Source: Spongiivirga sp. MCCC 1A20706 (GTDB taxonomy: Bacteria > Bacteroidota > Bacteroidia > Flavobacteriales > Flavobacteriaceae). From it: a stretch of 64,000 nt of DNA. The stretch spans positions 107,304 through 171,303 of the forward strand of contig NZ_JBEFZF010000002.1 of NCBI RefSeq assembly GCF_046524175.1, written 5' to 3'. Below are positions 1 through 64,000 of this stretch, piece by piece. Below the pieces are notes generated by a model. That model made no database searches and was not told the origin of the DNA. It saw nothing but the letters and a program-made list of their open reading frames with translations. Every line of letters starts with the position of its first letter. Positions within the stretch are counted from its first letter, which is position 1. Made by a program: the position numbers and the translations under genes.

Positions 1-624
1 GTAAGTTTCTACGCCGCGAAATGGATTATATACTGAATCAAAAATCAATGCTTGAAGTGGCTCTTCAGGCTTACCTTCAGGCGCAGGTACACGGTCGATA
101 ATCGCTTTTAAGATATCTTCAATACCAATACCGGTTTTAGCACTAGCAGGAATTACTTCTTCTGCATCGCATCCAAGAAGATCAACAATATCATCCGTTA
201 CTTCTTCTGGATTAGCACTTGGTAAATCGACCTTATTTAAAACCGGAATAATCTCCAGATCGTTTTCAAGCGCTAAGTACAAATTAGAGATGGTCTGTGC
301 CTGAATACTCTGTGCGGCATCAACAACCAGCAACGCACCTTCACAAGCTGCGATTGATCGGGATACTTCATAAGAAAAATCTACATGACCCGGGGTGTCA
401 ATTAAATTCAGAATATATTGCTCTCCTTCATATTCATATTCCATTTGGATCGCATGCGATTTTATGGTAATACCACGTTCACGTTCCAAGTCCATACTGT
501 CCAAAAGCTGCTCTTGTTTTTCACGCTCCGTTACAGCGCCCGTAAAATCCAGCAGCCTATCTGCCAAAGTACTTTTACCGTGGTCAATATGGGCGATAAT
601 GCAAAAATTCCTGATGTTCTTCAT
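1..624 (-). CDS. lepA: Translation elongation factor 4 (LepA), N-terminal part; gene continues past window start
   Basis: Minus-strand translation from ATG at 624..622 reads [25 protein letters not shown]...[15 protein letters not shown]...NKVDLP, the G1-G4 GTPase motifs and characteristic LepA N-terminus. The six-frame track lacks it because no stop is in the window. Confidence 0.9.
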
Positions 625-680
625 AGCACATTTTGTGGTTTGCAAATATAGTGCTTTATTCAAAGTGTTTGTAATGGAAC

Positions 681-708
681 CAAGAATCTAGAGCCAAGAA
701 TCTAGACT
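681..708. repeat. Perfect tandem duplication of a 14-bp unit (ccaagaatctagag / ccaagaatctagac), 60-85 nt upstream of the lepA start
   Basis: Read directly from the sequence. Contains the palindrome tctaga. Its reverse complement carries tcttggctct, which also occurs twice just upstream of the VOC gene at 9030-9052. Confidence 0.6.
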
Positions 709-907
709 GATTAAAGTTTATTTAGAAGTAAGGTTTTGAATGGTCAAATTGCAAATAGGCACCACTTAGGCTTGCTATTTTTTCCTAGTGTTACTGCTAG
801 CAAGAATTTTCATAGTCAAACCTACAAGGAGCCCTTGTATTCGTACTTCATTTCAGGCAACACCTTGCAGGTTAACTGCGCACTGCTACTGCAAACTGAA
901 GACTAAA

Positions 908-2014
908 TCAATCAACCCACTCCGCCATAAATAGGTTGGTGTCGCGACCACCTCCGTTATTTCTGTTGGAAGAGAACAATAGTTTTTTGCCATCATTCGA
1001 AAATACAGGAAACGCATCAAAAGTCTCGCCATGAGTAACACGTTCGAGGTTCTTTCCATCAATATCAATTAAATAAAGATTGAAAGGAAATCCACGCTCA
1101 GCTTCATAGTTAGAAGAGAATAAGACTTTCTTTCCACTAGGGTGAAAAAACGGACTCCAATTGGCGTTACCTAAGAACGTAAGTTGCTTTAGGTCGCTTC
1201 CATCGGCATTGCAAATAAACAGCTCCATGTCAGTGGGTTCGACTAGGCCTTGGGCTAATAGGTCTTTATATGCTTTGATTTCTTCATCGGTCTTAGGCCG
1301 GCTCGATCTAAAAATAAGTTTAGTGCCATCAGGGCTAAAAAAGGCACCACCATCATACCCTAATTCATCCGTTATTTGTTTTACATTACCGCCATCAATA
1401 TCCATTGTGTACAACTCTAAATCGCCACTACGGGTTGAGGTGAATACTATTTTATCTCCTTTTGGTGAAACCGTTGCCTCCGCGTCATATCCCTTTTCGG
1501 TAGTCAATTGCTTCACAATATTTCCTTCAAGATCGGCAACAAAAATGTCAAAATCGTCATAGACAGGCCAGACGTATTTCCCATTTTTTCGTAGCGGAAC
1601 TTCAGGGCATTCCTTGTCGCCTAAATGGGTAGAAGCATATACAAAATGCTTATTATCTGGAAGGAAATATGCGCATGTAGTGCGTCCCATTCCGGTACTA
1701 ATCATAGGGGGCTGCTTGTCTTTAAACGTTTCGTCAATATTCATTAAGAACATCTGATCACAGTTAACACCCCACTCTTTAAAGTTTGATTGAAATACAA
1801 TTTGTTTATCATCGAAACTCCAGTATGCCTCTGCATTATCGCCACCAAATGTAATCTGTCTGATAGACTTAAAATGTTTTTCTTCTGGATATATCAGGGA
1901 ATCTTTGGTGGCTTGAACTTGGGTTTCTGAGGTTTGAGACCTCTTTTCTTTTTCCGATTTACAACCAATAGAAAGTGAAGCGATAAATGCAATGAAGAGG
2001 ATTCTTACCCGCAT
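908..2014 (-). CDS. PD40/WD40-like beta-propeller repeat lipoprotein (TolB-like periplasmic protein)
   Basis: Long minus ORF with repeated PD40-like motifs (VSPKGDKIVFTS, FSPDGTKLIFRS, FHPSGKKVLFSS, FSNDGKKLLFSS). Likely true start MRVRILFIAFIASLSIGC, a lipoprotein signal peptide, at 2014. Confidence 0.8.
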   Translation of the reverse strand: MRVRILFIAFIASLSIGCKSEKEKRSQTSETQVQATKDSLIYPEEKHFKSIRQITFGGDNAEAYWSFDDKQIVFQSNFKEWGVNCDQMFLMNIDETFKDKQPPMISTGMGRTTCAYFLPDNKHFVYASTHLGDKECPEVPLRKNGKYVWPVYDDFDIFVADLEGNIVKQLTTEKGYDAEATVSPKGDKIVFTSTRSGDLELYTMDIDGGNVKQITDELGYDGGAFFSPDGTKLIFRSSRPKTDEEIKAYKDLLAQGLVEPTDMELFICNADGSDLKQLTFLGNANWSPFFHPSGKKVLFSSNYEAERGFPFNLYLIDIDGKNLERVTHGETFDAFPVFSNDGKKLLFSSNRNNGGGRDTNLFMAEWVD

Positions 2015-2046
2015 GAGAATTATTATTTTTATACAAAAATAAGGTA

Positions 2047-3279
2047 ATGAGGGCATTCATAGTAACATTTGGTTTTTTGGCGGTTTTAAGCAGTTGTAAA
2101 AAAGAGGTTGTTGTTCCGGAAAATACCATGAAGGCTGATGTAATATTGCTTGCAAGCGACTCTCTTGGAGGGCGACAAACAGGATCGAAATTTGAACTAA
2201 AAGCAGCATCTTTTATTGCAAAACGATTTGAAGATTTAGGCCTAACACCCAAGGGTAATGCAAACACCTATTTACAAACCTTTAGCTTTAAGCCTAAAAC
2301 TGACCCACATCAGGAAATTACCTATACCGAATCTGGTGGTGATAGTATTACTACAGGAACGAACGTTATCGGATTTTTAGATAACAAAGCAGATAAAACG
2401 ATAGTGATAGGAGCACATTACGATCACTTAGGTCTTGGCGGAGAAGGCTCTTTGCATCGAGAGGGGTCGGCCATTCATAATGGGGCTGATGATAATGCCA
2501 GTGGTACTGCGATTATGATGCATCTTGCAAAACGTCTTCAAGGAAAACACACCCAAAACAACTATTTGTTTATGGCATTCTCGGGAGAAGAAATGGGATT
2601 GCTAGGAAGTAATTTCTTTGTAAAAAACAGCACAATTCCTATAGAAAGCATCAACTATATGATCAATATGGATATGGTTGGTCGGTTAAAAAATGAAAAT
2701 ACCCTCGCGGTTTACGGAGTGGGTACCTCACCAGTATTTAACCAAACAGTGAATGCTACCAACACCAATTTTAAGTTAATTATAGAAGAGTCAGGAGTAG
2801 GACCTTCTGACCACACCTCTTTTTACTTAAGTGACATCCCGGTGCTGCATTTTTTCACAGGGCAGCATGAAGATTATCATAAGCCAGGAGACGATGCTGA
2901 AAAATTGAATTATGAAGGCATGAAAATGATTGCTGATTATATTGAAGCGATTATTAAAGATTTAGATGATAATGGCAAACTAGCTTTTAGAAAAACCAAA
3001 AATGAAAGTCAAGATGTGCCTCGTTTTAAAGTTGCTTTAGGTGTGGTACCGGATTATCTATTTGATGGAAAAGGTATGCGTATCGATGGAGTGAGCGAAG
3101 ATAAACCGGCTCAGAAAGCAGGCCTTCAAAAGGGGGATGTCGTCATACAATTAGGTGATAGTACAGTGGTCGATATGATGAGTTATATGCGAGCACTATC
3201 AATTTTTGAAGAAGGAGATGCTACTAAAGTTGTAGTTAACAGAAATGGCGAACAGATAGAGGCTGAGATTAAATTTTAA
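2047..3279 (+). CDS. M28 family zinc aminopeptidase lipoprotein with C-terminal PDZ domain
   Basis: Signal/lipobox LAVLSSC. HYDHLGLGG...DNASGTA...SGEEMGLLGS...HKPGDD are M28 metal-binding motifs. C-terminal GMRIDGVSEDKPAQKAGLQKGDVVIQLGD is PDZ-like. Confidence 0.85.
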   Translation: MRAFIVTFGFLAVLSSCKKEVVVPENTMKADVILLASDSLGGRQTGSKFELKAASFIAKRFEDLGLTPKGNANTYLQTFSFKPKTDPHQEITYTESGGDSITTGTNVIGFLDNKADKTIVIGAHYDHLGLGGEGSLHREGSAIHNGADDNASGTAIMMHLAKRLQGKHTQNNYLFMAFSGEEMGLLGSNFFVKNSTIPIESINYMINMDMVGRLKNENTLAVYGVGTSPVFNQTVNATNTNFKLIIEESGVGPSDHTSFYLSDIPVLHFFTGQHEDYHKPGDDAEKLNYEGMKMIADYIEAIIKDLDDNGKLAFRKTKNESQDVPRFKVALGVVPDYLFDGKGMRIDGVSEDKPAQKAGLQKGDVVIQLGDSTVVDMMSYMRALSIFEEGDATKVVVNRNGEQIEAEIKF

Positions 3280-3360
3280 GTGGCAAAATGTCATTCTTGC
3301 GACCGCTTGTCGCATTAGCATTAGCGGTTTCACAAAGTAGGAATCTGATCTCTTTAATAA

Positions 3361-3573
3361 TCAAAACCCACCGACTAGAGCTCCGCAAACGCCCAAGCTA
3401 ATGAGTTGATATACTGCTGCGATAATGAAGAGCACTTTTGCCGCTTTCTTATTTCTTTTTCTAACAATCAATCCGATAATTACTAAAAGTAATGCCGGAC
3501 CGAACATGATAAGGAATATCAGTATGATGATTCCGCTATAGTCTGCATTAAAAGCTTCTAAAGGTAGCGTCAT
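3361..3573 (-). CDS. Small membrane protein (about 70 aa), tandem paralogue A
   Basis: Shares the core GPALLLVIIGLIVRKRNKKAAKVLFIIAAVYQLI with the adjacent ORF. Two predicted TM helices. Confidence 0.55.
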   Translation of the reverse strand: MTLPLEAFNADYSGIIILIFLIMFGPALLLVIIGLIVRKRNKKAAKVLFIIAAVYQLISLGVCGALVGGF

Positions 3574-3583
3574 AATTATAAAT

Positions 3584-3790
3584 TTAAGAAAGCATGGTAC
3601 CGCAAAAACCTGCTCCGATTACAAAATAAACAGCAGCAATTATGAATAAGACCTTTGCCGCTTTTTTATTGTTCTTTCTTATTATCAACCCGATAATAGT
3701 AAGCAACAATGCGGGCCCTACTACAAACATTAACGACATAATAACCACAGGCCAAAAAAGGTTTCCAGGTTCAAAAAATAGTAAGATCAT
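3584..3790 (-). CDS. Small membrane protein, tandem paralogue B (start may be internal, at MSLMFVV)
   Basis: Core GPALLLTIIGLIIRKNNKKAAKVLFIIAAVYFVI is nearly identical to paralogue A. 4-nt overlap with the downstream radical-SAM ORF start region. Confidence 0.55.
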   Translation of the reverse strand: MILLFFEPGNLFWPVVIMSLMFVVGPALLLTIIGLIIRKNNKKAAKVLFIIAAVYFVIGAGFCGTMLS

Positions 3791-5181
3791 ACACTTTCAG
3801 CTTTTAGTTCTTCCAGTATTTCTTTTTTATCATCTCTATACAACAAATTCATGGTTTCGAAAGGAATAATTTTATTATCCTTATCTACAATATGAACACA
3901 GGATTTTTTAATGGAACGAACATCAAAATTATACGCATCTATAAACTGCATAATGATAATTCTAAACAAGTTATCATATCCTAATTCGGGAGCATCAATT
4001 TGAGGCAAACAACACATGATCGATTTTAAATTTTCTTCGGCATGTTCGACGTTATTTCCTGTACTAAATAACTCAATCATTTTGCCGTGTAAGGCTTCAT
4101 CTTGTTCATAAACAATGGTGTTTTTACTATTGTCTAATAGATCAGACGGATTTATATATCTGGTAAGCGGGAACACCTCATCTTCTAATTTCAACGCATA
4201 ACCCATTACCAATGCATCAGGGTTGCAGGGAACAGGCACTAAATCATCGCCATTAAAAATAGGACTTTGTTCCAATATTTTTCTGCGAACCTCTGTGAGT
4301 GTAATCCGATCAGTTTCCGGATTAAAATCATCCAGTCTTCCTGCTATTTGTGTGGGTTGTAGCGTAACCCCACGAACGCATTTTTGTTTTAAGGCGTATT
4401 GAATTATTTTACCAATCTCATTATCATTTAATCCTTTTTGAACGGTTACAACAAGCGTGGTTGAAAGGTTCAGTTCGTTAAGGTTGTTAACCGCTTCCTT
4501 TCTAACATCAGCCAAGTCTGCTCCCCGCATTTTTTGAAGCACATTATTATCAAATGAATCAAACTGCAAGTAGATTTCAAAATCTGGCGCATAGGTTGAC
4601 AATCGCTTAGCAAATGCTTTGTCCTTGGCAATTTTTATTCCATTAGTATTGACCATTAAATGCCTGATGGGAAGGGTCTTTGCATAATCAAGAATTTCGA
4701 AAAACGCTGGGTGAATGGTCGGCTCACCACCACTTATTTGAACCACATCAGGCTCTTTTTCGTTTTTGACAATAGTGTCTAACATCGCCTTCACTTCATC
4801 CAATGTTCTATGCCTGCCATAATGAGGCGATGAACCTGCATAACAGGTAGGGCAAGTAAGGTTACAGCGATCCGTTACCTCAACTACAGTAAGGCATGAA
4901 TGCTGTTCGTGATCCGGACACAACCCACAATCGTAAGGACACCCATAATGGGTTTTAGTGTTAAAAGTATAAGGAGTTTCTGAAGGCTTATTATAGTTTC
5001 TGATGTTTTTGTAGTACGCTACATCATCAGCAATTAACACCTTACTGTTCCCATGATCAGGACAGCGCTTTAACATAAAAACCTTGTCATCTTCAAACAC
5101 GATTTTTGCATCAACGCGCTTTAAACATTCAGGACATAGACTTAAGGTAAAGTCATAATAGGTGTATTTTCTTGTAGGCAT
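3787..5181 (-). CDS. Radical SAM enzyme with an N-terminal Cys-rich (zinc-ribbon-like) extension; function unknown
   Basis: Canonical CNLTCPTCY (CxxxCxxC) radical-SAM cluster motif followed by ISGGEPT (SAM-binding Gly-rich). The N-terminus carries CPEC...CPDHG...GCPYDCGLCPDHEQHSC, additional Cys/His clusters. Confidence 0.8.
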   Translation of the reverse strand: MPTRKYTYYDFTLSLCPECLKRVDAKIVFEDDKVFMLKRCPDHGNSKVLIADDVAYYKNIRNYNKPSETPYTFNTKTHYGCPYDCGLCPDHEQHSCLTVVEVTDRCNLTCPTCYAGSSPHYGRHRTLDEVKAMLDTIVKNEKEPDVVQISGGEPTIHPAFFEILDYAKTLPIRHLMVNTNGIKIAKDKAFAKRLSTYAPDFEIYLQFDSFDNNVLQKMRGADLADVRKEAVNNLNELNLSTTLVVTVQKGLNDNEIGKIIQYALKQKCVRGVTLQPTQIAGRLDDFNPETDRITLTEVRRKILEQSPIFNGDDLVPVPCNPDALVMGYALKLEDEVFPLTRYINPSDLLDNSKNTIVYEQDEALHGKMIELFSTGNNVEHAEENLKSIMCCLPQIDAPELGYDNLFRIIIMQFIDAYNFDVRSIKKSCVHIVDKDNKIIPFETMNLLYRDDKKEILEELKAESV

Positions 5182-5254
5182 TTAACCCGGATTATGTATT
5201 AAAAAATCTATTACTGCTTGAAACTGCTTCAAAACCTGTTGCTCTGCTAAGTTT

Positions 5255-5291
5255 CTAAGTTTAAGCGTAGCATCGCTACGGTTAAACTTAG
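5255..5291. promoter_or_regulatory. 37-bp near-perfect palindrome (ctaagtttaagcgtagc-atc-gctacggttaaacttag) upstream of the radical-SAM gene and downstream of lgt
   Basis: 17-bp arms with one mismatch. Preceded by a direct repeat of ctaagttt. Candidate operator or terminator. Confidence 0.35.
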
Positions 5292-5310
5292 AAAACATCA
5301 GCTTTTATTG

Positions 5311-5360
5311 CATTTTCAACCCTCATTACGAAGTTCTAATACATAATACGGGTTGAAAAG
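5311..5360. repeat. Repeat element copy 1 (cattttcaaccNtcNttacgaagttctaatacataat) forming a 10-bp-stem hairpin; overlaps the lgt stop
   Basis: ttttcaaccc...gggttgaaaa inverted repeat. A 37-nt near-identical copy lies at 32630-32666. Confidence 0.6.
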
Positions 5361-6085
5361 AATTGTCGAATGGTTTTATGATAGTAAGTTAAGCAAATTA
5401 TACAGAGCCACTGAATGCTGCTTAGTCCAAAAGTGAAAAAAACATTGGGTTTTATGAACTCAATCAGAAAACGAAAGCTGAAATAGCTGATCATAAAATA
5501 TTGAAATAGCAATCCACTTTCCCTTGATTGGTGTTTCAACATTCCTTTAAAAATGAAGAATAAAGGAACAAGAAAAATAAGTTCATACAATGCTAAAGGA
5601 TGTCTTAGCAGTCCGTCACCCAAATCCATACCAGTAAAAAAGGCTGTTTCTTTCCCGTAGGTGAATTCATTAATACCGTATAAAAAACAACCGACTCTAC
5701 CCACAAAGATTCCTATGATTATTGGAAGAACAAAAAGATCACCTGAAGACCGTGTTTCGCCAATCATTTTTTTGGTAAGTTCTACTCCGATTAATCCACC
5801 AAAAAGCCCCCCCATAATAGTTTTGGTGTTAAGAAGTTGAATCACTGCTTCTATGGAATTTGGAAGTATTGGGTTTTCAAAAAAACCTATTAATCGAGAA
5901 CCTATAAGTGCCCCGATTGCCGCGCCTAAAATGATAGAAAGACGGTTATTAGATGAAATATGGTCGGCAGATTTTCTTCTTAAAACCACATAATATCGAA
6001 AAGCAATAAAAAAAGCGGTATACTCTAAAATAAGATGAATATTGACTTTGGTGCCAAATAATATGGGTTCGAAAGGAATTTCCAA
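5336..6085 (-). CDS. lgt: Prolipoprotein diacylglyceryl transferase
   Basis: Multi-TM protein with the Lgt signature region GRVGCFLYGINEFTYGKET (compare GRLGNFINGE) and the upstream GGLFGGLIG block. Confidence 0.7.
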   Translation of the reverse strand: MEIPFEPILFGTKVNIHLILEYTAFFIAFRYYVVLRRKSADHISSNNRLSIILGAAIGALIGSRLIGFFENPILPNSIEAVIQLLNTKTIMGGLFGGLIGVELTKKMIGETRSSGDLFVLPIIIGIFVGRVGCFLYGINEFTYGKETAFFTGMDLGDGLLRHPLALYELIFLVPLFFIFKGMLKHQSRESGLLFQYFMISYFSFRFLIEFIKPNVFFTFGLSSIQWLCIICLTYYHKTIRQFFSTRIMY

Positions 6086-6169
6086 ATGTGAGATATACTT
6101 TGGTTAAAGGTATCATTTTTGTGTATATCTGTTTGATATATGTAATTTTGCAAGATCAAATGAATTGCT

Positions 6170-7162
6170 TTGGTGAAAATTGCTGACATAGAACTTCCTG
6201 ATTTTCCATTATTACTTGCACCTATGGAGGATGTAAGCGATCCGCCTTTTCGTGCTTTGTGTAAAGAAAACGGCGCTGATGTGGTATATACAGAATTTAT
6301 ATCAAGTGAAGGCTTAATTCGTGATGCTGCAAAAAGCACCATGAAACTAGATATTTATGAAAAAGAACGTCCGGTAGGTATTCAGATTTTTGGTGCCAAT
6401 TTGGACAGCATGTTAGAAGCGACGGAGATCGTTGAAAAATCGAATCCTGATATTATTGATATCAACTTTGGCTGTCCAGTTAAGAAGGTGGTAAGTAAAG
6501 GAGCCGGTGCAGGTATTTTAAAAGATATCTGTCTGATGGAAAAATTAACAGGAGAGATTGTAAAGCGAACCAAACTACCGGTTACTGTAAAAACCCGTTT
6601 GGGTTGGGATCATGATTCGATTAAAATTGTTGAGGTGGCTGAACGCCTTCAGGATGTTGGTATAAAAGCGATCTCAATTCACGGTCGTACTCGAGCACAG
6701 ATGTATAAAGGCCATGCTGATTGGAAGCCGATAGCAGCAGTAAAAAACAATCCAAGAATGCATATTCCGGTATTCGGCAATGGCGATGTTAATACACCGG
6801 AAAAAGCAATGGAAATGCGAGATTCATATGGACTTGATGGGGCTATGATTGGGCGAGCATGCATCGGCTACCCTTGGTTTTTTAATGAAGTAAAGCATTT
6901 CTTTGAAACAGGAGAGCATCTTCCCGGCCCGACTATTGAAGAGCGAGTTGAGGTAGCCCGTCGCCACTTAGAAATGTCAATTGCTTGGAAGGGAGAAAAG
7001 CTCGGCGTTTTTGAAACACGACGTCATTACACAAATTACTTTAAGGGGATAAGAGATTTTAAACCCTACCGAATGAAAATGGTGACTAGCGACCATTCTG
7101 TAGATGTTTTTGCTGCTTTTGATGAGGTGTTGGAAAAGTTCGCCGGGTACGAGTTTGTTTAG
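6170..7162 (+). CDS. dus: tRNA-dihydrouridine synthase (DusB-like)
   Basis: LAPMEDVSDPPFR...IQIFG...DINFGCPVKKV...VKTRLGWD...HGRTR are Dus family FMN/TIM-barrel motifs. Confidence 0.9.
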   Translation: MVKIADIELPDFPLLLAPMEDVSDPPFRALCKENGADVVYTEFISSEGLIRDAAKSTMKLDIYEKERPVGIQIFGANLDSMLEATEIVEKSNPDIIDINFGCPVKKVVSKGAGAGILKDICLMEKLTGEIVKRTKLPVTVKTRLGWDHDSIKIVEVAERLQDVGIKAISIHGRTRAQMYKGHADWKPIAAVKNNPRMHIPVFGNGDVNTPEKAMEMRDSYGLDGAMIGRACIGYPWFFNEVKHFFETGEHLPGPTIEERVEVARRHLEMSIAWKGEKLGVFETRRHYTNYFKGIRDFKPYRMKMVTSDHSVDVFAAFDEVLEKFAGYEFV

Positions 7163-8370
7163 ATTTCAATCAGCCTTTTTCCTACAGCATTCGAGGCAAT
7201 TTTTGAAGCAATAATTCCTAAAATAGTAATTGTCAGGAAAACGATAAGGTAGTTCTCTAATTTCAGTTCCATAGGGTATGGTAGGTTCGTTCCGGGCACC
7301 GCAATAAGACCAAAAACCATTTGGAGCCCCGTTATAATAGACCCAAGAACAATTCCGAGTAATCCACCAAATACAGAAAGCAATGTGCCTTGTACAAAGA
7401 AAATACGACGTATTTGCTTTACTGTTGCCCCCATGCTAAACAGGGTTTTTAGATTGGCTTTTTTATCAAGTATGGTCATGATAGTACTCCCAACAACATT
7501 GAACAATGCAATGATCAAGATCAAGGTAAAAATGAGATAAATAGCAATATTTTCAGTGTTGAGCATTTTATAAAGCGAATCGTTAAGTTCCGCTCTGTTT
7601 TTTACTAAAACATCGGTTCCGAGGACGCGAGAAATTTTAGTTCTGATGATTTCCTCGTCGGTATTCGCCGAAAGTTTAAACTCAACTCCGCTAATCTGAT
7701 TGGCTTTTAGTTTTAGCAGGTTTTGGGCGAGTTGCAAATCAGAAAAAACATATTTACTGTTGTTCTCTAAATCGATATTAAACATCCCTACGGTTACCAC
7801 TAATTTGTTGTAATACGGTTTTGCTTCCTGCAAACTAGAAATAGACGCTTTTCCGGGTTTAGGAACAATAATTTCAAGCAGATCACTGTAGTCATTAATG
7901 ACTATTCCCAGTTGAGAAGCGATCGTTTGACCCACAACGACTTCGTCTTGTCCAGGTTGCAACCAACTACCTAAGCGAATAATGCTATCAATACCAGTTA
8001 CTTTATTAAAGTTAGTATCAACCCCTTTAATAAATGGTGTATAATTTTTGTTGTTGTAGTTTAAGAAAACACGCTCTTCCAGTACTTTGCTAAAGTGTGC
8101 AACACCATCTATTGACGAAAGACTTTGTTCTTGGTCCGGAGTAATGGTAAAAACCTTTCCAGTCGCTGGAACAGCTTTTAAATCTGGATCAAAAGCATTA
8201 CTAAACGAAAGGCTAAATGTTTTAAGACCTGCAAAACCAGCAAGTACAATAAACAATGCGAGTGCTGCTACAACGACCACAGCAGCAGTAATAAAGTTGA
8301 TAATATTAATAGCGTTTTGACTGCTCTTGGTGAAGAGGTATCGCTTCGCTATATAGAGGGAGAAATTCAA
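7159..8370 (-). CDS. FtsX-like ABC transporter permease, LolC/LolE family (lipoprotein release)
   Basis: N-terminal MNFSLYIAKRYLFTKSSQNAINIINFITAAVVVV is the LolC/E N-terminus. About 400 aa with 4 TM helices and a periplasmic domain. Confidence 0.8.
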   Translation of the reverse strand: MNFSLYIAKRYLFTKSSQNAINIINFITAAVVVVAALALFIVLAGFAGLKTFSLSFSNAFDPDLKAVPATGKVFTITPDQEQSLSSIDGVAHFSKVLEERVFLNYNNKNYTPFIKGVDTNFNKVTGIDSIIRLGSWLQPGQDEVVVGQTIASQLGIVINDYSDLLEIIVPKPGKASISSLQEAKPYYNKLVVTVGMFNIDLENNSKYVFSDLQLAQNLLKLKANQISGVEFKLSANTDEEIIRTKISRVLGTDVLVKNRAELNDSLYKMLNTENIAIYLIFTLILIIALFNVVGSTIMTILDKKANLKTLFSMGATVKQIRRIFFVQGTLLSVFGGLLGIVLGSIITGLQMVFGLIAVPGTNLPYPMELKLENYLIVFLTITILGIIASKIASNAVGKRLIEI

Positions 8371-8372
8371 GG

Positions 8373-8765
8373 TTACAATTTCTTTCTTTTATCCAGAAGA
8401 TCACGATTTTTCACAGGGTCATCAACACCTTTTAGAGACTTTTCTATATTTTCAATATACGCTAACGAATCGTCTATGTAAAAAATAAGATCGGGCACTT
8501 TCCGAAGCTGATTTTTTACTCGTTGCGCAAGATCGTGTTTGATTAATGGTGTATTTGAAGAAATACCGTCGAGCAGTTCCTGTGCTTTGTCATTAGGAAA
8601 AATACTCAAATATACTTTAGCAATAGATAGATCGACAGTAACCGAGACCTTACTTACTGATATGATCACATTTTTGAGCCCACCTTCACGCACTGCTCCT
8701 TGAAGAATATCGACAAGGTCTTTTTGAATAACGCTGGCGATCTTTTTCTGTCTATTACTTTCCAT
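8373..8765 (-). CDS. rbfA: Ribosome-binding factor A
   Basis: Size 130 aa with the KH-like RbfA core (KKIASVIQKDLVDIL...VSVTVDLSIAKVYLSIF). Confidence 0.8.
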   Translation of the reverse strand: MESNRQKKIASVIQKDLVDILQGAVREGGLKNVIISVSKVSVTVDLSIAKVYLSIFPNDKAQELLDGISSNTPLIKHDLAQRVKNQLRKVPDLIFYIDDSLAYIENIEKSLKGVDDPVKNRDLLDKRKKL

Positions 8766-9057
8766 ACCGCAAAGGTACGTTATACCAACTAAAACATAAA
8801 AATAGACTTTACTACTCGATCATTTCCCCTTTTTCTTTATTGAAAAAGAATTCCGTAGCTATTGCTACGCAACACTTTTACGGCTTCGAAAAAGAAAAAA
8901 GCATCTTCGTATTTTTAGTCTATTCTTATATTCCATTTGGTATTTTTTAGGCGGATAGTTTTATATTTACCCTTGTTAGAAACAAGATTAAAGAAGCAAG
9001 AAAAAAGACGTAATCTGGTCTTGGCTCTTGGCTCTTGACTCTTTCATCTTTTTGATC

Positions 9058-9468
9058 ATGAATAAGATAGAACACATAGGTATTGCAGTTAAAAGTATCA
9101 AGAACTCCAACGCCCTATTTGCTAAGCTTTTTGGTGAGCCACATTATAAAATAGAAGAAGTGCTGACCGAGGGAGTGAATACTTCTTTTTTTATGATTGG
9201 CCCGAATAAAATAGAACTGTTAGAAGCAACGAAACAGGATAGTCCGATAGCTAAATTCATAGAAAAAAAGGGTGAGGGCATTCATCACATTGCTTTTGCC
9301 GTCGATGATATAGTAGCTGAAATAGCACGATTGAAAGATGAGGGCTTTACCGTACTAAATGAGACTCCAAAAAAGGGAGCTGACAATAAGCTGGTGGCCT
9401 TTTTGCACCCAAAAACGACGAATGGGGTTTTGGTAGAGCTGTGTCAGGATGATCCGGATAATAATTAA
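9058..9468 (+). CDS. VOC/glyoxalase-family protein, methylmalonyl-CoA epimerase-like
   Basis: IEHIGIAV...GIHHIAFAVDDI...VLVELCQ. Start taken at MNKIEHIG (9058) because tcttggctct repeats occupy the upstream extension. Confidence 0.75.
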   Translation: MNKIEHIGIAVKSIKNSNALFAKLFGEPHYKIEEVLTEGVNTSFFMIGPNKIELLEATKQDSPIAKFIEKKGEGIHHIAFAVDDIVAEIARLKDEGFTVLNETPKKGADNKLVAFLHPKTTNGVLVELCQDDPDNN

Positions 9469-9487
9469 CATTTATGGAGCTTTAAGG

Positions 9488-9530
9488 AACACCCCTCTAA
9501 ATCTCCCCTTAAAGGGGAGACTTATAATGA
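9488..9530. repeat. Small hairpin-containing repeat (aacacccctctaWatctcYcctYaaRggggagacttWtaatg), copy 1
   Basis: Near-identical 43-nt copy at 24941-24983. Internal stem tctcccc/ggggaga. Confidence 0.6.
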
Positions 9531-9602
9531 TGATAAGTTAAAATTTGTTTGGGATGTGGTTTTTAAATATGTAAATTTGCCGACTGTTTTGAAGAAAAAC
9601 GG

Positions 9603-9650
9603 GGTCCTATAGCTCATCCCGATAGTTATCGGGAGGTTAGCGCACCTGAC
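9603..9650 (+). pseudogene. Degenerate 5' half of the tRNA-Met gene carrying an 18-nt hairpin insertion
   Basis: ggtcctatagctca[tcccgatagttatcggga]ggttagcgcacctgac matches positions 1-31 of the intact tRNA 110 bp downstream, then diverges. Confidence 0.55.
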
Positions 9651-9711
9651 GTAATAGTTAAGGCGCTTTAGGACTTGCAAAATACAATAAGTTAGTTTTC
9701 TACTAACAATA

Positions 9712-9785
9712 GGTCCTATAGCTCAGCTGGTTAGAGCACCTGACTCATAATCAGGGGGTCCATGGTTCGAGCCCATGTGGGACCA
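9712..9785 (+). tRNA. tRNA-Met (anticodon CAT; elongator-type stem, could alternatively be lysidine-modified tRNA-Ile2)
   Basis: Hand-folded cloverleaf: acceptor ggtccta/tgggacc, D stem gctc/gagc, anticodon stem cctga/tcagg with loop ctCATaa, T arm catgg-ttcgagc-ccatg. CCA not encoded. Confidence 0.85.
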
Positions 9786-9794
9786 CATTATTAA

Positions 9795-9828
9795 AAATCC
9801 AACCTATTAGTTAGGTTGGATTTTTTTG
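9795..9828 (+). terminator. Rho-independent terminator after the tRNA
   Basis: atccaacctattagttaggttggat hairpin followed by ttttttt. Confidence 0.75.
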
Positions 9829-9868
9829 TATAACCCAATGCACTGCTTAAGTATGTGTCAAAGAAACA

Positions 9869-11224
9869 TTAGAAATTTTTCTTAAACGACCTTGACAATG
9901 GTATGATTTCTTTATTCATTAGAACTAGGTAGTCCTTATTTATTTGTTTGATAAAGTTAGAGTTGACTATAAATGATCTATGACATTGAATAAAGTTTGG
10001 TGGTAGCTCTTCTTTGATTTTGCTTAACTTCCCCCTAACGAAATGGTTTTTCCCATTAGAAGTGAAAATATTCAAGTAGTGGTCATCTGACTTGAGATAG
10101 ATCAAATCTGAACTATAAATCTTGGTTTTATCTTTTAGAACCACATGATTTTTTATCACAATATTTTTAAGCTCATCAAGTTTTTGCAAGGTTTCGAATT
10201 TTTCAATTTTTAATGACCTAGACTTATTTAGATATTTTTTGTATCTGACAAAAACGATGATTAAAACAATGCTGATTGTAACCATTATTAAGAAAACAAA
10301 AATGTATCTATTCCTAAGGCGATTAATATTGTTATAAGCCTTTAAAAGACTTGCTTGGTTTCCTAAGTTTGGAGTTGTTCCGTTTTTTTTTAGTTCTTTC
10401 AATTCTAAATTTCTCAGGGCAATAGTCTTTTTTAGAAAGAAATACGCACTATCAATTTTATTTATTTTTTCATAGCTTTCTGTTAACCATTTTAAAGATG
10501 TTATTTGAACTGATTTCACCGTATCACGAGCTATATGTTTTTTTAAATATGGAACGGCTTTTTCATATTGTTTGTTAGCTAGATAGTTTAACCCAGTGCC
10601 CAAATCAATACTTTTTATTCCAGAATACTCATACCAAATAGGGTATTGTTCATATATTTCAGCTGCTATTGAATAGTGATGTGCTGCATTATCATACTCT
10701 TTAAGCCAATGGGATAAGTAGAATGCCAAAAGTTCATGATACATCCCCCTCGCAACACTTTTTTCACCGGAATATTTAAGCATTTGATCAAAACTTAATG
10801 ATACTTTTTCTTTACTGATACCGTCAGTATAATTCTCGGTAAAAATCAAACTAACGACAACAATTTTATAACTACGACGAAACTCTTCTGGTTGGAAATC
10901 ATAATATTTATTATTGGGAGAATAAAGAGTTGGTGAGTTTATTTTAAACCAAACTACTTTGTTCAGTGAATCACGAACTGAGTCTGTTATGTAATCTATG
11001 TTATTGTCTAAATATCCAAGGAGGTCAGAATACCTTAGACTTATTCCATAACCAGAGTTTAATGAGTCTCGTATTTTAAAATAGTCTAAGGAATCCTGTT
11101 GTTTTTTTGTAAGAGTCTTTTGGTTTTGATATGGTTCAACTAACCTTTTTGAATTTAAATTAGTGTTATATAAAACAGATGAAAGAAATAATCCTAAAGC
11201 ATAACCAGTTAGTAACTTAAACAT
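9869..11224 (-). CDS. Transmembrane one-component regulator: periplasmic TPR-like sensor region, one TM helix, cytoplasmic LytTR DNA-binding domain
   Basis: N-terminal signal/TM. Internal TM IFVFLIMVTISIVLIIVFV. C-terminal DDHYLNIFTSNGKNHFVRGKLSKIKEELPPNFIQCHRSFIVN is the LytTR signature. Confidence 0.75.
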   Translation of the reverse strand: MFKLLTGYALGLFLSSVLYNTNLNSKRLVEPYQNQKTLTKKQQDSLDYFKIRDSLNSGYGISLRYSDLLGYLDNNIDYITDSVRDSLNKVVWFKINSPTLYSPNNKYYDFQPEEFRRSYKIVVVSLIFTENYTDGISKEKVSLSFDQMLKYSGEKSVARGMYHELLAFYLSHWLKEYDNAAHHYSIAAEIYEQYPIWYEYSGIKSIDLGTGLNYLANKQYEKAVPYLKKHIARDTVKSVQITSLKWLTESYEKINKIDSAYFFLKKTIALRNLELKELKKNGTTPNLGNQASLLKAYNNINRLRNRYIFVFLIMVTISIVLIIVFVRYKKYLNKSRSLKIEKFETLQKLDELKNIVIKNHVVLKDKTKIYSSDLIYLKSDDHYLNIFTSNGKNHFVRGKLSKIKEELPPNFIQCHRSFIVNSNFIKQINKDYLVLMNKEIIPLSRSFKKNF

Positions 11225-11251
11225 TAAATAAAGTTAGATAATTAATTAAAA

Positions 11252-12910
11252 TCAGTTTTTATTTTTTAGAGACTTAGCTTTCCCTAAGTTATAGGTTAAT
11301 CCAAAAAATTGTCCGATACCAAGCTTTTCAACAGTAGGAATAGTCTCATTACTTGAAAATTGGTATCTGGTGTTTCCATCAGCGACAAATGAATCTTGAA
11401 TTGTAGTTGTTCTACCAACAGATATTCCATAATGAAAAACAAAACGAGACATTTTCCCAACAATGAAACCGCCTCCTAGCAGGAATTGAAATTTTTGTTC
11501 ATCAGTAAACATTGCTCCAAAGCTAAATGTTGGTTTAATCCATGTGCCGGTTCTATAAGATAGGTTGGCAACACTTCCAAAACCATAATTTAGCGAACCT
11601 AAATTTTTTTCATTTATAATTTGATATTCTTCATTTACACCGTTAAATTCTTCTGACATAGTTTGTATTGAGTATTCTTTGTTTGTCAGGGTAGATAAGA
11701 AGACACCAGCGCTGATATCAATTTTAAAACCACCTTTTATCCATATGTTATATTTTTTCTCATCTAAAAACGAGCTACTCTCTTTCTTAGCTCTTCTTTT
11801 CAATGTAAATTCCAATGCGTCAATATTTTTTCCGTCAAACTCATAAGGCAGAGTGTAGTGTTCAGTTTTAAATGAATACAATTTATCAATTGACTTGGAT
11901 GCTAACTCTACCAGAGGGATAAATTTGTTTTTTAGGGTTTCATTAAATAAGCCTGAATACTCTATATTTAAAGTATTTTCAGCCTTATGAGTGACTTTAT
12001 TGGTAGCATCAATAATGGCATCATATCTTTTTTCTAACGAGGTTCTTTTGTCCTTGTGTTTTTCAATAATTAGGTAATCTTTTGCCTCTAATTCGGACAA
12101 ATACAATTCAGCTTCTTTATTGACTTTTCTCATTCGAATGGAATTAGCTTCAATTTGTAATCTAAACCCTCTAAATTTTGCTTTGTTATCTATTTTTTCT
12201 TGCTTTTTTGCCTTATCATTAATTGGCTTTAAATCATTTTGAAGGGTTTCATATTTTTTATTTAAATCTTCTTTTTTTCTCCTATTTTGTTCTAAAGCAA
12301 TTTGTCCTTTTTGAATTTTTTGATTTAACTCAGATATTAAATTTTCCTTATCCTTGATTAATTTTTTGTTAGTGCCAATTAAACTCTGAATTTCAAAGTC
12401 AAAGCTTGTGTATTCAATTAGTTTTGTCTCACTGCTTAATTCTTGATTTCTAACCTTAATCTCTGAGATTTCATCACTCAAATTTGAGACAGTAGTTTTT
12501 AGCGTATCAATCTTCGAAGTGAAAGCCTCTATAGTTGTTACCCCGTTTATGGCTTTCCCTGCCTCTGACTCTTGATCAGTTGGTGAAGTTTTTTTTATCA
12601 AATCAATAACCCCCTCTTGTTTTTTTTCAAATCTTGCTTTTGAGTCTGAAAATAGATCTAAAGTTTTTTTATTGAGTTCATAGGTATATTTAAATGGATT
12701 TGCATTTTTTAACTTGAATGCCAAAAGTTGATTCGTTTTCACACTCAGCTTTTCTTTCAAACAGTCGGCTGAATCGTTTTCAATACAAATACTAGCAAAG
12801 CTATTAACTTTTGGGCTTGCCATGTCTAAAACAAAAACCTTTGTTTCTTGACAATAACTCTGAACACTAAATAAGATGAAAATAACAGACAATGAAATAC
12901 GTATAATCAT
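11252..12910 (-). CDS. Secreted coiled-coil protein with a beta-rich (possible outer-membrane barrel) C-terminus; hypothetical
   Basis: Signal peptide MIIRISLSVIFILFSVQSYCQ, long Lys/Glu heptad-rich centre, Gly/aromatic-rich C-terminal third. AT-rich codon usage. Confidence 0.55.
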   Translation of the reverse strand: MIIRISLSVIFILFSVQSYCQETKVFVLDMASPKVNSFASICIENDSADCLKEKLSVKTNQLLAFKLKNANPFKYTYELNKKTLDLFSDSKARFEKKQEGVIDLIKKTSPTDQESEAGKAINGVTTIEAFTSKIDTLKTTVSNLSDEISEIKVRNQELSSETKLIEYTSFDFEIQSLIGTNKKLIKDKENLISELNQKIQKGQIALEQNRRKKEDLNKKYETLQNDLKPINDKAKKQEKIDNKAKFRGFRLQIEANSIRMRKVNKEAELYLSELEAKDYLIIEKHKDKRTSLEKRYDAIIDATNKVTHKAENTLNIEYSGLFNETLKNKFIPLVELASKSIDKLYSFKTEHYTLPYEFDGKNIDALEFTLKRRAKKESSSFLDEKKYNIWIKGGFKIDISAGVFLSTLTNKEYSIQTMSEEFNGVNEEYQIINEKNLGSLNYGFGSVANLSYRTGTWIKPTFSFGAMFTDEQKFQFLLGGGFIVGKMSRFVFHYGISVGRTTTIQDSFVADGNTRYQFSSNETIPTVEKLGIGQFFGLTYNLGKAKSLKNKN

Positions 12911-13222
12911 GACAATTGTTTTTATGGTTGACTGTGTAAAACTATCTGTGAATCAATGATTAAAACAAAAAAATGTCGTGAATGACACCACAAATGACGT
13001 GAGTGGTATTAAAGAAATAAGAGAGGCTTTGTCTAATATTTTTTTTACAAACTTTTTGAGAGAAAGATGGATTTATAAATAAATCATTCTTACTATTTTT
13101 TAAAATAAATACTTAAAATCAGTAAGTCTTGTCTTCTGACATAAGAAACTGCTAGTAAACAAGAAATGCGTATTTTCTGAATATAAGTAGTAAGTTTACA
13201 TCTGTTCGGTTAATAGGATAAA

Positions 13223-13810
13223 ATGATTAAAAAAGGTAAAATGGATATAGTTGCAGGTGTATTTATATTAGTTGGCACTGCCATTGGGATTTGGGCTAAT
13301 GAAATAAACAAAAGAGAATCTGATAATCTCGAAAAAAAGAATAGTATACTTAGAAAGGAATTAAAAGAAATTTCTGAGGAAAATCTTCGGCTTTCAAAAA
13401 AGATGGAAAACTATGTAGAGTCATCAAACTATTTTAATAAAACTAATTTCTCTTATTTAAAAAAAGATTTCCCTTTGGGTTATACAGTTGTTAAGCAGAA
13501 TGAGGATTTTGATGATTTCGTTCAAGCTTTTGGCGAACATAGAGACTATGAATATTATGGCTCTAGAATATATCGTGATAAGGAAACCCAAGATTATTTA
13601 ATTGTACTTAAAGATTTTAAAATTAATATTAATGGGGTATCTATCTCGGGAGGAGAAACGGGGGTTAAAATTGATCCGGATAATTACAAAGACTATCAAT
13701 TACTTATGCCTCAACAACCTCTTTTAGATGTTAATATGGTAATACTAATGATCGATAGTAAACAAAAGTATACATACGCAATCGGTTTAATACCGAAGAT
13801 AAATAAATAG
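13223..13810 (+). CDS. Hypothetical membrane-anchored protein
   Basis: ORF with an N-terminal TM helix and a coiled-coil segment. No recognisable domain. Confidence 0.45.
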   Translation: MIKKGKMDIVAGVFILVGTAIGIWANEINKRESDNLEKKNSILRKELKEISEENLRLSKKMENYVESSNYFNKTNFSYLKKDFPLGYTVVKQNEDFDDFVQAFGEHRDYEYYGSRIYRDKETQDYLIVLKDFKININGVSISGGETGVKIDPDNYKDYQLLMPQQPLLDVNMVILMIDSKQKYTYAIGLIPKINK

Positions 13811-13845
13811 AATATTTAATATTATTTGGAAGTATGCGTTTAAGT

Positions 13846-15330
13846 TTATTTAAAATCCAAAATCCGAATACACTCATTAATTCTTCCTTCAAGAACTTTC
13901 TTATGTTGCGGATATCCAATATAAAGTTGTTTAGCTATTTCTGCTTTTTCCTTTGCTAACCTGAGACTTTTATTTTTGTTGGATCTCATATAAAGTAAGG
14001 CAAAAGCTAAATAAGAATCTGCTAACCTAGCCGCAGAGTTGACATCAGGTCTTTTGCTATTAATATTAGTTAGAATTTCTATAGCATCTTCGTAAAAAGT
14101 TTTTGCGTTTTTATAGTCATTTAGATCAGTATGAATCATACCTAAAAAATGTAGATTATTTGCATATCCAACCTTATCAAACGTGCTTCTGAGAGGTAAT
14201 ATTTGCTTAAAATATTTGTCAGATTGTAAAAAAAACGATTTAGCTTTCTTAAATTCCTTATTTCCTTTAATTACAATAGCGTAACTAGATAATATTGCAG
14301 CGTATCTTAATTTGTATATATATTCAGATTTATTGGGATAATGATTTAGTATTTTTTCTGCTTTTTTAAAATATACATCTACTAATTCATAATTTTTCTG
14401 ATGACCAAAATGATTTATTGAAGATATAATAGTTGTCATTAGTTCACTAAAATATGTGTTGTTTTTTTTGTAGGCTTTTTCTTTTAGTTTTAGTGCATTT
14501 AGAAGATAATCTTCCTTATTTGTAGCAATTTCAAATTCTATATTTGGGTTATTTAAAAGCGCAAATATATTTTGATTTATTGCCCCTAATTCCGCATCAT
14601 ATCCTTTATTATTATTTTCTTTTTTTAATTTATTATAAATATCTATCGCCTTTTGATAATTATGGAACGATTTTTCACCTAAACCTTTTGTCCTGTAAAA
14701 TATACCTAAATCCCTTAAGGTTTCCGCTTCATTTGCTAAGAGAAAGTTATCCTTATTAGAAATTTTACTAAAGGATGCTAGGGATTTTTTAAGATATGGT
14801 TCAGGATTTCTTTTAGTAGAAGCTAACCCTTGTAGAAATATATGTCCAATATAAGAGTTAGCGATTGCAATAATTTTATGGTCAAAAACTTCCTTTAGAA
14901 CAACTTCAAAAGAACTCAAAGACTCATTATACTCTTCTGAGATAAAATGAGCTATTGCCTTTTGAGTATTTGAAGCATTTTTGGATTTGGATTTTTCGAG
15001 AAATAACTTCAATCCTTTTATATCTAAGTTATATTGATTTTGTATATATATTTCAAATGCTTCATCTGGGTTGTTTATATCTACATCATTTTCTTTGAAA
15101 TATCTTGCTAACCCTAGAAGGGGCTTTAATTCTTTAAGAGTTTTGTCTTGTTCTTGGTTTTTTGTAATACCATTATTTCGATATAAAAGTCCCGCAACAG
15201 CTGCAATTACCACACAAATAAAAATAATCCAACTTAACATTTTTTGATTTTTGCTTGAATTCATAGACACAAATCTAAATAAATTGTTATTAAAATAGGC
15301 ATACAATTCGGTTGCCAGAAAAGTTGACAA
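13846..15330 (-). CDS. TPR-repeat protein with N-terminal membrane anchor
   Basis: TM WIIFICVVIAAVAGLLY followed by multiple degenerate 34-aa TPR-like repeats (..AIDIYNKL.., ..AEKILNHY..). Confidence 0.6.
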   Translation of the reverse strand: MSTFLATELYAYFNNNLFRFVSMNSSKNQKMLSWIIFICVVIAAVAGLLYRNNGITKNQEQDKTLKELKPLLGLARYFKENDVDINNPDEAFEIYIQNQYNLDIKGLKLFLEKSKSKNASNTQKAIAHFISEEYNESLSSFEVVLKEVFDHKIIAIANSYIGHIFLQGLASTKRNPEPYLKKSLASFSKISNKDNFLLANEAETLRDLGIFYRTKGLGEKSFHNYQKAIDIYNKLKKENNNKGYDAELGAINQNIFALLNNPNIEFEIATNKEDYLLNALKLKEKAYKKNNTYFSELMTTIISSINHFGHQKNYELVDVYFKKAEKILNHYPNKSEYIYKLRYAAILSSYAIVIKGNKEFKKAKSFFLQSDKYFKQILPLRSTFDKVGYANNLHFLGMIHTDLNDYKNAKTFYEDAIEILTNINSKRPDVNSAARLADSYLAFALLYMRSNKNKSLRLAKEKAEIAKQLYIGYPQHKKVLEGRINECIRILDFK

Positions 15331-15361
15331 GCTATTAATAGACTGTAAGTAAAGAAATTAT

Positions 15362-15392
15362 GGTCCATGGTTCGAGCCCATGTGGGACCACA
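15362..15392 (+). repeat. Direct repeat of the last 30 nt of tRNA-Met (attachment-site-like scar), followed by a diverged copy of the tRNA terminator
   Basis: ggtccatggttcgagcccatgtgggaccac is identical to 9757-9786. A further ~45 nt is near-identical, including the terminator hairpin at 15400-15432. Confidence 0.85.
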
Positions 15393-15399
15393 CTATTAA

Positions 15400-15432
15400 A
15401 AATCCAATCTAACTCAATAGATTGGATTTTTT
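15400..15432 (+). terminator. Rho-independent terminator (diverged copy of the tRNA terminator)
   Basis: atccaatctaactcaatagattggat hairpin followed by tttttt. Confidence 0.6.
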
Positions 15433-15642
15433 GTTTAAAATAGAAAGCGCCAGTATTGCTACTGGCGCCAACTTGAGTAAGACAGGGGAACTGCAGTTTA
15501 ACCAACCGCATGATAGATCATGGTAAGCGGAATAAGCATCAACATTGCAACGAGCAATACGTTTAATAATCTTACAAAATTTAAAAATCCGATTCGGTAG
15601 AATGTGTTTAACGTGTTCATAATAGTATGTTTTAAAAAGTTA

Positions 15643-17589
15643 TTATTGTCCTATTTGGTTAAATGATGATGTGTCGATTGCATTAGGGTTAGAGGCTTCA
15701 ATTTGAAAAATAGCATCGTTAAAATCGTTGTCTCCGTTAGGTACTGAAATGTCTTCGAATGCAATGACCGTAGACTGACAGGTTTGATCGTAAAACAGAA
15801 TACTTTGCTGTCGTCCGCTTAAATTAAAATTGATGTCGGTGTGTTGAGAATAATATCCATCAGTGATACTTCCGTTTCTCCATCCGTTGGCGATCAGGAA
15901 AAATCCAACTACCGTACCTGATTCAAAACTACCTAGTAATCGCATTGTATTACCTCGAATGAGTCCGCCACCGGATCCTTGTGCCGAAGCATTTGGAAAT
16001 ATGACAGTTTTATCCAGGTCATTTACACTTGCCGGAGGATTATCCTGATTATAGGTATAGTAGCCTAGCACATTTTTATACCCTGCGCCTTCATCAATAA
16101 ATGTTAAGTATAGATCGGTTTCTTCACTTATATATAATTCTTTTACTGGGTTTGTAAAGTACTCGGGATGTGCTTGCATCGCATTTTGTCGTTCCGGAAG
16201 AACATTTTGGTAGATATTAGGGAGTAATGTACTGCACACTTCAACATCTTCTTCCATTCCGTCTGGCACTCCTTTTTCATCATAGGTAGTAACCGTTTTG
16301 TATTCGTCCTTTTCTCTTTTGCGCAGAATTTTGAATCCGCCACCACCTTTGGCAACAAAAACCCATTCACCATCAGCCATGATAAAGTTAGCAGAGGCGT
16401 CATCTTCCTGCATATCCCAGAAAAATACCGGATTTATTTCTTCGCCTTCGACCGTAGGGTGCTTCGCAATAGCAATACCGTCTGCACCATTGGCCATATA
16501 GATATAGTCATTATCGGTAGTAATTCCGTTTGTATTACCAACAACTAGCATTAACCCTTCAGATTCATTTAAGATCGTGCCAGAATTGACATCAACATTG
16601 GCCAAACCATACTTGCCCTTAGCGACATATAGTTGATTACTATGTATTGGGGAAAATTCCATCGTAGATTTACCGCGATATGTTTCTACTACATTTTGAT
16701 GAAAAATGCTGCCTATAGGAAAGCTAGTGGTATTCAATGCATCATTTACATCGGCAACCCTTATAAAAGCCTCATCTCCTGTGATCAGACTTGCTACTTT
16801 CGAGTTGTCGGAATTAAGCGCCAAGTACTTCGCATTGGCATATACTTCGTGGTCTAAGGCATTGAGATTATCCTTATTTAGAATAACGGTACCACCATGT
16901 GTTTTTCCCGAAGTGATATAGATATAATTATCAGTAGAAGCAATACCATTTGCTGAGGCAGAAACTCCTGAGTTTTCAAATACATTTGACAAATTAACCC
17001 GTTTGAAATCGGAGTTGAACTGCCCATTTGTTGTTGTGAGTTCAAATAATTGAGCTCCGTGCACATTATCCGACATGGCAGTCCAAATTTTCCGCAGACT
17101 ATTTGATCCTTCAAAGTCAGACGTCAACGCATTGACATCGGCATTATTAAAGTAAACCTGACTTATTATTTCAGGAAAATTAGGATTGGAAAGATCAATG
17201 ATTTCAACCGCACCCTTGTGTAAATCACCTTGCTTGTGATAGCTTACATATGCCTTGTCGTCAGCCAAGGTAATATGTGTCGCGCTTAGGGTAAACCCTC
17301 CAAGAACCAGAGGGTCTACTTCTGCAACATGCTCCCAGAAGTAATTTTCTTGCGCACCATTTACTTTAGCGGTTGAAAATTTTCCGGTCTTTGTTTTTAC
17401 AACTGGTTTAATAGTGGCAGTTCTATTAATAAAACGCAGCCGTTTTGTTAACTCATTTCTGTCATTGTTTACCGAAAAAGGATTTTCATCGATTGGTGCT
17501 TCAATTAATTCAGCTGTATTTTCTTCTGTACTACAACTTAGGAATCCTATAATAAGGACTATTTTAAATAGTATTTTTACTGTCTTCAT
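15643..17589 (-). CDS. Lipoprotein with LVIVD-type beta-propeller repeats and a C-terminal DUF4114-like region
   Basis: Lipobox IGFLSCS. Repeated ..YIYITSG.., ..YIYMANGADGIAIAK.. motifs. C-terminal GFFLIANGW...DGYYSQ...NDFNDAIFQIE. Confidence 0.55.
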   Translation of the reverse strand: MKTVKILFKIVLIIGFLSCSTEENTAELIEAPIDENPFSVNNDRNELTKRLRFINRTATIKPVVKTKTGKFSTAKVNGAQENYFWEHVAEVDPLVLGGFTLSATHITLADDKAYVSYHKQGDLHKGAVEIIDLSNPNFPEIISQVYFNNADVNALTSDFEGSNSLRKIWTAMSDNVHGAQLFELTTTNGQFNSDFKRVNLSNVFENSGVSASANGIASTDNYIYITSGKTHGGTVILNKDNLNALDHEVYANAKYLALNSDNSKVASLITGDEAFIRVADVNDALNTTSFPIGSIFHQNVVETYRGKSTMEFSPIHSNQLYVAKGKYGLANVDVNSGTILNESEGLMLVVGNTNGITTDNDYIYMANGADGIAIAKHPTVEGEEINPVFFWDMQEDDASANFIMADGEWVFVAKGGGGFKILRKREKDEYKTVTTYDEKGVPDGMEEDVEVCSTLLPNIYQNVLPERQNAMQAHPEYFTNPVKELYISEETDLYLTFIDEGAGYKNVLGYYTYNQDNPPASVNDLDKTVIFPNASAQGSGGGLIRGNTMRLLGSFESGTVVGFFLIANGWRNGSITDGYYSQHTDINFNLSGRQQSILFYDQTCQSTVIAFEDISVPNGDNDFNDAIFQIEASNPNAIDTSSFNQIGQ

Positions 17590-17595
17590 AGTTAT

Positions 17596-17820
17596 TTAAT
17601 TTGAGGTATTTTGTATATGACGAATCATGGTTTGTTGTGCTTTTACTTGTGCCTTTTTCAATGTTGGTTGAAAATCGGTTTCGTCTCTTGAAACACGAAT
17701 CATTTGATTGCCTTTGTATACAATCCACCAAAATTTTGAAGGTTTTAAAAATTCAGCTTTAAGGTGATATCCGTCTCCTGTTTTGACGTGTTTCCAGTCT
17801 TTATTTCCTGTCCATTGCAT
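17596..17820 (-). CDS. Small hypothetical protein (74 aa), immediately upstream of the lipoprotein gene
   Basis: ORF only. Trp/Lys-rich. No recognisable motif. Confidence 0.35.
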   Translation of the reverse strand: MQWTGNKDWKHVKTGDGYHLKAEFLKPSKFWWIVYKGNQMIRVSRDETDFQPTLKKAQVKAQQTMIRHIQNTSN

Positions 17821-17936
17821 AATACTTGGGGTTTAATTACAATGATAAATTTAGCGTTAGATTACCCTTTAGTGAGTTGTTTTTCGGCGGGTGGACGTTT
17901 GCTGTAGATGGATGGAAAAAAGAAGAGGATTATTGG

Positions 17937-19256
17937 TTATAAGCCTGCTTTCTTTGCTTGGATAGAAGATTTGTAAGGGTTCCATGTATCTTCAAAAGAC
18001 CGCTTAAAAAAGAATTCTTTATAGTAGGCAGCTGTACGAACGATTCTTAAGTATGTGCCAGTATAAATGGTCATCAAAGAAACATATGGCCATAAGTACA
18101 GTTCTTCTTTTCTGCGTTCTGAAAAAACGTAAATACTACACATTTGCACATAGCTCATTACAAAATATAGGGTAAAGTTCATGGGAATGACAAATTGCAG
18201 TTGACTGCTGTAATTAACAATAATATCAATAATGTAAAACCACCATAGTATATCAAGTACTACATTGTAAAATACATTTTCGGCAAGCGAAAAGAAGGTC
18301 GACCAGTTGAAGTTAGCGTTGGGGAAGTATACATCTTTGTGTTTGCGAACTCTAAATCGTATGATCGATTTATCCCAGCGCAATCGTTGTTTGGTTAATA
18401 CTTTAAATTTGGAAGGCGCATTGGTTAAGCAAATAGCACTGGGCTCAAAACAAACTTTATAACCTGATTTTCTAATTTTAACGGTAATGTCTCCGTCTAA
18501 ACCGGGGCCAATATCCCAACCTCCTATAGCATCAATGACATCTGCTCTAAAAGCGCCAAATGCTCCTGAAATAATTTTATAAATTCCTAAATATGAGGTG
18601 ATGATTCGGCCTACTGAAACGGTTTTTAGATACTCAATTGCCTGCAATCTGGCGCATAAACTTTCCTTATAATTTCTAACTTTTACATTGCCACCCACGG
18701 CTGCAATTTTTTCGTTCATGTAAAAAGGAACCAATACATTTTCGATAGCATCATAATCAAAAGAACAATCGGCGTCAAGATGTACAATGTATTTGCCGCT
18801 ACTATATCGCAACGCTAAATTGGCAGCAGAGGCTTTACCTCCTCGCATTTCGTTTCTAATAAATTTATCGATTAAACCTAGGCGTTCTAAGTTTTTACCG
18901 ATAATTGGGGTGTCATCGTCAGAGCCATCATCAACAATAATGAGTTCAAAGTTTGAAAAAGTTTGTTCTGCTAATGATTTTGTTAATTTGTAAAGATGTT
19001 TTCCTTCGTTCTTACCCGGAATTATAACTGAAACAAATGGATTTTCAAGACGTAATAATTGCCTGGCTTTTTCGAATTTTTTAGCGCGCTTTTTTCTGTT
19101 AATCCAAAATATTAATGCCACTATATAATCAATAATGATGTATCGGGTAAACTCAAACAAAATGAAATACCAAAAAACCCGAATGAATTTTGGTAACCCT
19201 ACTTCATTCCAATAGTTAATATATTCAGGTACTATATTTTCTAATTGTAATGACAT
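17937..19256 (-). CDS. Processive family-2 glycosyltransferase (membrane-embedded polysaccharide synthase; PgaC/NodC/HasA-like)
   Basis: VSVIIPGKNEG...LIIVDDGSDD (DxD) ...QRLRW (QxxRW processivity motif). TM helices at both ends. 439 aa. Confidence 0.85.
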   Translation of the reverse strand: MSLQLENIVPEYINYWNEVGLPKFIRVFWYFILFEFTRYIIIDYIVALIFWINRKKRAKKFEKARQLLRLENPFVSVIIPGKNEGKHLYKLTKSLAEQTFSNFELIIVDDGSDDDTPIIGKNLERLGLIDKFIRNEMRGGKASAANLALRYSSGKYIVHLDADCSFDYDAIENVLVPFYMNEKIAAVGGNVKVRNYKESLCARLQAIEYLKTVSVGRIITSYLGIYKIISGAFGAFRADVIDAIGGWDIGPGLDGDITVKIRKSGYKVCFEPSAICLTNAPSKFKVLTKQRLRWDKSIIRFRVRKHKDVYFPNANFNWSTFFSLAENVFYNVVLDILWWFYIIDIIVNYSSQLQFVIPMNFTLYFVMSYVQMCSIYVFSERRKEELYLWPYVSLMTIYTGTYLRIVRTAAYYKEFFFKRSFEDTWNPYKSSIQAKKAGL

Positions 19257-19260
19257 GCAA

Positions 19261-20643
19261 TTAGTTGAATTGTTTTAAAATATCATCAATTGTTTCACCT
19301 GATTTAGGCTGATGTGTTTGGATATTAATAGCTAACAACTGCTCTTGTAAATTATCACCTAGAAGTTTTCCTAAGTTATATTGAATGGTTTCAAGGCGTT
19401 GAGGTAGTGGTTCTTTTGTGTCGGGCAGTAATAGGTAATATGAATTATAAGCGTCTGCGGCCAAAACATCACTTGGTAATAAATAGGATTGAATAATTGT
19501 TCCTATTTCCTTTACTAATGCCTTTTTTGTGTCATCATCAAAATGACCTAAGCGGTTGTTTTCAAAACGGATAGAAGCCATTTGACTTGTTGCTTTACTT
19601 ATAGTTATTCTTTTTAACTCTTGTCCTGCAATAATTTTAAACAAAGACAAGGTCATTATGCCATCGGGAGAAATAGATATTTGGCTGTTTTGTTGCACAT
19701 TTCCTAGTAACCATTCTTCTCCTAACGATGTGATACTGTATGTGCCAATGGTCTTTTTTATTAAGGCGGAAAGTTCATTTTCCGTTTCGCAATCAATGCA
19801 TTTAGCCACCATATTCGGTGTTTGAAATTCATGGTTACAACAGTTGCAGTTATACATGGATGATGGCTTGTCATAATCGATACCAATATGCCTTAATTGC
19901 TTATCGCACTTAGGGCAAGATAATCCCTCTTTTGTTTTAAAGTCTTTTTCCGGGGCAACATGGGCACAAACGAAGTGATGTACAATGTCTTGTGCTTTGA
20001 TATCGATACTATCACACTTAGGGCAGGTTTCAATAAAATTCAAGTAATTACCGTGACAATTTTTACATAAATGAACATGGTCATGTAGTTTCATCGTCAG
20101 ATGACCAGATGCCACGCTTTTTTCAAGCATTAATAATTTAGGCAGTACTTCCTCCTTTTTATAAAAAAGATCAATTAATGGAAGGATATACCCAATTAAG
20201 CTTGTTCTATCTGCAATCGGTTCTATTGGATGATTTCTGGTGAAAAGAAAAGCCAAGATTTTGTATTGCAATTGGTCATCGTGGGCTCCATTTTTTGTAA
20301 GCGATATCCTTTTAAGACGCTTGCTGATCACGTCAATACGGTTGACAGCTATTGGGAGCTGATCGATATCAATATATCCATCAGTATGTATGCCAACAGT
20401 CTTATGTAATTGGCAAGTAGCGTTTATAAAAATGGGTTTTAACGCAATTGCCAAATCGGCGTTTTTGCGAATATGAAAGACCAAGTCTGTTGCATGTTCT
20501 TTGTTTTCCGTGTTGATAATAACAGCATCGATATAGGTTAAAGGCTCATGCAGCAGCACCGATAGGTGATCAACTTTTAGCATGGTGTAACCTGAGAACT
20601 GAATCTTATTGGAACGGTCGTTATGTCGTAGAACATTTAACAT
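19261..20643 (-). CDS. Cys-rich protein with five Cys pairs (zinc-ribbon-like); possible TackOD1-like output/regulatory domain
   Basis: CKNC...CPKC...CPKC...CNCC...CIDC within about 90 aa, flanked by non-membrane domains. 4-nt spacing to the GT2 gene. Confidence 0.6.
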   Translation of the reverse strand: MLNVLRHNDRSNKIQFSGYTMLKVDHLSVLLHEPLTYIDAVIINTENKEHATDLVFHIRKNADLAIALKPIFINATCQLHKTVGIHTDGYIDIDQLPIAVNRIDVISKRLKRISLTKNGAHDDQLQYKILAFLFTRNHPIEPIADRTSLIGYILPLIDLFYKKEEVLPKLLMLEKSVASGHLTMKLHDHVHLCKNCHGNYLNFIETCPKCDSIDIKAQDIVHHFVCAHVAPEKDFKTKEGLSCPKCDKQLRHIGIDYDKPSSMYNCNCCNHEFQTPNMVAKCIDCETENELSALIKKTIGTYSITSLGEEWLLGNVQQNSQISISPDGIMTLSLFKIIAGQELKRITISKATSQMASIRFENNRLGHFDDDTKKALVKEIGTIIQSYLLPSDVLAADAYNSYYLLLPDTKEPLPQRLETIQYNLGKLLGDNLQEQLLAINIQTHQPKSGETIDDILKQFN

Positions 20644-20676
20644 GACTTGGTCTATTGTCAGGGGACTAGTTTAAAA

Positions 20677-22041
20677 TTAAAGCGACATATATACGCTTGC
20701 AGGGATTTTATCTTTCATATTCCCTTTAATATCAAAGATGATGGCGTCGTCTTTTGCATTTTTCAACAAATCGAAATAGCCTAAGTCTTGATAATCTGTA
20801 TGATCAACGGCTAGCACGATCGCATCAAAACGTTCAGAAGTGCTTTTAGTAAGTTCAATCCCATAATGCTGCTTTACTTCATCAGCATTAGCCATATAAT
20901 CTTGTACGCAAACTTGAAATCCTTTTTCTTTTAGAGCAAGGCAAAGTTCAGCAGCTTTTGAGTTACGAATATCATTGACGTTTTCTTTAAAGGTGATTCC
21001 CTTTACCAGAATAGTGTGTTGCTTTTTTTGCAAACCGTTTCTATATACTCGTTTACTAATTTCGCTTACAATATGTGGAACCATACTTTCATTGACTTTG
21101 CGAACTTGTTCAAGAAGTTTGGGTTCGATTTTATGCTGCTTTGCTTTATGAATTAGATAATAAGGATCTACACCAATACAATGACCTCCGACTAAACCTG
21201 GATAGTAGTGATGAAAATTCCACTTACTTCCTGCAGCTTCTAAAACTTCTTTTGTATTAATATCCAATTTGTTAAATATCTGAGAAAGCTCATTCATTAA
21301 ACCGATGTTTACATCTCGTTGAATATTTTCAACAACTTTTGCGGCTTCTGCAACTCGAATGGTAGCTGCCCGGTATACGCCCGCTTTCACAGCACTTTCG
21401 TAAACATCAGCAATAACTTCTAAAGCTTCTGGAGTACTTCCGGAAACGATTTTCTTAATACTTGTAAACGTATGTTGTGTATCCCCTGGATTAATTCGCT
21501 CAGGAGAGTATCCGATGGTAAAGTCTTCATTATATTTTAGGCGTGAAATACGCTCTAAAATGGGTACGCACACTTCTTCTGTACAGCCCGGATATACGGT
21601 AGATTCGAAAACAACACAATCGCCCTTTTTTAAATGACGAGCTACGGTAGCAGTAGCAGCCATTATCGGTCTTAGGTTCGGTTTTTTTAAATGATCTATA
21701 GGAGAAGGTACCGCTACAATATAAAACTTTGCGCTAGCCAGTACCTTATCGTTTGCACTAAAAGCAATGTCTTTTCCTTTAAATTCGTCAGCGGCTAGTT
21801 CGCCACAGGGATCTTGATGTTGTGCAATTTGAACAACTTTTTCTTCGCTAATATCAAAACCTACTACCTTAAAGTGAGCAGCCATATGTACCGCTAAAGG
21901 AAGCCCTACATATCCCAGACCAACGACAGCGATTTGTTCTTCTTTGTTTTTTAGTTTTTTGAAAAGATCACTTTGCTTGTAACCAAGTGTAGGTTGATCA
22001 AAATCATTTACATGTAGGTTGTATTTTAATTGTGTGTTCAT
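20677..22041 (-). CDS. UDP-N-acetyl-hexosamine 6-dehydrogenase (TviB/WbpO/Cap5O family nucleotide-sugar dehydrogenase)
   Basis: IAVVGLGYVGLPLAV Rossmann motif typical of the UDP-HexNAc dehydrogenase subfamily. GGHCIGVDPYY catalytic-Cys region. Confidence 0.85.
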   Translation of the reverse strand: MNTQLKYNLHVNDFDQPTLGYKQSDLFKKLKNKEEQIAVVGLGYVGLPLAVHMAAHFKVVGFDISEEKVVQIAQHQDPCGELAADEFKGKDIAFSANDKVLASAKFYIVAVPSPIDHLKKPNLRPIMAATATVARHLKKGDCVVFESTVYPGCTEEVCVPILERISRLKYNEDFTIGYSPERINPGDTQHTFTSIKKIVSGSTPEALEVIADVYESAVKAGVYRAATIRVAEAAKVVENIQRDVNIGLMNELSQIFNKLDINTKEVLEAAGSKWNFHHYYPGLVGGHCIGVDPYYLIHKAKQHKIEPKLLEQVRKVNESMVPHIVSEISKRVYRNGLQKKQHTILVKGITFKENVNDIRNSKAAELCLALKEKGFQVCVQDYMANADEVKQHYGIELTKSTSERFDAIVLAVDHTDYQDLGYFDLLKNAKDDAIIFDIKGNMKDKIPASVYMSL

Positions 22042-22169
22042 AATAGTAAGATTTAATGGGTTATAATTTCTGATACTAAATTAGTTTTGATATTGTTGTA
22101 AAGAGCTGCTTTTTAGTTTGATAGAAGACTCTTGTAGATGAATGGTCGTTATCCTTAGACGGATGGTTT

Positions 22170-23222
22170 TTAGCGGAAAGTCTTGTTTAATGAAATGGAA
22201 ACGTTTAACATATGATAAGCTCCCCAGCGATCTTTCTGTTCCGCTCGCAAAGGGATTATTTCTGCAAGAATATTTCGTTCTGTGGGCTCATACTTTTTCT
22301 GGAATTCTATAGGAGCCGTATAAGTGGATACATATAATTTATTAATAACCCCTTTTTCTTTTGTTTGATCCGGAAATAGTATATCGACGATGTCCCCCTC
22401 GTCAAGATGTGCCGCGTCTTTAAGATCAAAATATCCTTTTATAAATACTTTTTCGGTGTTGTGTATGGTCATTACCCGCTCTCCTTTATAACAAGACTCT
22501 TCTCTATTTTTGTGAATTTGACCAATAATACCATTAATAGGAGATAGGTAACTGCTTCTATGGCTGGAATAACCACCAGTACTTAGGTCGAAAATAGTAG
22601 GTTGTGTTGCGTGATTATTGTTGTTTCTTAATAGGGAAGTCTGGGAAAGCAAAAAACGTATCTCGTTATTAAGCAATGAAATCTTGTTTTTGGCAAGTAG
22701 AATTTGATTCCTAATCCCTTCTAATTTTTCTTTGGTATACACATCTAATAACACCAGTTTTATCATCTTTTCTAGTTGTTGATCTAACTGATTTGTATGA
22801 TTGTATAGGTTGTTTCGTTCTATTCTCTTTTGGGCTATTTTGAAAGCTAAATCCTGCAAGGCATCATTTTTTTTCTCGTTTTTCCCCTCAGATCGTAATA
22901 AGACAGCTGCTTCATTGTCAAACTCATTTTGTTGATATGAAAATAGGTTCTGATCTATTTGTACGGAATCACCTTCTTGAACAGATAGTTGTTTAATCCG
23001 AATATCTTGTGTAAAATTTACATCTATTTTATCCATAACAACCATACCATTTGCTTTAACGATAGCCACTTTGGTATATAGATATTTTGCTAAGAAACCA
23101 AAGGCGATTAATACAAGAATAAAATATACTAACCTATCGAAGTTGAATTTCTTCTTCTTCACTACCGGTTCTTTAAGGGTTCGAATCTTTGCGGTTTCTT
23201 TTTGATAAGAAAATGTCCTCAT
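22170..23222 (-). CDS. HlyD-family periplasmic adaptor (membrane fusion protein)
   Basis: N-terminal TM LVYFILVLIAFGFLA, long coiled coil, C-terminal beta-barrel-like region. About 350 aa. Confidence 0.75.
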   Translation of the reverse strand: MRTFSYQKETAKIRTLKEPVVKKKKFNFDRLVYFILVLIAFGFLAKYLYTKVAIVKANGMVVMDKIDVNFTQDIRIKQLSVQEGDSVQIDQNLFSYQQNEFDNEAAVLLRSEGKNEKKNDALQDLAFKIAQKRIERNNLYNHTNQLDQQLEKMIKLVLLDVYTKEKLEGIRNQILLAKNKISLLNNEIRFLLSQTSLLRNNNNHATQPTIFDLSTGGYSSHRSSYLSPINGIIGQIHKNREESCYKGERVMTIHNTEKVFIKGYFDLKDAAHLDEGDIVDILFPDQTKEKGVINKLYVSTYTAPIEFQKKYEPTERNILAEIIPLRAEQKDRWGAYHMLNVSISLNKTFR

Positions 23223-23226
23223 GTTC

Positions 23227-24753
23227 TTATTTTTTAGAGATTAATTCTAACTCGTTTGAAATCAAGTCTTTTAAAAAAACAGCATTAGGAGTTGGTTGTT
23301 CAAATGAGACCTGGATGCCTTCTTTCTTCAGTAGGTTTTCAAAAGCACCATCTTGAAAGGTCATCTGAATACGTTGTATGTTTTTCGCTTTTAGAAATTG
23401 TAGTTGTAGTCTTTGCGAAAAAGAACTTTTTGTAATTACCACAGGGTCTAAACTAATACCTGTGTTGAATGCAACAGATGAGATAAATTGATGAATATTG
23501 GATTCCGGACTAAGCTCGATAATATGAGAAACAATCGTATACAATTGTTTTTTTAGCTGTAATACATTTTCTATAATATCATATTGCTCCTTAGTATACT
23601 GTAACAAAAGTAAACCGCAGTTATAGGTATTTAGTTCTTCCTTTATAATTTGGGTGATGGTTTTTCGCTGTTGGATGATCAACCATTTTTTATGAAGGGT
23701 GTATAGATCGTTAATTTTTTCTTGATGTGCATTTAAATAAGTGACAAGCTGATTCTGTTTACCCACTAATCGATCATCTTCTTGAGCAGTAGCTTGTTGT
23801 ATTTTTGTTTGAATAATTTTTTTCCGATTGTTAAAACGAATAGGAGCACTGAATCTGGCACCAATTAAAGGGCTACTAAATTGCCTCGTTATGGTCTCCG
23901 TCCAGTTATAATTAGCATAAATCGAAAACTTAATGTCTCTGAATGCTCGATTTTTTAGCTTAATAATGTGTTGCTTCCATATTTTTTTGTCTTCGTTTTT
24001 AGGCGATTTGAAAATATCATCTTTATTTAAATCAATCTTTATTAATGGAAGTTTCTCATTTAAGAACAATGCAGGAATACTATCTGCTACATGATCTTGA
24101 TAAAATTGTATTTGCTTAGATTGTTCTCTACTGTTATATAACTCATTAGATATTTTGATAACCTCTTCTCTTTTGATCATTTTTTGAGAGTAGAGTTCAT
24201 TTAAAATGTCAAAGTATTTTTCTAGAAATTTACTTTTGCTTGTATAATGGTTTAAGAGTTCTTGATTAATAGCATAATTGTAATGCAACCGAAATTGGCG
24301 CCGCCAAATAATTTTGTTTTCTCGCTCTAAAGCGTCATTCAATAGTTGTTTTTCGAGTAGCGCGGTTGTTGCTTTCGTTCTATTTGCAAAGAATCCGCCC
24401 TTTAATATATCCCATTCTAATTCCGCATTAAATCTAGATACCGTTATGTTATTTGTTTCATCATCAAGAACTCCTTGGAAATTGCGATAGCTATTAGCTT
24501 TTATTTGCAAGCCCCAGTCTTTTTTGTATTCATTTGATTCTAAATCTTTTATTCTTATTTCATGCCATGTAGGACTAATGGAATCAAGCATTTTGAAAAT
24601 ATCAAAGTTGATATCTTCATATGAATAAGGAAAATGAAGGAGCGTGTTTGCATCCTGATAAATAACATGACTCTTCATCAGCAAAGAGTCAATTTCTTGG
24701 GGTTTAGCTAATGTAGAGACTAGTAAAAGTGCTATGAAAATTGGGGCTTTCAT
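23227..24753 (-). CDS. TolC-like outer-membrane factor
   Basis: Signal peptide. Repeated helix/strand architecture with ILKGGFFANRTKA, compare the TolC LFDGG motif. Confidence 0.55.
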   Translation of the reverse strand: MKAPIFIALLLVSTLAKPQEIDSLLMKSHVIYQDANTLLHFPYSYEDINFDIFKMLDSISPTWHEIRIKDLESNEYKKDWGLQIKANSYRNFQGVLDDETNNITVSRFNAELEWDILKGGFFANRTKATTALLEKQLLNDALERENKIIWRRQFRLHYNYAINQELLNHYTSKSKFLEKYFDILNELYSQKMIKREEVIKISNELYNSREQSKQIQFYQDHVADSIPALFLNEKLPLIKIDLNKDDIFKSPKNEDKKIWKQHIIKLKNRAFRDIKFSIYANYNWTETITRQFSSPLIGARFSAPIRFNNRKKIIQTKIQQATAQEDDRLVGKQNQLVTYLNAHQEKINDLYTLHKKWLIIQQRKTITQIIKEELNTYNCGLLLLQYTKEQYDIIENVLQLKKQLYTIVSHIIELSPESNIHQFISSVAFNTGISLDPVVITKSSFSQRLQLQFLKAKNIQRIQMTFQDGAFENLLKKEGIQVSFEQPTPNAVFLKDLISNELELISKK

Positions 24754-24810
24754 ACAGCCAAACTAACCCCATAAAGTTGTTTATATCATATTAATCGATA
24801 GAAGGGTAAA

Positions 24811-24858
24811 TTAGTGTCGACGAGAGGAGTTTTTAGTTCGGTGATTAGAAATTATATT
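24811..24858. promoter_or_regulatory. Conserved upstream box (ttagtgtcgacga-N-agtttt-N-tcg-N-ga-taNaaatta), copy 1, 60-100 nt upstream of the polysaccharide operon start
   Basis: 13/13 identity plus extended similarity to 28656-28700 upstream of the H-NOX operon. Confidence 0.5.
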
Positions 24859-24940
24859 TCAAATATTTAGGGATCAAGAGGTAGACTGCTCCCTTCCTTT
24901 GAGGGAAGGGTGTTCAATTACATTTTAATATCCTGAAGAG

Positions 24941-24983
24941 AACACCCCTCTATATCTCTCCTCAAGGGGAGACTTTAATATGG
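24941..24983. repeat. Hairpin repeat copy 2, nested in a highly structured region at 24880-24990
   Basis: Same 43-nt element as 9488-9530. Adjacent stems cccttcc/ggaaggg and gggtgttc/gaacaccc. Confidence 0.6.
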
Positions 24984-25010
24984 CGCTTACAAGGGTATTG
25001 AAAACGTATT

Positions 25011-25712
25011 TTACAACAAATTCAACCGCTTTCTAAGTTCTGGACGATTTGCACGACTCACAGGTATGATATCTTGTTTAATAAGAACGCTATTATCTTC
25101 GATATCGATAATTTTATTGGTATTAATTACGTATGATCGATGTACTTTTAGGAATAGCGTATCAGGTAGTTTTTCTTCTATTTTCTTTAAAGTCGAATGA
25201 ACAATGTAATTTTTTTGTTCAGTTTTGATATTGATATAATCCCCTTTGGCTTCGACTAAATAAATATCAGGAATGTTTATTTTAACTAAACGACGATCAA
25301 TATTCACAAAGAGGTCATTGTTATTATCTTGTTTCTCGACTGAGGTTTTTTCTTCACTTATGGTTGTTTGCTCAGCTTTTTCAATCGCCTTTTTAAACCG
25401 CAAGAGTTCAATAGGTTTTAGTAAATAGTCAACAATACAATCATATTCAAAAGCTTGTATGGCAAAATTGGCATCAGAAGTTGTTAGTATTATTTTAGGA
25501 GGGGATTTTAATGTCTGAATAAAATCAAAACCCGTAAAATCGGGCATGTGAATATCGAGAAAAATCAGATCGATCTCATTTTGATTTAGGAACTTTATGG
25601 CTTCTATAGCATTTGAAAATTCAGATACCACCTTTAATTGTGATATTTGATCACATAAATGGTTAATAATTGCTCTAGCGGTTGCTTCATCATCAATAAT
25701 TATACAATTCAT
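25011..25712 (-). CDS. Response regulator, receiver (REC) + LytTR DNA-binding domain
   Basis: MNCIIIDDE...LIFLDIHMPDFTGFDF (REC). C-terminal LVEAKGDYINIKTEQKNYIVHSTLKKIE...VHRSYVIN (LytTR). Confidence 0.85.
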   Translation of the reverse strand: MNCIIIDDEATARAIINHLCDQISQLKVVSEFSNAIEAIKFLNQNEIDLIFLDIHMPDFTGFDFIQTLKSPPKIILTTSDANFAIQAFEYDCIVDYLLKPIELLRFKKAIEKAEQTTISEEKTSVEKQDNNNDLFVNIDRRLVKINIPDIYLVEAKGDYINIKTEQKNYIVHSTLKKIEEKLPDTLFLKVHRSYVINTNKIIDIEDNSVLIKQDIIPVSRANRPELRKRLNLL

Positions 25713-25720
25713 AGTGTAGG

Positions 25721-26041
25721 TTAAAGTGTATTTAGGTAGTTTTCTATGGTATTTAATAACTTTCTAAAGCGATCATTCAAGGAGGTATTTTCATTTTTAA
25801 GGTCGTTTTCGAAGTTTTTGGCCAACACGTAACCTTTTTGCAAACCAAGAATATTGATTTTATGCTTTAGTTTGTGTACCTGTTCTGACGCTTTGTTATA
25901 TTCAGATGATTGCATATAAATAGCAAACTCAGCACGTTCTTCAGGAAATTCATTTTTCATAATATTAATGAGCTTTGTCTTGATACCTAAATCTCCTGCA
26001 GCAAGCTCATTAATATAATTAAGATTGGGTGTTTCACTCAT
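25721..26041 (-). CDS. Histidine phosphotransfer (Hpt) protein
   Basis: 106 aa. HKLKHKINILGL fits the Hpt HxLKGxxxxLG phospho-His motif. Overlaps the kinase stop by 4 nt. Confidence 0.7.
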   Translation of the reverse strand: MSETPNLNYINELAAGDLGIKTKLINIMKNEFPEERAEFAIYMQSSEYNKASEQVHKLKHKINILGLQKGYVLAKNFENDLKNENTSLNDRFRKLLNTIENYLNTL

Positions 26042-27630
26042 TTTTTAATGGTAAAGTAAAAAGTACTGCCTTCACCCACTTGCGAAGTAAGCCAAATTCT
26101 ACCACCATAAAAATCGACAATTTTTTTGACAATTGACAATCCTATTCCAGTTGAATTATCCTCATTTTCAAGACTTTGAAAAACATTAAAGATCTTTTCG
26201 AAATACTTTTTTTCAACACCTATACCGTTATCTTCAATAGAAAACTCCCAAAAACGTTCTTTTTCTTCACAGCTAATTTTGACAACGCCCTTTTGTTTGT
26301 CATTGTATTTGATGGCATTACTTATTAAGTTTTGAAAGAGCTGTTGCAGTCTAAACTCATCCCCTTGAACAGTTGGTAGCGTATTCGTTATTTTTACTGA
26401 TATATGCTCTGGTACATAAATGACCTCAATAACATCCTGTACAATCTGGTTGAGGTTAATACTATAAATTTTCTTTTCAATTCGGTCTACACTGGCATAC
26501 TCTAGCACTCCATTAATTAGTTGGTCCATTTTATCTACTTTTTTATGCAACATGTCAAAAGTAGTATTGGCTTTTTTATCGAAGACATCAGCATAGTCTT
26601 CTTGTAACCAAGAAATTAGGCTACTAATACTTCTAAGAGGTGATTTTAGATCGTGCGAAACGATGTGAGCATAATCGTTTAGCTCTTGGTTACTTTTTTC
26701 CAGATCGCTTAACAGCTGTTTTTCCTTTAGTTGTTGTTTAAGCTGTTCGCTCATGTCTTCAATAAGTGCAACCTGATACTTTATATTTCCCAAATCATTT
26801 CGTACGGCACTTACACTTGTTTTGGCCGTTAAGATGCCTCCGTCTTTTTTACGGTATTTTTTTTGAATGGTGAAATTATCAATATCTCCATTATTTAGGG
26901 CTTCCATTTTTTCTTTAGAAGCATTGTATTCATCTTTGACAGAAATGTCTTTAACCTGCATTGTATTTAGCTCATCAGCAGTAAACCCTAATAACTGTTG
27001 AAAAGCACTGTTTGTTTGTAAAATTTTTCCATGTTGTGTTAAGGCAATCCCTAAAGAAGAGTTTTCTACAATAACACTTAACTGTTTTTTTTGCTCTTCA
27101 AAAACTTGTTGATTTTTAACCTGCTCTGTAGTATCTCGTACGATACCTTGTGCGGCTATGGGCTCTTTTTTAGCGTTGAAGACTAAACTGGCATTAATTT
27201 GCACATTTCTCACCTCCCGTTGTTTTGTATATACCCTGGCATTGTAGTTGGTAAAAGCACCTTTTTTCACTAGTTCTTGAAAAGACTTCATCGCATAAGG
27301 GATATCTTGCTTGTAGATAAGACCAACAACGTTTAAAGGTTCTTTGTCAATATCATACCCGAACAGTGTTTTTGCAGCATCATTCATTTTAAGGACATCA
27401 CCAGATAAGTTCATAACCACATAGGCGTCTACAATATTTTCAAAAACACCTTGCAACTCTGAAGTTCGTTCGCTTACTAAACTTTCGAGCTTTTCATTGG
27501 CCGTTCGGAGCTCTGTTGTTAATTGAAATAGATCAGAGGCTTTTTCTTCAAGTATTTTTTCAGCTTGTTTCCTAGCATTCTTTTCTCGGGCTAAAGCACG
27601 TTTTAATATGTCTGTTTCTTTGGACATCAA
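26038..27630 (-). CDS. Soluble PAS-domain sensor histidine kinase
   Basis: HisKA H-box SHDLKSPLRSI. HATPase N/G boxes (NAIKYN..., DNGIGV, GTGIGLSIVKK). PAS-like repeats. No TM helix. Confidence 0.85.
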   Translation of the reverse strand: MMSKETDILKRALAREKNARKQAEKILEEKASDLFQLTTELRTANEKLESLVSERTSELQGVFENIVDAYVVMNLSGDVLKMNDAAKTLFGYDIDKEPLNVVGLIYKQDIPYAMKSFQELVKKGAFTNYNARVYTKQREVRNVQINASLVFNAKKEPIAAQGIVRDTTEQVKNQQVFEEQKKQLSVIVENSSLGIALTQHGKILQTNSAFQQLLGFTADELNTMQVKDISVKDEYNASKEKMEALNNGDIDNFTIQKKYRKKDGGILTAKTSVSAVRNDLGNIKYQVALIEDMSEQLKQQLKEKQLLSDLEKSNQELNDYAHIVSHDLKSPLRSISSLISWLQEDYADVFDKKANTTFDMLHKKVDKMDQLINGVLEYASVDRIEKKIYSINLNQIVQDVIEVIYVPEHISVKITNTLPTVQGDEFRLQQLFQNLISNAIKYNDKQKGVVKISCEEKERFWEFSIEDNGIGVEKKYFEKIFNVFQSLENEDNSTGIGLSIVKKIVDFYGGRIWLTSQVGEGSTFYFTIKK

Positions 27631-28166
27631 AGTCTTTTAATATTAAACCTTACTTCGGTTCCGTCTTTGGCTATATTTTCCGTATCGATACTACCTTTTT
27701 CATCAAAATGAAGAAATGTTTTGCGCATTAATCCAAGCCCAAACTGATGTAAAGCCCTGTTCGATCGGTAGATCATTATGAGGGAATTTTCTTTTTTCTC
27801 AATAATTTCAAAAGTAGGTAATTCGGCATCAGGATATATTTTCCGCACCTCTACATGAATGTGATTTTCGATAGAAGAGAGCATTTCCAAAGGATCATCA
27901 TATAAAGCGATAAATTGAGGGTAATCTCTTTTAAGAACATCAAAAAAATGTTCTCCATAAACACAGAGTAGTTGATCAACTGCAATGGAAGTATTTTTAC
28001 TTAGATTTGATACTAAACTTAGCATTTCTGCGAAATCATAAGTGCCGACAGCGGTATATATTCCTTTTGATTTAAGATCAGATTCCTGAATGAGTTGATC
28101 GACCATTTCCAATCCGAATTTATCTTCAACAAGTTCTAAAAACTCTGTAAATACAATTCCTTTCAT
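27627..28166 (-). CDS. hnoX: H-NOX (haem nitric oxide/oxygen-binding) sensor domain protein
   Basis: Starts MKGIVF. Proximal His at residue 102 (ENHIH) and the Y133-x-S135-x-R137 haem-propionate motif (IYRSNR) at the canonical spacing. 4-nt overlap with the kinase gene. Confidence 0.85.
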   Translation of the reverse strand: MKGIVFTEFLELVEDKFGLEMVDQLIQESDLKSKGIYTAVGTYDFAEMLSLVSNLSKNTSIAVDQLLCVYGEHFFDVLKRDYPQFIALYDDPLEMLSSIENHIHVEVRKIYPDAELPTFEIIEKKENSLIMIYRSNRALHQFGLGLMRKTFLHFDEKGSIDTENIAKDGTEVRFNIKRL

Positions 28167-28577
28167 TTATAATTTAATTAGTTCGTTATTTGACCAATAC
28201 GCAACAGCAATTTTTATTTTTTCCTTGTAGTCTTCATAACGTAAAGGTTTTAATATGTAGCCAGCAATTCCGATGGTATAGCATTCTAAAATATCCGTTC
28301 GGTTATTTGATGTGGTAAGTATCATAGCCGGAATATATTTTAGGGCTGCGTTCTTTTTAAGAATTTTCAGAAATTCTGTTCCGTTCATCTTAGGCATGTT
28401 AAGATCTAAAAAGATCACATCGGGGGTTTTGTTTTCTTCTTGTAAAATAGTAAGAGCCTCTTCACCATTTTTTGATAGCGTTAGATTGTATTTTATATTC
28501 ATGCTATCCAGCACTCTTTTAAATTTAATAGTTTCTATTTCATCATCTTCAATTAATAAGATCGACAGTGTTTTCAT
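28167..28577 (-). CDS. Single-domain CheY-like response regulator (receiver only)
   Basis: LLIEDDE...VIFLDLNMPKMNG...ILTTS...GIAGYILKP. Confidence 0.85.
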   Translation of the reverse strand: MKTLSILLIEDDEIETIKFKRVLDSMNIKYNLTLSKNGEEALTILQEENKTPDVIFLDLNMPKMNGTEFLKILKKNAALKYIPAMILTTSNNRTDILECYTIGIAGYILKPLRYEDYKEKIKIAVAYWSNNELIKL

Positions 28578-28655
28578 TTTTAAATAGACATAAGGTTTTT
28601 ATAAAGATGTCTATTGTCTTTATAATTTGACATTAAATTTCGGTGAATAGATGCT

Positions 28656-28700
28656 TTAGTGTCGACGAATGGTAGTTTTCAATCGCCGAATAAAATTACG
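28656..28700. promoter_or_regulatory. Conserved upstream box copy 2, 80-120 nt upstream of the H-NOX operon start
   Basis: See 24811-24858. Confidence 0.5.
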
Positions 28701-28780
28701 AAAATTAACTAGCTTTTTATAGCTCTTTGACTCCAAAAAATGGTGTTGTTTCGTTTTTTACGATTGATTAAAATTGTTTT

Positions 28781-29698
28781 TTAGAGTACCCACTTAAAGT
28801 ATTTATCCTTTATAACATCCTTTTCTTCTTGTAAGTAATCAAGAAATGCTTCAGCTACAGGTGAGAGCTTCTTTTGTTTTAACCACACCAAATTCCATTG
28901 AGTATGTATGGGTAAACCTTTGTAAGGGATCACTTTTATAAGTCCCATATCTATAGCGTTTCGTATACCGATCATAGGCATAATTGAGTATCCTAAGCCC
29001 GCTATAACTGCTTGTTTGAGTGCTTCGTTACTGGTTAGTTCGATTTTCTTTGAGACAGGAAAGTTCTTTCCTTGAATAAATGTTTCCATCGCATTTCTGG
29101 TAGCCGATCCTGGTTCTCTATACAATAAAGGTTGTTCATTAAATATTAACGAGGACGTTCCTTTTCTATTTCGTTCAAGTTCGCTACCCCCAACTAAGTA
29201 CAAACTGTTTTTTAAAAGCGGAAACCGATTTAACTCAATATGATCGGGCAAAACAGATACTAATGCAAAGTCCACTAGATTGTTCTCTAAATCATTAACA
29301 ACTTTAAGCTTATTGGCAACATCCATGCTAAAATCGATACCGCTGTGTTTTTGCACAAAGCCTGATAGGTAATACGGCATAACATACTTTCCGGTAGAAA
29401 CTACAGAAATCGATAATTTTCCTGCGAGTTTTCCTTGATATTGTTTGGTTTTATGATCCAGACTAGAAACATCATTCAAAATTTTCTTTGCTAAATGGGC
29501 TATTTCCTCTCCAAATGAAGTGACGTATAGCTTTCTTCCTATTACCTCGGTTAAGGGAAAAGGAAACTGGTCTTGAAATTTTTTTAGTTGTATCGATACA
29601 GCAGGCTGTGTTAAAAACAGTGCTTCTGAAGCCTTGGTAATACTCTTTTTATTTACCACTTCAATGAATACTTGTAGCTGGTGCAACGTATAATTCAT
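28781..29698 (-). CDS. LysR-family transcriptional regulator
   Basis: N-terminal HTH LHQLQVFIEVVNKKSITKASEALFLTQPAVSIQLKKFQ. LysR substrate-binding fold length. Confidence 0.85.
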   Translation of the reverse strand: MNYTLHQLQVFIEVVNKKSITKASEALFLTQPAVSIQLKKFQDQFPFPLTEVIGRKLYVTSFGEEIAHLAKKILNDVSSLDHKTKQYQGKLAGKLSISVVSTGKYVMPYYLSGFVQKHSGIDFSMDVANKLKVVNDLENNLVDFALVSVLPDHIELNRFPLLKNSLYLVGGSELERNRKGTSSLIFNEQPLLYREPGSATRNAMETFIQGKNFPVSKKIELTSNEALKQAVIAGLGYSIMPMIGIRNAIDMGLIKVIPYKGLPIHTQWNLVWLKQKKLSPVAEAFLDYLQEEKDVIKDKYFKWVL

Positions 29699-29788
29699 AA
29701 ATAATATTTATGTATATAATAATAAATATAAATAAAAATATATGAAATTTCTGTTTAACCTTTGCTCAGAATTTGAACATACCATAAA

Positions 29789-30043
29789 ATGACACAGTTA
29801 ATATCCACATTGAATAAAACAGTTCATTTGCGCAAAACAGCGGGAGTTTTATTAATAAGCATACAGTTAAAAGAACTTGTCAAGTACGCTAGAATTATGT
29901 TTATCATTCTTCTAGCCATTGTCTTCTTAGTTTCACTGCTATCTGCTTATAGCCTAAGCACGGTTCTTTTTTGGAACTTGGTTAAAGTAGGGATAATAAC
30001 CAGTATCGTGACATTTTTAGCGCTGGCTAACAACAAGAAATAA
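29789..30043 (+). CDS. Small membrane protein (84 aa), hypothetical
   Basis: Two TM helices. Divergent from the LysR gene. Confidence 0.4.
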   Translation: MTQLISTLNKTVHLRKTAGVLLISIQLKELVKYARIMFIILLAIVFLVSLLSAYSLSTVLFWNLVKVGIITSIVTFLALANNKK

Positions 30044-30060
30044 TTAAAAACAATAAAATC

Positions 30061-30351
30061 ATGACAACAGTAGACATTCAACATCAGGTAAAATTAGTCG
30101 AGGGTAAGTTTAGTGCCATTGAAGCACTCGATTTGGTCAATGCATTAATAAGAGAAAAGATCAACTTTCATAAGTTGCATAGACTTTCCGTTTGTGAAGG
30201 AAATGAAAATAGCGATACGAGTTATGACGATGGTCGTGTAGCTCAATTACACAGGGATCGAGAACAATTTGTTGAATTTTTTCAAGAAGTAAAGGCTTCA
30301 GGGAAAAACTTAAGAATTAGCGGCACTTTAGAAATAGAAGTTGTCGACTAA
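30061..30351 (+). CDS. Hypothetical 96-aa protein
   Basis: ORF only. Not PII-like. Confidence 0.4.
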   Translation: MTTVDIQHQVKLVEGKFSAIEALDLVNALIREKINFHKLHRLSVCEGNENSDTSYDDGRVAQLHRDREQFVEFFQEVKASGKNLRISGTLEIEVVD

Positions 30352-30369
30352 ATAGCGATCAATTAACGA

Positions 30370-31332
30370 ATGGATTTACACTTATTGGTTGATAATTTAA
30401 CCAACCCAGCACTACTTTTTTTCGTGTTGGGATTATTTGCATCACAGGTAAAAAGTGACTTAGAAATTCCTCCAAATTCCTCTAAATTTATTTCGTTATA
30501 CCTCCTGTTTGCTATTGGTTTTAAAGGCGGACAGGAGTTAGCCCATAGCGCTTTTAGCGCAGACATTGTATGGGCGATTGTAGCGGGACTTTTGTTAGCA
30601 GCCTTAGTACCAGTTTATACCTATTATATTTTACGTTTAAAGTTTAGTGTTGAAAACTCCGGTGCAATTGCGGCAGCGTACGGTTCAGTAAGTGCAGTTA
30701 CCTTTGTTACCGCTATTAGTTTTCTGGAAATGGAGGGTATTTCATTTGGAGGACACATGGTAGCTGTCATGGCACTCATGGAAGCTCCATCAATTATTGT
30801 AGGTGTATTATTAATGCGATTTTATGCCAACGGCAAAAAATCGTGTAAAGACATGGGTCCGATACTAAAACACGCCCTTACTAACGGTAGTGTTTTATTA
30901 ATACTGGGTAGTTTAATTATAGGATTTATGGCGAATGACGCTCAAGCCCAGGGGATTAAACCTTTTACTACTGATATTTTTAAAGGTTTTCTAGCGGTCT
31001 TTCTGTTAGACATGGGTATTACCAGCGGAAAGAAAATAGGGGCATTTCTAAAAAAAGGTTGGTTCGCATTGTTATTTGCCATTATTGTACCCTGTATCAA
31101 TGGATTGATGATAGCGAGTGCCTCAGGATCATTTTTAACACAGGATGGAGATCGGTTTTTGCTGGCCATTTTAGCAGCAAGTGCTTCGTATATAGCAGTG
31201 CCCGCAGCGATGCGCATAGTCGCACCCAAAGCAAATCCAAGTTTGTATTTACCAATGGCTTTGGCCATTACATTCCCTTTTAATATTACGTTAGGCATGC
31301 CATTGTATTTGCAGGTAATACAAATGACCTAA
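30370..31332 (+). CDS. SbtA-like (DUF897 family) permease; putative Na+-dependent bicarbonate transporter homologue
   Basis: About 10 TM helices. N-terminal LEIPPNSSKFISLYLLFAIGFKGGQEL resembles the SbtA N-terminal block (..LEIPEAIYKF..LLLKIGLGGG..). LysR regulator adjacent. Confidence 0.5.
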   Translation: MDLHLLVDNLTNPALLFFVLGLFASQVKSDLEIPPNSSKFISLYLLFAIGFKGGQELAHSAFSADIVWAIVAGLLLAALVPVYTYYILRLKFSVENSGAIAAAYGSVSAVTFVTAISFLEMEGISFGGHMVAVMALMEAPSIIVGVLLMRFYANGKKSCKDMGPILKHALTNGSVLLILGSLIIGFMANDAQAQGIKPFTTDIFKGFLAVFLLDMGITSGKKIGAFLKKGWFALLFAIIVPCINGLMIASASGSFLTQDGDRFLLAILAASASYIAVPAAMRIVAPKANPSLYLPMALAITFPFNITLGMPLYLQVIQMT

Positions 31333-31367
31333 GTTTTATTCATATTTAGTAGAGTTTTATAATCCAG

Positions 31368-31449
31368 CATTAATGAAAATTGGTGTTGGATTATTTTCAT
31401 ATGATTTTTTATAAATTAAAAAATGCGTTAACAACCGTCAACGCATTTA
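31368..31449. terminator. Convergent terminator pair between the SbtA-like and SPFH genes
   Basis: Hairpin ataatccagca/tgttggattat followed by a T-run on the + strand. Hairpin aatgcgttaac/gtcaacgcatt followed by a T-run on the - strand. Confidence 0.55.
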
Positions 31450-31450
31450 T

Positions 31451-32605
31451 CTATTTATTCACCGAAAAAATCTCCTTCAACTGTTTGACTACACCACCGT
31501 TTCCGGTAACACTAATCTCACCAATTTTATCAGCGATTTTTTCTACATACTCCATTTCCTTTAACTTGAAGAGCATTTCGTTTTCTTCCATAAGCCTTGC
31601 TGTATTTAGCAAACTTCTGGTAGAAGCAGTCTCTTCTCGTCGGGTAATGACGTTGGCCTGTGCTCTTTTCTGGGCAACAAGCACCTGGTTCATAATATCC
31701 TTCATCTCACCCGTAAGGATGACATCTCGAATACCAATGCTCAATACGCCAACACCTAATTTTGCGATGTCTTTTTTAACAGTTTCCAATACGGCATTGC
31801 CAATACCTTCTTTCTGTTCCAACAATTCGTCCAAGGTGTATCCGCCTATGTAGGCACGCAATACCAATTGCAAAGCAACATACAATTGCTTTTCGTAATC
31901 TTTATTGCTCAACAAAGCTTTTTCAATATCGATAACCTTGTATTGTGCATACAAACTCATTCTAATTGCAGCCTTGTCTTTTGTCAACAATTCCTGACCA
32001 GCAATTTCTAATTGTCGCATACGTAAGTCGGCTTTTGCAACTTTAATTGATGTACTGTTTTTCCAAAACCTGTAGACACCAGGCCCAAGTGTTTTTTCAT
32101 ATTTGTCATCAATTATAAGTACGGCCTTTTCGTAAGCGGCAACCTCAAACATGCGCACATATTGGTTGACCTTGTAGGTACTCAAAGTCGTCTTATCAAT
32201 CTGCTCGGTAATGTAAATTTTGTTCAAATCTGCAATTACGTAACTGTGGTCAATAAGCCCCTTCCAAAAAAAGTATCTACCAGCGGTAAGCACGTCTTTA
32301 AAATTACCATTTTCAAAACGCAATGCAATGTTACCATCCTTAACTTCAATAACTTCAAGCATGGCCTCCAACTCCGTATCTTTTAATAAGAGTTCAATCG
32401 CAATGGGTGCTAAAAATTGTTTAGCAAGATTAAATATCATCACAGAGTTATTCAATGGCAGCCAATGCGTACCAGCTTTAACTAACTTACGATAATCACC
32501 TCTTTTAAAAACTAAACCAATGTTTCCTGCATTAATTCTTACTCGTTTCATCGTTTTCATTTTTTGGTTTGATAATTCAAACCTGTTCAACATTAATAAA
32601 GCCAA
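31451..32605 (-). CDS. SPFH/band-7 (stomatin/flotillin-like) domain protein with N-terminal triple repeat
   Basis: C-terminal VAQKRAQANVITRREETAS...coiled coil typical of SPFH. N-terminal repeats GDYRKLVKAGTHW / GNFKDVLTAGRYFFW / GPGVYRFW. True start probably MKTMKRV. Confidence 0.7.
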   Translation of the reverse strand: MALLMLNRFELSNQKMKTMKRVRINAGNIGLVFKRGDYRKLVKAGTHWLPLNNSVMIFNLAKQFLAPIAIELLLKDTELEAMLEVIEVKDGNIALRFENGNFKDVLTAGRYFFWKGLIDHSYVIADLNKIYITEQIDKTTLSTYKVNQYVRMFEVAAYEKAVLIIDDKYEKTLGPGVYRFWKNSTSIKVAKADLRMRQLEIAGQELLTKDKAAIRMSLYAQYKVIDIEKALLSNKDYEKQLYVALQLVLRAYIGGYTLDELLEQKEGIGNAVLETVKKDIAKLGVGVLSIGIRDVILTGEMKDIMNQVLVAQKRAQANVITRREETASTRSLLNTARLMEENEMLFKLKEMEYVEKIADKIGEISVTGNGGVVKQLKEIFSVNK

Positions 32606-32629
32606 GATTAAGTATTAGAAAATCTATTT

Positions 32630-32666
32630 CATTTTCAACCTTCTTAACGAAGTTCTAATACATAAT
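32630..32666. repeat. Repeat element copy 2 (cattttcaaccttcttaacgaagttctaatacataat) in the 5' leader of the SPFH gene
   Basis: 35/37 identity to 5311-5347. The reverse complement reads ...ATG TAT TAG, the same tail as the lgt C-terminus (IMY*). Confidence 0.6.
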
Positions 32667-33151
32667 CTTGACAAAGACATGCGCTGTAACGGAGGCTATG
32701 TCATATTTTTGGGCGTTTCCATGATACTTGTTTAATTGCTCGATCATGGTCGGGCCTGCCTGTCTGCAGACAGGCTTTCGCCGGTCGCTTTTTTAATTTA
32801 AAAACAGCATAAATAACCCATCTTTCCATCGCGGAAATCTCATTTTTTGTATAATCGCTACAATCAGTATTTAATAGTTGAGTTGGCAGCTGATATCAAA
32901 TTAAAACCCTATATCGTTTGCAAAGCCGCATACTAAAAAGTAATTGCTTAAACCATCAATAAAATGGCTATTTCAGGCATTTTCAAGACTGTTTTTAAGG
33001 TGCTTTAACCTAAAAAACCGAGTTACAAATGCTGTTCTTTTTTGCTGTTTTATGCCCAGCGTGGCTTGGAGACCAGTTTTACAAGATGGTCAGCTTAAGT
33101 TGCCATATCCTTAATATGGTGCGTTTACCAATTTCGCCATTCCGATTTTTC

Positions 33152-33295
33152 GGAAGCAGGACTCGAACCTGCAAGTCTTCAATTGTTCTAACCAAACTGA
33201 ACTATCTCAAAAATGGATTGAGAGTGGGATTCGAACCCACGACCTATTGACAGTGACTGTTAACTACAGTCTAGGTATCAAGCCTCGTTGCATAT
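33152..33295 (-). other. Two tandem tRNA-like 3' fragments (T-arm plus acceptor 3' strand) without matching 5' acceptor strands
   Basis: On the minus strand: gcagg-ttcgagt-cctgc and gtggg-ttcgaat-cccac T-arms. The second also has a gactg-tagttaa-cagtc anticodon-like hairpin. No complementary 5' acceptor strand found by eye. Confidence 0.4.
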
Positions 33296-33561
33296 AAATT
33301 CATCATACAAAAACTGCAATGATTTATACATTGGTGCTATACCGAAACACCTAACCGGACTTAACTTGATATATTCCCGCGAAGGCGGGAATCTCTTATG
33401 TCCCGCAATCACGATTTACTTTTTCATTTTTTCAAAATCCCTGCAACACTCCTCGTTGCTGCAGGGAATACTAGTAAACCCTTTACCAGCTTAGGTTTAC
33501 CCTAACAACACCACAAACCTCTACATTAACTACGCAATTATTGTGCGTAGTTAAAAATTAT

Positions 33562-33636
33562 TGGTATCTATGGGGAATCGAACCCGTTCATCTTAGAAGA
33601 TATACTTCTCGTGCTAGCCAGTACACTATAGATACC
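33562..33636 (-). pseudogene. tRNA-like element with perfect 7-bp acceptor stem but aberrant anticodon loop and T-arm (probable tRNA pseudogene)
   Basis: Minus strand: ggtatct...agatacc acceptor, D-stem gtgt/gcac. Anticodon stem agaag/cttct with a 5-nt loop tatat (or 4-bp stem with loop gtATAtc). T-stem has only 3 GC pairs. Confidence 0.4.
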
Positions 33637-33705
33637 ATTTTAAAGCTTCCCTCTTTAATAAAGATGGGAATGAATTCAAATTCAGCTTTGCTTAAGAAAG
33701 GGGAG

Positions 33706-34242
33706 TTAAAGGCTACTTTTTTTTGCCCTCTTCTTCTTTTTGGGCTTTCTTTTTTTCTTAGCCCCCAACTTCTCTTTTACTCGGCTTATCTCATCATTAA
33801 CAAAGCGCTTAAAGTGGTTGTTCAAAGCCGACTTTTTAGCCTTTTTGAATTGAACTAAAGCTTCTTTAAATCGCTTTTGTACTTCAAAAAGCTGGCCCTG
33901 TATCAACATCAAATATACTTTGTCAACTCCCTTAATTTTCATTGCAAAGTCTAGTAATTTTTGAGCTTCCTTTAAATCTTCATTTCGGATTAACGTGTAT
34001 AAATAATCCAGATAAATACTTGGATTTTCTAAGTTGCTCGCCATGGCCTTTTCAAAACATGATTTTGCCAATTCATATTCATTTAAATCATTAGCATAGA
34101 CTTTGCCTAATAAACAAAGGGCTTGTACGTTTTGATCGTCATATGATAATGCATAATTCAATGCCTCCATCGTTTCCTCTAAATCATAGGGGTAGGCTGC
34201 CAACGCCTTAAATAAATATGGGTTATGTATTAAATTTTCCAT
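33706..34242 (-). CDS. TPR-repeat protein with Lys-rich C-terminal tail
   Basis: Three to four TPR-like units (AKSCFEKAMASNLENPSIYLDY...). C-terminal KKRKPKKKKRAKK. Confidence 0.55.
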   Translation of the reverse strand: MENLIHNPYLFKALAAYPYDLEETMEALNYALSYDDQNVQALCLLGKVYANDLNEYELAKSCFEKAMASNLENPSIYLDYLYTLIRNEDLKEAQKLLDFAMKIKGVDKVYLMLIQGQLFEVQKRFKEALVQFKKAKKSALNNHFKRFVNDEISRVKEKLGAKKKRKPKKKKRAKKSSL

Positions 34243-34253
34243 TTTGTTATCAT

Positions 34254-34934
34254 TTAAAACTCGATTTCATCATTTAAAAGCTGATGAATCGGGTATTGTT
34301 TTAGCGTTCTTATTTTTTGCTCGTCAATTCTTCTTCGTTTTCTCTTTTGATTTATACTCCAATAGTCTTTCCAACCATCCACTCGTTCGCGAGCTTCATA
34401 AAATCCTGATTTTAAAAATCGCTGCCATATCAAATCGATTTCACTTTCTATTAAAGGATCAATTCGTTTGCTATGCGTCACATAGGCTCGGGTAAATTTT
34501 ATCCTATAACTTCCCAGAGGCAGATTTACATAAAACCGTAATCGAAGTTTTTTCTTCTCATTGTAATACTTAAAAGGAACGCAAAGTCGTTTAGCTGCAT
34601 CGCTCAAGCGGTTGTATTGTTTACGGCTAATGGTGGGTAAATTTTTATTTGAAATATATTTACTCGTCATCGCCAACCACTTTTCGTTCGCCTCGTCCTT
34701 TGTTCTTCCCCAGACTTGTTTTTCTAAAATTTTATAAACCTCTTTTATCGCATCTTCATTTTTGTACGCTTCGACCTCCCGAACAATAATCGCTTCTTTA
34801 AACCAACCGTTTCGTATTGGTTTTTCTAATTCGATATAGCCCAGATCTCTGCGTCTCCAATGAAGCTCTCCCAACCGTTTTAAATCATTTCGAATCTGAT
34901 TTTCGAGCTGTTCTTTTTTGTGTTTCGGTTTCAT
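34254..34934 (-). CDS. Hypothetical basic protein (226 aa)
   Basis: ORF with coding-like composition. No recognisable motif. Confidence 0.45.
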   Translation of the reverse strand: MKPKHKKEQLENQIRNDLKRLGELHWRRRDLGYIELEKPIRNGWFKEAIIVREVEAYKNEDAIKEVYKILEKQVWGRTKDEANEKWLAMTSKYISNKNLPTISRKQYNRLSDAAKRLCVPFKYYNEKKKLRLRFYVNLPLGSYRIKFTRAYVTHSKRIDPLIESEIDLIWQRFLKSGFYEARERVDGWKDYWSINQKRKRRRIDEQKIRTLKQYPIHQLLNDEIEF

Positions 34935-35958
34935 TACAACCGTTCTAAAATTTGTATTATCTAATTTTTATGTTGATGTTTAGACTGATTTATAAACCCA
35001 GAGACACTTTCAAAAGCCTAAATTTTTGACATGAGTTGTCTGGCTTGTTTTTTACTACGAGCACTACTTTTTTAAAATTTGAGTATAAAAAAAGTCCGAA
35101 ACATTCGCTTGGAACACTTCGGACTTTCTACTACCAGAGAATCTGGTTATGGAAGGTGCCGAAGTATCGATCTTGACGTTTTGTCATTTTCTTGTATGTG
35201 ATAAAATCGCATGACTTCGTTTTTAATTTAGTGAAACACTGTTTTGAAAAGCCTTTTTTGGCGTATTCAAAATTGATTGTTGAACTAATCCCACTGCATA
35301 GCGGGATCTCATCCTGTTGTTGAATTTTCAACGGTGCAAATATGAAATCCTTTTTTCAATTATCCAAATAAAATTTTAATTTAATTTGTTGATTTTCAGG
35401 TAGTTAAATTAAAAATGGGCAATAGAAATCCTGTCCGCTTTATAGCAGATAATCGCTTTTTTAGTAACCATTTGTCCATCAATTACTTGACCCAAAAGCT
35501 TGCTTGTTTATGTGTTATTCTTCGTTCGATATTTTTTTATTTTTTATTGCATCAAAATGGATTCCCGATCTGGCAACCCATAAAAAAAGCGTCCAAGAAA
35601 TTGGACGCTTTAGTACTATAATGGTTGGTTTATTTTGTATTCAACTTCGTTTTAATATAGTACTATAACATCCTTGTCCATCTGTATTTACTGATGGAAA
35701 ATCGTTCAGGCAATATGCCCTACGTTCAATGCTATGGTTCTGTATTGTTTTCATTTTTGTTGGTGCAAATATGGTGTTTTTATTTTATTACTCCATAAAA
35801 TTATGTTTTACTTCTTTCCATACCTCTTTTATAAATGGTGTAATTGAAAACTCCTCTTCAGTTTCATCTTCAATTAAACTCCAATAATGAATAGTTGAAA
35901 AATGCAAGAAACATTCCTTAACAAGAATGGTTTTACAGACATCCCAATTTTTCTTTGC

Positions 35959-36204
35959 TTAGTTGGGATATTCAGATATACCATCATCCAATGAAGAAAC
36001 GATCAAACCCATTAGAGTAAATTTTTCGTTATCATCAGATAGTTCATTTTTATATAGTTTTAGAAATTCTTCTATCCTTTGAAAATCGGATACAACTATT
36101 TCCCAATCTTGTTCATTTTTATTCCAATACAAACCAAGCCGTTTAGATAGCTTTTCTTCCGAACTTATACTTGAGTGTCTTACATATTGTTTTGAATAGC
36201 TCAT
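35959..36204 (-). CDS. Small hypothetical protein (about 81 aa) translationally coupled to rtcB (TAAtATG junction)
   Basis: ATG at 36204 lies one nt after the rtcB stop (36208..36206). Acidic, helical. Confidence 0.45.
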   Translation of the reverse strand: MSYSKQYVRHSSISSEEKLSKRLGLYWNKNEQDWEIVVSDFQRIEEFLKLYKNELSDDNEKFTLMGLIVSSLDDGISEYPN

Positions 36205-36205
36205 A

Positions 36206-37639
<1,434 letters not shown>

Positions 37640-37759
37640 CTACTTGTAAAGTCTTATAAATTGACTTATTCATAATTCCAATACAAATGTTATTTTTATG
37701 TACGCAATAGTTTTGCGTAGTTGTACTTTTACATTGTGTTAGTAATATAGATATTAAAA

Positions 37760-38767
37760 ATGGCTCTTAACAAAAATGCACTCATCCGATATAAAACAAT
37801 CGACAAATGCCTTCAAAATATATACAGAAAATGGACTTTAGACGATTTGATCACTGCTTGTTCCGATGCGCTGTACGAATATGAAGGTAGAGAAGTAAAT
37901 GTGAGTAAGCGGACTGTTCAATTGGATATCCAGCTAATGCGAAGTGATAAATTAGGATACAATGCACCTATAGAGGTGTATGAGAAAAAATATTATCGCT
38001 ATGAACATCCAAATTATTCTATTACCGATATCCCAATTACGGAAAATGATATGAACGTCTTATCTGAAACCGTAGAAATGTTAAGACAATTTAAAGATTT
38101 TTCATTGTTTTCTGAATTAGGTGGCATTATACAACGTTTGGAAGATAAGGTATATACTGAGAAGACACATCAATCATCAATTATTCATTTAGATAAAAAT
38201 GAACGCTTGAAAGGACTAGAACATTTGGATGTGTTATACCAAGCTATTTTGAAAAAACTAGTTCTTAAAATATCTTATCAGTCATTTAAGGCACGACATC
38301 CATCCGTATTAATATTTCATCCTTTTATATTGAAGGAGTTTAACAATCGATGGTTTTTAGTGGGTAAAAATGCGGCTGACAAGCCTATTATTACCTTGGC
38401 TTTAGACCGAATAATTTCTATTGACTATGATCTTGAAATCCCATTTTTGAAAGAGGATTTTGATGGGGATTCTTACTATGAAAGCACCATTGGAGTAACA
38501 GTGCTTAATGAAGAACAACTGCAGGAAGTTGTTATTAAAGTCGATCATAAAAACGCACCATACGTGCTTACGAAACCATTCCATAGCTCACAAGAATTGG
38601 TAGAAAAAACCCCGGATAACGGAATTGTTTTTAAGATGAAAGTCCACCTTAATTTTGAATTAGAGCGATTGATACTTGGTTTTGGTGATAGCATTGAAGT
38701 TTTGCAACCAAGACAACTAAGAAAACGAATTCGGAAGAAATTGGAGCGAGCCTTGGAAAAATATTAA
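37760..38767 (+). CDS. WYL-domain transcriptional regulator (wHTH-WYL-WCX; BrxR/CapW/YafY-like)
   Basis: N-terminal wHTH (NALIRYKTIDKCL...RTVQLDIQLMR). Central ...HPFILKEFNNRWFLVGKN (WYL core). Conserved C-terminal extension. 335 aa. Confidence 0.75.
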   Translation: MALNKNALIRYKTIDKCLQNIYRKWTLDDLITACSDALYEYEGREVNVSKRTVQLDIQLMRSDKLGYNAPIEVYEKKYYRYEHPNYSITDIPITENDMNVLSETVEMLRQFKDFSLFSELGGIIQRLEDKVYTEKTHQSSIIHLDKNERLKGLEHLDVLYQAILKKLVLKISYQSFKARHPSVLIFHPFILKEFNNRWFLVGKNAADKPIITLALDRIISIDYDLEIPFLKEDFDGDSYYESTIGVTVLNEEQLQEVVIKVDHKNAPYVLTKPFHSSQELVEKTPDNGIVFKMKVHLNFELERLILGFGDSIEVLQPRQLRKRIRKKLERALEKY

Positions 38768-38823
38768 GTAGATGCAGCTTGGAGCACGCCAATTTCACTT
38801 AACTTACATCAAAAATTTTCGTC

Positions 38824-39201
38824 ATGTTAGTTACAATAATTGATCAAACCATTTCAGGAGAAACCAAAAATCAGATTAAGGTTGATCTAAACGAATCGGT
38901 TACCGCGGAAGATATTATCAAAGCGAGAGTTACTCAAGAAGTAGAAAACTATAACAGCCGAGCTGCAAATGTTTTTAAAGGTTTGGTACAGCCGACTAAT
39001 CGAGAACAACAACTAAACGATAAAAAGTTTAAACCAATAGATGTCGAAAAACAGGTGTACGTTGCTTTGGATGCTTTCCAAAAAAACGGCTTTTTCATTT
39101 TAGTGAATGACCATCAATTGTCCGAAATAGATGAAAAAGTTACCATTAATGAAAACACCGAAATTAGTTTTGTTAAACTAACGCCTTTAGTTGGAGGATA
39201 A
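38824..39201 (+). CDS. Hypothetical 125-aa protein ending in Gly-Gly (possible beta-grasp/ubiquitin-like C-terminus)
   Basis: C-terminus ...ISFVKLTPLVGG-stop. 56 nt downstream of the WYL gene. 4-nt gap to the next ORF. Confidence 0.5.
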   Translation: MLVTIIDQTISGETKNQIKVDLNESVTAEDIIKARVTQEVENYNSRAANVFKGLVQPTNREQQLNDKKFKPIDVEKQVYVALDAFQKNGFFILVNDHQLSEIDEKVTINENTEISFVKLTPLVGG

Positions 39202-39205
39202 TACA

Positions 39206-41791
39206 ATGATAGAGATTTTCAAAAAACTTTTTAAAGACCCTGCATCAGAAACTGATCACCAGTTTTACCGGCTTGTGACAGATATTATAAGAGAGATTAA
39301 AAAATCTAAACAAAGCAATTACTTTTCAGTGTATGATGTGAAGTTTGGGGAACTTTCTGAGTACAAAAAACTCAAAACCGCTAATACGGCCTACAAGAAA
39401 AAGTTTGTTAATTGGCTAGTTAAAGATATTGTTAGGATTGGGAAGCGAAATTCTGGAATGCGCACCTATCCTAAAAAATATGAAAATGATGCTTTTTTAG
39501 TAGAACAAGAGCTACTACCGCTACTGTTTCGGTCTAATCTGGACCTTACAGAAGAGGAATTTATGTACTACTTATCGTATTTTAAAAAGAATAAGTTTCA
39601 TCAACGAAATGACTTGTCGTATTGGCCAATAGGGTTTTTAGTGCAGCAACTAGATCGTCATGTTAAAAAATCTGGTTGTAGTGATACTTTGAAAAAGTAT
39701 TTAAATGAAATGATAACATGGTCTGAACTTGATGCTGGAAAATCATATTATGGATCAGATTTGGGAAAAGTAAAAAGACGAATTGAAGAAATACTATTTT
39801 CTGTAAGTGGCCAAGAGGGAGCGATCAATCCATTTTCATTTAGAAAAGATGAGTTTGGTCAATATGCCAATACGCAATTAGCAAAAAGTAGCGATTCATT
39901 ACAAAAGGTGCTACATCCTGTTTTACATAATTGTATAAAGATTTCAGGTTCTAAACCCACCAAAAAGTTTCTAAAACAGACGGACGAGCTTTTATCAAAG
40001 GAAAATTATAAAGTATATAAAGAGTTTATAGCATCCTTGTGCGAAAAAGTGATCGATCTTGACCCTGTCAGAAAAACCCAGTCATATACATACCAAAATG
40101 AGGAACAGTTTTATTATACATACCAGTTTATTGATGCGAGTAACCTAAATACTTTAAAGGGGCTGGTTTGGACCATGGTCAAATTTCATGATAGTAAATC
40201 GCTTGCTTTATTGTCTAAGTTGACTGAAAAGTGCTTTAAAAAAATTCCAGGAGAGGGTCCTACTGCTGCCGCTCTTGGCAATGCTTGTATTTATGTGTTG
40301 GCAAATACCAAAGGGACTGAGGGTATTGGACATTTGACCGTTTTAAAACAGCGAATCAAACAAACATCAACTAAGAAACTGATTGAAAAATACATTGTAG
40401 AGCTTTCGAACAAGCTTGGTATGAGTAAGTCGGATATAGAGCAAACTGTTGTTCCGGAGTTTGGCTTAGAAAACGGATATAAAATAGTTGTATTTGACGA
40501 TTACAATTTTGAAATTAAAATTGAACGCATCGGTAAAGTCGCCAATGCTTGGATTAAACCGGATGGTAAAATCCAAAAATCAATTCCTGCATTTGTAAAA
40601 AGCAATAAATCACTTTCAAATAGGCTAAAAAAGTCCAAAGCTGAGATAAAGGAGATTCAAAAATTTGTGACCTCGCAGCGAGATCGATTGGATGATTTAT
40701 TTATTGAAGAAAAAGAGATTTCGTATGAAGCGTTTTATCAATATTATTTCAATCATGGTCTGGTCTCTTTCATTGCTAGAAAGCTAATTTGGAGGATTTC
40801 TAAGAAAGAAAAAAGTGTTGATGCAATATGGATTGAAAACAAGTGGGTTGATCAATATAACAAAGAAGTTGATTTTATTGATAACAACTGTACGTTTCAA
40901 CTATGGCATCCTATCTATGCTGAAACTGATGAGGTATTACGTTGGAGACAGTTGTTAATCGATCATCAAATTGTTCAACCACTAAAACAAGCCTTTAGAG
41001 AAATTTACATCTTGACTCCTGCCGAGGTAAATACAAAAACCTATAGCAATCGGATGGCTTCTCATATTGTTAAGCAGCATCAATTTAATACGCTAGCCAA
41101 GCTTCGTAACTGGCAATACCAATTAATTGGCGCTTGGGATCATGGGTCAGATTGTATCGCAAGAAAGCACCTGGATAAATGGAACCTCACTGCGGAATAT
41201 TGGACCAATGAAATTTATGATGATGGTCAAATAAATGATGCTGGGATTTTATTATACATGAGTACAGATCAAGTCCGTTTTACTAAGGGTGAAGAGCCTT
41301 TGGATTTAATTGATGTTCCGAAAATAGTCTTTTCTGAAATTATGCGCGATGTCGACCTTTTTGTTGGAGTTTGCAGTGTAGGTAATGATCCCGAATGGCA
41401 AGATAATGGAGGGCTACCCCAATATAGGGACTACTGGCAATCATATTCATTTGGCGATTTAACGGAAGTTGCAAAAACCAGAAAAACAATCCTCGAAAAC
41501 TTAGTGCCTAGGCTCAAAATTAAAGATGTAAGTACCATAGAAGGCCGGTTTTTGAGGGTAAAAGGAAAACTTCGTACGTATAAAATACACATAGGAAGTA
41601 CCAATATTCTCATGGAACCAAATGACCAGTATTTATGTATAGTACCATCCGGTGTTAAAAATACAACAGACAAATTGTATTTACCCTTTGAAGGAGATCG
41701 AGGATTGTCGGTAATTCTCAGTAAGGCATTTTTATTGGCAGAAGATGATACGATTATTGATCCTACTATTACGAGACAAATCAAAAAATAA
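39206..41791 (+). CDS. Large (about 860 aa) uncharacterised cytoplasmic protein, possibly DUF4132/MolR-like
   Basis: Long ORF with no TM helix or signal peptide. No enzymatic motif recognised by eye. Trp-rich C-terminal half (WDHGSDCIARKHLDKWN...YKIHIGSTNILMEPNDQYLCIVP). Confidence 0.6.
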   Translation: MIEIFKKLFKDPASETDHQFYRLVTDIIREIKKSKQSNYFSVYDVKFGELSEYKKLKTANTAYKKKFVNWLVKDIVRIGKRNSGMRTYPKKYENDAFLVEQELLPLLFRSNLDLTEEEFMYYLSYFKKNKFHQRNDLSYWPIGFLVQQLDRHVKKSGCSDTLKKYLNEMITWSELDAGKSYYGSDLGKVKRRIEEILFSVSGQEGAINPFSFRKDEFGQYANTQLAKSSDSLQKVLHPVLHNCIKISGSKPTKKFLKQTDELLSKENYKVYKEFIASLCEKVIDLDPVRKTQSYTYQNEEQFYYTYQFIDASNLNTLKGLVWTMVKFHDSKSLALLSKLTEKCFKKIPGEGPTAAALGNACIYVLANTKGTEGIGHLTVLKQRIKQTSTKKLIEKYIVELSNKLGMSKSDIEQTVVPEFGLENGYKIVVFDDYNFEIKIERIGKVANAWIKPDGKIQKSIPAFVKSNKSLSNRLKKSKAEIKEIQKFVTSQRDRLDDLFIEEKEISYEAFYQYYFNHGLVSFIARKLIWRISKKEKSVDAIWIENKWVDQYNKEVDFIDNNCTFQLWHPIYAETDEVLRWRQLLIDHQIVQPLKQAFREIYILTPAEVNTKTYSNRMASHIVKQHQFNTLAKLRNWQYQLIGAWDHGSDCIARKHLDKWNLTAEYWTNEIYDDGQINDAGILLYMSTDQVRFTKGEEPLDLIDVPKIVFSEIMRDVDLFVGVCSVGNDPEWQDNGGLPQYRDYWQSYSFGDLTEVAKTRKTILENLVPRLKIKDVSTIEGRFLRVKGKLRTYKIHIGSTNILMEPNDQYLCIVPSGVKNTTDKLYLPFEGDRGLSVILSKAFLLAEDDTIIDPTITRQIKK

Positions 41792-41896
41792 AAGCTTGGC
41801 TATCAAAACTTCTGATTTTAAAGATCCAAACTCCTATGATGTGCGTATATCTAAAAATTTCTTGCGGATCTTAACCTAATTTATGTGCCTAAAAAG

Positions 41897-41932
41897 CAAA
41901 ACGCCAACTGAATGCAGTTGGCGTCTTTTTTT
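41897..41932 (+). terminator. Rho-independent terminator after the 866-aa gene (probably bidirectional)
   Basis: cgccaactg-aatg-cagttggcg hairpin followed by tcttttttt. A-run upstream allows minus-strand function. Confidence 0.8.
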
Positions 41933-41947
41933 ATGTGGCTAGATGGT

Positions 41948-42277
41948 TTAGTTTTTTATGACAATTTTTAAAGGAATTCGAAAGACCTGACCATTTTCAA
42001 TCACATTGTAGTCTACTTTTTTATAGTTTAATCTTGCTTTTACAAAACTATCCATTAGTTTGTTTTCTGATTTAACAGAAAGTACGACCAACTCTCTTTC
42101 AGTAGTAATTGTAAAACTAATTACTGCCTGAGCTTCATTATTTTCTAGCTCCATTCTTGGAGATTGCAATAACTTAACGATTTCGTTTCTTAATTGTTCT
42201 GCGGGCTTAGCGTCGTCAGAAGCGATAGCAATGTGTAATCCCAAAGAAACAAGGATAATAAAAGTTAACTTTCTCAT
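41948..42277 (-). CDS. Small secreted hypothetical protein (109 aa)
   Basis: Signal peptide MRKLTFIILVSLGLHIAIA. Confidence 0.5.
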   Translation of the reverse strand: MRKLTFIILVSLGLHIAIASDDAKPAEQLRNEIVKLLQSPRMELENNEAQAVISFTITTERELVVLSVKSENKLMDSFVKARLNYKKVDYNVIENGQVFRIPLKIVIKN

Positions 42278-42580
42278 GATTTGAAGTTTTAAAGGTTTTT
42301 AATTACACACCAAAATTACTTCATGACCATGTTTACAACCGGATATCATTCATTACCAAATGGTAGTGAAAATATCAATTAAGTGCATATTTTTTTCGAC
42401 TTAATATTTAGGTAACAATCATTGCTTACATAAAGATTAACAGTGATTTAATAAAGAAAATGTTGTTCTTTTTAGCTTTAATTGAAAAAGAAGAATGATT
42501 TTAAAATAAATTAGTACAGAAAATGCAATTTTTATTCTTAGCCATGTTAAAAAAAGATTGATTCTGTTATGCTTAGATTA

Positions 42581-43942
42581 TTAAAACACCAATCTAAACA
42601 CAGTTTCTTTATTAGGTATAGAATACACATTTAAACTTCCTCCATGTAACTGCATAATTTGTTTAGATAGACTTAAACCTATACCAGTACCTTGTTCTTT
42701 AGTTGTAAAAAAAGGAACAAAAATCTGATCTAAAACATCCTGCGGAATTCCTGGCCCGTTGTCTTTAATGGTAATAAATTTGTAGCCTTCACTACTCATT
42801 CCCGATTCAATATGAAGCTGTGCGTTTGCTGTTGTGGCCATTGCTTGTATGGCATTTTTGCAAAGATTGAGAAGCACTTGCGAAAGTTGCTTTTCATCAG
42901 CAAAAAGCTCTAATTCCGGATGGTGATTGGTAATGGTACAAGCATCTTTATTAAAACCGGCTTCCTGAATGGCAAGCATTTTAATTCGTTCAAGCAGTTC
43001 TTTTACCAAAATTATTTTTTTATCAGGTTTAGGGACGCTTAAAAAACTACGGTACGATTGTACGAAATTCATTAAATCTTTACCCTGATCTTTAATTACA
43101 CCTAGCCCTTTTGCTGTATTGTCTAGTTTAGTTTGATCAAAGTTTTCAACGGTTGTAGTGTCATCACCAACTTTAAAATAGTTTAATATCGATTCTGATA
43201 TTGAAGTAATTGGCGCGACCGTATTCATGATCTCATGTGTTAACACCCGAATTAATTTTATCCAAGAATCGGTTTCTTTTTCCTCGAGCTCACTTTTAAT
43301 ATCCTGAACAGTAATCAATCGAAGCAACTGCTTGTCTACATTAATCTCAGTCGATTTGATAGCTAATTGCACAGTTTCGCGTTCATTGGTAAGTTGAAAC
43401 ACTTTTCGCTCAAAAGGTTTCATTTCTTCAAACAACTCATACAGATTATTGTCAACTTTTTTTAGCTGTTTAATGTGATTTAAAGGAGTATAGTTTAAAA
43501 GTTGCTCAACTCTAGGGTTTACAAATAAAATGTGGCCTTTGTCATTGTGCGTTAAGACCCCTATTTGCGCTTGTTTTAAAATTTCTAAATAGTACTGTTC
43601 CTGCTCTTGCTTTTTAATGTGAACTTCTTGTATTAATGAATTAAGGCGATTAATACTTTTGTTTAGTTCCTTGAAACTGGTCACATTTTTTTGATCGGGA
43701 AATTTTAGTGTAAAATCTTCGTTTTTAATAGCATTAAAAAAATAGGCGATTTTTCGGTTAGTACTATCAATATATTTAACAAGTGAAATCGTTTGCACGA
43801 TCACTACAGCCAACAATATGATTACAAATAAGTACTCTGTTTTAGTAAAGAAATAGGCGGCTAAAAATATAGTAACGACCATAAATAGCACTCGGATGGT
43901 AATTCGCGTGTAAAAGTTTTCTCCAATCATGACATCCCCCAT
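42581..43942 (-). CDS. Membrane sensor histidine kinase
   Basis: Two N-terminal TM helices. H-box LTHEIMNTVAPI. G-box GTGIGLSLSKQIMQLHGG. Confidence 0.85.
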   Translation of the reverse strand: MGDVMIGENFYTRITIRVLFMVVTIFLAAYFFTKTEYLFVIILLAVVIVQTISLVKYIDSTNRKIAYFFNAIKNEDFTLKFPDQKNVTSFKELNKSINRLNSLIQEVHIKKQEQEQYYLEILKQAQIGVLTHNDKGHILFVNPRVEQLLNYTPLNHIKQLKKVDNNLYELFEEMKPFERKVFQLTNERETVQLAIKSTEINVDKQLLRLITVQDIKSELEEKETDSWIKLIRVLTHEIMNTVAPITSISESILNYFKVGDDTTTVENFDQTKLDNTAKGLGVIKDQGKDLMNFVQSYRSFLSVPKPDKKIILVKELLERIKMLAIQEAGFNKDACTITNHHPELELFADEKQLSQVLLNLCKNAIQAMATTANAQLHIESGMSSEGYKFITIKDNGPGIPQDVLDQIFVPFFTTKEQGTGIGLSLSKQIMQLHGGSLNVYSIPNKETVFRLVF

Positions 43943-45294
43943 TTTTTAAGTTTGTTATACAAGGTTTGTCGGGAAACACCCAACTGATCAGCTGCAGCGC
44001 TATAATTCCCGTCATGAGCTTGTAGTGCACTTTTGACCATTTGTTTTTCCATCTCATCTAAGGTTGCGGGATTATTATCGGGTATATCATTTTTCGAAGG
44101 ACTTAATAAAAAGTCTTCTGGTTTCAGTACATTTCCGTCAGATAGAATTACAGCACGTTCCATCGTATGTTGAAGCTCTCTAATATTACCAGGCCAACGG
44201 TAGCCAAGTAATTTTTCTTGCGCAGTTTGATTCATCCTTAGCTGAGGTTTGCCATATTTATTACTGAACTTATTTAAGAAGAATTCTGCCAGTACAATAA
44301 TGTCATTTTCGCGATCTCGAAGAGGAGGCACTTCAATGTGAATGGTATTGATACGGTATAATAAATCTTCTCTAAAAATACCATTTGAAACCATTTCAGG
44401 AAGGTTGCAATTGGTAGCGCAAATGAGCCGAATATCAACAGGAATATTTTTGTTTGATCCTACACGAACAATCGACCGGTTTTGAATAGCCGAAAGTAGT
44501 TTAGCTTGGGTTTGTAATGATAAATTTCCTATTTCATCAAGAAACAACGTTCCGGAATTCGCCGCTTCAAATTTTCCTGCCCGATCTTCTTTTGCATCGG
44601 TAAAAGAGCCTTTGGTGTGACCAAATAATTCACTTTCAAAAAGTGTTTCGGAGATCGACCCCATATCAACTCCGATAAATACCTCCTTTTTACGGGTTGA
44701 TTCGCGGTGTAATTCTCTAGCTATAAGCTCTTTTCCTGTTCCATTTTCTCCGGTGATTAAAACATTTACATCAGTCCTCGCTACTTTTCGAACAAGATTC
44801 AGCACATCATGCAATGCTTTCGAATTGCCGACAATTAAATTTCTGTCTTGATTGATGACTTGTTTTAAATTCTTTTGGCTGCTTTTAAGCTGTTGTACTT
44901 CTTTTTTAGATTTTCTGAGTTCAATTGCCGACTTAATAGTCAGTAATAGTTTCTCATTTTTCCAGGGTTTTAAAATAAAATCCAATGCGCCTTCTTTTAC
45001 TGCAGTAACAGCAAGATCAATCGCACCATAAGCAGTCATCATAATTACCGAAATACCAGGAGCTTTTTTCTTGATTTCCTTTAACCAGAACAAACCCTCA
45101 TTTCCGGTATTGACCCCTGCAGAAAAGTTCATATCGAGTAATACAATATCAAACTCTTCTAATTTAGGGTATGATGATATCTGATTTGGATTGGAGATTG
45201 CCTCAACTTTTTCAAATTCAAATTGAAGAAGGATCTCAAGTGCACTCAAAACACTTTTATTATCGTCTACAATTAATATGTTCGCTTTTTGCAT
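43927..45294 (-). CDS. Sigma54-dependent response regulator (NtrC/ZraR-like: REC + AAA+ sigma54 activator + Fis HTH)
   Basis: MQKANILIVDD (REC). LITGENGTGKELIARELH (Walker A). ESELFGHTKGSFTDA (GAFTGA variant). C-terminal QTLYNKLKKWG HTH. Confidence 0.9.
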   Translation of the reverse strand: MQKANILIVDDNKSVLSALEILLQFEFEKVEAISNPNQISSYPKLEEFDIVLLDMNFSAGVNTGNEGLFWLKEIKKKAPGISVIMMTAYGAIDLAVTAVKEGALDFILKPWKNEKLLLTIKSAIELRKSKKEVQQLKSSQKNLKQVINQDRNLIVGNSKALHDVLNLVRKVARTDVNVLITGENGTGKELIARELHRESTRKKEVFIGVDMGSISETLFESELFGHTKGSFTDAKEDRAGKFEAANSGTLFLDEIGNLSLQTQAKLLSAIQNRSIVRVGSNKNIPVDIRLICATNCNLPEMVSNGIFREDLLYRINTIHIEVPPLRDRENDIIVLAEFFLNKFSNKYGKPQLRMNQTAQEKLLGYRWPGNIRELQHTMERAVILSDGNVLKPEDFLLSPSKNDIPDNNPATLDEMEKQMVKSALQAHDGNYSAAADQLGVSRQTLYNKLKKWGMS

Positions 45295-45516
45295 ATTTTC
45301 ATCATTTTCTGACACCGGCAGGAAGAGCTCCTTTCCTCTCAATTCCTATCGAGACAATATCAGTTAGGAGCTTAAGGTGTATCGATTGTTTAAAACTACA
45401 ATTCTTATCGCAGCAATTTTTAAAACTGTAAAAAAAATAGACACTATTTGTATAAAATTTTTACACAGTATAATAAAACCCAAAAACAAATAATATTTAA
45501 AAGACTGATAATCAAC

Positions 45517-45531
45517 AATATAATTTTGTGG
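45517..45531 (+). promoter_or_regulatory. Candidate sigma54 (-24/-12) promoter upstream of the efflux operon
   Basis: TGGCACggcgaTAGT, about 45 nt upstream of the ATG. The -24 TGGCAC is perfect. The -12 element is weak (TAGT versus TTGC). Confidence 0.25.
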
Positions 45532-45573
45532 CACGGCGATAGTATATAGTTTGGCATCATATACAATCAATAA

Positions 45574-46932
45574 ATGAACAGTAAGTATTTATACACGATC
45601 ATCCTTACCCTACTAACAATCAATGTTGGGTATTCTCAGCAAATGTGGAGTTTGGATGATTGTGTTTCTTATGCTCTCGAGCATAACCTGCAATTAAAGG
45701 ATTTTGAATTCAACAAAGACTCTGGTAAAGAGACATACAGACAATCAGTTCGAAATTTATTACCAACAGTTGATGCATCCTCTAACTATTTTGTAAGATA
45801 TGGCCGATCGATTGACCCGAATAACAACGCCATTGTATTTACCGATTTTTTCTCGAACAACTATTCGGTAGATGCTAATTTAGACTTGTTTAGAGGGTTT
45901 CAAAAATTAAACGCTATTAAGGCTTCGAAGCTCATTTATAAAGCGACCCAAGAAGAGGTGCAACAACAAAAGTACCTACTCGCTTTTAGAGTAATGGCAG
46001 CGTTTTATGATATCCAATTCATGGAAGGCCTACTTCAGATTTCTAAAGAGCAAGTTGAAGTATCACAAACAAATTACAATCTGGTAAAGAGGCAAGTTGA
46101 ATTAGGACAACGAGCAGGAGCTGATTTGTACGAAGCGGAGTCAGCCTTATTGGCAGATAAATTATTAGTTACCCAAAATGAAAATACATTAAAAACAGCA
46201 AGGCTTACCTTAATGCAAGAAATGAACTTAGAGGGTCAATCTACCATAGAAATAAATAGTATTTCTGCTTATGACCCAGACCAAAGTAATGAGGCAAAAG
46301 TCGTTGATCAAGATTCTATTTTTACAAACGCTAAAGGGTTTATTCCCATTGTAAAAGCGCAAGAATTAAGAGCAGAGGCCGCTAGAAAGCAACTGGCTGT
46401 TGAAAGAGGAAATTTATATCCTTCGTTGCGATTATTTGCCGGTTATGGTACCGGTTATTTCGAAACCAATACGAATGATGATGGTAGCGTTATACCATTT
46501 AATACTCAGATTACGGATAATGCTTCACAATTTGTTGGGGTTGCACTTAATATTCCTATCAGTAATGGCTGGTCGGGAAGGTCAAGAGTGAAGCAACAAA
46601 AAGTGGAATTGATGAGGGCTCAGAATAACTATGAGGTGCAGAAGCAAGAGTTATTTCAACTTATACAACAATTAGTTCAAGACGGTGCTGCATTGACAAC
46701 CGAATCTGATCAAAGTGCGCAGCGTGTAAAATCACAAGAGCTATCTTTTAAAATCGCACAGAAACGCTATGAAAAAGGTTTAATAAATGCTATTGAACTT
46801 AATCAAGCAAAAAACTTATTTGCGACAGCGCAAAATGAAAACCTGCAGGTAAACCTGCGATTAAAAGTAAATAAAAGTACGTTGGATTTTTACAACGGAC
46901 TACCGGTGTTTAATATTGATAATACAAAGTAA
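45574..46932 (+). CDS. TolC-family outer-membrane efflux protein
   Basis: Signal peptide. Two-repeat OEP architecture. LDLFRGFQKLNAIKA and NLYPSLRLFAGYG motifs. Confidence 0.85.
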   Translation: MNSKYLYTIILTLLTINVGYSQQMWSLDDCVSYALEHNLQLKDFEFNKDSGKETYRQSVRNLLPTVDASSNYFVRYGRSIDPNNNAIVFTDFFSNNYSVDANLDLFRGFQKLNAIKASKLIYKATQEEVQQQKYLLAFRVMAAFYDIQFMEGLLQISKEQVEVSQTNYNLVKRQVELGQRAGADLYEAESALLADKLLVTQNENTLKTARLTLMQEMNLEGQSTIEINSISAYDPDQSNEAKVVDQDSIFTNAKGFIPIVKAQELRAEAARKQLAVERGNLYPSLRLFAGYGTGYFETNTNDDGSVIPFNTQITDNASQFVGVALNIPISNGWSGRSRVKQQKVELMRAQNNYEVQKQELFQLIQQLVQDGAALTTESDQSAQRVKSQELSFKIAQKRYEKGLINAIELNQAKNLFATAQNENLQVNLRLKVNKSTLDFYNGLPVFNIDNTK

Positions 46933-48182
46933 TGGACATAAAAATAGAAAAGAAAAAAGGACTTAGACCAAAGCACTACTTATATATAGGAATTGCCGCT
47001 CTTGTGCTGTTCACCGTGTGGAAATTGGCCTCAGGAAGTTCAGGATCTACCTATAGAGCTGAGAAAGAAAAGGTGTCTATTGCGGCTGTTTCCTTCGGAA
47101 AGTTTGATGATTATATCACCATTAATGGGTCGGTTGCGCCAATTAGCACGATTTATATGGATGCTTATGAAGGAGGTCGCGTCAGTGAAAAATTGATCGA
47201 AGAAGGCGCGATGGTGAAAAAGGGAGATATTATATTAAAATTAGAAAACAGTAGTTTATACGAGCAGATTTTGGCCAGCGAAAGTAACCTTGCCTTAAAG
47301 CAGAATGACCTGCGTTCTACCAAATTGAATTTTGATTCTAGACAGGTGGAGGGAAGACGGTCATTAGCGACTGCTGAATACGATTTACAAAGAAACAAAA
47401 GAGCGTACGATCAAAATAAAACCTTGTTCGATGAAGAATTGATTTCTAAAGAAGTGTATTTGACTGCTAAGGAAAACTATGAACTATCGAAAAAGCAATA
47501 CGAAATTGCTAAAATTCAAACAGAACAAGATGATAAATTACGTAAAACGTCATTAGCTGGTTTAGATACCGATCTTGACAGAATGCAGAAAACACTTTCT
47601 ATGGTATATGAACGACTCGACCATTTAAATGTTCGTGCTCCTGCTGATGGACAACTAGGGTTTCTAGATGCAGAAATTGGGCAAAATATTGGTCAAGGAC
47701 AACGTATAGGTCAGGTGAATGTGTTGACCAATTACAAAATTGAGGCGGAGATTGACGAACATTATATTGATCGAGTAAAGCGCGAATTAAATGCTTCTTT
47801 CGAAAGAAACGGTAAAGAATATGAGCTAAGAGTTCGTAAGGTGTATCCGGAAGTTAGAAACGGGAGGTTTAAAGTAGATCTTGTATTTACATCAGATAAA
47901 CCAGAAACCATCCGTACGGGTCAGAGTTACAATATTAAATTACAGCTAGGGGCGTCTAATGAAGCTTTATTATTACCAAAGGGAAGCTTCTTTCAAAGCA
48001 CCGGTGGTCAGTGGATTTTTGTAGTAGACGCTGCTGGAAGTGAAGCCTTTAAAAGACCTATTAGAATAGGAAAACAAAACTCAAGATATTATGAGCTGTT
48101 GGAAGGAGTAGAGGCTGGCGAACAGGTAATTACATCAGGTTACGATAGCTTTGGTGATGCAGAACGAATCGTTTTAAAATAA
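46932..48182 (+). CDS. Efflux periplasmic adaptor (HlyD/MFP family)
   Basis: N-terminal TM, lipoyl-like hairpin, coiled coil, beta-barrel. ATGA overlap with the outer-membrane factor gene. Confidence 0.85.
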   Translation: MDIKIEKKKGLRPKHYLYIGIAALVLFTVWKLASGSSGSTYRAEKEKVSIAAVSFGKFDDYITINGSVAPISTIYMDAYEGGRVSEKLIEEGAMVKKGDIILKLENSSLYEQILASESNLALKQNDLRSTKLNFDSRQVEGRRSLATAEYDLQRNKRAYDQNKTLFDEELISKEVYLTAKENYELSKKQYEIAKIQTEQDDKLRKTSLAGLDTDLDRMQKTLSMVYERLDHLNVRAPADGQLGFLDAEIGQNIGQGQRIGQVNVLTNYKIEAEIDEHYIDRVKRELNASFERNGKEYELRVRKVYPEVRNGRFKVDLVFTSDKPETIRTGQSYNIKLQLGASNEALLLPKGSFFQSTGGQWIFVVDAAGSEAFKRPIRIGKQNSRYYELLEGVEAGEQVITSGYDSFGDAERIVLK

Positions 48183-48201
48183 GCTAAGCAAAATAAAAAA
48201 A

Positions 48202-48858
48202 ATGAAATCAGGTCAGTTTTTAATAGTATCATTTTTAATGTTGTTGCATTGGAATAGCGTTATATCCCAATCAATAAATATAGGCGAGAAGCAAAATGAA
48301 AAGAAAGTTAGTGCTGTTAACAGAGATATTCAGGTGGATGAAAAAAACCGCGATGCAATAGTGTTTAATGCGCAAGAAGGAGATGGTCTCGGTATATTAG
48401 AAGATCAATCATTTGAACATGGCAAATTGATGTTGTCAATAAAAGGAGAGAATAAACCAGGAAGAAGTTTTGTAGGCTTCGCTTTTAATATTCAAAATGA
48501 CTCCGTGTACGAAGCAATTTATTTTCGCCCATTCAATTTTGTTGCTAAAGAACAAATAAGAAAATCTCATATGGTTCAATACATATACCATCCTGAGTTT
48601 ACCTGGAAAAAATTAAGAGAAGAGCGAACAGGTGAGTTTGAGAATGAAATAGTAAATCCGCCGAATCCAGACGAATGGTTTAAGGCAATAATTGATATTG
48701 ATAAGAACTATGTAACTGTTTTTGTAAATGATTCAAAAACACCCTCACTTAAAGTTAAACGCCTTACCAAGACAAAATCACATAAAGTTGGGCTTTGGAC
48801 CGGCTTTAACTCAGCAGGAAAATTTAAAGATTTAGAATTCATAACAATCAAGAAATGA
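48202..48858 (+). CDS. Secreted hypothetical protein (218 aa) inserted between adaptor and ATPase genes
   Basis: Signal peptide MKSGQFLIVSFLMLLHWNSVISQ. Overlaps the ATPase start by 4 nt. Confidence 0.55.
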   Translation: MKSGQFLIVSFLMLLHWNSVISQSINIGEKQNEKKVSAVNRDIQVDEKNRDAIVFNAQEGDGLGILEDQSFEHGKLMLSIKGENKPGRSFVGFAFNIQNDSVYEAIYFRPFNFVAKEQIRKSHMVQYIYHPEFTWKKLREERTGEFENEIVNPPNPDEWFKAIIDIDKNYVTVFVNDSKTPSLKVKRLTKTKSHKVGLWTGFNSAGKFKDLEFITIKK

Positions 48859-49559
48859 TACAGACAAAGAACTTAAAAAAGAGTTTTAGAACCGAAGAAG
48901 TTGAAACTTTAGCGCTTAACAACGTAAACCTAAGTGTGGCCGAAGGCGAGTTTGTCGCAATTATGGGACCTTCAGGATGTGGGAAATCTACCCTGCTAAA
49001 TATTATAGGGATGTTAGATAACCCTACAGAAGGAACCTATCATTTTGCAAATCATGAAGTGGGTGGGTTAAAAGAAAATCAGCGTACAGGAATTAGAAAA
49101 GGAAATCTTGGGTTCGTTTTCCAGAGTTTTAACCTAATCGATGAATTAACGGTTTTTGAAAATGTAGAGTTGCCACTTATTTATTTAAATATGAAAAAAA
49201 GTGAGCGCAAGGAGAAGGTACTTAAGGTCCTTGAGCGAATGAAAATTGCACATCGCGAAAAGCATTTTCCGCAGCAGTTATCTGGAGGGCAGCAACAGCG
49301 TGTGGCTATTGCAAGAGCTGTGGTAACTAACCCTAAGCTAATTCTTGCTGATGAGCCAACAGGAAACCTTGATTCTAAAAACGGAATTGAGGTAATGAAC
49401 TTATTAACCGAGCTTAATCAAGAAGGGACTACCATAGTAATGGTAACACACTCTGATCGTGATTCGCATTACGCCCACCGAGTGATCAACCTTTTTGATG
49501 GACAAATTGTAACAGAAAGTCAGAACAAACCATTTGCAGCTGCGGCTCCATCAGCCTAG
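48855..49559 (+). CDS. ABC transporter ATP-binding protein (MacB/LolD-type)
   Basis: Walker A GPSGCGKST. Signature LSGGQQQRVAIARA. Walker B LILADEPT. H-loop VTHS. Confidence 0.9.
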   Translation: MIQTKNLKKSFRTEEVETLALNNVNLSVAEGEFVAIMGPSGCGKSTLLNIIGMLDNPTEGTYHFANHEVGGLKENQRTGIRKGNLGFVFQSFNLIDELTVFENVELPLIYLNMKKSERKEKVLKVLERMKIAHREKHFPQQLSGGQQQRVAIARAVVTNPKLILADEPTGNLDSKNGIEVMNLLTELNQEGTTIVMVTHSDRDSHYAHRVINLFDGQIVTESQNKPFAAAAPSA

Positions 49560-49735
49560 CGCAGTTTTTTAAAAAAGACATCAATCAACCAATTAAATCA
49601 GGACTTACAAGGTTTTAAAAATCTAAACATCATCAATCAAAAATCAATCAACCACAACCATAAACCTTGTAAGTCTTTTACCTATTAACCACTTGTGCTG
49701 AACATGTTTCAGTATCATCAAAAAACGAGTCAGTT

Positions 49736-52126
49736 ATGTTTAAAAACTATATCAAGATAGCCTTTAGAAACCTTTGGAGAAGAAGAGGGTTTTCTGCAAT
49801 TAACATTATCGGGCTTGCCGTAGGTTTAAGCGCAACGTTTCTTATTGTATTATACATCAGTTTTGAGCTAAGCTATGATACTTTCCATACTAAAAAAGAT
49901 AATATTTATCGTTTAATAGCTGATGTCGAAGTCCCAAATGATGTTTTAGAAATTGATCGCCCAGCACTGGCCGTTCCTTCTCATTTAAAAGATGACTTTG
50001 AAGAAATAGAAGACGCCGTTCGCGTAATGGGTCTATCCTTGGCGGTTCGAAATGGGGATTTAAAATTTAAAGAGGAAAATGCAGTTGCTGTAGACGCCAC
50101 TTTTTTCGACATGTTCGATTATAACCTAATACAAGGAGATCAAGTAACTGTTTTAAAAGAACCATATTCTGTAGTACTAACCCCCGAGACATCAAAGCGA
50201 TATTTTGGTACTGAAAACAGCATAGGCAAAACCTTAAAAATAAAAAATGAAGATATAAATGATTTAAGTTTTACGGTCACCGGCATTATGGAAGCGGCAC
50301 CACAAAACTCACGTTTTCGACCGGAGTTACTTATTTCTTTTTCTACTTATTTTGATGGGGTCATGACCAACATAAATGATATGTGGGGAACTTATGATCC
50401 CGAGGCGTATGTCCGGATAAACCCCAATGTAAATGTGGCACAACTACAATCGAAGTTTCCTGCTTTTTTAGAGAAACATACCGGGGACCAAATGCGTCAA
50501 GATAAATCGTTGGTTACCTTAAAAATGGAGCCATTTCAAGATGTGTATTTGCGGTCTAATCGTAATCAAGGATTGAGTGGTGACATGAATTCTATTTATA
50601 TTTTTTCAATAATTGCCATTTTTATACTGCTCATCGCTTGTATTAATTTTATCAATTTAACTACAGCCCGATCGGTAGAACGGGCAAAAGAAGTTGGAGT
50701 AAGGAAAGTAATTGGTGCAGAAAAAAGCCAACTGTCAAGACAGTTTATAGGCGAATCAATTATCATAGCGATATTAGCATTTTTTGTGTCAGTTGTTTTT
50801 TCGGCTATTGCCTTACCAGCTTTTAAGGAACTAGTGGGGAAGGAAATTAGTGAGGGAATTTTCTCAAATCCAAACTACATACTGGCCTTATTTATAACCT
50901 CATTGTTAATTGGCGCGCTTGCCGGAATTTATCCAGCGTTTGTACTTTCTTCTTTTAAGCCAGTTAATGTATTAAAGGGTAATTTTTCAACCGGAACTCG
51001 AGGTATTTTATTACGAAAAGGATTGGTAATTGCCCAGTTCACCATTTCTATTGCGTTGATAATAGGTACGATTGTAATCTATAAGCAAATGGATTATATG
51101 AGTAATCAAGAACTTGGTTTTAATAAAGAACATGTCGTTGTTTTAGAAACCGGTTATGTGCCGGAAAGAAAAATCCTTCAGCAAAAATTAAATAGAATAC
51201 CAGGGATAAAATCAACTAGTTATACCTCTAGTATTCCCGGGGTTCAAAGCAATGTAGCATATTCATTAATTGAAGATAGCACCAATGAACAGTTGGTGGT
51301 GCATATCGATGCTTTCTTTGTTGACTATGATTTTATGAATCAATACGGCTTAAAAGTCTTAGCAGGAAGACCATTCTCTGAAGATTTTGCAAAAGACTCT
51401 ACGTCTTCAATGATTATTAATGAACGAGCAGTAGCGCTATTGGGTTATGCCTCTCCAGAAGATGCGCTGGGGGCAAGTTTTTCTCAGTGGGGGAAAAAAG
51501 GAGAAGTGATTGGTGTGGTTCAAGATTTTCACTTTAAGTCACTACAGGAGAACATTAACCCTATGAGCATTACGGTTTCGCCATCAGGGGGAGATTTTTT
51601 ATCCGTTACCGTGAGCTCAAATGATATCGCCCAAACGATGGCTGGTATTGAGAAAGAATGGAATGAGGTCTTGCCAACAAACCCATTTAACTACTATTTT
51701 TTAGATGAAGCTTTTGACAGGCAATACAGAACTCATGAACGTTTTGGGAAGATATTTGTCAATTTCGCCGTATTGGCAATATTCATTTCGTGCCTTGGCT
51801 TATTGGGCCTTGCTGCTTATAGCATGTTGCAACGCCGTCGCGAAATAGGCATTCGTAAAGTACTTGGTGCTTCCGTTAGCACCGTGGTGAATTTACTTTC
51901 AATAGAATTTATGAAACTTGTAGGGATTGCATTTTTAATCGCTGCGCCCATTGCGTGGTTCGCGATGCGATCATGGTTAGACAATTTTGCTTATAAAATA
52001 GATCTGCAGTGGTGGATATTCGTTCTTGCAGGAATAACAGCATCAATCATAGCCTTAGCAACAGTTGGTTTTCATGCGGTTAAGGCATCATTAGCTAACC
52101 CTGTTCATAGTTTACGAGCAGAGTAA
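49736..52126 (+). CDS. FtsX-family ABC permease, MacB-like double-FtsX (paralogue 1 of 7)
   Basis: About 800 aa. MFKNYIKIAFRNLWRRRGFSAINIIGLAVGL N-terminus. Two 4-TM FtsX modules each followed by a periplasmic domain. Conserved C-terminal ANPVHSLRAE. Confidence 0.85.
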   Translation: MFKNYIKIAFRNLWRRRGFSAINIIGLAVGLSATFLIVLYISFELSYDTFHTKKDNIYRLIADVEVPNDVLEIDRPALAVPSHLKDDFEEIEDAVRVMGLSLAVRNGDLKFKEENAVAVDATFFDMFDYNLIQGDQVTVLKEPYSVVLTPETSKRYFGTENSIGKTLKIKNEDINDLSFTVTGIMEAAPQNSRFRPELLISFSTYFDGVMTNINDMWGTYDPEAYVRINPNVNVAQLQSKFPAFLEKHTGDQMRQDKSLVTLKMEPFQDVYLRSNRNQGLSGDMNSIYIFSIIAIFILLIACINFINLTTARSVERAKEVGVRKVIGAEKSQLSRQFIGESIIIAILAFFVSVVFSAIALPAFKELVGKEISEGIFSNPNYILALFITSLLIGALAGIYPAFVLSSFKPVNVLKGNFSTGTRGILLRKGLVIAQFTISIALIIGTIVIYKQMDYMSNQELGFNKEHVVVLETGYVPERKILQQKLNRIPGIKSTSYTSSIPGVQSNVAYSLIEDSTNEQLVVHIDAFFVDYDFMNQYGLKVLAGRPFSEDFAKDSTSSMIINERAVALLGYASPEDALGASFSQWGKKGEVIGVVQDFHFKSLQENINPMSITVSPSGGDFLSVTVSSNDIAQTMAGIEKEWNEVLPTNPFNYYFLDEAFDRQYRTHERFGKIFVNFAVLAIFISCLGLLGLAAYSMLQRRREIGIRKVLGASVSTVVNLLSIEFMKLVGIAFLIAAPIAWFAMRSWLDNFAYKIDLQWWIFVLAGITASIIALATVGFHAVKASLANPVHSLRAE

Positions 52127-52181
52127 TCAATCAATCAATCAAAAAGCTGAACTTGTTTCAGCATCAAAAAACGAATTAGTT

Positions 52182-54611
52182 ATGTTTAAAATATATCTTA
52201 AAGTAGCCTGGAGAAACTTAGTAAAAAATAAGCTTCAGTCGTTCATAAACATATTAGGTCTAACCGTTGGAACACTTAGTTGTTTATGCATATTAGTTTA
52301 TGTTTCCGGTCAATTGGGGTACGATAAACATTATGCAGACGCAGATTCAATTTACCGAATACAAACTCATATTAATATGAGTGGTGAAATTGTACAAAAT
52401 ACGCATACAGCTACTAGCGGACCTCCAATAGCATTTGCGATGAAGGAAGATTTTCCTGAGGTAGCGGAAGCCTGCCGACTTGTTTACTTCGGTGAAGGAA
52501 ACGAAAGTTTAATGCGAGCAGCAGATAGTAATACAGGCTATTATGAGCCCAGAGGATATGTAGCAGATTCTACTTTCTTCAATATTTTTAACTATCCGCT
52601 TATAGAAGGAACAGCAAAAGATGCATTGTCATCGCCAAGTTCAGTGGTTCTATCATCAGAACTGGCAAAAAAGATATTTGGTAATGAAAAATCGCTGAAC
52701 AAAGTACTAGTATTGGGGGCGGGCGAAAACGCAATGAACGTAACTGTAAAAGGTGTTTTTGATGAAAATTTTGGAAAAACACATCTGAACCCAAACTATG
52801 TTTTAACGATGAATTCTCCTGGCTTAGGAGAGTTTGTGCGTAATGAAGATAATTATGCGACTCAAAACTTCACTCATTCATATGTAAAGCTAATTCCCGG
52901 TGCAAACGAAGTCTCTTTAGAAAAGAAACTTCCGGCATTTTTGCAAGAGCGTGGTGCTGAAGATTTGGCACAAGTGGGGTTCGATAAGAGACTAAGCTTA
53001 CACCCTTTAACTGAAATTCATTTATACTCAAAGGGAATTGCCAACCAAATAGACAAAGTGTCCAATATTCAAACGCTATATATCATGTTGATACTAGCAT
53101 TGATTATTCAGGTAGTTGCATGTATCAATTTTATTAATCTAAGCACCGCAAGAGCCAATAAAAGAGGTAAAGAAATAGGTGTAAGAAAAGTCGTTGGGGC
53201 AAAAAAGAGCTCTTTGGTGAGACAGTTTTTAGGCGAGTCATTGTTTTTATCACTTTTTGCGACATTAATCACAATACCACTGACCATTATTCTGCTTCCT
53301 TTTTTAAATGAAATTACTCAGGGGAGTGCAACTATAATGGATGTACTAAATGTCAAAATCCTTATTGCGCTTTTGGTACTTGGGGTGATTACTGGATTGG
53401 TAGCCGGTTTTTATCCGGCACTTGTTTTATCATCGATAAAACCGATCAAGGTATTGAAAGGTGTGGTGAACCTTAAGTCTTCTAATGGAAACTTCAGAAA
53501 AGCACTAGTTGTTTTTCAGTTTATAGTTTCTATTGGGCTCATTACGACGGTAATTATAGTCTCTCAGCAAATAAAATATGTACAAACTAAGGACATTGGT
53601 TTTGACAAAGAGAATTTACTGGCAATTCGTTTAGGAACAGATGAGCTTTCTAATAAGTACGATGCTATCAAAACTCAAATCTCTAAGGTTGCAGGTGTTT
53701 CAGAAGTTACAGGGAGTAATCATTACCCTTCAGAATTTATATTGGGCGATTTAGGGATGCATCTTCCCGGTGGTGACCCTTCGCAGCAAACACTTGTGCA
53801 TTATACAGGAGTATCTGAAAATTACTTCAATACGGTAGGCACTCCTTTGCTAACAGGTAGAAGGCTTCGCGCTAACGACAGTACCCAAGTATTAGTAAAT
53901 AAATCGACCATTGATGCCTTTAATATTCCGCTTGATAAAGCCGCCGGTGCCAAACTGGTGCAAAGCTATGAAGGTCAAAGTACCGAATATGAAATAGTAG
54001 GCGTTGTAGAAGATTATCACTTTGCAAGCCTAAAAGAAAGTATAGAACCCATGCTGTTGTTTTATGAAGATGAACCCAACTGGGTGGTTTTAAAAACCGA
54101 AACAAAAGATTTAGCCTCTTTGCTGTCGAATTTAGAAACAAGCTGGAAATCAGTGAATCCCTACGCTCCTTTTGAATATACATTTATTGATGATAATGTA
54201 CAGAAAATGTTTGCTGAAGAGCAACGTCTTAGTAAGATAGCCAAGGTGTTTACGTTCCTTGCAATTTTAATTAGTTGTCTGGGCTTATTAGGACTTATTT
54301 CGTACATCGCCGAACAAAAGAAAAAGGAAATAGGAATTCGAAAAGTTTTAGGAGCCAGCGTGCAAAGTGTGGTGAAATTAATCACTAAAGATTTTGTGAA
54401 GTTAGTGGTCATTGCTTTCGTAATTGCATCGCCTATTGCATATTTTTTAATGAATCAATGGCTAGAAGAATTTGCCTATAAAATAGACATCAGCTGGTGG
54501 GTTTTTGCCTTAGCCGGAGGAGCAGCAATGATCATAACACTGTTTACTGTAGGATTTCAATCCATTAAATCTGCAGTAGCCAACCCAGTGAAGAGTTTGC
54601 GTACAGAATAA
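52182..54611 (+). CDS. FtsX-family ABC permease (paralogue 2)
   Basis: Same architecture. Ends NPVKSLRTE. Confidence 0.85.
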   Translation: MFKIYLKVAWRNLVKNKLQSFINILGLTVGTLSCLCILVYVSGQLGYDKHYADADSIYRIQTHINMSGEIVQNTHTATSGPPIAFAMKEDFPEVAEACRLVYFGEGNESLMRAADSNTGYYEPRGYVADSTFFNIFNYPLIEGTAKDALSSPSSVVLSSELAKKIFGNEKSLNKVLVLGAGENAMNVTVKGVFDENFGKTHLNPNYVLTMNSPGLGEFVRNEDNYATQNFTHSYVKLIPGANEVSLEKKLPAFLQERGAEDLAQVGFDKRLSLHPLTEIHLYSKGIANQIDKVSNIQTLYIMLILALIIQVVACINFINLSTARANKRGKEIGVRKVVGAKKSSLVRQFLGESLFLSLFATLITIPLTIILLPFLNEITQGSATIMDVLNVKILIALLVLGVITGLVAGFYPALVLSSIKPIKVLKGVVNLKSSNGNFRKALVVFQFIVSIGLITTVIIVSQQIKYVQTKDIGFDKENLLAIRLGTDELSNKYDAIKTQISKVAGVSEVTGSNHYPSEFILGDLGMHLPGGDPSQQTLVHYTGVSENYFNTVGTPLLTGRRLRANDSTQVLVNKSTIDAFNIPLDKAAGAKLVQSYEGQSTEYEIVGVVEDYHFASLKESIEPMLLFYEDEPNWVVLKTETKDLASLLSNLETSWKSVNPYAPFEYTFIDDNVQKMFAEEQRLSKIAKVFTFLAILISCLGLLGLISYIAEQKKKEIGIRKVLGASVQSVVKLITKDFVKLVVIAFVIASPIAYFLMNQWLEEFAYKIDISWWVFALAGGAAMIITLFTVGFQSIKSAVANPVKSLRTE

Positions 54612-54659
54612 TCAATCAAACTTAGCCGAACTTGATTCAGCATCAAAAACGAATACGTT

Positions 54660-57044
54660 ATGTTTAAAAATTATCTAAAAATAGCTTGGAGAAATCTTCG
54701 CAAGCGCAAAGTGTTTGCCTTTATCAATATTTTTGGTTTAGCACTTGGATTTGGAAGTAGTATTTTGATTTATATATTTCTTAATTACCATCTTTCCTTT
54801 GATAAGTTTCATGAAAATTCGGACAGAATTTACAGAGTTAATACCGAAGAACATCGTGATGAGATTGAATACGAAGCAAGTGTCCCTCCTGCTTTTGCTA
54901 AGGTGTTTCGAGAAGATTATCAGTATGCAGAAAAGGTTGCAAAAATTGTATTTCAAGATGGTCTGACCATTAATGCCGAGGCAAATGGGAGAACTACAAA
55001 GCTAAAGGAAGATATCGCATTTGTAGAGGCCGATTTCTTTCAAATTTTCAATTTTCCACTTTTAAACGGACAAAAAGTTACGGGGCTTGAGGCTCCAAAT
55101 ACTGGTGTTTTGACAGAGAAAGCTGCTGCACGTGTTTTTGGTAAAACTGATGTAGTTGGCGAGACATTTGTTCTTGATAATAACAAAACGATAGAGGTTG
55201 TCGGGGTGTTAAAGGATCTTCCTAAAACAACCTTCTTAAATTCTGAAATGTTTGTATCCTTTCAGAATGTGAATGACATTTTTGAGTTCGCAGGAGGTGA
55301 AAATTGGGGAGGCATTACCAGTAATTTACAATGCTATGCGCTACTTAATCCGGGACAAAATGTTAGTGCAATTGAAAAGGCGCTTGAAGAACTTCCGGCA
55401 AAACACAGACCAAAAAGTAAGAATCGTCATGTATATAAGCTACAGTCTATTTCAGACATTCATCTAAACCCCGATTATACAGGGATTGATCCTGTGATTT
55501 TATGGGTTTTCGGCATCATAGGGGTTTTTCTGTTAGCAATAGCCTGTATTAATTTTGTAAATATATCAACAGCTCAAACCTTTTACCGCTCAAAGGAAAT
55601 AGGAGTGCGTAAAGTACTGGGGAGCTTTAAAACGCATCTATTTTGGCAGTTTTTATCTGAGACCTTTGTAATTAGCCTATTTGCAATATTAGTTGGGATT
55701 GGACTTGCGCTGGTTTTTTTACCATCATTTAATAGTCTTTTCGAGCTCCAACTGTCATTTCAAGACATTTTAGACTATAAGTTTTTCGCATTCTTGATGG
55801 GAGCATTAATGCTGGTTTCATTTTTATCAGGTAGTTATCCGGGTATCATCATGTCTCGTATTGTTCCCGTTCTAGCATTAAAAGGGAAGGTGGATCATAA
55901 TGATACAGGAGGTGCGTCAATCAGAAAGTTTTTAGTAGTGGCTCAGTTCGCAATTTCTATTGTTTTAATTGTGGCAACGCTTATTATTTCAAGACAAATA
56001 GACTATGCAATTAATACAGATTTGGGCTTCGATAAAGAGTCTATTGTAATGTCTGAAATTCCTGCAGATATCGAACCAGCTAAATTTGAAAGCTTAAAGC
56101 TAAGGCTGGCTAAAATTCCCGGAGTACAAAATGTTTCGGCTTGCTTAAGTAGTCCTGGCGGAGCGGTAAATAATTGGGGCACCAGTGTAAAATACAATAA
56201 CAGACCAGAAGCTGAAGAGTTCAGTATTCAAGCCAAAATAGCCGATGTAAATTATCTGGAAACTTTTGATATAGAACTGGCTGTTGGCCGCAACTTTTTT
56301 AAAAGCGACTCGATTTCTGAGGTATTAGTTAATGAAAAATTTGGACAAAAGATCGGAGTGGCATCTTCTGATGAATTAATAGGTAAAAAAATAGAAGCCA
56401 ATGGGGGAGATATTAATGCAACAATTGTAGGAGTCGTTAAAGACTTTCACGATGCAAACTTCACTCAAGAGATCCGACCCGTGATGATTGTAGCAAATCA
56501 TAATTGGTATGGTGAGATCGCATTAAAGATCAATCATCAAAGTACAAAAGCGACCCTAGGGGCAATCGAAGCTGAGTGGCTTACTGCCTTTCCTGATTAT
56601 ATTTTCGACTATCGTTTCTTAGATGAGCGTGTTGCCGAGCAGTACGAGACTGAGCAACGCTACCTTGCACTTTCTAAAATTTTTGCAGGCTTAGCTATTT
56701 TCATTGGTTGTTTAGGGTTGTATGGACTCATCCTATTTTTTGTAGGACTACGCACCAAAGAAATTGGGATTCGAAAGGTTTTAGGAAGCAATGTAGTAAA
56801 CATCTTAACCTTGTTTACAGTTGACTTTTTTAAGCTTATTCTTATCGCAGGAGCTTTGGCAACTCCGTTTGCTTGGTATTTGATGGAACAATGGCTTCAA
56901 GGATATGCCTATAGAACCAAAATACATTGGTGGTACTTTGTGTTAGCAATTGCTGCGGTAATGCTTATTACGCTTATAACTATCAGCTATCAAACGTTAA
57001 AGGCGGCCACAACAAGCCCAATTAAAAGTTTACGCACTGAATAA
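54660..57044 (+). CDS. FtsX-family ABC permease (paralogue 3)
   Basis: Same architecture. Ends SPIKSLRTE. Confidence 0.85.
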   Translation: MFKNYLKIAWRNLRKRKVFAFINIFGLALGFGSSILIYIFLNYHLSFDKFHENSDRIYRVNTEEHRDEIEYEASVPPAFAKVFREDYQYAEKVAKIVFQDGLTINAEANGRTTKLKEDIAFVEADFFQIFNFPLLNGQKVTGLEAPNTGVLTEKAAARVFGKTDVVGETFVLDNNKTIEVVGVLKDLPKTTFLNSEMFVSFQNVNDIFEFAGGENWGGITSNLQCYALLNPGQNVSAIEKALEELPAKHRPKSKNRHVYKLQSISDIHLNPDYTGIDPVILWVFGIIGVFLLAIACINFVNISTAQTFYRSKEIGVRKVLGSFKTHLFWQFLSETFVISLFAILVGIGLALVFLPSFNSLFELQLSFQDILDYKFFAFLMGALMLVSFLSGSYPGIIMSRIVPVLALKGKVDHNDTGGASIRKFLVVAQFAISIVLIVATLIISRQIDYAINTDLGFDKESIVMSEIPADIEPAKFESLKLRLAKIPGVQNVSACLSSPGGAVNNWGTSVKYNNRPEAEEFSIQAKIADVNYLETFDIELAVGRNFFKSDSISEVLVNEKFGQKIGVASSDELIGKKIEANGGDINATIVGVVKDFHDANFTQEIRPVMIVANHNWYGEIALKINHQSTKATLGAIEAEWLTAFPDYIFDYRFLDERVAEQYETEQRYLALSKIFAGLAIFIGCLGLYGLILFFVGLRTKEIGIRKVLGSNVVNILTLFTVDFFKLILIAGALATPFAWYLMEQWLQGYAYRTKIHWWYFVLAIAAVMLITLITISYQTLKAATTSPIKSLRTE

Positions 57045-57065
57045 TCATCATCAAAATAATCAATC

Positions 57066-59480
57066 ATGTTTAAAAGTTATCTAAAAATTGCTTGGAGAAG
57101 CCTCCTAAAGAACAAGGGGTTTACGTTCCTCAATATTATTGGACTTTCGGTTGCATTTGGTGCTGCTATACTACTCAGTATGGCCGCACTTTTTGAGTTA
57201 TCGTACAATCAGTTTCATGAAAATACCGACGATATTCAGCAAGTGTATATCACTTCTCAGCGAATCAAAGGACCCGAAGCAAATACCTCACATCCTATTC
57301 CACTTGCATCAACCTTAAAGGAAGAAATACCTGGAATTTCAAAAATTACGAGGCATTTAGAAGAAAACACCTTGCTCGCCTATAAAGACAAGGAGTTAGG
57401 AGCTGATCTTACATGGGTAGATCCCGATTTTTTCTCAATTTTTTCATTTCCGATACTTGAGGGAAACAGCCAAAACCCTTTTGAAGAAGGAAATACCGCT
57501 GTATTAGCTAGGGAATTAGCAACTGCCGTTTTTGGTGATGACAATGCAATTGGTAAGACCATAAATTTAATGGTTGAAGGCCAGGCAAGACCTTTTCAGG
57601 TAACTGCTATTATTGAAGATGCACCACAAAACAGTACAATGGATTTTGAGGTTTTAGTCAATTTCAAAAATATACCGGGTCATGATGAAGCAATGGACGA
57701 TTGGGGATCTAGCAATCATCAAGTATTTTTAATATTAGATGAAGGTGTTACCACGGCACAATTTGAGACTGCCACAAATTCATTTGTCAATTTACATTAC
57801 ACCAATGAAATTGAGAATGCAAAGCGTGATGGCGTTTCAGTAGATAAGGAAGGTCAATATGTAAACTTAAGCTTATCTCCTTTTAAGGATGCTTATTTTA
57901 CCGGTTACTCAAGAGGTACTGCGACCACTAATAAAAGTCTTCCATATATCGTTTTAGGAATCGCTTTTTTAATCCTGTTTATCGCTAGTGTGAACTTCAT
58001 TAACATGAGCATCGCCAAAAACACAGGGCGACTGCAAGAAATTGGAATGCGAAAAACATTAGGTGCAGCAAAACGACATGTATTCTTTCAATTTTGGAAT
58101 GAGAGCATTTTAATATTTCTGGCAACTATTATTATAGGAACCTTATTAAGTGCATTGTTACTAGACGACTTTAAAATCTTATTCAGAACAGGAGCGACCT
58201 ACAGTAATACCTTTTCTCCAGCGATTTTAACCGGCGCGTTTATCATATTTTTTATCATAACATTAATTGCTGGGGGTTATCCCGCACTGTTGCTTACTAA
58301 ACTAGGAACACTTCAAGCCCTAAAAGGAAAGTTAGAAGTAAAAAGCGGTAACGCTTTGCGCAATGTGTTAATGGTCGTGCAGTTTGCAATTGCAATTTTG
58401 TTAATCAGTGGCACATTTGTGCTGTGGGGGCAACTGGAGTATATGCGTACCAAAGATCTTGGTTATAATAAGGAGCAAGTTGTATCAGTGCCTTTAAACG
58501 GAAAGAAAAACTCGTACACCGCGGTTCAGTTATTACGGGAAGAGCTTTCAGGAAATAGTAATATTCTAAGCGTTTCAGGATCAGATAATGCCTTGGGGCG
58601 TGGTAAAGATGGAAGCGCCTATATAAGTCGATTAGGCTTCGATTATAAGGACCGTTCAGTCAAAACTCATATGTTGGTGGTAGACTATGATTACCCAAAA
58701 ACACTCGATCTAGAATTGATCAACGGACGAACTTTTAATAGAGATTTTGCTGCCGATAGCTTATCGGTAGTGATTAACGAGGCAATGGCGAAAGAACTTG
58801 GAGAAGAAGATCCTGTAGGAAAGCGTTTCATTCTTAGTGATAGTATCAATTATACAATCGTTGGACTTGTTAAAGATTATCACTTCCATAAATTGGATAA
58901 AACAATAGAACCTCTCACTCTTTTCATGAATAATGATTGGGATCTATACTATGCATATATCAAAGTAGCACCTGAAAATCTCGCTTCATCATTTAGTGCA
59001 ATTGAAACCGCATGGAAGGCCATAGAACCGAATGCGGAGTTTTTGGGTTCTTTTTTAGATGAGAATATCGACCGTGCATTGCGTCGTGAAAAAATAATGA
59101 TCACCATCATCACTAGTGGGGCAATTGTAGCAATTATTCTTAGCTGTATCGGATTGTTGGCAATTTCACTTCTGGTGGTTAACCAACGCACCAAAGAAAT
59201 TGGGGTTAGAAAAGTGGTAGGAGCCAGTGTCGCTTCGCTTGCAGTATTACTAGCGAAAGACTTTGTAAAGTTGGTTGTTATAGGATTTGTACTAGTGGTG
59301 CCTTTTGCTTGGTTCGCTGCAAAAAATTGGCTAGAGGGCTATACCTATCATGTCGACCTTTCTATTTGGTTTTTTATTGCCGCAGGAGCATTGGCGGTTC
59401 TGATCGCATTAGCAACCATTAGTACAGGGACAATTCGGGCGGCATTGCAAAACCCAGTTAAGAGTTTGCGTACAGAGTAG
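57066..59480 (+). CDS. FtsX-family ABC permease (paralogue 4)
   Basis: Same architecture. Ends NPVKSLRTE. Confidence 0.85.
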   Translation: MFKSYLKIAWRSLLKNKGFTFLNIIGLSVAFGAAILLSMAALFELSYNQFHENTDDIQQVYITSQRIKGPEANTSHPIPLASTLKEEIPGISKITRHLEENTLLAYKDKELGADLTWVDPDFFSIFSFPILEGNSQNPFEEGNTAVLARELATAVFGDDNAIGKTINLMVEGQARPFQVTAIIEDAPQNSTMDFEVLVNFKNIPGHDEAMDDWGSSNHQVFLILDEGVTTAQFETATNSFVNLHYTNEIENAKRDGVSVDKEGQYVNLSLSPFKDAYFTGYSRGTATTNKSLPYIVLGIAFLILFIASVNFINMSIAKNTGRLQEIGMRKTLGAAKRHVFFQFWNESILIFLATIIIGTLLSALLLDDFKILFRTGATYSNTFSPAILTGAFIIFFIITLIAGGYPALLLTKLGTLQALKGKLEVKSGNALRNVLMVVQFAIAILLISGTFVLWGQLEYMRTKDLGYNKEQVVSVPLNGKKNSYTAVQLLREELSGNSNILSVSGSDNALGRGKDGSAYISRLGFDYKDRSVKTHMLVVDYDYPKTLDLELINGRTFNRDFAADSLSVVINEAMAKELGEEDPVGKRFILSDSINYTIVGLVKDYHFHKLDKTIEPLTLFMNNDWDLYYAYIKVAPENLASSFSAIETAWKAIEPNAEFLGSFLDENIDRALRREKIMITIITSGAIVAIILSCIGLLAISLLVVNQRTKEIGVRKVVGASVASLAVLLAKDFVKLVVIGFVLVVPFAWFAAKNWLEGYTYHVDLSIWFFIAAGALAVLIALATISTGTIRAALQNPVKSLRTE

Positions 59481-59503
59481 TTTTTAACCAAAAAATTAAA
59501 AAA

Positions 59504-61912
59504 ATGATTACTAGTTATTTGAAAACAACATTTCGATCATTAATAGCCAACCCAGTATTTACTGGTTTAAATGTTTTTGGTTTGATAGTAGGATTCTCTG
59601 TAATGTATTTAGCATCTGGGTATTTAATTTTTGAAAATAGCTATGATACATTTCATGAAAACAGCGAAGAATTATACCGTGTTGCAAGAAAGATAAGGTC
59701 CCAAGACTATGCAGTTGTGGGCTTTAATGATAGCACTGCCGAGGAGCAAGAAAAGCAAATAGAGACAATTAAGAACATCACCGGAATAAAGAATGCTACT
59801 CAATTTATGGTTTTCAATGAGGTTGAATACCTAAATAAGGATGGGAAAAATTATGAAATAAAGCAAGTATTACATACCAACACCCCAGAGTCATTTGTGA
59901 AAATGTTTTCTTGGCAAATTTTGTCCGGCTCATTGGATAGTTTCTACGATAGTCCAAACACCGTTATGTTAACTGAATCGGAAGCGAAAAGGATTTTTGA
60001 ACAGGATATTTCGCAAGTCGTAGGTGAAACTGTTGAAATCGATGGTATAAACTTTCGCATCGCAGCAGTGATAAAAGATGTTCCTAAAAATTCTCATTTC
60101 GACTTTCAACTTGCTTTAAATCAGAAAACGATCAACTATTGGGGGAGTCATTTATATGTACAGCTAGCACCTAAGATTGATTTAGCTGGCCTTAAAACAA
60201 CGTTTGACTCTGAAATGAAAAAAATAATACCTCGTTTGGCCAATTCTGAAATACACAAAGGGCATTTTTTTCAACCAATAACTGATATCCATTTAAAGTC
60301 TAATATTCTATATGAATTAAAAACACCCGGTAACATTCAGTATATATACATTATTGGGATAGTGGGTTTTTTGATTTTAGTAATCACCATTTTTAATTAT
60401 ACCAATTTCACGCTGGCGCTTAAAGCGAAAAAATCAAAAACAATTGGGGTAAGAAAAGTAATGGGGGCATCTAGTAACAACATAGTCAAACAGTTTGTGG
60501 TAGAAGCAATAGTATTAGTCATTTTGTGTATGCCAGTTACTTTTTTACTAATAAGTGTTATCACTCCAATTTTTAATGAATTTATGGGAGTACAGTTGGC
60601 CTCCAATATGCTAACAGAACCATTAACCCTGCTGTATTTTGTTATTCTTGCATTGGTATTTGGAGTTTTGTCCAGCATTGCTCCTGCATTTTTGTTATCA
60701 AAAAGAAAGGCAATAACGTTATTCAACGAAAAATTAAAAGAAAAGAGCTTTCAACAGTTTTCGCTAAGAAAATATCTTGTGATCAGCCAATTTTCAATTT
60801 TAATTGGTGTTACCTGTGTTTCCTATTTCATGTATCAACAAATAAAATATATAGAAGATAAAGATGTAGGGTATAACAGCAAGAATTTAATTTACACCTA
60901 TTCCTCAGAGGAGACGTTAGACTTGTTTCAAAAAGAAATAAGAGCAATACCAGGAGTTAATTATGTGGGTAACGGGTCCTCTTTCGCGATAGAAACATTC
61001 AACAACATTAATTATAAAATTGAAGATTCTGATGAAGTTTTTTCAGATTCAAATCAGTTTTATCTTGATTATGATGCCATTCAGGCTTATCAATTAAAAA
61101 CCACATTGTCGCCTGAAATTTTTAATTCAACTGAAAAGCGATTTAGGCGAACACTAATAAATAGATCGGCAGCTGAACGCTTTGCGGCTATTAGGCAAGT
61201 TAGTCCTGACAATATTATTGGAATGACTGTTGTTACAGAACCTTCTTACCAAAATGAAGATGGTACTATGGGGTTTCCTTTTACAGTAGATGGTATTTAT
61301 GAAGACATTAATGTGTTTTCATTAAAGGAAAACATTACCAGTTATTTTATTACTGTTTCTGATAGAGTTAGAATGTCTGGGCGCAGTATAGTTTCGGTTG
61401 ATGCTTCAATAATGCCAGAAGTAGTTAACAAAATAAAGGCCATACACAGTGATCTTGATGAAAAAAACCCTTTACAAATAGAATACGCAGATAATAGCTT
61501 TCAAGAATTACATAAACAGGATTCAAAAACTGCTAATCTCATTTTTATTTTAAACTTCTTGGCGACATTTTTAGCGTTCTCAGGAATAATTGGTATCACT
61601 TTACTCTTAGTAGTAGGGAAGACTAAGGAGATCGGGATTCGGAAAATATTAGGTGCTTCATTGTATGCGATACTTAAATTATCGGTAAAAGAATATATCT
61701 CTTTTATTATTGTTTCTTTCCTAATAGGAGCGCCCATAGCTTGGATTGTAATTAGAAAGTGGCTTTCAAACTTTGCTTATAAAGTGCAAATACAGCCGAC
61801 CGTTTTTTTGTTGGTACCGCTATTTACTTTTTTACTGATAGCTTTAGTAGTTGGAGGAGTATCCTTTCAAGCAGCTCGCGCAAATCCTGTAAAAAGTTTA
61901 CGAACCGAATAA
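59504..61912 (+). CDS. FtsX-family ABC permease (paralogue 5, most diverged)
   Basis: MITSYLKTTFRSLIANPVFTGLNVFGLIVGF. Ends NPVKSLRTE. Confidence 0.8.
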   Translation: MITSYLKTTFRSLIANPVFTGLNVFGLIVGFSVMYLASGYLIFENSYDTFHENSEELYRVARKIRSQDYAVVGFNDSTAEEQEKQIETIKNITGIKNATQFMVFNEVEYLNKDGKNYEIKQVLHTNTPESFVKMFSWQILSGSLDSFYDSPNTVMLTESEAKRIFEQDISQVVGETVEIDGINFRIAAVIKDVPKNSHFDFQLALNQKTINYWGSHLYVQLAPKIDLAGLKTTFDSEMKKIIPRLANSEIHKGHFFQPITDIHLKSNILYELKTPGNIQYIYIIGIVGFLILVITIFNYTNFTLALKAKKSKTIGVRKVMGASSNNIVKQFVVEAIVLVILCMPVTFLLISVITPIFNEFMGVQLASNMLTEPLTLLYFVILALVFGVLSSIAPAFLLSKRKAITLFNEKLKEKSFQQFSLRKYLVISQFSILIGVTCVSYFMYQQIKYIEDKDVGYNSKNLIYTYSSEETLDLFQKEIRAIPGVNYVGNGSSFAIETFNNINYKIEDSDEVFSDSNQFYLDYDAIQAYQLKTTLSPEIFNSTEKRFRRTLINRSAAERFAAIRQVSPDNIIGMTVVTEPSYQNEDGTMGFPFTVDGIYEDINVFSLKENITSYFITVSDRVRMSGRSIVSVDASIMPEVVNKIKAIHSDLDEKNPLQIEYADNSFQELHKQDSKTANLIFILNFLATFLAFSGIIGITLLLVVGKTKEIGIRKILGASLYAILKLSVKEYISFIIVSFLIGAPIAWIVIRKWLSNFAYKVQIQPTVFLLVPLFTFLLIALVVGGVSFQAARANPVKSLRTE

Positions 61913-61937
61913 TCAATCATCATAAATCAATCAAAGA

Positions 61938-64000
61938 ATGTTTAAGAATCACTTAAAAATAGCATGGCGAAGTATTTTAAAAGATAAACTGTTTACGAGT
62001 ATAAAAATTGGCGGTTTTGCCGTTGGTATCGCCGCCTGTTTACTCATTACCTTTTTTATAAAAGATGAGTTAAGTTACGATAAGCATTACGAGAAAAAAG
62101 ATCAGATTTACAGAGTTGTTTTTCAGGGGATGTTCAATGGTGAGGTAATGAAAAGTGTTCATTTTCCATTGCCCTTTGCAGAAGCACTTCAAAACGACTT
62201 TCCTGAAATAACAAAGGCAGGAAAGGTAAACGCTTCAGAACTTTTCGGAGCCGGCAAACGTTCTTTAAAAGTTAGTGGCAAGTCAAGAAATAACTTAGAA
62301 GATGGGTTTTTACTGGCGGATCAGAATGCACTAGAGGTACTAGAAATATCACTCGGAGAAGGCGACCTTGAAAGCGCAATGACGCAGCCTAAAAGCATGG
62401 TAATGTCACACGAAAAAGCAAAAATCTACTTTCCTAACGGTAATGCTGTTGGTAAAACAGTGGTTTTAGATGACAATCCTGACGAAACGTATACCGTAAC
62501 TGGGGTGATAAATCCTTCATTACATAAATCGCATTTAAACTTTGATTTCTTGTTGAGGATTGAGGATCAAAACATGAATTGGACGCATCAAAATTATTAT
62601 ACCTATATACAAGTTGCTCCTAACACAAATGTCGCCGATTTAGAAAAAAAGATGTTTTCGATAATGGAAGATTACATCATTCCCGCACAAATTGAACGAA
62701 GTAGATCGGCAGATTTTATAGAAGTTTTAAAAACCATTGAGTATAAGCTACAGCCAATCGCAGATGTACATTTAAAATCTGATATAAGAATGAACGACGG
62801 ATTGCGGCATGGAGATATCAGATTTGTTTGGTTGTTTGGTGCTATCGCAATTTTTATATTGTTATTGGCTTGCATCAATTTCATCAACTTATCAACTGCA
62901 AAATCGGCTAACCGAGCAAAAGAAGTCGGATTACGAAAAACGGTGGGAGCCTTCAAGCGAAATCTCGTTACCCAGTTTTTAACGGAGTCGGTGCTGTTTA
63001 GCATCGCTTCGTTCGCACTGGGAATTTTATTGACATGGTTGTTGCTTCCTACATTCAATGAAATAGCAGGAAAAAGCATTAGTATGCCTTGGGGACAAGT
63101 ATGGTTTGTTACCATTCTTCCTTTAGCCGCTTTAGTAGTAGGGCTTGTTGCCGGGCTATATCCGGCATTTTATTTATCGGCATTTAGACCGGTCAATGTA
63201 TTAAAAGGGAGTTTACAAGTAGGAGCTAAAAGCGGGAAACTGAGAAGTGGCCTTGTCATATTTCAGTTTACGACCTCGGTTGTTCTGATCATAAGTACAT
63301 TGGTTATTTATAAGCAAATGGACTTTATCCTTCAAAAGGAATTGGGTTATGAAAAGGAGCAAGTACTGGTAATTAACGGGGCTGAATCGCTTGGAAAAAA
63401 GGTGGAGAGCTTTAAAAATCAGTTAAGTGAGTTATCATTTGTAAGCCAAGTATCTCAAAGCGGGTATTTACCAGTAGATGGTTACGAGCGCAATGGGAAT
63501 ACATTTAAAAATGAAGGAGAGGGAGCGGAAACAAGGGGTGTACCAGGTCAAATATGGCGAGTTGATTATAGCTATCTAAATACGCTTGGAATTAAATTAA
63601 AACAGGGGCGAGATTTTTCAGAAGAATATGCCTCTGATGCCTCCGAAGCCATTATTATTAACGAGAAAATGGCTGGCCAATTAGGTCTTGAAAATCCGAT
63701 AGGTAAGTTTATTAATAACAACTATGCCACTTGGAAGATTGTTGGGGTTATTGAAGATTTTCATTTTAAATCGCTAAAAGAAGATATTCAACCGCTGTCT
63801 CTAGTGATCGGCAGAAATTACGGCGCCATCATGATTAAGTTAAAAGGAAACTCCATCAATGAAGCGGTTTCATCGGTAGCGTCTGTTTGGAATAAAAATA
63901 TGCCCGATCAAAATTTCAGCTATACCTTTTTAGACCAAGACTTTGCAACGATGCATCAAGATGTAAAACGAATGGGAGTGATTTTTAACAGCTTTGCATT
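61938..64000 (+). CDS. FtsX-family ABC permease (paralogue 6 of the tandem set, seventh transporter-related gene in the operon); 3' end beyond window
   Basis: ATG at 61938 opens MFKNHLKIAWRSILKDKLFTSIKIGGFAVGIAAC..., in frame to the window end. Absent from the ORF track because it has no stop. Confidence 0.8.
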   Translation, partial: MFKNHLKIAWRSILKDKLFTSIKIGGFAVGIAACLLITFFIKDELSYDKHYEKKDQIYRVVFQGMFNGEVMKSVHFPLPFAEALQNDFPEITKAGKVNASELFGAGKRSLKVSGKSRNNLEDGFLLADQNALEVLEISLGEGDLESAMTQPKSMVMSHEKAKIYFPNGNAVGKTVVLDDNPDETYTVTGVINPSLHKSHLNFDFLLRIEDQNMNWTHQNYYTYIQVAPNTNVADLEKKMFSIMEDYIIPAQIERSRSADFIEVLKTIEYKLQPIADVHLKSDIRMNDGLRHGDIRFVWLFGAIAIFILLLACINFINLSTAKSANRAKEVGLRKTVGAFKRNLVTQFLTESVLFSIASFALGILLTWLLLPTFNEIAGKSISMPWGQVWFVTILPLAALVVGLVAGLYPAFYLSAFRPVNVLKGSLQVGAKSGKLRSGLVIFQFTTSVVLIISTLVIYKQMDFILQKELGYEKEQVLVINGAESLGKKVESFKNQLSELSFVSQVSQSGYLPVDGYERNGNTFKNEGEGAETRGVPGQIWRVDYSYLNTLGIKLKQGRDFSEEYASDASEAIIINEKMAGQLGLENPIGKFINNNYATWKIVGVIEDFHFKSLKEDIQPLSLVIGRNYGAIMIKLKGNSINEAVSSVASVWNKNMPDQNFSYTFLDQDFATMHQDVKRMGVIFNSFA

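What the first reader, a model, noticed from the sequence alone, without database searches (positions are those of the whole stretch)
9603..15432. tRNA-Met flanked by a 30-bp direct repeat of its 3' end enclosing a 5.6-kb AT-rich insert without integrase
- **Seen in sequence:** the last 30 nt of the tRNA (9757-9786) recur exactly at 15362-15392, with a diverged copy of the downstream terminator as well. Between them the DNA is visibly more AT-rich than the flanks.
- **Insert genes:** a transmembrane LytTR regulator, a coiled-coil secreted protein, a TPR protein and a hypothetical. There is no integrase or excisionase.
- **Further scar:** a 5'-half tRNA copy with an 18-nt hairpin insertion lies 110 bp upstream of the intact tRNA.
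- **Inference:** a decayed integrative element at a tRNA attachment site, or repeated integration and excision, that delivered a regulatory and surface-protein cassette.
Basis: seen in the sequence. Interest (0 to 1): 0.55.

Follow-up and report, generated by a model that had tools for sequence, protein, structure and literature searches.

The report
Integrase-less genomic islet at tRNA-Met
A 5.6-kb piece of foreign, AT-rich DNA carrying four envelope and regulatory genes sits in the end of a tRNA gene, an ordinary relic of a mobile element; the odd half-tRNA copy just upstream is a separate, apparently undescribed repeat.

Summary
tRNA-Met(CAT) lies at 9712-9786. Its last 31 nt recur exactly at 15362-15392, and the repeat continues at about 80% identity through a second terminator hairpin. 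The 5.6 kb in between is the strongest compositional outlier in the window and holds four envelope or regulatory genes and no integrase.

The same tRNA-Met, next to the same epimerase gene, is an integration site in other Flavobacteriaceae. In Mangrovimonas a 6.8-kb low-GC island with the same repeat layout still encodes a tyrosine integrase. The best reading is therefore a cargo-only remnant of an integrative element, like a cis-mobilizable element (CIME). This is an ordinary, known kind of feature. No close relative exists in the collections, so no empty site could be shown.

The "further scar" is not an integration scar. The half-tRNA copy carrying TCCCGATAGTTATCGGGA also occurs in another genus and in 14 metagenome contigs. 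There it lies upstream of Met, Asn, His and Ile tRNAs, sometimes in tandem, and sometimes next to small GIY-YIG nuclease genes. The 18-bp palindrome is itself a dispersed repeat. I found no description of it. This is the only unusual element here.

The parts
9548..9579 (+). Bacteroidetes-type promoter-like motif (TTTG, 20 nt, TAAATTTG) in front of the tRNA locus
   Evidence: Read from the sequence. The same position in about 50 Flavobacteriaceae loci carries TTGCA..TAATATTGCA directly before the tRNA or before the 5' head copy. That it is a promoter is inference.
9603..9650 (+). Displaced tRNA 5' fragment: positions 1-14 (9603-9616), the 18-nt palindrome TCCCGATAGTTATCGGGA in place of D-loop nt 15-17 (9617-9634), then GGTTAGCGCACCTGAC (9635-9650). 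It folds into a compact tRNA-like structure up to about 9676.
   Evidence: RNA fold -35.8 kcal/mol, z = -3.9. Same unit in Spongiimicrobium L055 and in 14 metagenome contigs. No Rfam family matches it.
9712..9786 (+). Intact tRNA-Met(CAT). The acceptor stem has C4-G69 and C5-G68, so it could be the lysidine tRNA-Ile2 type; this was not decided.
   Evidence: ARAGORN. Rfam tRNA 69.3 bits. 75/75 identical in Cellulophaga, Maribacter and Spongiimicrobium.
9757..9829 (+). Left repeat (attL): tRNA from the variable loop to the 3' end (31 nt exact), a 19-nt spacer and a bidirectional terminator hairpin (9797-9821) with T-run
9869..11224 (-). 451-aa membrane-anchored regulator: N-terminal signal or TM segment, TPR-like region, TM helix near residues 307-327, C-terminal LytTR DNA-binding domain
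   Evidence: Pfam LytTR E = 8.8e-19. 42-45% identical homologues lie next to CC552 homologues in L081-L083. GC 0.296.
11252..12910 (-). 552-aa secreted protein (CC552): signal peptide, small beta domain, long coiled coil (about 124-345), C-terminal beta-barrel (about 365-549)
   Evidence: No Pfam hit. Only 22 relatives among 5.8 billion proteins. AlphaFold pLDDT 77. Only weak Foldseek hits, to small outer-membrane barrels.
13223..13810 (+). 195-aa membrane-anchored protein of unknown function (the NCBI start corresponds to 13241)
   Evidence: No Pfam hit. 8 relatives among 1.8 billion representatives.
13846..15330 (-). 494-aa ORF for a membrane-anchored TPR protein (the NCBI model is 472 aa, starting at 15264); an orphan
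   Evidence: Pfam TPR_12 E = 1.2e-10. Only a self hit in the protein collection. Lowest GC3 in the window, 0.194.
15362..15434 (+). Right repeat (attR): 31-nt tRNA 3' fragment with no 5' part, spacer and terminator hairpin (15402-15427) with T-run. Presumed to be the resident tRNA end and terminator from before the insertion.
15446..15469 (-). Terminator-like hairpin of the convergent DUF4114 gene (15643-17589, -). It marks the native right flank.
   Evidence: The DUF4114 cluster is conserved in relatives (L098-L100) and has native composition.

Best explanation
The segment 9787-15361 is a horizontally acquired genomic islet. It entered the T-arm/3' end of the chromosomal tRNA-Met(CAU) gene by site-specific recombination of the tyrosine-integrase type.

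The incoming DNA carried a replacement tRNA 3' end with its own terminator. This now completes the tRNA (attL, 9757-9829). The resident 3' end and terminator were displaced 5.6 kb downstream (attR, 15362-15434).

The integration and replication genes have since been lost, leaving a cargo-only, CIME-like islet tightly packed with four envelope-associated genes. Two of these form a conserved pair that probably works together: an outer-membrane coiled-coil/beta-barrel protein and a membrane-spanning LytTR regulator.

Shown: the repeats, the foreign composition, the gene content, the absence of an integrase, and use of the same site by integrase-bearing elements in relatives. Inferred: the recombination event itself, which end is native, loss of the integrase, and the function of the cargo.

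The half-tRNA copy upstream (9603-9650) is an unrelated and older feature.
For: - **Repeat.** It is the tRNA's own 3' part. It begins just before the T-stem, has only two copies in the window, and has sharp outer limits.
- **Identity pattern.** The non-functional fragment at attR is 31/31 identical, while the adjoining roughly 40 nt are about 20% diverged with a compensatory stem change. Under equal neutral decay, 0 differences in 31 nt has a probability of about 0.001 (my calculation). This fits a cross between two related but non-identical sites. The tRNA is 75/75 identical across several genera, so a foreign site would match in the tRNA part only.
- **Composition.** GC is 0.291 against 0.356. 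The four genes are the lowest-GC genes in the window. The tetranucleotide distance is about 12 SD from the other windows.
- **Synteny.** FtsX-RbfA-epimerase-tRNA-Met is conserved in about 50 Flavobacteriaceae loci, and in five genera compared in detail synteny ends exactly at the tRNA.
- **Same site used by integrases.** Mangrovimonas L001 has a 6.8-kb island (GC 0.315 against 0.37) flanked by the tRNA 3' end plus a diverged terminator. It encodes an Arm-DNA-bind_5/Phage_int_SAM_5/Phage_integrase protein, a rolling-circle Rep and an HNH protein. L050 has such an integrase 191 nt after the tRNA. L008, L066 and L070 have integrase homologues 1-4 kb downstream.
- **Cargo.** CC552 and the LytTR protein are adjacent or nearly adjacent in three other genomes, at a different chromosomal site that has no tRNA. 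They therefore arrived here as a module.
Against: - No integrase, excisionase or remnant of one lies in the insert or anywhere in the 64 kb.
- No empty site could be shown. The nearest homologues of flanking and cargo proteins are only 40-87% identical, and the conserved DUF4114 cluster is not next to a tRNA in relatives.
- Only 42 nt (left) and 31-97 nt (right) separate the repeats from coding sequence. This leaves little room for integrase arm sites.
- Both terminators resemble the native terminator of Spongiimicrobium, so an intragenomic duplication is not formally excluded.
- Low GC is also typical of orphan and membrane-protein genes.
Confidence: 0.7

Rival explanations
1. The islet is not dead. 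It is a still-mobile, integrase-less satellite that is excised and integrated in trans, or in cis after accretion, by a tyrosine integrase encoded elsewhere in the genome or on an incoming element using the same tRNA-Met site.
For: Both att copies are intact, and the tRNA-derived 31 nt are undecayed. Several integrase-bearing elements use this site in the family. CIMEs are defined as elements that kept attL and attR but lost integration and transfer genes, and they can move with an ICE integrated next to them (PMC5704250).
Against: No integrase lies within 64 kb. There is almost no non-coding DNA next to the repeats for arm-type sites. No second copy or relative of the islet was found in 5.8 billion proteins beyond 40% identity.
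Confidence: 0.15
2. The duplication was not made by an integrase. A segmental duplication of the tRNA 3' end plus terminator arose first, for example by double-strand-break repair or nuclease-driven amplification as seen around GIY-YIG genes. Foreign DNA was then captured between the copies by illegitimate recombination.
For: In Flavobacterium MAG L061 the same tRNA-Met is followed by repeated 3' tRNA copies with their downstream spacer, next to GIY-YIG genes. The phage GIY-YIG enzyme SegB drives segmental amplification of tRNA regions (PMC13096335). Both window terminators are homologous to a relative's native terminator. The locus already carries a 5' head duplication.
Against: The right copy has no palindrome-substituted loops, and the window has no GIY-YIG gene. 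The pattern of 31/31 identity next to 20% divergence does not fit an old in-place duplication. Integrase-bearing islands with the same geometry exist at this site.
Confidence: 0.1
3. Nothing was inserted. The four genes are native, fast-evolving genes, and the repeat is a relic of an ancient tandem tRNA pair.
For: Myroides L075 has two tandem tRNA-Met genes at this locus. Other parts of the window (22-30 kb) also have lowish GC, 0.31-0.34.
Against: The insert is more extreme than every other window and the change is sharp at the repeats. There is no tRNA 5' remnant at the right copy. The tRNA fragment is undecayed. The cargo module sits at another locus in the other genomes that have it.
Confidence: 0.04

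Closest known systems
Cis-mobilizable elements (CIMEs) and decayed tRNA-linked genomic islets
   Same: Flanked by attL and attR derived from the 3' end of the target gene. Integration and transfer genes are absent. Only cargo is left (definition in PMC5704250).
   Different: CIMEs were defined in streptococci as derivatives of known ICEs or IMEs, with mobilisation shown experimentally. Here neither the parent element nor mobility is known. The islet is very small (5.6 kb) and has almost no non-coding DNA at its ends.
tRNA-integrated islands with tyrosine integrases, e.g. the 6.8-kb element at the same tRNA-Met in Mangrovimonas aestuarii (L001), or PYG1 of Pyrococcus yayanosii flanked by 44-bp tRNA repeats (PMC9897764)
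   Same: Intact tRNA at one end and a 3' tRNA fragment at the other. Low GC. In L001 the same chromosomal locus, a similar size, and a diverged copy of the terminator inside the repeat.
   Different: Those elements encode their integrase, and L001 also encodes a Rep and an HNH protein; the window element does not. No gene is shared between the L001 island and the window islet. The identity block is 14 nt in L001 against 31 nt here.
For the 5' head and palindrome: free-standing GIY-YIG homing endonucleases in tRNA clusters (phage T4/T6 SegB), and small mobile palindromes such as Rickettsia palindromic elements, mitochondrial double-hairpin elements and REP
   Same: In several contigs GIY-YIG genes lie next to duplicated tRNA segments. 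SegB homologues are enriched next to tRNAs and cause segmental amplification (PMC13096335). A short constant palindrome is dispersed over many sites, including RNA genes. The comparison with RPE, DHE and REP is from my own knowledge.
   Different: The elements here are chromosomal and in Bacteroidota. The GIY-YIG proteins are only 70-100 aa. The displaced tRNA fragments have loops replaced by one 18-bp palindrome. The window copy has no ORF. No GIY-YIG gene lies next to the palindrome in viral contigs. No cleavage or mobility has been shown.

Membership tests
tRNA-integrated genomic island / integrative element | Direct repeats made of the 3' part of a tRNA gene, with the intact tRNA at one end | tested here: met
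   31 nt exact, 50 nt at 96%; only two copies in the window.
tRNA-integrated genomic island / integrative element | Composition and gene content foreign to the flanks | tested here: met
   GC 0.291 against 0.356; tetranucleotide distance about 12 SD out; orphan or rare genes.
tRNA-integrated genomic island / integrative element | Encodes a site-specific recombinase (integrase) | tested here: not met
   Pfam, NCBIfam, PHROGs and tblastn with two integrases from the same att site found nothing in the insert or the window.
tRNA-integrated genomic island / integrative element | Empty site in related genomes, or detectable excision | not testable with these tools
   The source is Spongiivirga sp. 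MCCC 1A20706 and the next relatives are 70% identical or less in flank proteins. Exact look-ups and a metagenome scan for the junction found nothing. DUF4114 clusters in relatives have no adjacent tRNA.
tRNA-integrated genomic island / integrative element | The same attB is used by integrase-encoding elements in related genomes | tested here: met
   L001 island with integrase and flanking repeat; L050, L008, L066 and L070 have integrases just downstream of the orthologous tRNA.
CIME (cis-mobilizable element) | Retains attL and attR but lacks integration and transfer genes | tested here: met
   definition from PMC5704250.
CIME (cis-mobilizable element) | Derived from an ICE or IME and mobilisable by a related element integrated alongside it | not testable with these tools
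   No parent element or relative of the islet was found. Testing needs the whole genome and experiments.
REP/MITE-type dispersed repeat (as an explanation of the flanking repeat) | Many dispersed copies independent of the tRNA | tested here: not met
   Two copies only, one of them the tRNA itself.
Integration scar (as an explanation of the 5' half copy at 9603-9650) | A duplicated tRNA segment specific to this locus that bounds, or once bounded, an element | tested here: not met
   It is a 5' fragment and is shared with Spongiimicrobium. The same head-plus-palindrome unit lies upstream of Met, Asn, His and Ile tRNAs in 14 metagenome contigs, in tandem arrays of up to four.
Free-standing GIY-YIG homing-endonuclease cassette at a tRNA gene | A GIY-YIG ORF adjacent to the duplicated tRNA segment | tested here: not met
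   No GIY-YIG ORF in the window. One is present in L061, L084, L089, L090 and L091. The window copy could at most be an ORF-less derivative.
Free-standing GIY-YIG homing-endonuclease cassette at a tRNA gene | The endonuclease cleaves the uninterrupted tRNA gene and the cassette is copied in | not testable with these tools
   Requires biochemistry or polymorphic strain pairs.

The most novel reading that the evidence does not exclude
The half-tRNA copy upstream of the tRNA belongs to an undescribed class of selfish or repair-derived features of Bacteroidota tRNA loci. In this class, partial tRNA gene copies are displaced next to the intact gene, in some genomes together with a 70-100-aa GIY-YIG nuclease gene. 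The D-, anticodon- or T-loops of the displaced copies are replaced by one dispersed 18-bp palindrome, TCCCGAWAGYTWTCGGGA. The palindrome itself is a mobile micro-element that also occurs in phage-like contigs, at terminator tips and in rRNA genes. The window copy would be an ORF-less member, fixed since before Spongiivirga and Spongiimicrobium diverged or acquired independently in each.
Probability: 0.4. Interest if true: 0.7.

Novelty: new member of a known kind. Interest (0 to 1): 0.35.

Why it matters
The islet adds one more small, integrase-less island at a tRNA gene. It shows that the epimerase-linked tRNA-Met of Flavobacteriaceae is a recurrent integration hotspot where synteny ends. It also delivers a little-known gene pair (outer-membrane coiled-coil/barrel protein plus membrane-bound LytTR regulator) that could be studied as a unit.

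The by-product matters more. Displaced tRNA fragments carrying an invariant palindrome, sometimes next to tiny GIY-YIG genes, suggest an unrecognised way in which tRNA loci of Bacteroidota are remodelled. Such fragments can also be miscalled as tRNA genes or as att scars by annotation and island-prediction tools.

Tried and rejected
- **Exact-sequence look-ups.** Three window proteins are not on record, so the source genome is not in the contig index.
- **Metagenome scan for the att junction.** A scan for the tRNA end plus spacer found nothing.
- **Search for an empty site.** I looked through the closest DUF4114 homologues. The 7-gene cluster is conserved but has no tRNA beside it.
- **RNA families.** Rfam at a permissive threshold on the region and on related loci gave only tRNA and rRNA.
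- **Cargo annotation.** PADLOC, PHROGs and NCBIfam gave nothing meaningful. The fold search of the CC552 model gave only weak outer-membrane-barrel resemblance.
- **Plasmid BLAST** of the head unit found nothing.
- **tRNA 5' remnant next to the right repeat:** none.
- **Idea that the palindrome always caps a pre-existing hairpin.** Some clear cases exist at terminator tips. Over 53 viral sites, however, flank complementarity is no better than with shuffled flanks (p = 0.13). I do not claim it.
- **Idea that GIY-YIG genes accompany the palindrome everywhere.** None lies near it in 55 viral stretches. The link holds only for the tRNA-fragment contexts, and those loci were fetched by matching the hairpin, which biases the sample.
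- **Literature.** Searches for the palindrome sequence and for GIY-YIG with tRNA in Bacteroidetes found nothing relevant.

Full report
**Observation**

ARAGORN and Rfam place one canonical tRNA-Met(CAT) at 9712-9786. The repeat finder gives a 50-nt direct repeat, 9757-9806 / 15362-15411, at 96% identity and spaced 5605 nt. The first 31 nt are identical. They run from the variable loop through the T-arm to the 3' end of the tRNA.

A 24-nt probe of the tRNA end, allowing three mismatches, has only these two sites in 64 kb; none is expected by chance. A global alignment shows that the repeat continues with small indels through two terminator hairpins, 9797-9821 and 15402-15427. These differ by a compensatory C-G to T-A pair, and similarity stops at the T-runs. 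Upstream of 15362 there is no trace of the tRNA 5' part.

**Composition**

The enclosed DNA has GC 0.291 against 0.356 for the window, and no other window of the same length is as low. Its four genes are the four lowest-GC genes of 40 (GC3 0.19-0.27 against 0.316 +/- 0.031). The tetranucleotide distance to the rest of the window is 0.305, against 0.126 +/- 0.015 for all other windows. The change coincides with the repeats.

**Gene content**

The insert is almost entirely coding.
- 9869-11224 (-) encodes a 451-aa protein with an N-terminal hydrophobic segment, a TPR-like region, a transmembrane helix and a C-terminal LytTR domain (Pfam E = 8.8e-19).
- 11252-12910 (-) encodes a 552-aa protein (CC552) with no Pfam match. 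Its AlphaFold model (pLDDT 77) has a signal peptide, a small beta domain, a coiled coil of about 220 residues and a C-terminal beta-barrel. Foldseek finds only weak resemblance to small outer-membrane barrels.
- 13223-13810 (+) encodes a 195-aa membrane-anchored protein with 8 relatives among 1.8 billion representatives.
- 13846-15330 (-) encodes a TPR protein that matches only itself in the protein collection.

No integrase, excisionase, replication or transfer gene was found by Pfam, NCBIfam, PADLOC or PHROGs. tblastn with two integrases taken from the same att site in other genera gives nothing better than E = 0.9 anywhere in the window. The next 15 kb downstream hold a DUF4114/GT2/TackOD1/UDP-glucose dehydrogenase cluster and signalling genes, again without a recombinase.

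**Source and relatives**

The flank protein DUF4114 and the cargo proteins are 100% identical to proteins of Spongiivirga sp. MCCC 1A20706. The next best hits are 71% or less for the flank and 40% for cargo. Window proteins are not in the contig index. A metagenome scan for the tRNA end plus spacer found nothing. A strain-level empty site therefore cannot be obtained with these collections.

At family level, FtsX-RbfA-epimerase-tRNA-Met is conserved in about 50 of 80 Flavobacteriaceae loci. In five genera compared by tblastx, similarity to the window ends exactly at the tRNA. The DUF4114 cluster is conserved as a block in relatives but is not next to a tRNA there.

**Is this tRNA a real integration site?**

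Yes. In Mangrovimonas aestuarii (L001) the orthologous tRNA-Met is followed by a 6.8-kb segment of GC 0.315, with flanks at 0.37. The segment ends in a second copy of the tRNA 3' end (14 nt exact) followed by a diverged copy of the terminator, the same geometry as in the window. That island encodes a 409-aa Bacteroidetes-type tyrosine integrase (Arm-DNA-bind_5, Phage_int_SAM_5, Phage_integrase), a rolling-circle Rep and an HNH protein. Housekeeping Tex follows the right repeat.

A Flavobacterium MAG (L050) has such an integrase 191 nt after the tRNA. L008, L066 and L070 have integrase homologues 1-4 kb downstream, and L030 has the Rep homologue. Other loci carry defence-like genes (AbiJ, WYL) right after the tRNA.

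**Interpretation of the islet**

The repeat has the form expected of an attL/attR pair made by a recombinase acting in the T-arm region; the sublocation classes are from Williams 2002, cited from memory.

The identity pattern is informative. The right-hand tRNA fragment cannot be functional, yet it is 31/31 identical. The adjacent terminator part is about 20% diverged, and both hairpins remain intact. If the two copies had diverged neutrally from one duplication, 0 differences in 31 nt would have a probability of about 0.001 (my calculation). The pattern fits recombination between two related but non-identical sites that share the highly conserved tRNA part. The tRNA is 75/75 identical in Cellulophaga, Maribacter and Spongiimicrobium.

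Both terminators resemble the native terminator of Spongiimicrobium. The donor site therefore probably came from a fairly close relative, and I cannot say from sequence which end is native. By the standard model the right copy is the resident one. It then lies 15 nt from the terminator of the convergent DUF4114 gene, which gives a tidy reconstructed empty site.

The absence of any recombinase, and the very short non-coding DNA at both ends (42 nt, and 31-97 nt), make a cargo-only remnant the best description. This is a CIME in the sense of PMC5704250. tRNA fragments of this origin are common (PMC9897764). I put 0.70 on this reading, 0.15 on a still trans-mobilisable satellite, 0.10 on a mechanism without an integrase and 0.04 on a native region.

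**Cargo**

Homologues of CC552 (36-40% identity) and of the LytTR protein (41-45%) lie in the same order and on the same strand in three other marine Flavobacteriaceae contigs. There they are separated by one or two small genes and sit between dxs and a dCMP deaminase gene, with no tRNA nearby. The pair is thus a conserved module that here travelled on mobile DNA.

A plausible working model is a one-component, membrane-spanning regulator that senses an envelope signal and acts together with the outer-membrane protein. This is inference only.

**The 'further scar'**

The unit at 9603-9650 consists of tRNA positions 1-14, the palindrome TCCCGATAGTTATCGGGA in place of D-loop nt 15-17, then GGTTAGCGCACCTGAC. 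It lies directly after a Bacteroidetes-type promoter-like motif. In most relatives that motif directly precedes the tRNA.

The same unit, with the identical palindrome, sits at the same place in Spongiimicrobium sp. 3-5 (L055), although the spacers around it are unalignable. Saonia has a head copy with a different insert.

The exact 29-mer spanning the palindrome occurs in 14 metagenome contigs. In 18 units across L055, the window and the 12 of those contigs that hold an intact downstream tRNA, the 14 nt before the palindrome match the first 14 nt of that tRNA (12-14 of 14). The tRNA is Met, Asn, His or Ile. Arrays of two to four units occur.

In four independent contigs a 70-101-aa GIY-YIG ORF (Pfam E = 2e-12 to 2e-7; one is a pseudogene) lies between the head and the tRNA, or just after the tRNA. 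In Flavobacterium MAG L061, at the very same epimerase-tRNA-Met locus, 3' tRNA copies with palindromes in the anticodon and T loops alternate with two GIY-YIG genes.

Palindrome variants show symmetric changes (C2/G17 to T/A; T7/A12 to A/T). The perfect palindrome TCCCGATAGCTATCGGGA occurs 53 times in IMG/VR contigs, and the window's AGTT variant occurs 6 times. By my estimate about one occurrence is expected by chance. Nested and half-site-expanded forms occur, and some copies sit at terminator tips. One contig (L093) has copies in the rRNA spacer and inside the 23S gene.

Two generalisations failed. Flank complementarity is not significant overall. No GIY-YIG gene accompanies the palindrome in the viral contigs.

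No Rfam family, plasmid match or paper covers these sequences. The nearest described analogue is phage SegB, a GIY-YIG homing endonuclease associated with tRNA genes that drives their segmental amplification (PMC13096335).

I conclude that the window's half-tRNA copy is not an integration scar. It is an ORF-less member of a recurrent and apparently undescribed kind of tRNA-locus remodelling. Its mechanism is unknown. My best guess is nuclease-associated partial duplication of the tRNA gene, followed by invasion of the dead copy's loops by a mobile palindrome. I give that guess a probability of about 0.4.

**Verdict**

The main inference is supported at the level of comparative evidence, and the result is an ordinary kind of feature. 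The 'repeated integration' reading is not supported. The small upstream element deserves a follow-up of its own.

Noticed in passing
window 9603-9650; L055 10461-10509; L084-L097: A tRNA 5' head (nt 1-14) followed by the invariant palindrome TCCCGATAGTTATCGGGA and the D-arm 3' side recurs upstream of Met, Asn, His and Ile tRNAs, in tandem arrays of up to four units. In some contigs a 70-101-aa GIY-YIG ORF sits between the head and the intact tRNA. No Rfam family or paper covers it.
   Followed up: partly
L102-L156 (IMG/VR contigs); L016 9920; L093 845 and 1746: The 18-bp perfect palindrome TCCCGATAGCTATCGGGA is a dispersed repeat: 53 sites in viral contigs against about 1 expected. It has nested and half-site-expanded forms. 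It also occurs in an rbfA-epimerase spacer, an rRNA spacer and inside a 23S rRNA gene.
   Followed up: partly
L061 10481-11660: In a Flavobacterium MAG the orthologous tRNA-Met is followed by repeated 3' tRNA copies whose anticodon and T loops are replaced by palindromes. Each copy has a terminator and a GIY-YIG gene whose stop codon lies inside the tRNA-like piece. An assembly gap of 100 N lies within the array.
   Followed up: partly
L001 10535-17340 (Mangrovimonas aestuarii): A 6.8-kb low-GC integrative element at the same tRNA-Met, flanked by a 14-nt tRNA repeat plus a diverged terminator. It encodes a tyrosine integrase, a rolling-circle Rep (PF23343), an HNH protein and a MORN-repeat protein. 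It may be an integrated small plasmid or ssDNA phage. A 74%-identical Rep is in L030.
   Followed up: partly
window 33100-33640 (- strand): A cluster of odd tRNA-like pieces in a gene-free stretch. ARAGORN calls a 75-nt 'tRNA-Tyr' with anticodon ATA and its own terminator (33562-33636). Rfam finds a weak 64-nt tRNA match (33148-33211, 34 bits). There are also isolated T-arm/acceptor fragments such as GGTCGTGGGTTCGAATCCCAC.
   Followed up: no
window 15643-25712 (- strand); L098-L100: A conserved gene cluster shared with several Flavobacteriaceae: response regulator with LytTR domain, two unknown proteins (one HlyD-like), UDP-glucose dehydrogenase, TackOD1-domain protein, GT2 glycosyltransferase and a DUF4114 protein. 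In the window it is preceded by an H-NOX (HNOB) protein and a PAS histidine kinase.
   Followed up: no
window 49736-61912 (+ strand): Five consecutive paralogous ORFs of about 800 aa. The two that were scanned are MacB_PCD + FtsX permease-type proteins.
   Followed up: no
L081-L083: The CC552-like outer-membrane protein and the roughly 512-aa membrane LytTR regulator form a conserved operon-like unit, with one or two small genes between them, lying between dxs and a dCMP deaminase gene in three marine Flavobacteriaceae contigs.
   Followed up: partly
window 9712-9786: The 'tRNA-Met(CAT)' has C4-G69 and C5-G68 in the acceptor stem, as in E. coli tRNA-Ile2 (lysidine). It may therefore decode AUA as isoleucine rather than Met. 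This rests on my own knowledge of TilS determinants and was not tested.
   Followed up: no

Follow-up and report, generated by a model that had tools for sequence, protein, structure and literature searches.

How could a single membrane glycosyltransferase, encoded next to a periplasmic adaptor and an outer-membrane channel, deliver its product out of the cell? This question is raised by a gene run in the marine flavobacterium Spongiivirga sp. MCCC 1A20706, located in a 64,000-nt stretch of contig NZ_JBEFZF010000002.1 (positions 107,304 to 171,303), which we refer to as the window and whose coordinates are used throughout. The original prediction placed a synthase-dependent exopolysaccharide locus at 17937–24753. 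All five of its same-strand ORFs were confirmed exactly, at 23227–24753, 22170–23222, 20677–22041, 19261–20643 and 17937–19256 on the minus strand, and profile searches agreed with the HlyD-type adaptor, UDP-HexNAc 6-dehydrogenase and GT2 named there. The proposed limits, by contrast, left out a sixth conserved gene (15643–17589) and regulatory genes (25011–28577).

28167–28577, minus strand: single-domain receiver protein, 136 aa (Response_reg, E = 1.9e-21)
27627–28166, minus strand: H-NOX haem NO/O2 sensor, 179 aa (PF07700, E = 4.4e-40)
26038–27630, minus strand: cytoplasmic PAS-PAS histidine kinase, 530 aa (PAS, HisKA and HATPase_c domains)
25721–26041, minus strand: Hpt-like phosphotransfer protein, 106 aa (weak Hpt match, E = 0.0021; HKLK motif)
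25011–25712, minus strand: LytTR-type response regulator, 233 aa (Response_reg, E = 1.8e-18; LytTR, E = 1e-21)
23227–24753, minus strand: outer-membrane factor (OMF), 508 aa (signal peptide and TolC-like fold)
22170–23222, minus strand: membrane fusion (periplasmic adaptor) protein (MFP), 350 aa, HlyD/EmrA-type
20677–22041, minus strand: UDP-N-acetylhexosamine 6-dehydrogenase, TviB/WbpA-like, 454 aa (NCBIfam and Pfam)
19261–20643, minus strand: cytoplasmic partner (TackOD1) protein, 460 aa (PF18551, E = 7.5e-55)
17937–19256, minus strand: membrane-embedded GT2 synthase, PgaC/IcaA-like, 439 aa (Pfam, NCBIfam and alignment)
15643–17589, minus strand: conserved accessory lipoprotein, 648 aa (DUF4114, E = 1.5e-13)
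15446–15469, minus strand: terminator-like hairpin, 10-bp stem with six GC pairs, then a T-rich tail

The MFP gene starts 4 nt past the end of the OMF gene. Gaps of 128 bp between the MFP and dehydrogenase genes and of 347 bp between the GT2 and DUF4114 genes leave room for internal promoters. The hairpin lies 3' of the DUF4114 gene, is the sole strong intergenic minus-strand site within 15300–25200 and is the probable end of the transcription unit. We consider it reasonably likely that the whole constitutes a six-gene, envelope-spanning operon for polysaccharide synthesis and export, running from 24753 to 15643 on the minus strand, synthase-dependent and tripartite.

Conservation was assessed in 54 related loci with complete flanks. 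OMF, MFP, the TackOD1 protein and GT2 occurred together in all of them, a recurrence far beyond chance that bears out the predicted link of a single GT2 to a dedicated adaptor and a TolC-fold OMF. The hosts belong to Flavobacteriaceae, Saprospiraceae, Cyclobacteriaceae, Prolixibacteraceae and Balneolaceae, and include one Desulfobacterales MAG. The comparison yielded a four-gene core, with the dehydrogenase present in 42 loci and missing within 10 kb in the other 12.

The synthase, the dehydrogenase and the expected polymer

The GT2 matches Glycos_transf_2 (E = 3e-26) and Chitin_synth_2 (E = 1.2e-8) in Pfam, and its top NCBIfam model is PgaC_IcaA (E = 3.5e-49; 168 bits, under the cutoff of 422). 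Its alignment with E. coli PgaC is colinear across 368 residues, with 27% identity (E = 1e-35); residues 139–329 of the GT2 match the hyaluronan synthase structure 8smm, and both its N- and C-terminal segments are hydrophobic. The anticipated processive-synthase motifs were found as follows.

18768–18776, minus strand: GT2 DxD motif
18375–18389, minus strand: GT2 QRLRW motif

Across 77 homologues, D109-D110, D161-A-D163, D254-G-D256 and Q290-RLRW294 are at least 98% conserved, in agreement with the DxD and QxxRW assignment. This protein is the sole polytopic inner-membrane member of the conserved core; it would polymerise UDP-HexNAc and/or UDP-HexNAcA and thread the growing chain across the membrane via its own transmembrane pore.

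The dehydrogenase carries all three UDPG_MGDP_dh Pfam domains, a GLGYVG Rossmann motif and a GGHC motif with the catalytic cysteine. It scores 383 bits with the nucleotide-sugar dehydrogenase model TIGR03026 (cutoff 190) and 409 bits with the TviB model NF011729 (E = 2.2e-122), under the equivalog cutoff of 592, compared with just 192–204 bits for WecC-type (ManNAc-type) models. A TviB-like enzyme would convert UDP-GlcNAc (or UDP-GalNAc) by oxidation into the corresponding uronic acid. Its position inside the operon is compatible with the claim that the polymer contains HexNAc-uronic acid, but the 12 loci that lack it indicate that uronic acid is optional for the machinery; an acidic aminosugar product is therefore plausible and not compelled.

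Those 12 loci, in which GT2 is nonetheless highly conserved (565–950 bits), could instead point to a HexNAc homopolymer that is neutral and resembles PNAG or chitin, with the dehydrogenase serving another glycan (LPS or capsule) or supplying no more than a minor or priming sugar; PNAG is indeed the product of the closest characterised synthase. We regard a neutral polymer as unlikely, given that the dehydrogenase, when present, lies on the same strand embedded among the export and synthase genes, and that it travels with the cluster despite its changed position, before the OMF gene in Saprospiraceae and after the MFP gene in Flavobacteriaceae. Moreover, one database protein (P0152) joins a dehydrogenase C-terminus to TackOD1, as a fusion or read-through, and no PNAG deacetylase is found in the cluster.

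The TackOD1 protein

The protein originally noted for its cysteine pairs has no transmembrane segment by hydropathy and comprises three regions.

20314–20610, minus strand: receiver-like N-domain (aa about 12–110)
19732–20286, minus strand: TackOD1 winged-helix and multi-Cys zinc-ribbon core (aa 120–304)
19264–19659, minus strand: degenerate C-terminal GGDEF domain (aa about 329–460)

Foldseek confirmed the GGDEF fold in the AF2 model (pLDDT 87), and the C-domain profile matches DgcR (E = 1.9e-6), alignment to which places AYNSY in the GGEEF position and LPSD in the RxxD position. The window protein has neither the GGDEF active site nor the I-site arginine, which is kept in 28 of 83 relatives. 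Since the matches of this domain include the c-di-GMP receptors PelD and BcsE, the claim that the locus lacks any c-di-GMP module needs a slight correction. The TackOD1 protein differs from both receptors in the zinc-ribbon module between its two domains and in the LPSD that replaces RxxD, nucleotide binding being putative, and from PelD in having no TM or GAF domains.

In every locus with room for it, the TackOD1 gene is directly upstream of GT2; its stop lies 4 nt ahead of the GT2 start in the window, and most loci show a spacing of −4 or −1 nt. Translationally coupled in this manner, the protein may serve as a regulatory or activating subunit of the synthase in the fashion of PelD or BcsE. 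Its probable ligand in relatives that retain the RxxD I-site is c-di-GMP; in the present flavobacterial lineage the arginine is lost. Where RxxD is intact the LytTR system is mostly absent, and vice versa (3/12/32/5; Fisher p = 9e-6, uncorrected for phylogeny), and we read this anticorrelation as two regulatory modes.

The TackOD1 domain has been defined as an output module of response regulators, and its cysteines follow a pattern similar to that of the zinc insert with which PriA contacts DNA (PMC5847659). The winged-helix region would likewise suit DNA binding and relatives carry canonical REC domains, so that the protein might be an atypical response regulator that binds DNA and controls transcription of the operon, rather than a synthase subunit. 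Overlapping stop and start codons, as in most of these loci, are typical of stoichiometric partners, however. With a separate LytTR transcription factor already there, and a degenerate GGDEF end like that of the synthase-activating receptors PelD and BcsE, a transcription factor seems improbable and a synthase subunit remains our preferred assignment.

Proposed export duct and known systems

The MFP begins with a conserved N-terminal tail in the cytoplasm, crosses the membrane with a single helix (aa about 30–50, hydropathy) and continues as a lipoyl, coiled-coil hairpin and beta-barrel body. It matches the EmrA/EmrK subfamily (E = 2.2e-10) and HlyD_3 (E = 3.3e-5), the latter being matched by 35 of 37 family members, and the family profile retrieves HlyD (8dck, E = 1.7e-8), EmrA (8zar, E = 2e-8) and also MacA from the PDB. 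The OMF sequence has no match in Pfam, NCBIfam or PDB. Its AF2 model, built on 11 sequences only (pLDDT 76, pTM 0.70), shows a TolC-like double repeat of beta-hairpin and long helices (aa about 19–414) followed by an additional alpha/beta domain (aa about 420–508), and structure comparison of this predicted model matched it to drug and metal efflux channels.

As anticipated, domain and profile searches of the locus and the genes beside it detected no Wzx/Wzy, ABC exporter, PilZ or BcsB/BcsC. Nor was an ABC, RND or MFS transporter present in the locus or its 54 fully flanked relatives, and no further gene family was conserved with the core, leaving GT2 as the sole candidate inner-membrane partner for MFP and OMF. 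We infer a physical complex in which the adaptor, through its single TM helix and conserved cytoplasmic tail, would bridge the synthase to the dedicated, highly divergent TolC-fold channel by which the polymer would exit.

Outside, the polymer may be processed or anchored by the DUF4114 lipoprotein, which has a lipobox with Cys19, a region resembling an LVIVD-type beta-propeller, and DUF4114 at its C-terminus. Within its family C19 is invariant and LVIVD repeats were found in 8 of 22 members; no relative was found in the PDB. The gene occurs in 30 of the 54 loci, and in Balneolaceae and some Flavobacteriaceae it lies inside the operon, among the MFP, dehydrogenase and TackOD1 genes.

The suggestion that this is an uncharacterised secretion route needs qualifying, as synthase–adaptor–TolC export has cyanobacterial (Xcs) and rhizobial (BgsAB-TolC) precedents. 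Mixed-linkage beta-glucan production in Sinorhizobium meliloti genetically requires BgsA, BgsB and TolC, for which a tripartite synthesis-export complex was proposed, and there too a membrane GT2 adjoins an HlyD-type MFP (PMC13438883). In contrast to Bgs, where TolC is a housekeeping channel encoded elsewhere, the present operon opens with the gene for an OMF of its own, divergent in sequence; BgsA has a C-terminal c-di-GMP-binding domain, whereas the 439-aa GT2 lacks it and is genetically linked to a separate TackOD1/GGDEF-like protein; and instead of a glucan synthase we find a PgaC-like enzyme with a UDP-HexNAc dehydrogenase, in another host phylum. Tripartite GT2–HlyD–TolC export was also proposed for cyanobacterial cellulose, where XcsA/XcsB/TolC (Maeda et al. 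2018, via PMC12430437) similarly unites an inner-membrane GT2, an HlyD-like adaptor and a TolC-like channel without BcsB/BcsC; as far as that account of Xcs extends, the genes are scattered in Thermosynechococcus, with no TackOD1 protein, dehydrogenase or DUF4114 lipoprotein.

Compared with PgaABCD/IcaADBC, the GT2 shares the length, topology and motifs of PgaC but falls short of the equivalog cutoff, as given above, and PgaD/IcaD, the PgaB/IcaB deacetylase and the PgaA porin are absent; MFP and OMF take the place of the export components, and a dehydrogenase is added. In the alginate system, the GT2 Alg8 is paired with Alg44, which has an HlyD-like periplasmic domain and a PilZ domain; the product, a polyuronate, derives from GDP-mannuronic acid and is exported via the AlgE porin and the TPR protein AlgK, with no TolC-type duct. 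No sequence relationship between the present locus and Alg8/Alg44 was detected.

PgaC-like enzymes include NodC, which makes short oligomers only, so the chain length produced by GT2 is unproven. The GT2 also matches the NodC model (E = 4.6e-19), small molecules are the classical cargo of TolC-type ducts, and a signal molecule would fit the signalling context of an H-NOX relay and a receiver-like partner. Still, a length-limited GT2 whose short (acidic) chito-oligosaccharide or glycolipid signal leaves via the MFP–OMF duct, in place of a matrix polymer, appears decidedly unlikely: the PgaC/IcaA match is better (E = 3.5e-49) and colinear along the full length, no Nod-type acyltransferase or deacetylase is conserved nearby, and the GT2–HlyD–TolC precedents export long glucans (PMC13438883). 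It is very improbable that the adaptor and OMF are parts of a conventional efflux pump or a type I secretion system that neighbours glycan genes by chance, with the GT2 product exiting otherwise or staying cell-associated, for although the MFP profile is nearest to HlyD, EmrA and MacA adaptors of such machines and the OMF fold is like that of efflux channels, the transporter is missing throughout, OMF–MFP stays linked to TackOD1–GT2 in 54/54 loci across phyla while other genes are rearranged, and the window holds a separate, complete OEP-HlyD-ABC-MacB pump, a canonical control with its own transporter and an OMF readily recognised by Pfam.

Upstream relay genes and a candidate regulator site

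Upstream of the operon, the kinase gene start overlaps the stop codon of the H-NOX gene, whose product carries the haem-binding motifs HIHVEV (proximal-His region) and YRSNR (YxSxR). The relay was scored as present in 36 of the 54 loci, the LytTR regulator adjoining the operon in 36; the single-domain receiver, a probable relay intermediate, occurs in 31, the Hpt-like protein in 26 and H-NOX in 22. A possible target lies upstream of the OMF gene.

24790–24826, minus strand: candidate LytTR-regulator site, imperfect direct repeat CTCGTCGACACT ... CTATCGATTAAT

The repeat cores, read directly from the sequence, are spaced 22 bp. A repeat of the same TCGAC/TCGAT type can be seen in S. citrea and, as CCATTCAACGAT/CCATTCACCGAT, in Balneolaceae. 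The best 12-mer pair was spaced 21 bp in 16 of 34 loci, with per-locus shuffle p mostly >0.05, and as a candidate binding site the repeat is suggestive only.

H-NOX, the PAS kinase, the receiver, the Hpt-like protein and the LytTR regulator would together drive transcription of the operon, which we infer is likely under nitric-oxide sensor control. Production would then follow nitric oxide or redox state.

Layout and conservation of the polysaccharide locus

Five open reading frames occupy exactly the positions assigned to them by the original prediction, all on the minus strand and read from 24753 to 17937, with intergenic gaps of 4, 128, 33 and 4 nt in order. A sixth gene follows on the same strand.

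23227-24753, minus strand, outer-membrane factor (OMF), 508 aa
22170-23222, minus strand, HlyD-type adaptor (MFP), 350 aa
20677-22041, minus strand, nucleotide-sugar dehydrogenase, 454 aa
19261-20643, minus strand, TackOD1 protein (initially noted as a Cys-pair protein), 460 aa
17937-19256, minus strand, GT2 synthase, 439 aa
15643-17589, minus strand, DUF4114 lipoprotein, 648 aa

Scanning 185,579 species genomes with a pattern identified 219 relatives, from which 80 loci were fetched, and 1.84 billion representatives, searched exhaustively with a profile, yielded 992 proteins at E ≤ 1e-30. The window proteins were mapped onto all loci, divergent OMFs being rescued with a profile, and components were counted in the 54 loci flanked by 8 kb or more on each side. 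Carriers belong to Flavobacteriaceae, Saprospiraceae, Cyclobacteriaceae, Prolixibacteraceae, Chitinophaga and Balneolaceae, together with one Desulfobacterales MAG. The original observation is genuine and far beyond what chance would produce.

Occurrence of locus components among the 54 related loci flanked by 8 kb or more on each side
OMF: 54/54
MFP: 54/54
GT2: 54/54
Dehydrogenase: 42/54
LytTR regulator: 36/54
DUF4114 lipoprotein: 30/54
H-NOX: 22/54

Of the five genes, the core of OMF, MFP, TackOD1 protein and GT2 is present in 54/54 loci; the dehydrogenase is less constant, and its position is also variable: its gene and that of the DUF4114 lipoprotein shift within the cluster between lineages, always on the same strand. 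In Balneolaceae, for example, the DUF4114 gene lies between those of the MFP and the dehydrogenase. In most loci the TackOD1 gene overlaps that of the GT2 by 4 or 1 nt, an arrangement suggestive of translational coupling. No further conserved family emerged when all other ORFs of the loci were clustered, and in particular no ABC, RND or MFS transporter. Neither a Wzx/Wzy flippase/polymerase pair nor an ABC exporter with PCP/OPX proteins was found within window positions 9.8-32 kb or in the conserved neighbourhoods, as had been noted from the sequence.

While the interval 17937-24753 does contain the five genes, its boundaries need correction on both sides, to take in the DUF4114 gene downstream and a phosphorelay upstream. 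The DUF4114 gene starts 347 nt beyond that of the GT2 and encodes a protein with an invariant Cys19, an LVIVD/propeller-like middle and a C-terminal DUF4114 domain. It is strongly conserved across phyla (620-1018 bits); Pfam yields just DUF4114 and weak LVIVD/propeller matches, and neither sequence nor profile searches found a relative in the PDB. That it acts as a lyase or hydrolase is pure speculation. The gene is followed by a terminator-like hairpin (15469-15446), the only strong intergenic one; terminator-like matches within ORFs were disregarded. A sigma-70 promoter scan (37 sites versus 37.5 expected) was uninformative, since Bacteroidota use other promoter motifs. In Spongiivirga citrea, the closest relative, no DUF4114 gene lies within 10 kb downstream of the GT2, unlike in the window. 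Further along, the window encodes a 451-aa protein with a C-terminal LytTR DNA-binding domain only (9869-11224), an adjoining 552-aa secreted-looking protein without a family match (11252-12910) and a TM-anchored TPR protein (13846-15330); none of the three is a conserved companion of the polysaccharide locus in other genomes.

Synthase, probable precursor supply and proposed product

The GT2 matches Glycos_transf_2 (E 3e-26) and Chitin_synth_2 in Pfam, and its catalytic domain is bordered by hydrophobic segments. The processive-type motifs (DxD, QxxRW) recognized at first reading proved robust: among 77 homologues, conservation reaches 98% or more for D109-D110, D161-A-D163, D254-G-D256 and Q290-RLRW294, and the protein is colinear with Escherichia coli PgaC over 368 residues (27% identity, 441 versus 439 aa, E 1e-35). 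The best curated model is that of the PNAG synthase PgaC/IcaA (TIGR03937, E 3.5e-49). Membership in the Pga/Ica system was nevertheless rejected, as the score of 168 bits lies below the equivalog cutoff of 422 and PgaA, PgaB and PgaD are missing; Pfam/NCBIfam searches and ORF clustering found no PgaD/IcaD, deacetylase or PgaA porin in the locus or its conserved neighbourhood. In the 439-aa synthase, Pfam and NCBIfam detected only GT2 domains and no c-di-GMP-binding domain.

The dehydrogenase carries all three UDPG_MGDP_dh domains in Pfam and scores 383 bits against the nucleotide-sugar model TIGR03026 (cutoff 190). With the TviB model it reaches 409 bits, under the equivalog cutoff of 592, compared with 192-204 bits for UDP-ManNAc (WecC-type) models and at most 152 bits for UDP-Glc types. 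Judged by these profile scores, we read it as a probable UDP-GlcNAc or UDP-GalNAc 6-dehydrogenase of the TviB/WbpA type. From this assignment we infer an acidic aminosugar product, as originally suggested, though the 12 of 54 loci with no dehydrogenase nearby weaken the proposal. The predicted metagenomic protein P0152 (669 aa) joins a full TackOD1 protein to the UDP-binding domain from the C-terminus of a UDPG_MGDP dehydrogenase, and represents either a true fusion or a read-through/frameshift of neighbouring genes.

Adaptor and outer-membrane channel

As a single sequence the MFP is weakly HlyD-like in Pfam. A family profile built from 37 sequences matched HlyD (8dck, E 1.7e-8), EmrA (8zar, E 2e-8) and also MacA in the PDB, and 35 of the 37 members match HlyD_3. 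The protein has a single N-terminal TM helix, preceded by a strikingly conserved cytoplasmic tail in which E18, K23 and R30 are near-invariant.

The OMF was identified by one method only, fold comparison. Pfam, NCBIfam and PDB searches (phmmer and profile) returned nothing for the 508-aa protein, the OEP profile PF02321 among the unmatched Pfam and NCBIfam models. An AlphaFold model built on 11 sequences (pLDDT 76, pTM 0.70; querying with a 29-sequence OMF alignment recovered no proteins beyond the 11 found with the single sequence) displays the TolC signature, two repeats of a β-hairpin plus very long antiparallel helices, and an additional C-terminal α/β domain. The designation "TolC-like" was therefore right, verified by fold alone, and the protein combines a TolC fold with genetic linkage to the synthase in 54/54 loci. 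OMF length ranges from ~415 aa in Balneolaceae, which have no C-terminal domain, to ~970 aa in Draconibacterium-like loci (L052, L059, L057 and L082 are examples from this range of related loci), so that lineage-specific extra domains seem to be attached to the channel. The deposited OMF entry (P0121, 483 aa) begins 25 residues after the first ATG of the ORF (window 24679-24753). Because the longer form opens with the signal-peptide-like MKAPIFIALLLVSTLA and its Q19 is conserved among homologues, the deposited start looks too short.

An alternative explanation would assign the adaptor and OMF to an unrelated efflux pump. The window does encode a canonical pump (45574-61912), preceded by two regulatory genes:

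42581-45342, minus strand, sigma-54 response regulator and histidine kinase
45574-46932, plus strand, OEP outer-membrane factor (PF02321, E 4.9e-45)
46932-48182, plus strand, HlyD MFP
48855-49559, plus strand, ABC ATPase
49736-61912, plus strand, five tandem paralogous MacB/FtsX permeases of ~800 aa each

This pump possesses its own inner-membrane transporter and a trivially recognised OMF, to which the locus OMF has no detectable sequence relationship (hhalign probability 0.9%), which argues against an origin of the adaptor and OMF in an unrelated efflux pump. The comparison shows that the OMF of the polysaccharide locus forms a dedicated lineage of its own. The array of five permeases is in itself unusual.

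TackOD1 partner, regulation and overall reading

The 460-aa partner of the synthase, 100% identical to ABN763_04650 of Spongiivirga sp. MCCC 1A20706, matches TackOD1 (PF18551) over aa 120-304 (E 7.5e-55, 185.8 bits versus a cutoff of 32). PMC5847659 defines TackOD1 as an output domain of archaeal response regulators that has 11 conserved cysteines and whose function is obscure. The CxxC/HxxC pattern of the domain is conserved here, with C193, C196, C207, C210, C226, C243, C246, C266, C269, C282, C285 and H222/H223/H252 invariant in 33 sequences. The structural model (pLDDT 87) comprises a receiver-like N-domain, a winged-helix and zinc-ribbon core, and a C-terminal domain. We rejected the N-domain as a true phospho-acceptor, since the third strand does not end in a conserved Asp (IINTEN in the window, IIDTD, VIEAT and similar in relatives); one relative (P0208) has a canonical receiver domain (Response_reg, E 1.5e-19).

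The C-terminal domain adopts the GGDEF fold, as judged by 66 Foldseek matches at E ≤ 1e-3, and a profile of this domain alone retrieves the diguanylate cyclases DgcR (E 1.9e-6), 3ign and GcbC; a sub-threshold Pfam GGDEF match was seen in one relative, P0251. The catalytic GGEEF aligns to AYNSY in the window protein and is degenerate in every TackOD1 family member. The inhibitory-site motif RxxD aligns to LPSD (region of residues 388-393). The protein thus shares with PelD/BcsE-type receptors a GGDEF fold with a non-catalytic active site, and differs from them in the loss of an intact RxxD. Since the locus encodes this PelD/BcsE-like pseudo-GGDEF protein, its I-site arginine lost, the claim that it has no c-di-GMP module needs qualifying. 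The synthase itself carries neither PilZ nor another c-di-GMP domain.

A split phosphorelay is encoded by five genes upstream of the OMF gene; within it, the H-NOX stop codon overlaps the start of the histidine kinase:

28577-28167, minus strand, receiver protein
28166-27627, minus strand, H-NOX protein (PF07700, E 4.4e-40; HIHVEV histidine region; YRSNR as the YxSxR haem-binding motif)
27630-26038, minus strand, PAS kinase
26041-25721, minus strand, Hpt-like protein (HKLK)
25712-25011, minus strand, LytTR regulator

The spacer between regulator and OMF genes measures 257 bp in the window (24754-25010), as against 95 bp in S. citrea and 78-110 bp in the majority of relatives. This spacer includes an imperfect direct repeat whose ~21-22 bp period is the one to be expected of LytTR regulators. 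The best repeat pair is spaced 21 bp apart in 16 of 34 loci; per-locus tests were mostly non-significant, and only the preference for 21 bp across loci is suggestive. The extra spacer DNA of the window holds two hairpins, TCTCCCCTTGAGGAGAGA (~24972-24955) and CCCTTCCCTCAAAGGAAGGG (~24910-24891), and could reflect insertion of a terminator or of a small repeat element that uncouples the regulatory from the structural genes.

Of 83 TackOD1 family members, 28 have an intact RxxD, and most of these lack the LytTR system. Across the family (loci L005-L084), an intact motif and an adjacent LytTR/H-NOX system were nearly mutually exclusive when counted in fully flanked, non-identical loci (Fisher p 9e-6, uncorrected for phylogeny).

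State of the RxxD motif and presence of the LytTR system in fully flanked, non-identical loci
RxxD intact: 3 loci with the LytTR system, 12 without
RxxD lost: 32 loci with the LytTR system, 5 without

On one reading, the TackOD1 partner would ancestrally have sensed c-di-GMP in a PelD-like manner, and Flavobacteriaceae and Balneolaceae would have swapped this input for transcriptional control through the H-NOX relay. Enzymes of c-di-GMP metabolism are probably scarce in Flavobacteriia; our literature search for this scarcity returned nothing.

The export route had been considered uncharacterised, a view that gives way to two precedents. XcsAB-TolC, consisting of a GT2, an HlyD-like adaptor and TolC, is proposed for cyanobacterial cellulose (PMC12430437), and recent genetic support comes from rhizobial mixed-linkage glucan, whose production is abolished by tolC disruption (PMC13438883). 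The architecture "GT2 + HlyD-like adaptor + TolC" is therefore already known as a kind. Like Xcs and BgsAB-TolC, our locus genetically links a processive-type GT2 to an HlyD-type MFP (54/54 loci). In contrast to them, its OMF is operon-encoded and divergent, its synthase is PgaC-like and accompanied by a HexNAc dehydrogenase, and it has an obligatory TackOD1 partner and an added DUF4114 lipoprotein; the host phylum differs as well. Whereas XcsA carries a PilZ domain and BgsA a C-terminal c-di-GMP domain, the locus GT2 has neither, and the adjacent position is occupied by a separate GGDEF-like protein. Literature searches found no description of this polysaccharide system, and the EPS cluster of Tenacibaculum maritimum (MARIT_2522-2537, PMC5561996) is a different, larger gene cluster.

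The core inference of the original prediction, synthesis by a GT2 with export through an adaptor and a TolC-like duct, is well supported by fold and comparative genomics. What the analysis establishes is the identity of the genes, their folds and motifs, and their joint conservation. We propose that the dehydrogenase would provide UDP-HexNAcA and that the PgaC-like GT2 would polymerise and translocate the chain, gated or scaffolded from the cytoplasm by the TackOD1 pseudo-GGDEF protein. The HlyD/EmrA-type adaptor would connect the synthase with its private TolC-fold channel, the DUF4114 lipoprotein might act on the polymer in the periplasm or at the surface, and the H-NOX relay, presumably with nitric oxide as input, would set the expression level. 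Taken as a whole, the following remains a tentative proposal, possible rather than probable: that these loci constitute a distinct, widespread and unnamed secretion class (~1000 clusters at 50% identity, mainly in marine Bacteroidota and Balneolaceae) in which a PgaC-like synthase makes a poly-HexNAc-uronate-containing polymer, a TackOD1/pseudo-GGDEF subunit gates the synthase, a private adaptor-TolC duct exports the product, and control switched in Flavobacteriaceae from ancestral c-di-GMP sensing at the I-site to a c-di-GMP-independent H-NOX phosphorelay.

Synthase-dependent exopolysaccharide systems such as those for cellulose, alginate, PNAG and Pel are central to biofilm biology; to our knowledge very little has been established about them in Bacteroidota, a group that dominates marine particles, algal surfaces and fish skin. 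With its four-gene core in at least 219 species genomes, the system is a compact, well-delimited machine of solid interest for the exopolysaccharide, biofilm and signalling fields, and because an OMF is encoded alongside the synthase, the "GT2–HlyD–TolC" model of export, which is still debated, can be put to a direct test. The TackOD1 domain gains a concrete, testable job beside a synthase; gating, if true, would be the first function for this "obscure" domain. The locus may also tie nitric-oxide sensing by H-NOX to the production of matrix in a lineage whose usual c-di-GMP link appears eroded. If the product is indeed a poly-HexNAc-uronate, this acidic aminosugar polymer would be unusual and of ecological interest in particle aggregation and host colonisation, with possible use as a material.

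Follow-up and report, generated by a model that had tools for sequence, protein, structure and literature searches.

TackOD1 was defined by 11 conserved cysteines, arranged as five CxxC motifs and one HxxC motif, and a resemblance to the Cys-rich insert of PriA and to double zinc ribbons was noted (PMC5847659, Galperin et al. 2018). The archaeal forms consist of TackOD1 alone, REC-TackOD1 or REC-wHTH-TackOD1 and are found in type IV pilus loci; the domain was also recorded in "some bacteria", with a function that "remains obscure" (PMC5847659). Our literature search, with most subscription journals outside its reach, found no later papers mentioning TackOD1.

Cytoplasmic accessory proteins encoded together with a synthase-dependent exopolysaccharide system are represented by PelD and BcsE/GIL. 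BcsE, from E. coli-type cellulose secretion, is a cytoplasmic regulator built on a degenerate REC-GGDEF tandem, with a RecA-like N-domain and no zinc-ribbon module; it binds c-di-GMP through a conserved RxxD, and the synthase BcsA carries a PilZ domain of its own (PMC7439463). PelD of the Pseudomonas Pel system is a membrane-anchored c-di-GMP receptor composed of a GAF domain and a degenerate GGDEF domain with an RxxD I-site, and possesses neither a receiver nor zinc ribbons. Export through a GT2 synthase, an HlyD-like protein and TolC has been described for the cellulose of cyanobacteria (Xcs) and the mixed-linkage glucan of rhizobia (BgsBA-TolC); in these systems c-di-GMP is bound by a domain of the synthase itself (PilZ or the BgsA C-terminus), and a separate cytoplasmic subunit has not been described (PMC13438883, PMC8892547).

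We analysed a 64,000-nucleotide stretch of DNA from Spongiivirga sp. MCCC 1A20706 (Flavobacteriaceae), hereafter the window, in which a TackOD1 protein is encoded next to a GT2 synthase. We consider it probable, though well short of certain, that this protein is a dedicated cytoplasmic subunit, derived from a response regulator, that regulates or assembles the synthase post-translationally. An earlier note on this DNA, made from the sequence by itself, held that no such component is known in characterised synthase-dependent systems. This was too strong a statement: BcsE and PelD are cytoplasmic regulators of such a kind, and GT2/HlyD-like/TolC systems have been described. The window protein has the trait common to PelD and BcsE/GIL of being encoded with the exopolysaccharide system. 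The TackOD1 family and domain have already been named, so that their identification is not in itself new, and public databases already label relatives 'TackOD1 domain-containing metal-binding protein'. For the three-domain architecture and its pairing with GT2, HlyD and TolC, our literature search found no description, with most subscription journals outside its reach; a TackOD1 module serving as the cytoplasmic regulatory subunit of a synthase appears to be undescribed. The gene and its parts are as follows.

19261..20643, minus strand: ORF of the TackOD1 protein, ATG to TAA, 460 aa (ORF and translation)
20308..20607, minus strand: N-terminal domain, residues ~13-112, CheY-like fold without the receiver sequence signature
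19732..20286, minus strand: TackOD1 domain, residues 120-304, a helical part followed by a zinc-ribbon core (Pfam PF18551)
19789..20067, minus strand: Cys cluster, residues 193-285, five CxxC and one HxxC
19861..19896, minus strand: motif LRHIGIDYDKPS, residues 250-261, between the second and third ribbons, including a D-x-D
19267..19650, minus strand: degenerate GGDEF-fold domain, residues ~332-459, with AYNSY for GG(D/E)EF, LPSD for RxxD and a shortened GHxxGD loop

The 460-aa product matches, at 100% identity, a hypothetical protein recorded for Spongiivirga sp. MCCC 1A20706. The earlier note had described a soluble protein of this length with clustered Cys pairs, and the ORF, the motifs and hydropathy all agree with it; the hydropathy scan revealed no transmembrane segment, and the protein is predicted to be soluble and cytoplasmic. 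The gene lies on the minus strand, which had not been stated. A spacing of 4 nt had been given for its position between the dehydrogenase and the synthase. This holds on the synthase side, where the junction with the downstream GT2 gene (17937-19256) reads TAA-ttgc-ATG, and not on the dehydrogenase side, where the upstream gene (20677-22041) is separated by 33 nt. The same note had read the whole protein through its Cys array, assigning it to the TackOD1 type. The assignment stands, for the protein matched PF18551 over the full model (185.8 bits against a curated cutoff of 32 bits, E 7.5e-55, profile positions 4-188 of 188) and its Cys motif is the published one; TackOD1 is nevertheless only the middle third, and the receiver-like and degenerate GGDEF flanks had been missed.

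Twelve of the 13 cysteines of the protein fall within the 93 residues from 193 to 285, in motifs starting at 193 (CKNC), 207 (CPKC), 223 (HFVC), 243 (CPKC), 266 (CNCC) and 282 (CIDC). Among 45 homologues (28-76% identity), 11 cysteines and H222/H223 were invariant, and in 131 cluster representatives (~23-49% identity) all of these positions were invariant or at least 90% conserved, so that the pattern is not a product of chance; the middle cysteine of CNCC, C268, was not conserved. Grouped by spacing, the 12 ligands of the five CxxC and one HxxC fall into 193/196/207/210, 223/226/243/246 and 266/269/282/285, which suggests three putative metal sites of four ligands each. The five CxxC pairs reported earlier are thus joined by an HxxC, and the array would form three ribbons, not five. 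Between the second and third of these, the R, H, I, G, D, Y, D, K, P and S of LRHIGIDYDKPS were invariant in the 45 homologues; in the 131 representatives D256 was invariant and most other residues were at least 90% conserved.

Conservation and acidity are both highest in the Cys cluster. Compared with the window protein, homologues had a median identity of 57% in the zinc-ribbon core and 24-30% in the flanking domains, and the family medians for the core were a pI of 5.5 and a net charge of -6.6. Zinc ribbons often bind nucleic acids, and we considered whether the protein might act as a transcription or RNA regulator of the operon with its ribbons as DNA or RNA readers. Weak matches to a Zn-ribbon nucleic-acid-binding protein, reverse gyrase and PriA (the Foldseek match of the Cys cluster being to PriA helicase 4nl8) point in this direction, as do the archaeal REC-wHTH-TackOD1 architectures (PMC5847659). 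Against such a role stand the acidity of the core, the position of the gene, which lies mid-operon, coupled to the GT2 gene, and not at a regulatory position, and the dedicated LytTR DNA-binding regulator adjacent to the operon; we regard it as very unlikely.

By profile and by the five CxxC and one HxxC, the window protein contains the same domain as the archaeal TackOD1 regulators, and REC-TackOD1 proteins occur both among those regulators (PMC5847659) and among some bacterial relatives. Unlike the archaeal proteins as described, the window protein has a degenerate GGDEF domain after TackOD1, and its gene is linked to those for a GT2 synthase and an HlyD-like adaptor. Its N-terminal domain showed neither a Response_reg (PF00072) profile match nor a conserved phospho-acceptor Asp. 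Sequence homology of this domain to receivers was considered and rejected: besides the missing Pfam match, hhalign returned a probability of 2.7% when the N-domain profile of the family was compared with canonical RECs from relatives, for which reason we call the domain receiver-like by fold only, a pseudo-receiver according to the model. The AlphaFold model of the whole protein, computed from the 45-sequence alignment, had a mean pLDDT of 88 and a pTM of 0.62, with the packing of the domains uncertain.

An exhaustive profile search returned 2,385 clusters at 50% identity, 1,001 of them at E <= 1e-30; nearly all of the 2,385 are 440-490 aa long and cover all three domains. A canonical Response_reg precedes TackOD1 in 7 of the 131 representatives (about 5%). 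In four relatives (P0252, P0251, P0218 and P0228) it replaces the N-domain, scoring 67-84 bits and keeping the DD pair, the acceptor Asp, the Thr and the Lys-Pro, and three (P0205, P0244 and P0260) carry it as an insertion that separates the N-domain from TackOD1. These variants indicate that the architecture is that of a response regulator with TackOD1 and a dead GGDEF domain as its output; in the lineage of the window the receiver is degenerate. The order of receiver and then GGDEF is also that of PleD and WspR, whose phospho-acceptor residues are retained in canonical-REC relatives such as P0252. In contrast to PleD and WspR, the window protein has a 185-aa TackOD1 domain between the two and a GGDEF domain that, judging from its motifs, cannot make c-di-GMP, and its output is presumably protein contact rather than a messenger.

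Structure comparison and the family profile both revealed a GGDEF (nucleotidyl cyclase-like) fold in the C-terminal domain, with diguanylate cyclases as the best structural matches and PelD and BcsE also matched. The family profile aligned to the cyclase DgcR placed AYNSY opposite GGEEF and LPSD opposite RxxD, and the GHxxGD GTP-binding loop in a 4-residue deletion. The fold emerged by these two routes only: the family profile matched PDB GGDEF chains at no better than E 0.017-0.3, the C-terminal domain searched alone as a single sequence found no match in the PDB, and the window protein had no Pfam GGDEF (PF00990) match at E <= 0.01, while the C-terminus of one relative (P0240) reached 19.1 bits, below the 23.8 cutoff. 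Across the 45 homologues the GG(D/E)EF and GHxxGD positions were variable, and the R position of the I-site was occupied by L, R, K or E in 7 sequences each, the D of RxxD being kept in 38/45. On account of the AYNSY and LPSD replacements, the loop deletion and this variability, the domain is judged to be catalytically dead, and it lacks a conserved I-site. A functional diguanylate cyclase and a canonical I-site receptor were rejected on motif grounds.

A dead GGDEF domain might still bind c-di-GMP or a similar cyclic dinucleotide and turn the synthase on, in the manner of PelD and BcsE. The GGDEF fold and the structural matches to these two proteins would suit such a receptor, as would the Arg found at the I-site in 7/45 homologues and the Asp in 38/45, and c-di-GMP controls most GT2 synthase systems. 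The window protein itself has LPSD in place of RxxD, with L, R, K and E in equal shares at this position across the family, and the GG(D/E)EF motif and the guanine-binding loop GHxxGD have been lost. Furthermore, a review reports diguanylate cyclases to be absent from Bacteroidetes, a statement made for the phylum and not for the Spongiivirga genome. Given the unconserved I-site and this review, sensing of c-di-GMP becomes less likely, and we hold the receptor explanation to be improbable; from its sequence, the TackOD1 protein is probably c-di-GMP independent. It is analogous to BcsE and PelD as a cytoplasmic regulator, and differs from both: we detected no sequence relationship to BcsE, whose RxxD is conserved, whose N-domain is RecA-like and which has no zinc ribbons (PMC7439463), and it shares neither the membrane anchor nor the I-site of PelD.

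We then compared gene contexts from a pattern scan with one genome per species, which yielded 410 loci, and analysed the best 80. In 72/80 the TackOD1 gene was followed immediately by the GT2 gene, the remainder being mostly truncated contigs, and an HlyD-like gene was nearby in 78/80; the dehydrogenase was present in 50/80, a LytTR regulator in 38/80, the 508-aa protein of the operon in 35/80 and DUF4114 in 32/80. Among divergent relatives, including canonical-REC forms, a GT2 gene followed in 5/5. Searching in reverse from GT2, with homologues listed at 70% identity or more only, we found the TackOD1 gene directly upstream in 5/5 informative metagenome loci (8 returned) and in 3/3 independently chosen GT2 homologues, or 8/8 informative cases when pooled. 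The earlier note had named a complete lack of linkage to GT2 genes among homologues as evidence against its proposal; the refutation fails, because homologues are nearly always GT2-linked, and the pairing of the two genes is near-obligate. Median identity was 74% for GT2, compared with 34% for the TackOD1 protein and 36% for HlyD. No natural TackOD1-GT2 fusion was present in the best 80 of the 410 loci or in the 150 best representatives, which counts against the proposed synthase subunit.

Measured from the TackOD1 stop to the GT2 start, the distance was -4 nt in 19 loci and -1 nt in 10; of the 58 scorable loci, 54 had values from -16 to +12, and an overlap of 1-4 nt was usual. This spacing carries the sequence signature of translational coupling, which would imply that the TackOD1 protein and the synthase are co-produced in stoichiometric amounts. 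Gene adjacency suits regulation no better than it suits a structural role, a chaperone role or substrate channelling. Stoichiometric production would also be expected of a constitutive assembly factor or structural subunit that folds, stabilises or localises the synthase-adaptor complex and receives no signal in the lineage of the window. Degenerate receiver and GGDEF sites leave no obvious input, and BcsE GGDEF* likewise scaffolds independently of the messenger. Set against this, the canonical-receiver relatives indicate signal-dependent use in at least some lineages, and three separately conserved domains seem more than a simple scaffold needs; we therefore judge a purely constitutive subunit to be rather unlikely. 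The surrounding genes are listed below.

28167-28577, minus strand: REC, signalling cluster (Pfam)
27627-28166, minus strand: H-NOX, signalling cluster (Pfam)
26038-27630, minus strand: PAS-PAS histidine kinase, signalling cluster (Pfam)
25721-26041, minus strand: Hpt-like protein, signalling cluster
25011-25712, minus strand: LytTR response regulator, signalling cluster (Pfam)
25011..28577, minus strand: upstream signalling cluster as a whole (Pfam)
23227..24753, minus strand: divergent TolC-like outer-membrane factor, 508 aa, with a signal peptide (AlphaFold and Foldseek)
22170..23222, minus strand: HlyD-like periplasmic adaptor (membrane-fusion protein), HlyD_3 25 bits (cutoff 22.2), transmembrane residues 26-44
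20677..22041, minus strand: NDP-sugar dehydrogenase, TviB-like (UDP-GlcNAc 6-dehydrogenase type), NCBIfam TIGR03026
17937..19256, minus strand: partner GT2 synthase, 439 aa, multiple transmembrane segments, DAD and QRLRW (QxxRW), Glycos_transf_2 and related Pfam matches
15643..17589, minus strand: DUF4114 lipoprotein-like protein, 648 aa, N-terminal hydrophobic segment followed by Cys (Pfam DUF4114)
15446..15469, minus strand: terminator-like hairpin after the DUF4114 gene, 10-bp stem with 6 G-C pairs (consensus scan)

The synthase is only distantly PgaC-like, scoring 168 bits against NCBIfam PgaC_IcaA, far under the cutoff of 422. Its matches at E <= 0.01 were to GT2-family Pfam models alone, with no PilZ or other accessory domain, whereas BcsA carries a PilZ domain (PMC7439463) and the Xcs and BgsBA synthases a c-di-GMP-binding domain of their own (PMC13438883, PMC8892547). 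The dehydrogenase scored 383 bits with TIGR03026 (cutoff 190) and 409 bits with the TviB model (below its cutoff of 592). The 508-aa protein had no Pfam or NCBIfam match; its AlphaFold model (pLDDT 81) comprised two repeats of a hairpin plus a long helix, and Foldseek matched it to TolC, VceC, OprM and CusC at E 2.6e-11 to 1e-7 with a probability of 1.0, predicting a divergent TolC-like channel. The operon would accordingly encode an envelope-spanning TolC/HlyD/GT2 secretion system. The export logic is the one described for Xcs and BgsBA-TolC, from which the window operon differs by including genes for the TackOD1 protein and for a divergent TolC-like protein of its own.

The H-NOX, histidine kinase and LytTR cluster upstream probably controls transcription of the operon. 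An H-NOX gene lay within 10 kb in 23 of the best 80 of the 410 loci, and in one locus (L097) the trio of H-NOX, kinase and LytTR genes followed GT2 directly. CxxC...CxxC sites can be rubredoxin-like iron sites, and the 11 invariant cysteines and the His, taken with the nearby H-NOX genes, raise the question of whether the protein is a metal/thiol redox or nitric-oxide sensor, in which oxidation or nitrosylation of Cys-held Zn or Fe centres alters its grip on the synthase. The pattern is equally typical of purely structural zinc ribbons, as those who described TackOD1 suggested (PMC5847659), and H-NOX is missing near most loci and already has a kinase/LytTR output of its own. Such sensing is in our view unlikely. 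As a specific input mechanism, it is compatible with a dedicated regulatory or assembly subunit.

For that dedicated subunit we propose the following mechanism. The TolC-like channel, the HlyD-like adaptor and the processive GT2 would form an envelope-spanning, synthase-dependent exopolysaccharide machine, to which the UDP-GlcNAc-type dehydrogenase would supply an acidic sugar, so that the polymer would be expected to contain an N-acetyl-hexosaminuronic acid. The TackOD1 protein would descend from a receiver-TackOD1-GGDEF architecture of which, in the lineage of the window, the GGDEF domain is dead and the receiver degenerate. Made in stoichiometric amounts with the synthase through translational coupling, it may dock on the cytoplasmic face of GT2 or on the cytoplasmic tail of the adaptor by its conserved acidic zinc-ribbon core, and from there control the assembly or gating of polymerisation after translation. 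The domain identities, the loss of the catalytic and I-site motifs, the gene linkage and the canonical-receiver variants were observed directly, while physical interaction, this docking surface and a regulatory rather than purely structural role are what we infer. In relatives with a canonical receiver, phosphorylation would be the input, and transcription of the operon would be handled separately by the adjacent H-NOX, histidine kinase and LytTR system. The suggestion in the earlier note of a post-translational regulator or scaffold in place of a PilZ/c-di-GMP input is consistent with all of these findings.

A domain of obscure function thereby gains a specific, testable partner, in a family of ~2,400 clusters (50% identity) with GT2 beside it in nearly every context examined. 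If this reading is true, it adds a third type of switch for processive polysaccharide synthases, besides PilZ domains and GGDEF I-site receptors, and accounts for control of the biofilm matrix in a phylum from which c-di-GMP synthesis is said to be missing. Marine Bacteroidota, among them the fish-pathogen genus Tenacibaculum, would then have a widespread TolC/HlyD/GT2 exopolysaccharide system of their own, whose transcription apparently takes an input from nitric oxide (H-NOX). More tentatively, TackOD1 might be a previously unrecognised effector module that gates membrane-embedded polymer-secretion machines by direct contact and replaces the PilZ/c-di-GMP switch in Bacteroidota, its input being phosphorylation in some lineages and possibly redox, NO or metal at the Cys sites, or a ligand at HIGIDYDKPS, in others; this broader possibility, to which we give limited credence, would explain the placement of archaeal REC-TackOD1 regulators in type IV pilus loci.

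The limits of the operon were examined by consensus scans. The interval from the GT2 gene to the DUF4114 gene yielded no terminator-like hairpin, and the hairpin at 15446..15469 is the probable operon end, with DUF4114 as the probable last gene. Sigma-70 promoter matches were not above the shuffled expectation, using a consensus that is not suited to Bacteroidota promoters. A recurrent fusion of TackOD1 to a sugar-dehydrogenase C-terminal domain (P0152) may be a gene-calling artefact. The DUF4114 protein was 65-71% identical in most flavobacterial loci and 37-54% identical in more distant ones. With the dehydrogenase adjacent in no more than 50/80 loci, different lineages may make different polymers.

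A signalling cluster lies directly upstream of the polysaccharide operon:

25011-28577, minus strand: receiver, H-NOX, PAS-PAS histidine kinase, Hpt-like and LytTR response regulator genes

The H-NOX (haem-NO-binding) family match in this cluster has an E-value of 4e-40. In 23 of the 80 species loci (the best 80 of 410 TackOD1 loci, one genome per species), an H-NOX gene lies no more than 10 kb from the TackOD1 gene. At L097, a locus around an independently chosen GT2 homologue, the H-NOX/kinase/LytTR trio (6339-9685) sits directly 3' of the GT2 instead of upstream of the operon. This linkage suggests that transcription of the polysaccharide matrix system in Bacteroidota is nitric-oxide-responsive; our literature search found no description of such NO-responsive transcription for this Bacteroidota matrix system.

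Within the operon, two features stood out:

23227-24753, minus strand: 508-aa divergent TolC-like protein
19861-19896, minus strand: motif LRHIGIDYDKPS in TackOD1

The 508-aa protein gave zero matches in Pfam and NCBIfam searches, and its predicted fold (Foldseek E 2.6e-11) identifies it as a divergent TolC-like outer-membrane factor, differing from TolC in an extra C-terminal alpha/beta region (approximately residues 420-507). It represents a lineage distinct from the canonical OEP-family TolC, since Pfam readily identifies the canonical member at 45574-46932 of the same window. The TackOD1 motif, which includes D-x-D, was invariant in 45 homologues and is as conserved as the TackOD1 metal ligands; candidate roles are a ligand, metal or partner contact.

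Beyond the GT2, the following genes were observed:

15643-17589, minus strand: 648-aa lipoprotein-like protein with C-terminal DUF4114, next after the GT2
13846-15330: TPR protein with one TM segment, next after the DUF4114 gene
9869-12910, minus strand: second LytTR-domain protein (451 aa, C-terminal LytTR) and an adjoining 552-aa protein, a few kb beyond the operon on its downstream side

The DUF4114 protein was found in 32/80 of the same best-ranked loci. Its identity is 65-71% across most of the flavobacterial ones and 37-54% across those more distant, and its probable role is that of an extracellular polymer component or modifier. The TPR protein showed no conservation together with the operon. 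The 451-aa LytTR protein had no receiver match, and the 552-aa protein no family match.

A 669-aa metagenomic protein (P0152 / P0269), recurrent on at least four contigs, joins a UDP-glucose/GDP-mannose-type dehydrogenase C-terminal UDP-binding domain to a following full TackOD1 protein. Either the fusion is genuine and ties the regulator to the supply of precursors, or the same gene-calling artefact has recurred.

The window further contains:

36206-37594: RtcB-like ligase
39191-41791: 866-aa DUF4132/DUF7737 protein
42581-45342: sigma-54 activator response regulator and its histidine kinase, upstream of the efflux cluster
45574-61912, plus strand: OEP (TolC-family) gene, HlyD-family gene and two ORFs of ~220 aa, then five tandem paralogues

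As an array of MacB-type permeases, this last region is unusually long: the paralogues are ~800 aa each (796, 809, 794, 804 and 802 aa), and all three of those scanned carried duplicated MacB_PCD and FtsX permease domains.

Follow-up and report, generated by a model that had tools for sequence, protein, structure and literature searches.

Tandem half-sites with a 21-bp period before an H-NOX phosphorelay operon and an adjacent polysaccharide cluster: a probable LytTR operator in Flavobacteriaceae

Why would a phosphorelay operon with an H-NOX sensor and the polysaccharide gene cluster next to it carry the same short sequence ahead of their first genes? In the 64-kb stretch of Spongiivirga sp. 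MCCC 1A20706 DNA analyzed here (the window), TTAGTGTCGACGA is found exactly on the plus strand at 24811-24823 and 28656-28668, as a sequence-only reading of this DNA had reported. The two copies precede the first genes of minus-strand units by 58 nt (ATG 24753) and 79 nt (ATG 28577), and we found no third copy in the window with up to two mismatches allowed. That reading took such sharing to be unlikely by chance, which fails for the 13-mer identity alone: distinct exact repeats of at least 13 bases on the same strand number 144 in the window, against 93 ± 9 in dinucleotide shuffles. Nor do the 30-45 nt adjoining the box, described as clearly related, form a single 45-nt block, as their ungapped identity is only 19/45. 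The element is made of half-sites of about 19 nt, and the resemblance of the flanks comes down to one extra weak half-site 21 bp off (TTTATTCGGCGA.., 8.2 bits, and TCTAATCACCGA.., 6.5 bits). What makes the box significant is that it forms the core of a half-site repeated in the same direction every 21 bp.

Read on the gene strand, the half-site has the consensus aCCATTCGTCGACACTTA and is present in two or three directly repeated copies with a period of 21 bp, i.e., two helical turns; the conserved core that recurs in these 2-3 copies, CCATTCGTCGAC(AC), falls within the 9-11 nt typical of LytTR-operator repeats. We scanned for dimers, defined as pairs of half-sites 20-22 bp apart, using a position weight matrix (PWM) built from sites picked for the TCGTCGAC core, so that first-half-site scores are circular, and a second-copy matrix was used to limit this circularity. 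The scan of the window gave five matches in four clusters (sites A-D, Table 1), as against a mean of 0.03 in shuffles. All four clusters are intergenic, on the minus strand and within one 11-kb gene cluster, with spacings of 21 or 22 bp, as in LytTR operators. Two of them, A and B, had been found by the sequence-only reading, and two more, C and D, had been missed. Site A is the strongest and the other three are weaker, with a dimer sum of 16.0 for C and a single strong half-site in B.

Table 1. Features of the locus in window coordinates (half-site scores in bits from the PWM, circular for first half-sites)
Feature	Position	Strand	Remarks
REC-LytTR response regulator, proposed binder	25011-25712	minus	Pfam Response_reg 1.8e-18, LytTR 1e-21
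Remaining sensor operon	25721-28577	minus	Pfam; gene order kept in related loci
Stand-alone REC	28167-28577	minus	Pfam
H-NOX	27627-28166	minus	Pfam HNOB 4e-40
PAS-PAS histidine kinase	26038-27630	minus	Pfam
Hpt-like protein, 106 aa	25721-26041	minus	Pfam
Target polysaccharide cluster	15643-24753	minus	
Secreted protein, 508 aa	23227-24753	minus	Function not assigned
HlyD-like adaptor	22170-23222	minus	
TviB-like sugar-nucleotide dehydrogenase	20677-22041	minus	
TackOD1 protein	19261-20643	minus	
PgaC/IcaA-like GT2 synthase	17937-19256	minus	
74-aa ORF	17596-17820	minus	
DUF4114 protein	15643-17589	minus	
Two G+C-rich hairpins	~24889-24911, ~24955-24972		Between LytTR gene and site B
Site A	28633-28694	minus	Upstream of REC/H-NOX operon (ATG 28577); three half-sites, spacings 21 and 22 bp
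Site A half-site	28676-28694	minus	TTTATTCGGCGATTGAAAA, 8.2 bits
Site A half-site	28655-28673	minus	ACCATTCGTCGACACTAAA, 24.6 bits; contains the box
Site A half-site	28633-28651	minus	TCTATTCACCGAAATTTAA, 18.1 bits
Tentative -7-like box for site A	28602-28609	minus	CATCTTTA; low confidence, read from the sequence
Site B	24810-24849	minus	Before the polysaccharide cluster's first gene, 508 aa (ATG 24753); spacing 21 bp
Site B half-site	24831-24849	minus	TCTAATCACCGAACTAAAA, 6.5 bits
Site B half-site	24810-24828	minus	TCCTCTCGTCGACACTAAT, 16.1 bits; contains the box
Site C	22128-22167	minus	Just past HlyD-like stop, upstream of sugar-nucleotide dehydrogenase gene (ATG 22041)
Site C half-sites	22128-22167	minus	ACCATCCGTCTAAGGATAA, 12.2 bits, and ACCATTCATCTACAAGAGT, 3.8 bits; spacing 21 bp
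Site D	17877-17916	minus	Past GT2 synthase stop (17937), upstream of 74-aa ORF (ATG 17820) and DUF4114 gene
Site D half-sites	17877-17916	minus	TCCATCCATCTACAGCAAA, 18.0 bits, and TCCACCCGCCGAAAAACAA, 7.3 bits; spacing 21 bp

The same layout is displayed by related Flavobacteriaceae, with 183 dimers in 80 loci, every one of them on the gene strand and none on the opposite strand or in shuffles of these loci. Their spacing is 21 bp in 172 cases, 22 bp in six and 20 bp in five, and long ORFs, which cover 72% of the bases, contain none of the 183. Two loci have two perfect copies exactly 21 bp apart. Anchoring 44 loci on their 8-mer core shows conservation both in the flanks, which were not selected for, and in a second copy 21 bp downstream, with a weaker third copy (TaAaCGAA) a further 21 bp on. 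The feature is real, as shown by the dimer-scan enrichment and by its conservation in the equivalent place across dozens of genera. An orthologue of site A was found in 69 related loci. Site B is kept in Spongiivirga citrea (L001, 7702-7741) and Tenacibaculum (L201, 4306-4345), site C in these two (10385-10424 and 7112-7151, respectively), in L028 (10490-10529) and in Balneola (L205, 7125-7164), and site D in S. citrea (14636-14675) and Flavicella (L202, 11338-11377).

The genes on either side of these sites suggest what they might connect. The H-NOX protein matches that of Kordia algicida (PDB 6BDE/6BDD, E 5e-76; PMC7356049), and its alignment with these structures features ENHIHVEV and YRSNR, with both the proximal histidine and the YxSxR motif present. 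The genes for the kinase and H-NOX overlap by 4 nt, as in an H-NOX signaling operon. The best NCBIfam matches of the REC-LytTR protein are BtsR and LytR, both under the cut-off. The two G+C-rich hairpins probably separate the transcription units of the LytTR gene and site B; neither has a U-run after it on the minus strand, and their role as terminators is putative. Orthologues of REC-LytTR, which are 71-91% identical, adjoin the sites in the related loci, with the gene adjacent in 80/80 and dimers in 75 of these. The regulator gene and the sites are also found together in L201, L202, L204 and L205, the co-occurrence expected of a LytTR operator, and the same polysaccharide cluster adjoins the relay in these four as well as in L001 and L028. 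The motif precedes polysaccharide genes in Tenacibaculum, Flavicella and Balneola, and the Balneola locus, which has the relay and the polysaccharide genes without H-NOX, still has it. Dimers are absent from L203 and L206, two loci in which no relay is adjacent; Flavobacteriaceae UJ101 has no PWM match despite a similar relay and cluster, and Ascidiimonas retains degenerate half-sites without an adjacent relay.

The position of the repeats may likewise be that of a promoter-proximal element. There are 69 sites that precede the first gene of the REC/H-NOX/kinase/Hpt/REC-LytTR operon, and the ATG follows the end of the dimer by a median of 75 nt. A TA(N1-2)TTT box, which stands 31 nt before the ATG, keeps to a fixed offset of 83-84, counted from the first half-site, in 54 of 68 loci (21 in shuffles). 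This box resembles the Bacteroidetes -7 element, with Flavobacterium -7 boxes being TAnnTTTG/TAnnTTGY at -12 to -5 (PMC9723704); if it is read as such, the half-site centers are predicted to fall near -87, -66 and -45 in most genera. The CATCTTTA motif recurs in Spongiivirga and Aquimarina promoters. Which box serves as the -7 element in the window's own promoters is uncertain, and hence no distance to the transcription start can be fixed for them.

We consider it probable that the repeats are a LytTR-family operator of an autoregulated regulon, predicted to be bound by REC-LytTR and to couple the H-NOX phosphorelay to matrix genes. The earlier suggestion of a common regulator site, through which REC-LytTR would probably act on its own operon and the polysaccharide genes, agrees with the computational tests run, given the 21-bp direct-repeat layout, the orientation-locked intergenic position at a constant distance from start codons and the linkage to the REC-LytTR gene. 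We posit that the H-NOX protein would modulate the PAS histidine kinase, with phosphate likely passing from the kinase to the stand-alone REC, the Hpt-like protein and then REC-LytTR. Once phosphorylated, the regulator would occupy the repeats, just ahead of the promoter, as a dimer or trimer arranged head to tail, and binding would most likely activate its own operon via site A, thus generating feedback, and three units of the adjacent synthase-type exopolysaccharide cluster via sites B, C and D.

Known LytTR sites consist of two repeats of 9-11 nt with 11-13 nt between them (PMC4847170), lie just upstream of the -35 element and are often autoregulatory (PMC6193735, PMC4227749). Such operators have two or more repeats, direct or inverted. 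Those of AgrA, ComE, PlnC and YpdB (BtsR) are promoter-proximal direct repeats with common own-operon control (PMC4847170, PMC4227749), and the 21-bp period and REC-LytTR regulator seen here are of this type. They differ from the present repeats in half-site sequence, and here there are up to three half-sites, for which binding is predicted, in Bacteroidota with promoters of the -33/-7 type. The input differs too: in place of the peptide- or pyruvate-sensing membrane kinase of AgrA-type systems there is an H-NOX phosphorelay that includes a separate REC and an Hpt-like protein. HdrR/BrsR of Streptococcus mutans, with direct repeats 11-13 bp apart about 10 bp upstream of -35, exert positive feedback on their own operon (PMC6193735); unlike these proteins, which have no receiver domain and answer to a membrane protein that inhibits them, the regulator here is the predicted output of a phosphorelay.

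AlgR of Pseudomonas aeruginosa is a LytTR response regulator that controls an exopolysaccharide operon (algD), and its consensus CCGTTCGTC (PMC4064291) matches the core here, CCATTCGTC, at 8/9 positions; the AlgR-like 9-mer is CCATTCGTC at site A and CCTCTCGTC at site B. This resemblance may be a coincidence. AlgR sites at algD are single 9-mers at -470, -394 and -45 in either orientation (PMC4064291), whereas those described here are tandem, orientation-locked, spaced by 21 bp and probably close to the promoter. In place of alg genes, the cluster has PgaC-like and TviB-like polysaccharide genes, and the partner kinase is a soluble PAS kinase with H-NOX instead of the AlgZ-type membrane kinase AlgZ/FimS. 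On the sensor side, a close parallel is HnoC of Shewanella oneidensis, a transcription factor phosphorylated by an H-NOX-controlled kinase that regulates the H-NOX signaling genes in a feedback loop (PMC8738867) and is a repressor released upon phosphorylation (PMC8738867, review). The relay here differs in comprising REC, H-NOX, PAS kinase, Hpt and REC-LytTR, and its predicted targets include polysaccharide and secreted-protein genes. To our knowledge, HnoC is not a LytTR protein.

The repeats could also be a genuine operator for another protein: the 451-aa LytTR-domain protein (9869-11224) encoded about 7 kb beyond the cluster, the LysR regulator (28781-29698) whose gene is directly upstream of site A, or an unlinked factor. 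We find this unlikely, as the genes for both the 451-aa protein and the LysR regulator are absent from the other 80 site-bearing loci and from L201-L205, and REC-LytTR is the sole DNA-binding gene that is always adjacent. The 451-aa protein is probably a recent arrival because it is encoded within a 5.6-kb insert flanked by a 44-bp duplication of the tRNA-Met 3′ end, and LysR sites are T-N11-A inverted motifs, not 21-bp direct repeats.

Taking the conserved block as the promoter of an alternative (ECF-type) sigma factor, with AAC/CGTC-like elements as the -35 and -10 boxes, would fit the STAS-domain proteins, which figure in partner-switching control of sigma factors and are among the downstream genes in other genera. 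A single -35/-10 pair, however, leaves the two- to three-fold tandem repeat with its strict 21-bp period unexplained, and the approximately 22 nt in the consensus from the AAC of one copy to the CGTC of the next are too long for ECF promoters, whose spacing is shorter. A separate -7-like box is kept at a fixed distance downstream, and the related loci examined have no linked sigma factor gene, making such a promoter quite improbable. Slimmer still is the likelihood of chance similarity, of a dispersed repeat (REP or MITE-like) or of a structured 5′-UTR RNA element. Exact 13-mer sharing is common in the window, and the 14-mer core also appears by chance in unrelated GC-rich metagenome contigs, but a partner half-site is found beside 0/126 of the latter matches, and the dimer clusters far exceed expectation while being confined to one gene cluster. 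Moreover, the box and repeat are kept across many genera while the sequence further upstream varies by locus, and a dispersed repeat is contradicted by the 64 kb of the window and about 1.2 Mb of loci, in which all copies are sense-oriented, intergenic and upstream of genes. A cis-regulatory RNA is contradicted by RNAalifold, with 0 conserved pairs in 30 sequences, and has no match in Rfam.

With the LytTR operator as the preferred reading, what was a two-copy sequence coincidence becomes a specific predicted regulon, with an operator defined by half-site, spacing and positions, a named candidate regulator and target genes kept over many genera, and the position matrix can be used now for regulon prediction in any complete flavobacterial genome. 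If the reading is true, it would link a diatomic-gas sensor directly, through transcription, to the making of polysaccharides and surface proteins in marine Flavobacteriaceae, an abundant and understudied group, and would add a LytTR transcription factor to the H-NOX outputs, namely c-di-GMP enzymes, quorum-sensing relays and HnoC. Our literature search found no paper linking H-NOX to a LytTR regulator. More tentatively, and with slightly less than even confidence, an NO-responsive H-NOX phosphorelay with a LytTR output might be a conserved matrix master switch of marine Flavobacteriaceae, including Tenacibaculum. Some genera would use it to control an uncharacterized PgaC-like/TackOD1 exopolysaccharide system, and others to control T9SS-secreted DUF6923 proteins together with Wzx/Wzz-type polysaccharide genes. 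Per the literature searched, Bacteroidota would then have their first described NO-to-transcription regulon, and H-NOX pathways their first LytTR output, and the regulator-plus-polysaccharide module would predate the H-NOX input, since Balneola has the module without H-NOX. The genes found downstream of the motif in other genera are extracellular or matrix genes, encoding T9SS-secreted DUF6923 proteins, a flippase, a GT1, Wzz-like and OEP proteins and a sugar-nucleotide dehydrogenase.

The 13-mer TTAGTGTCGACGA, which the sequence-only reading had placed upstream of both the H-NOX operon and the adjoining polysaccharide operon, is an exact match at 24811-24823 and 28656-28668, on the upstream side of the two first genes and at similar distances from their start codons (58 nt to the ATG at 24753 and 79 nt to the ATG at 28577). 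The genes here are all on the minus strand, and the gene-strand form of the box is TCGTCGACACTAA; the window has no further copy with up to two mismatches. The accompanying argument that such a conserved block is unlikely by chance fails: exact same-strand repeats of at least 13 bases number 144 distinct cases in the window vs 93 +/- 9 in dinucleotide shuffles, so the shared 13-mer is unremarkable by itself, and the 45 nt neighboring the two boxes are identical at 19 of 45 positions. The observation itself is real, if incomplete and weak in its statistical basis, and two further sites (C and D, below) had gone unseen. Its reading as the site of a common regulator, the LytTR output of the relay, is well supported by comparative evidence, with the binding putative.

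With the window REC-LytTR protein as query, a genome scan recovered 80 Flavobacteriaceae loci from genera including Winogradskyella, Algibacter, Aquimarina, Dokdonia, Tenacibaculum and Kordia. The closest match is from Spongiivirga citrea (91% identity), other loci lie at 71-77%, and an exact-sequence look-up found no such protein on record. In 44 of the 80 loci the gene strand carries the 8-mer TCGTCGAC upstream of the operon, and alignment of these 44 sites revealed conserved flanks outside the selected core (CCAT on the 5′ side and ACTTA on the 3′ side), a second copy (ccATTCrnCGACACTTAA) placed downstream at exactly 21 bp and a third, weaker copy (TaAaCGAA) 21 bp beyond the second. Two loci display two perfect copies 21 bp apart. 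The aligned flanks and 21-bp copies show that the box belongs to a tandem direct repeat, of which it is the best-conserved half-site. We classify the feature, from its sequence, as a LytTR-type direct-repeat operator with predicted binding, and a putative autoregulated regulon linking the H-NOX phosphorelay to the polysaccharide cluster is well supported.

To limit circularity, a 19-nt matrix was made from the second copies alone and applied to pairs of half-sites spaced 20-22 bp (dimers); this pair scoring was adopted in place of an earlier 56-nt whole-element matrix because the latter, given the 22-bp spacing and different register, missed site B. The window contains five dimer matches in four clusters (sites A-D), against 0.03 in shuffles, all on the minus strand, all intergenic and all within one 11-kb gene cluster; these hold five of the six top-scoring single half-sites of the whole window, and a third half-site at B, C and D receives negative scores. 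Across the 80 loci there are 183 dimers, every one on the gene strand (none on the other strand, none in shuffles), with a 21-bp period in 172, and none is inside a long ORF though these cover 72% of bases. At least one dimer is found in 75 of the 80 loci, and 69 dimers are upstream of REC, the first operon gene, the median distance between dimer end and ATG being 75 nt. Loci below threshold, e.g., Polaribacter, feature recognizable variants (CAGTTCATCGACAC) at the same position. S. citrea keeps sites C and D, and a Seonamhaeicola MAG site C, at orthologous positions. As a negative control, a metagenome scan with CCATTCGTCGACAC gave at least 126 matches, nearly all in unrelated GC-rich DNA, and none among the matches listed has a partner half-site beside it.

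Predicted operator sites and genes of the sensor operon and target cluster (window positions; genes assigned from Pfam and NCBIfam; cluster genes in transcription order)
Feature	Position	Strand	Remarks
Site A	28633-28694	-	dimer scan
Site B	24810-24849	-	dimer scan
Site C	22128-22167	-	dimer scan; upstream of dehydrogenase gene
Site D	17877-17916	-	dimer scan; after GT2 gene
Stand-alone REC	28577-28167	-	sensor operon; Pfam/NCBIfam map
H-NOX	28166-27627	-	sensor operon; Pfam/NCBIfam map
PAS-PAS histidine kinase	27630-26038	-	sensor operon; Pfam/NCBIfam map
106-aa protein	26041-25721	-	sensor operon; weak Hpt match
REC-LytTR	25712-25011	-	sensor operon; Pfam/NCBIfam map
508-aa protein without family, HlyD-like adaptor, TviB-like sugar-nucleotide dehydrogenase		-	target cluster, first part
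TackOD1 protein	19261-20643	-	target cluster; between dehydrogenase and PgaC-like GT2 synthase
PgaC/IcaA-like GT2 synthase, 74-aa ORF, DUF4114 protein		-	target cluster, remainder

Counting from the first half-site, most loci show a TA(N1-2)TTT box at offset 83-84 (54 of 68 have one in the 70-100 range, vs 21 in shuffles), 31 nt upstream of the ATG. It resembles the -7 boxes of Flavobacterium psychrophilum (TAnnTTTG and TAnnTTGY, at -12 to -5), a bacterium with a median 5′ UTR of 24 nt (PMC9723704). Were it read as a -7 element, the half-site centers would lie near -87, -66 and -45, a placement typical of an activator. The window promoters have a shorter distance to the ATG, 96 nt for A, B (from the upstream half-site) and D; their -7 boxes are uncertain, with CATCTTTA at 28602-28609 as a tentative candidate for site A. 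A sigma-70 promoter scan returned 19 matches vs 18.7 expected, sigma-70 being the wrong promoter type for Bacteroidota.

These data bear on several other explanations of the conserved block. That it is a dispersed repeat occurring at unrelated loci, the case named beforehand as refuting a regulator site, is contradicted in the window and the loci scanned by the single orientation, intergenic restriction and orthologous conservation of the sites. A structured RNA element is excluded, as RNAalifold on 30 upstream regions yields no conserved pairing and Rfam at gathering thresholds finds tRNAs only. An ECF-type promoter is rejected in that it would leave both the tandem 21-bp repeat and the separate downstream -7-like box unexplained. 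With regard to the binder, a LysR protein and a second LytTR protein (9869-11224) are unlikely because neither is conserved beside the sites; the gene for the latter is also on a 5.6-kb insert with a copy of the tRNA-Met 3′ end on either side. The REC-LytTR protein is the proposed binder.

The LytTR assignment agrees with known systems: LytTR response regulators bind two 9-11 nt repeats 11-13 nt apart (PMC4847170), the AgrA repeats are just upstream of P2 and P3 (PMC4227749), and LytTR regulators commonly autoactivate via repeats ~10 bp upstream of -35 (PMC6193735). The element here has the repeats and spacing of such operators, and a REC-LytTR gene always adjoins it. Its core CCATTCGTC is one position off the AlgR consensus CCGTTCGTC (PMC4064291); since AlgR binds lone, distant sites in either orientation (PMC4064291), this likeness is one of resemblance and not of membership. 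Within H-NOX biology, the nearest analog is HnoC of Shewanella, which forms a transcriptional feedback loop (PMC8738867), and the literature searched held no paper tying H-NOX to LytTR.

Regarding the insert, the 44-bp direct repeat at its ends (9757-9800 and 15362-15405, 43/44 identical) comprises the 3′-terminal part of the tRNA-Met gene (9712-9786) and 14 nt more; it resembles an att site duplicated when an element integrates. The segment between codes for a TPR protein, a 451-aa protein whose C-terminal domain is LytTR, and 552-aa and 195-aa proteins without families; Pfam detects no integrase domain in these four ORFs of at least 90 aa. Elsewhere on the minus strand the tRNA finders disagree, Rfam reporting a weak tRNA (34 bits) at 33148-33211 and ARAGORN a tRNA-Tyr at 33562-33636, whose anticodon, ATA, is unusual; one or both of these predictions may be spurious or degenerate.

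The window H-NOX matches the crystallized Kordia algicida H-NOX (6BDE/6BDD; PMC7356049) with E 5e-76 and retains the proximal His and YxSxR motif. Two hairpins lie between the sensor operon and the target cluster. Tracing GT2 synthase homologs to their contigs, we found that the REC/H-NOX/kinase/Hpt/REC-LytTR operon is immediately followed by the cluster in Tenacibaculum, where dimers occupy positions A, B and C, in Flavicella (dimers at A and D) and in Urechidicola (at A). In a Balneola MAG (L205, 450-11311), the same cluster follows a relay of PAS/GAF kinase, REC, Hpt and REC-LytTR without an H-NOX gene, and dimers precede both the gene that opens the cluster and the one for the dehydrogenase (ACCATTCACCGACAG..TCCATTCGTCGATAA). 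Ascidiimonas and one Prolixibacteraceae genome have the cluster without an adjacent relay and no dimers, Ascidiimonas displaying degenerate half-sites only. Flavobacteriaceae bacterium UJ101 (L207, 1-11308) has a similar relay and cluster, but the half-site matrix finds nothing there; TTTATCAC-like words recur in its intergenic regions instead and may mean that a diverged LytTR regulator has acquired a different specificity. Hence, the motif tracks the regulator-plus-cluster pair more closely than H-NOX, and the Balneola cluster and motif on a relay without H-NOX suggest that this module predates the H-NOX input or does not depend on it.

The cysteine-rich TackOD1 domain, originally reported as an output domain of archaeal response regulators, has no assigned function (PMC5847659), and what it does in a bacterial polysaccharide system seems to be uncharacterized. 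In the GT2-derived loci L201-L206, which span Flavobacteriaceae, Balneola and Prolixibacteraceae, its gene is likewise between those for the dehydrogenase and PgaC-like GT2, and in L207 a DUF4114 gene intervenes between the TackOD1 and dehydrogenase genes.

At loci without an adjoining polysaccharide cluster, the genes downstream of dimers code for T9SS-secreted DUF6923 proteins of ~865 aa (22 loci), STAS-domain proteins of ~93 aa (16 loci) and sugar-nucleotide dehydrogenases (8 loci), as well as OEP-family, Polysacc_synt_3 flippase, GT1 glycosyltransferase, Wzz/GNVR and CAP-domain proteins. Most of these products are extracellular or belong to the envelope, which fits a matrix regulon. The STAS protein is conserved and of the anti-sigma-antagonist type (e.g., in the REC-LytTR-derived loci L008 and L030, 13834-14112 in the latter), and the dimers preceding its genes hint at a regulon that feeds into a partner-switching module.
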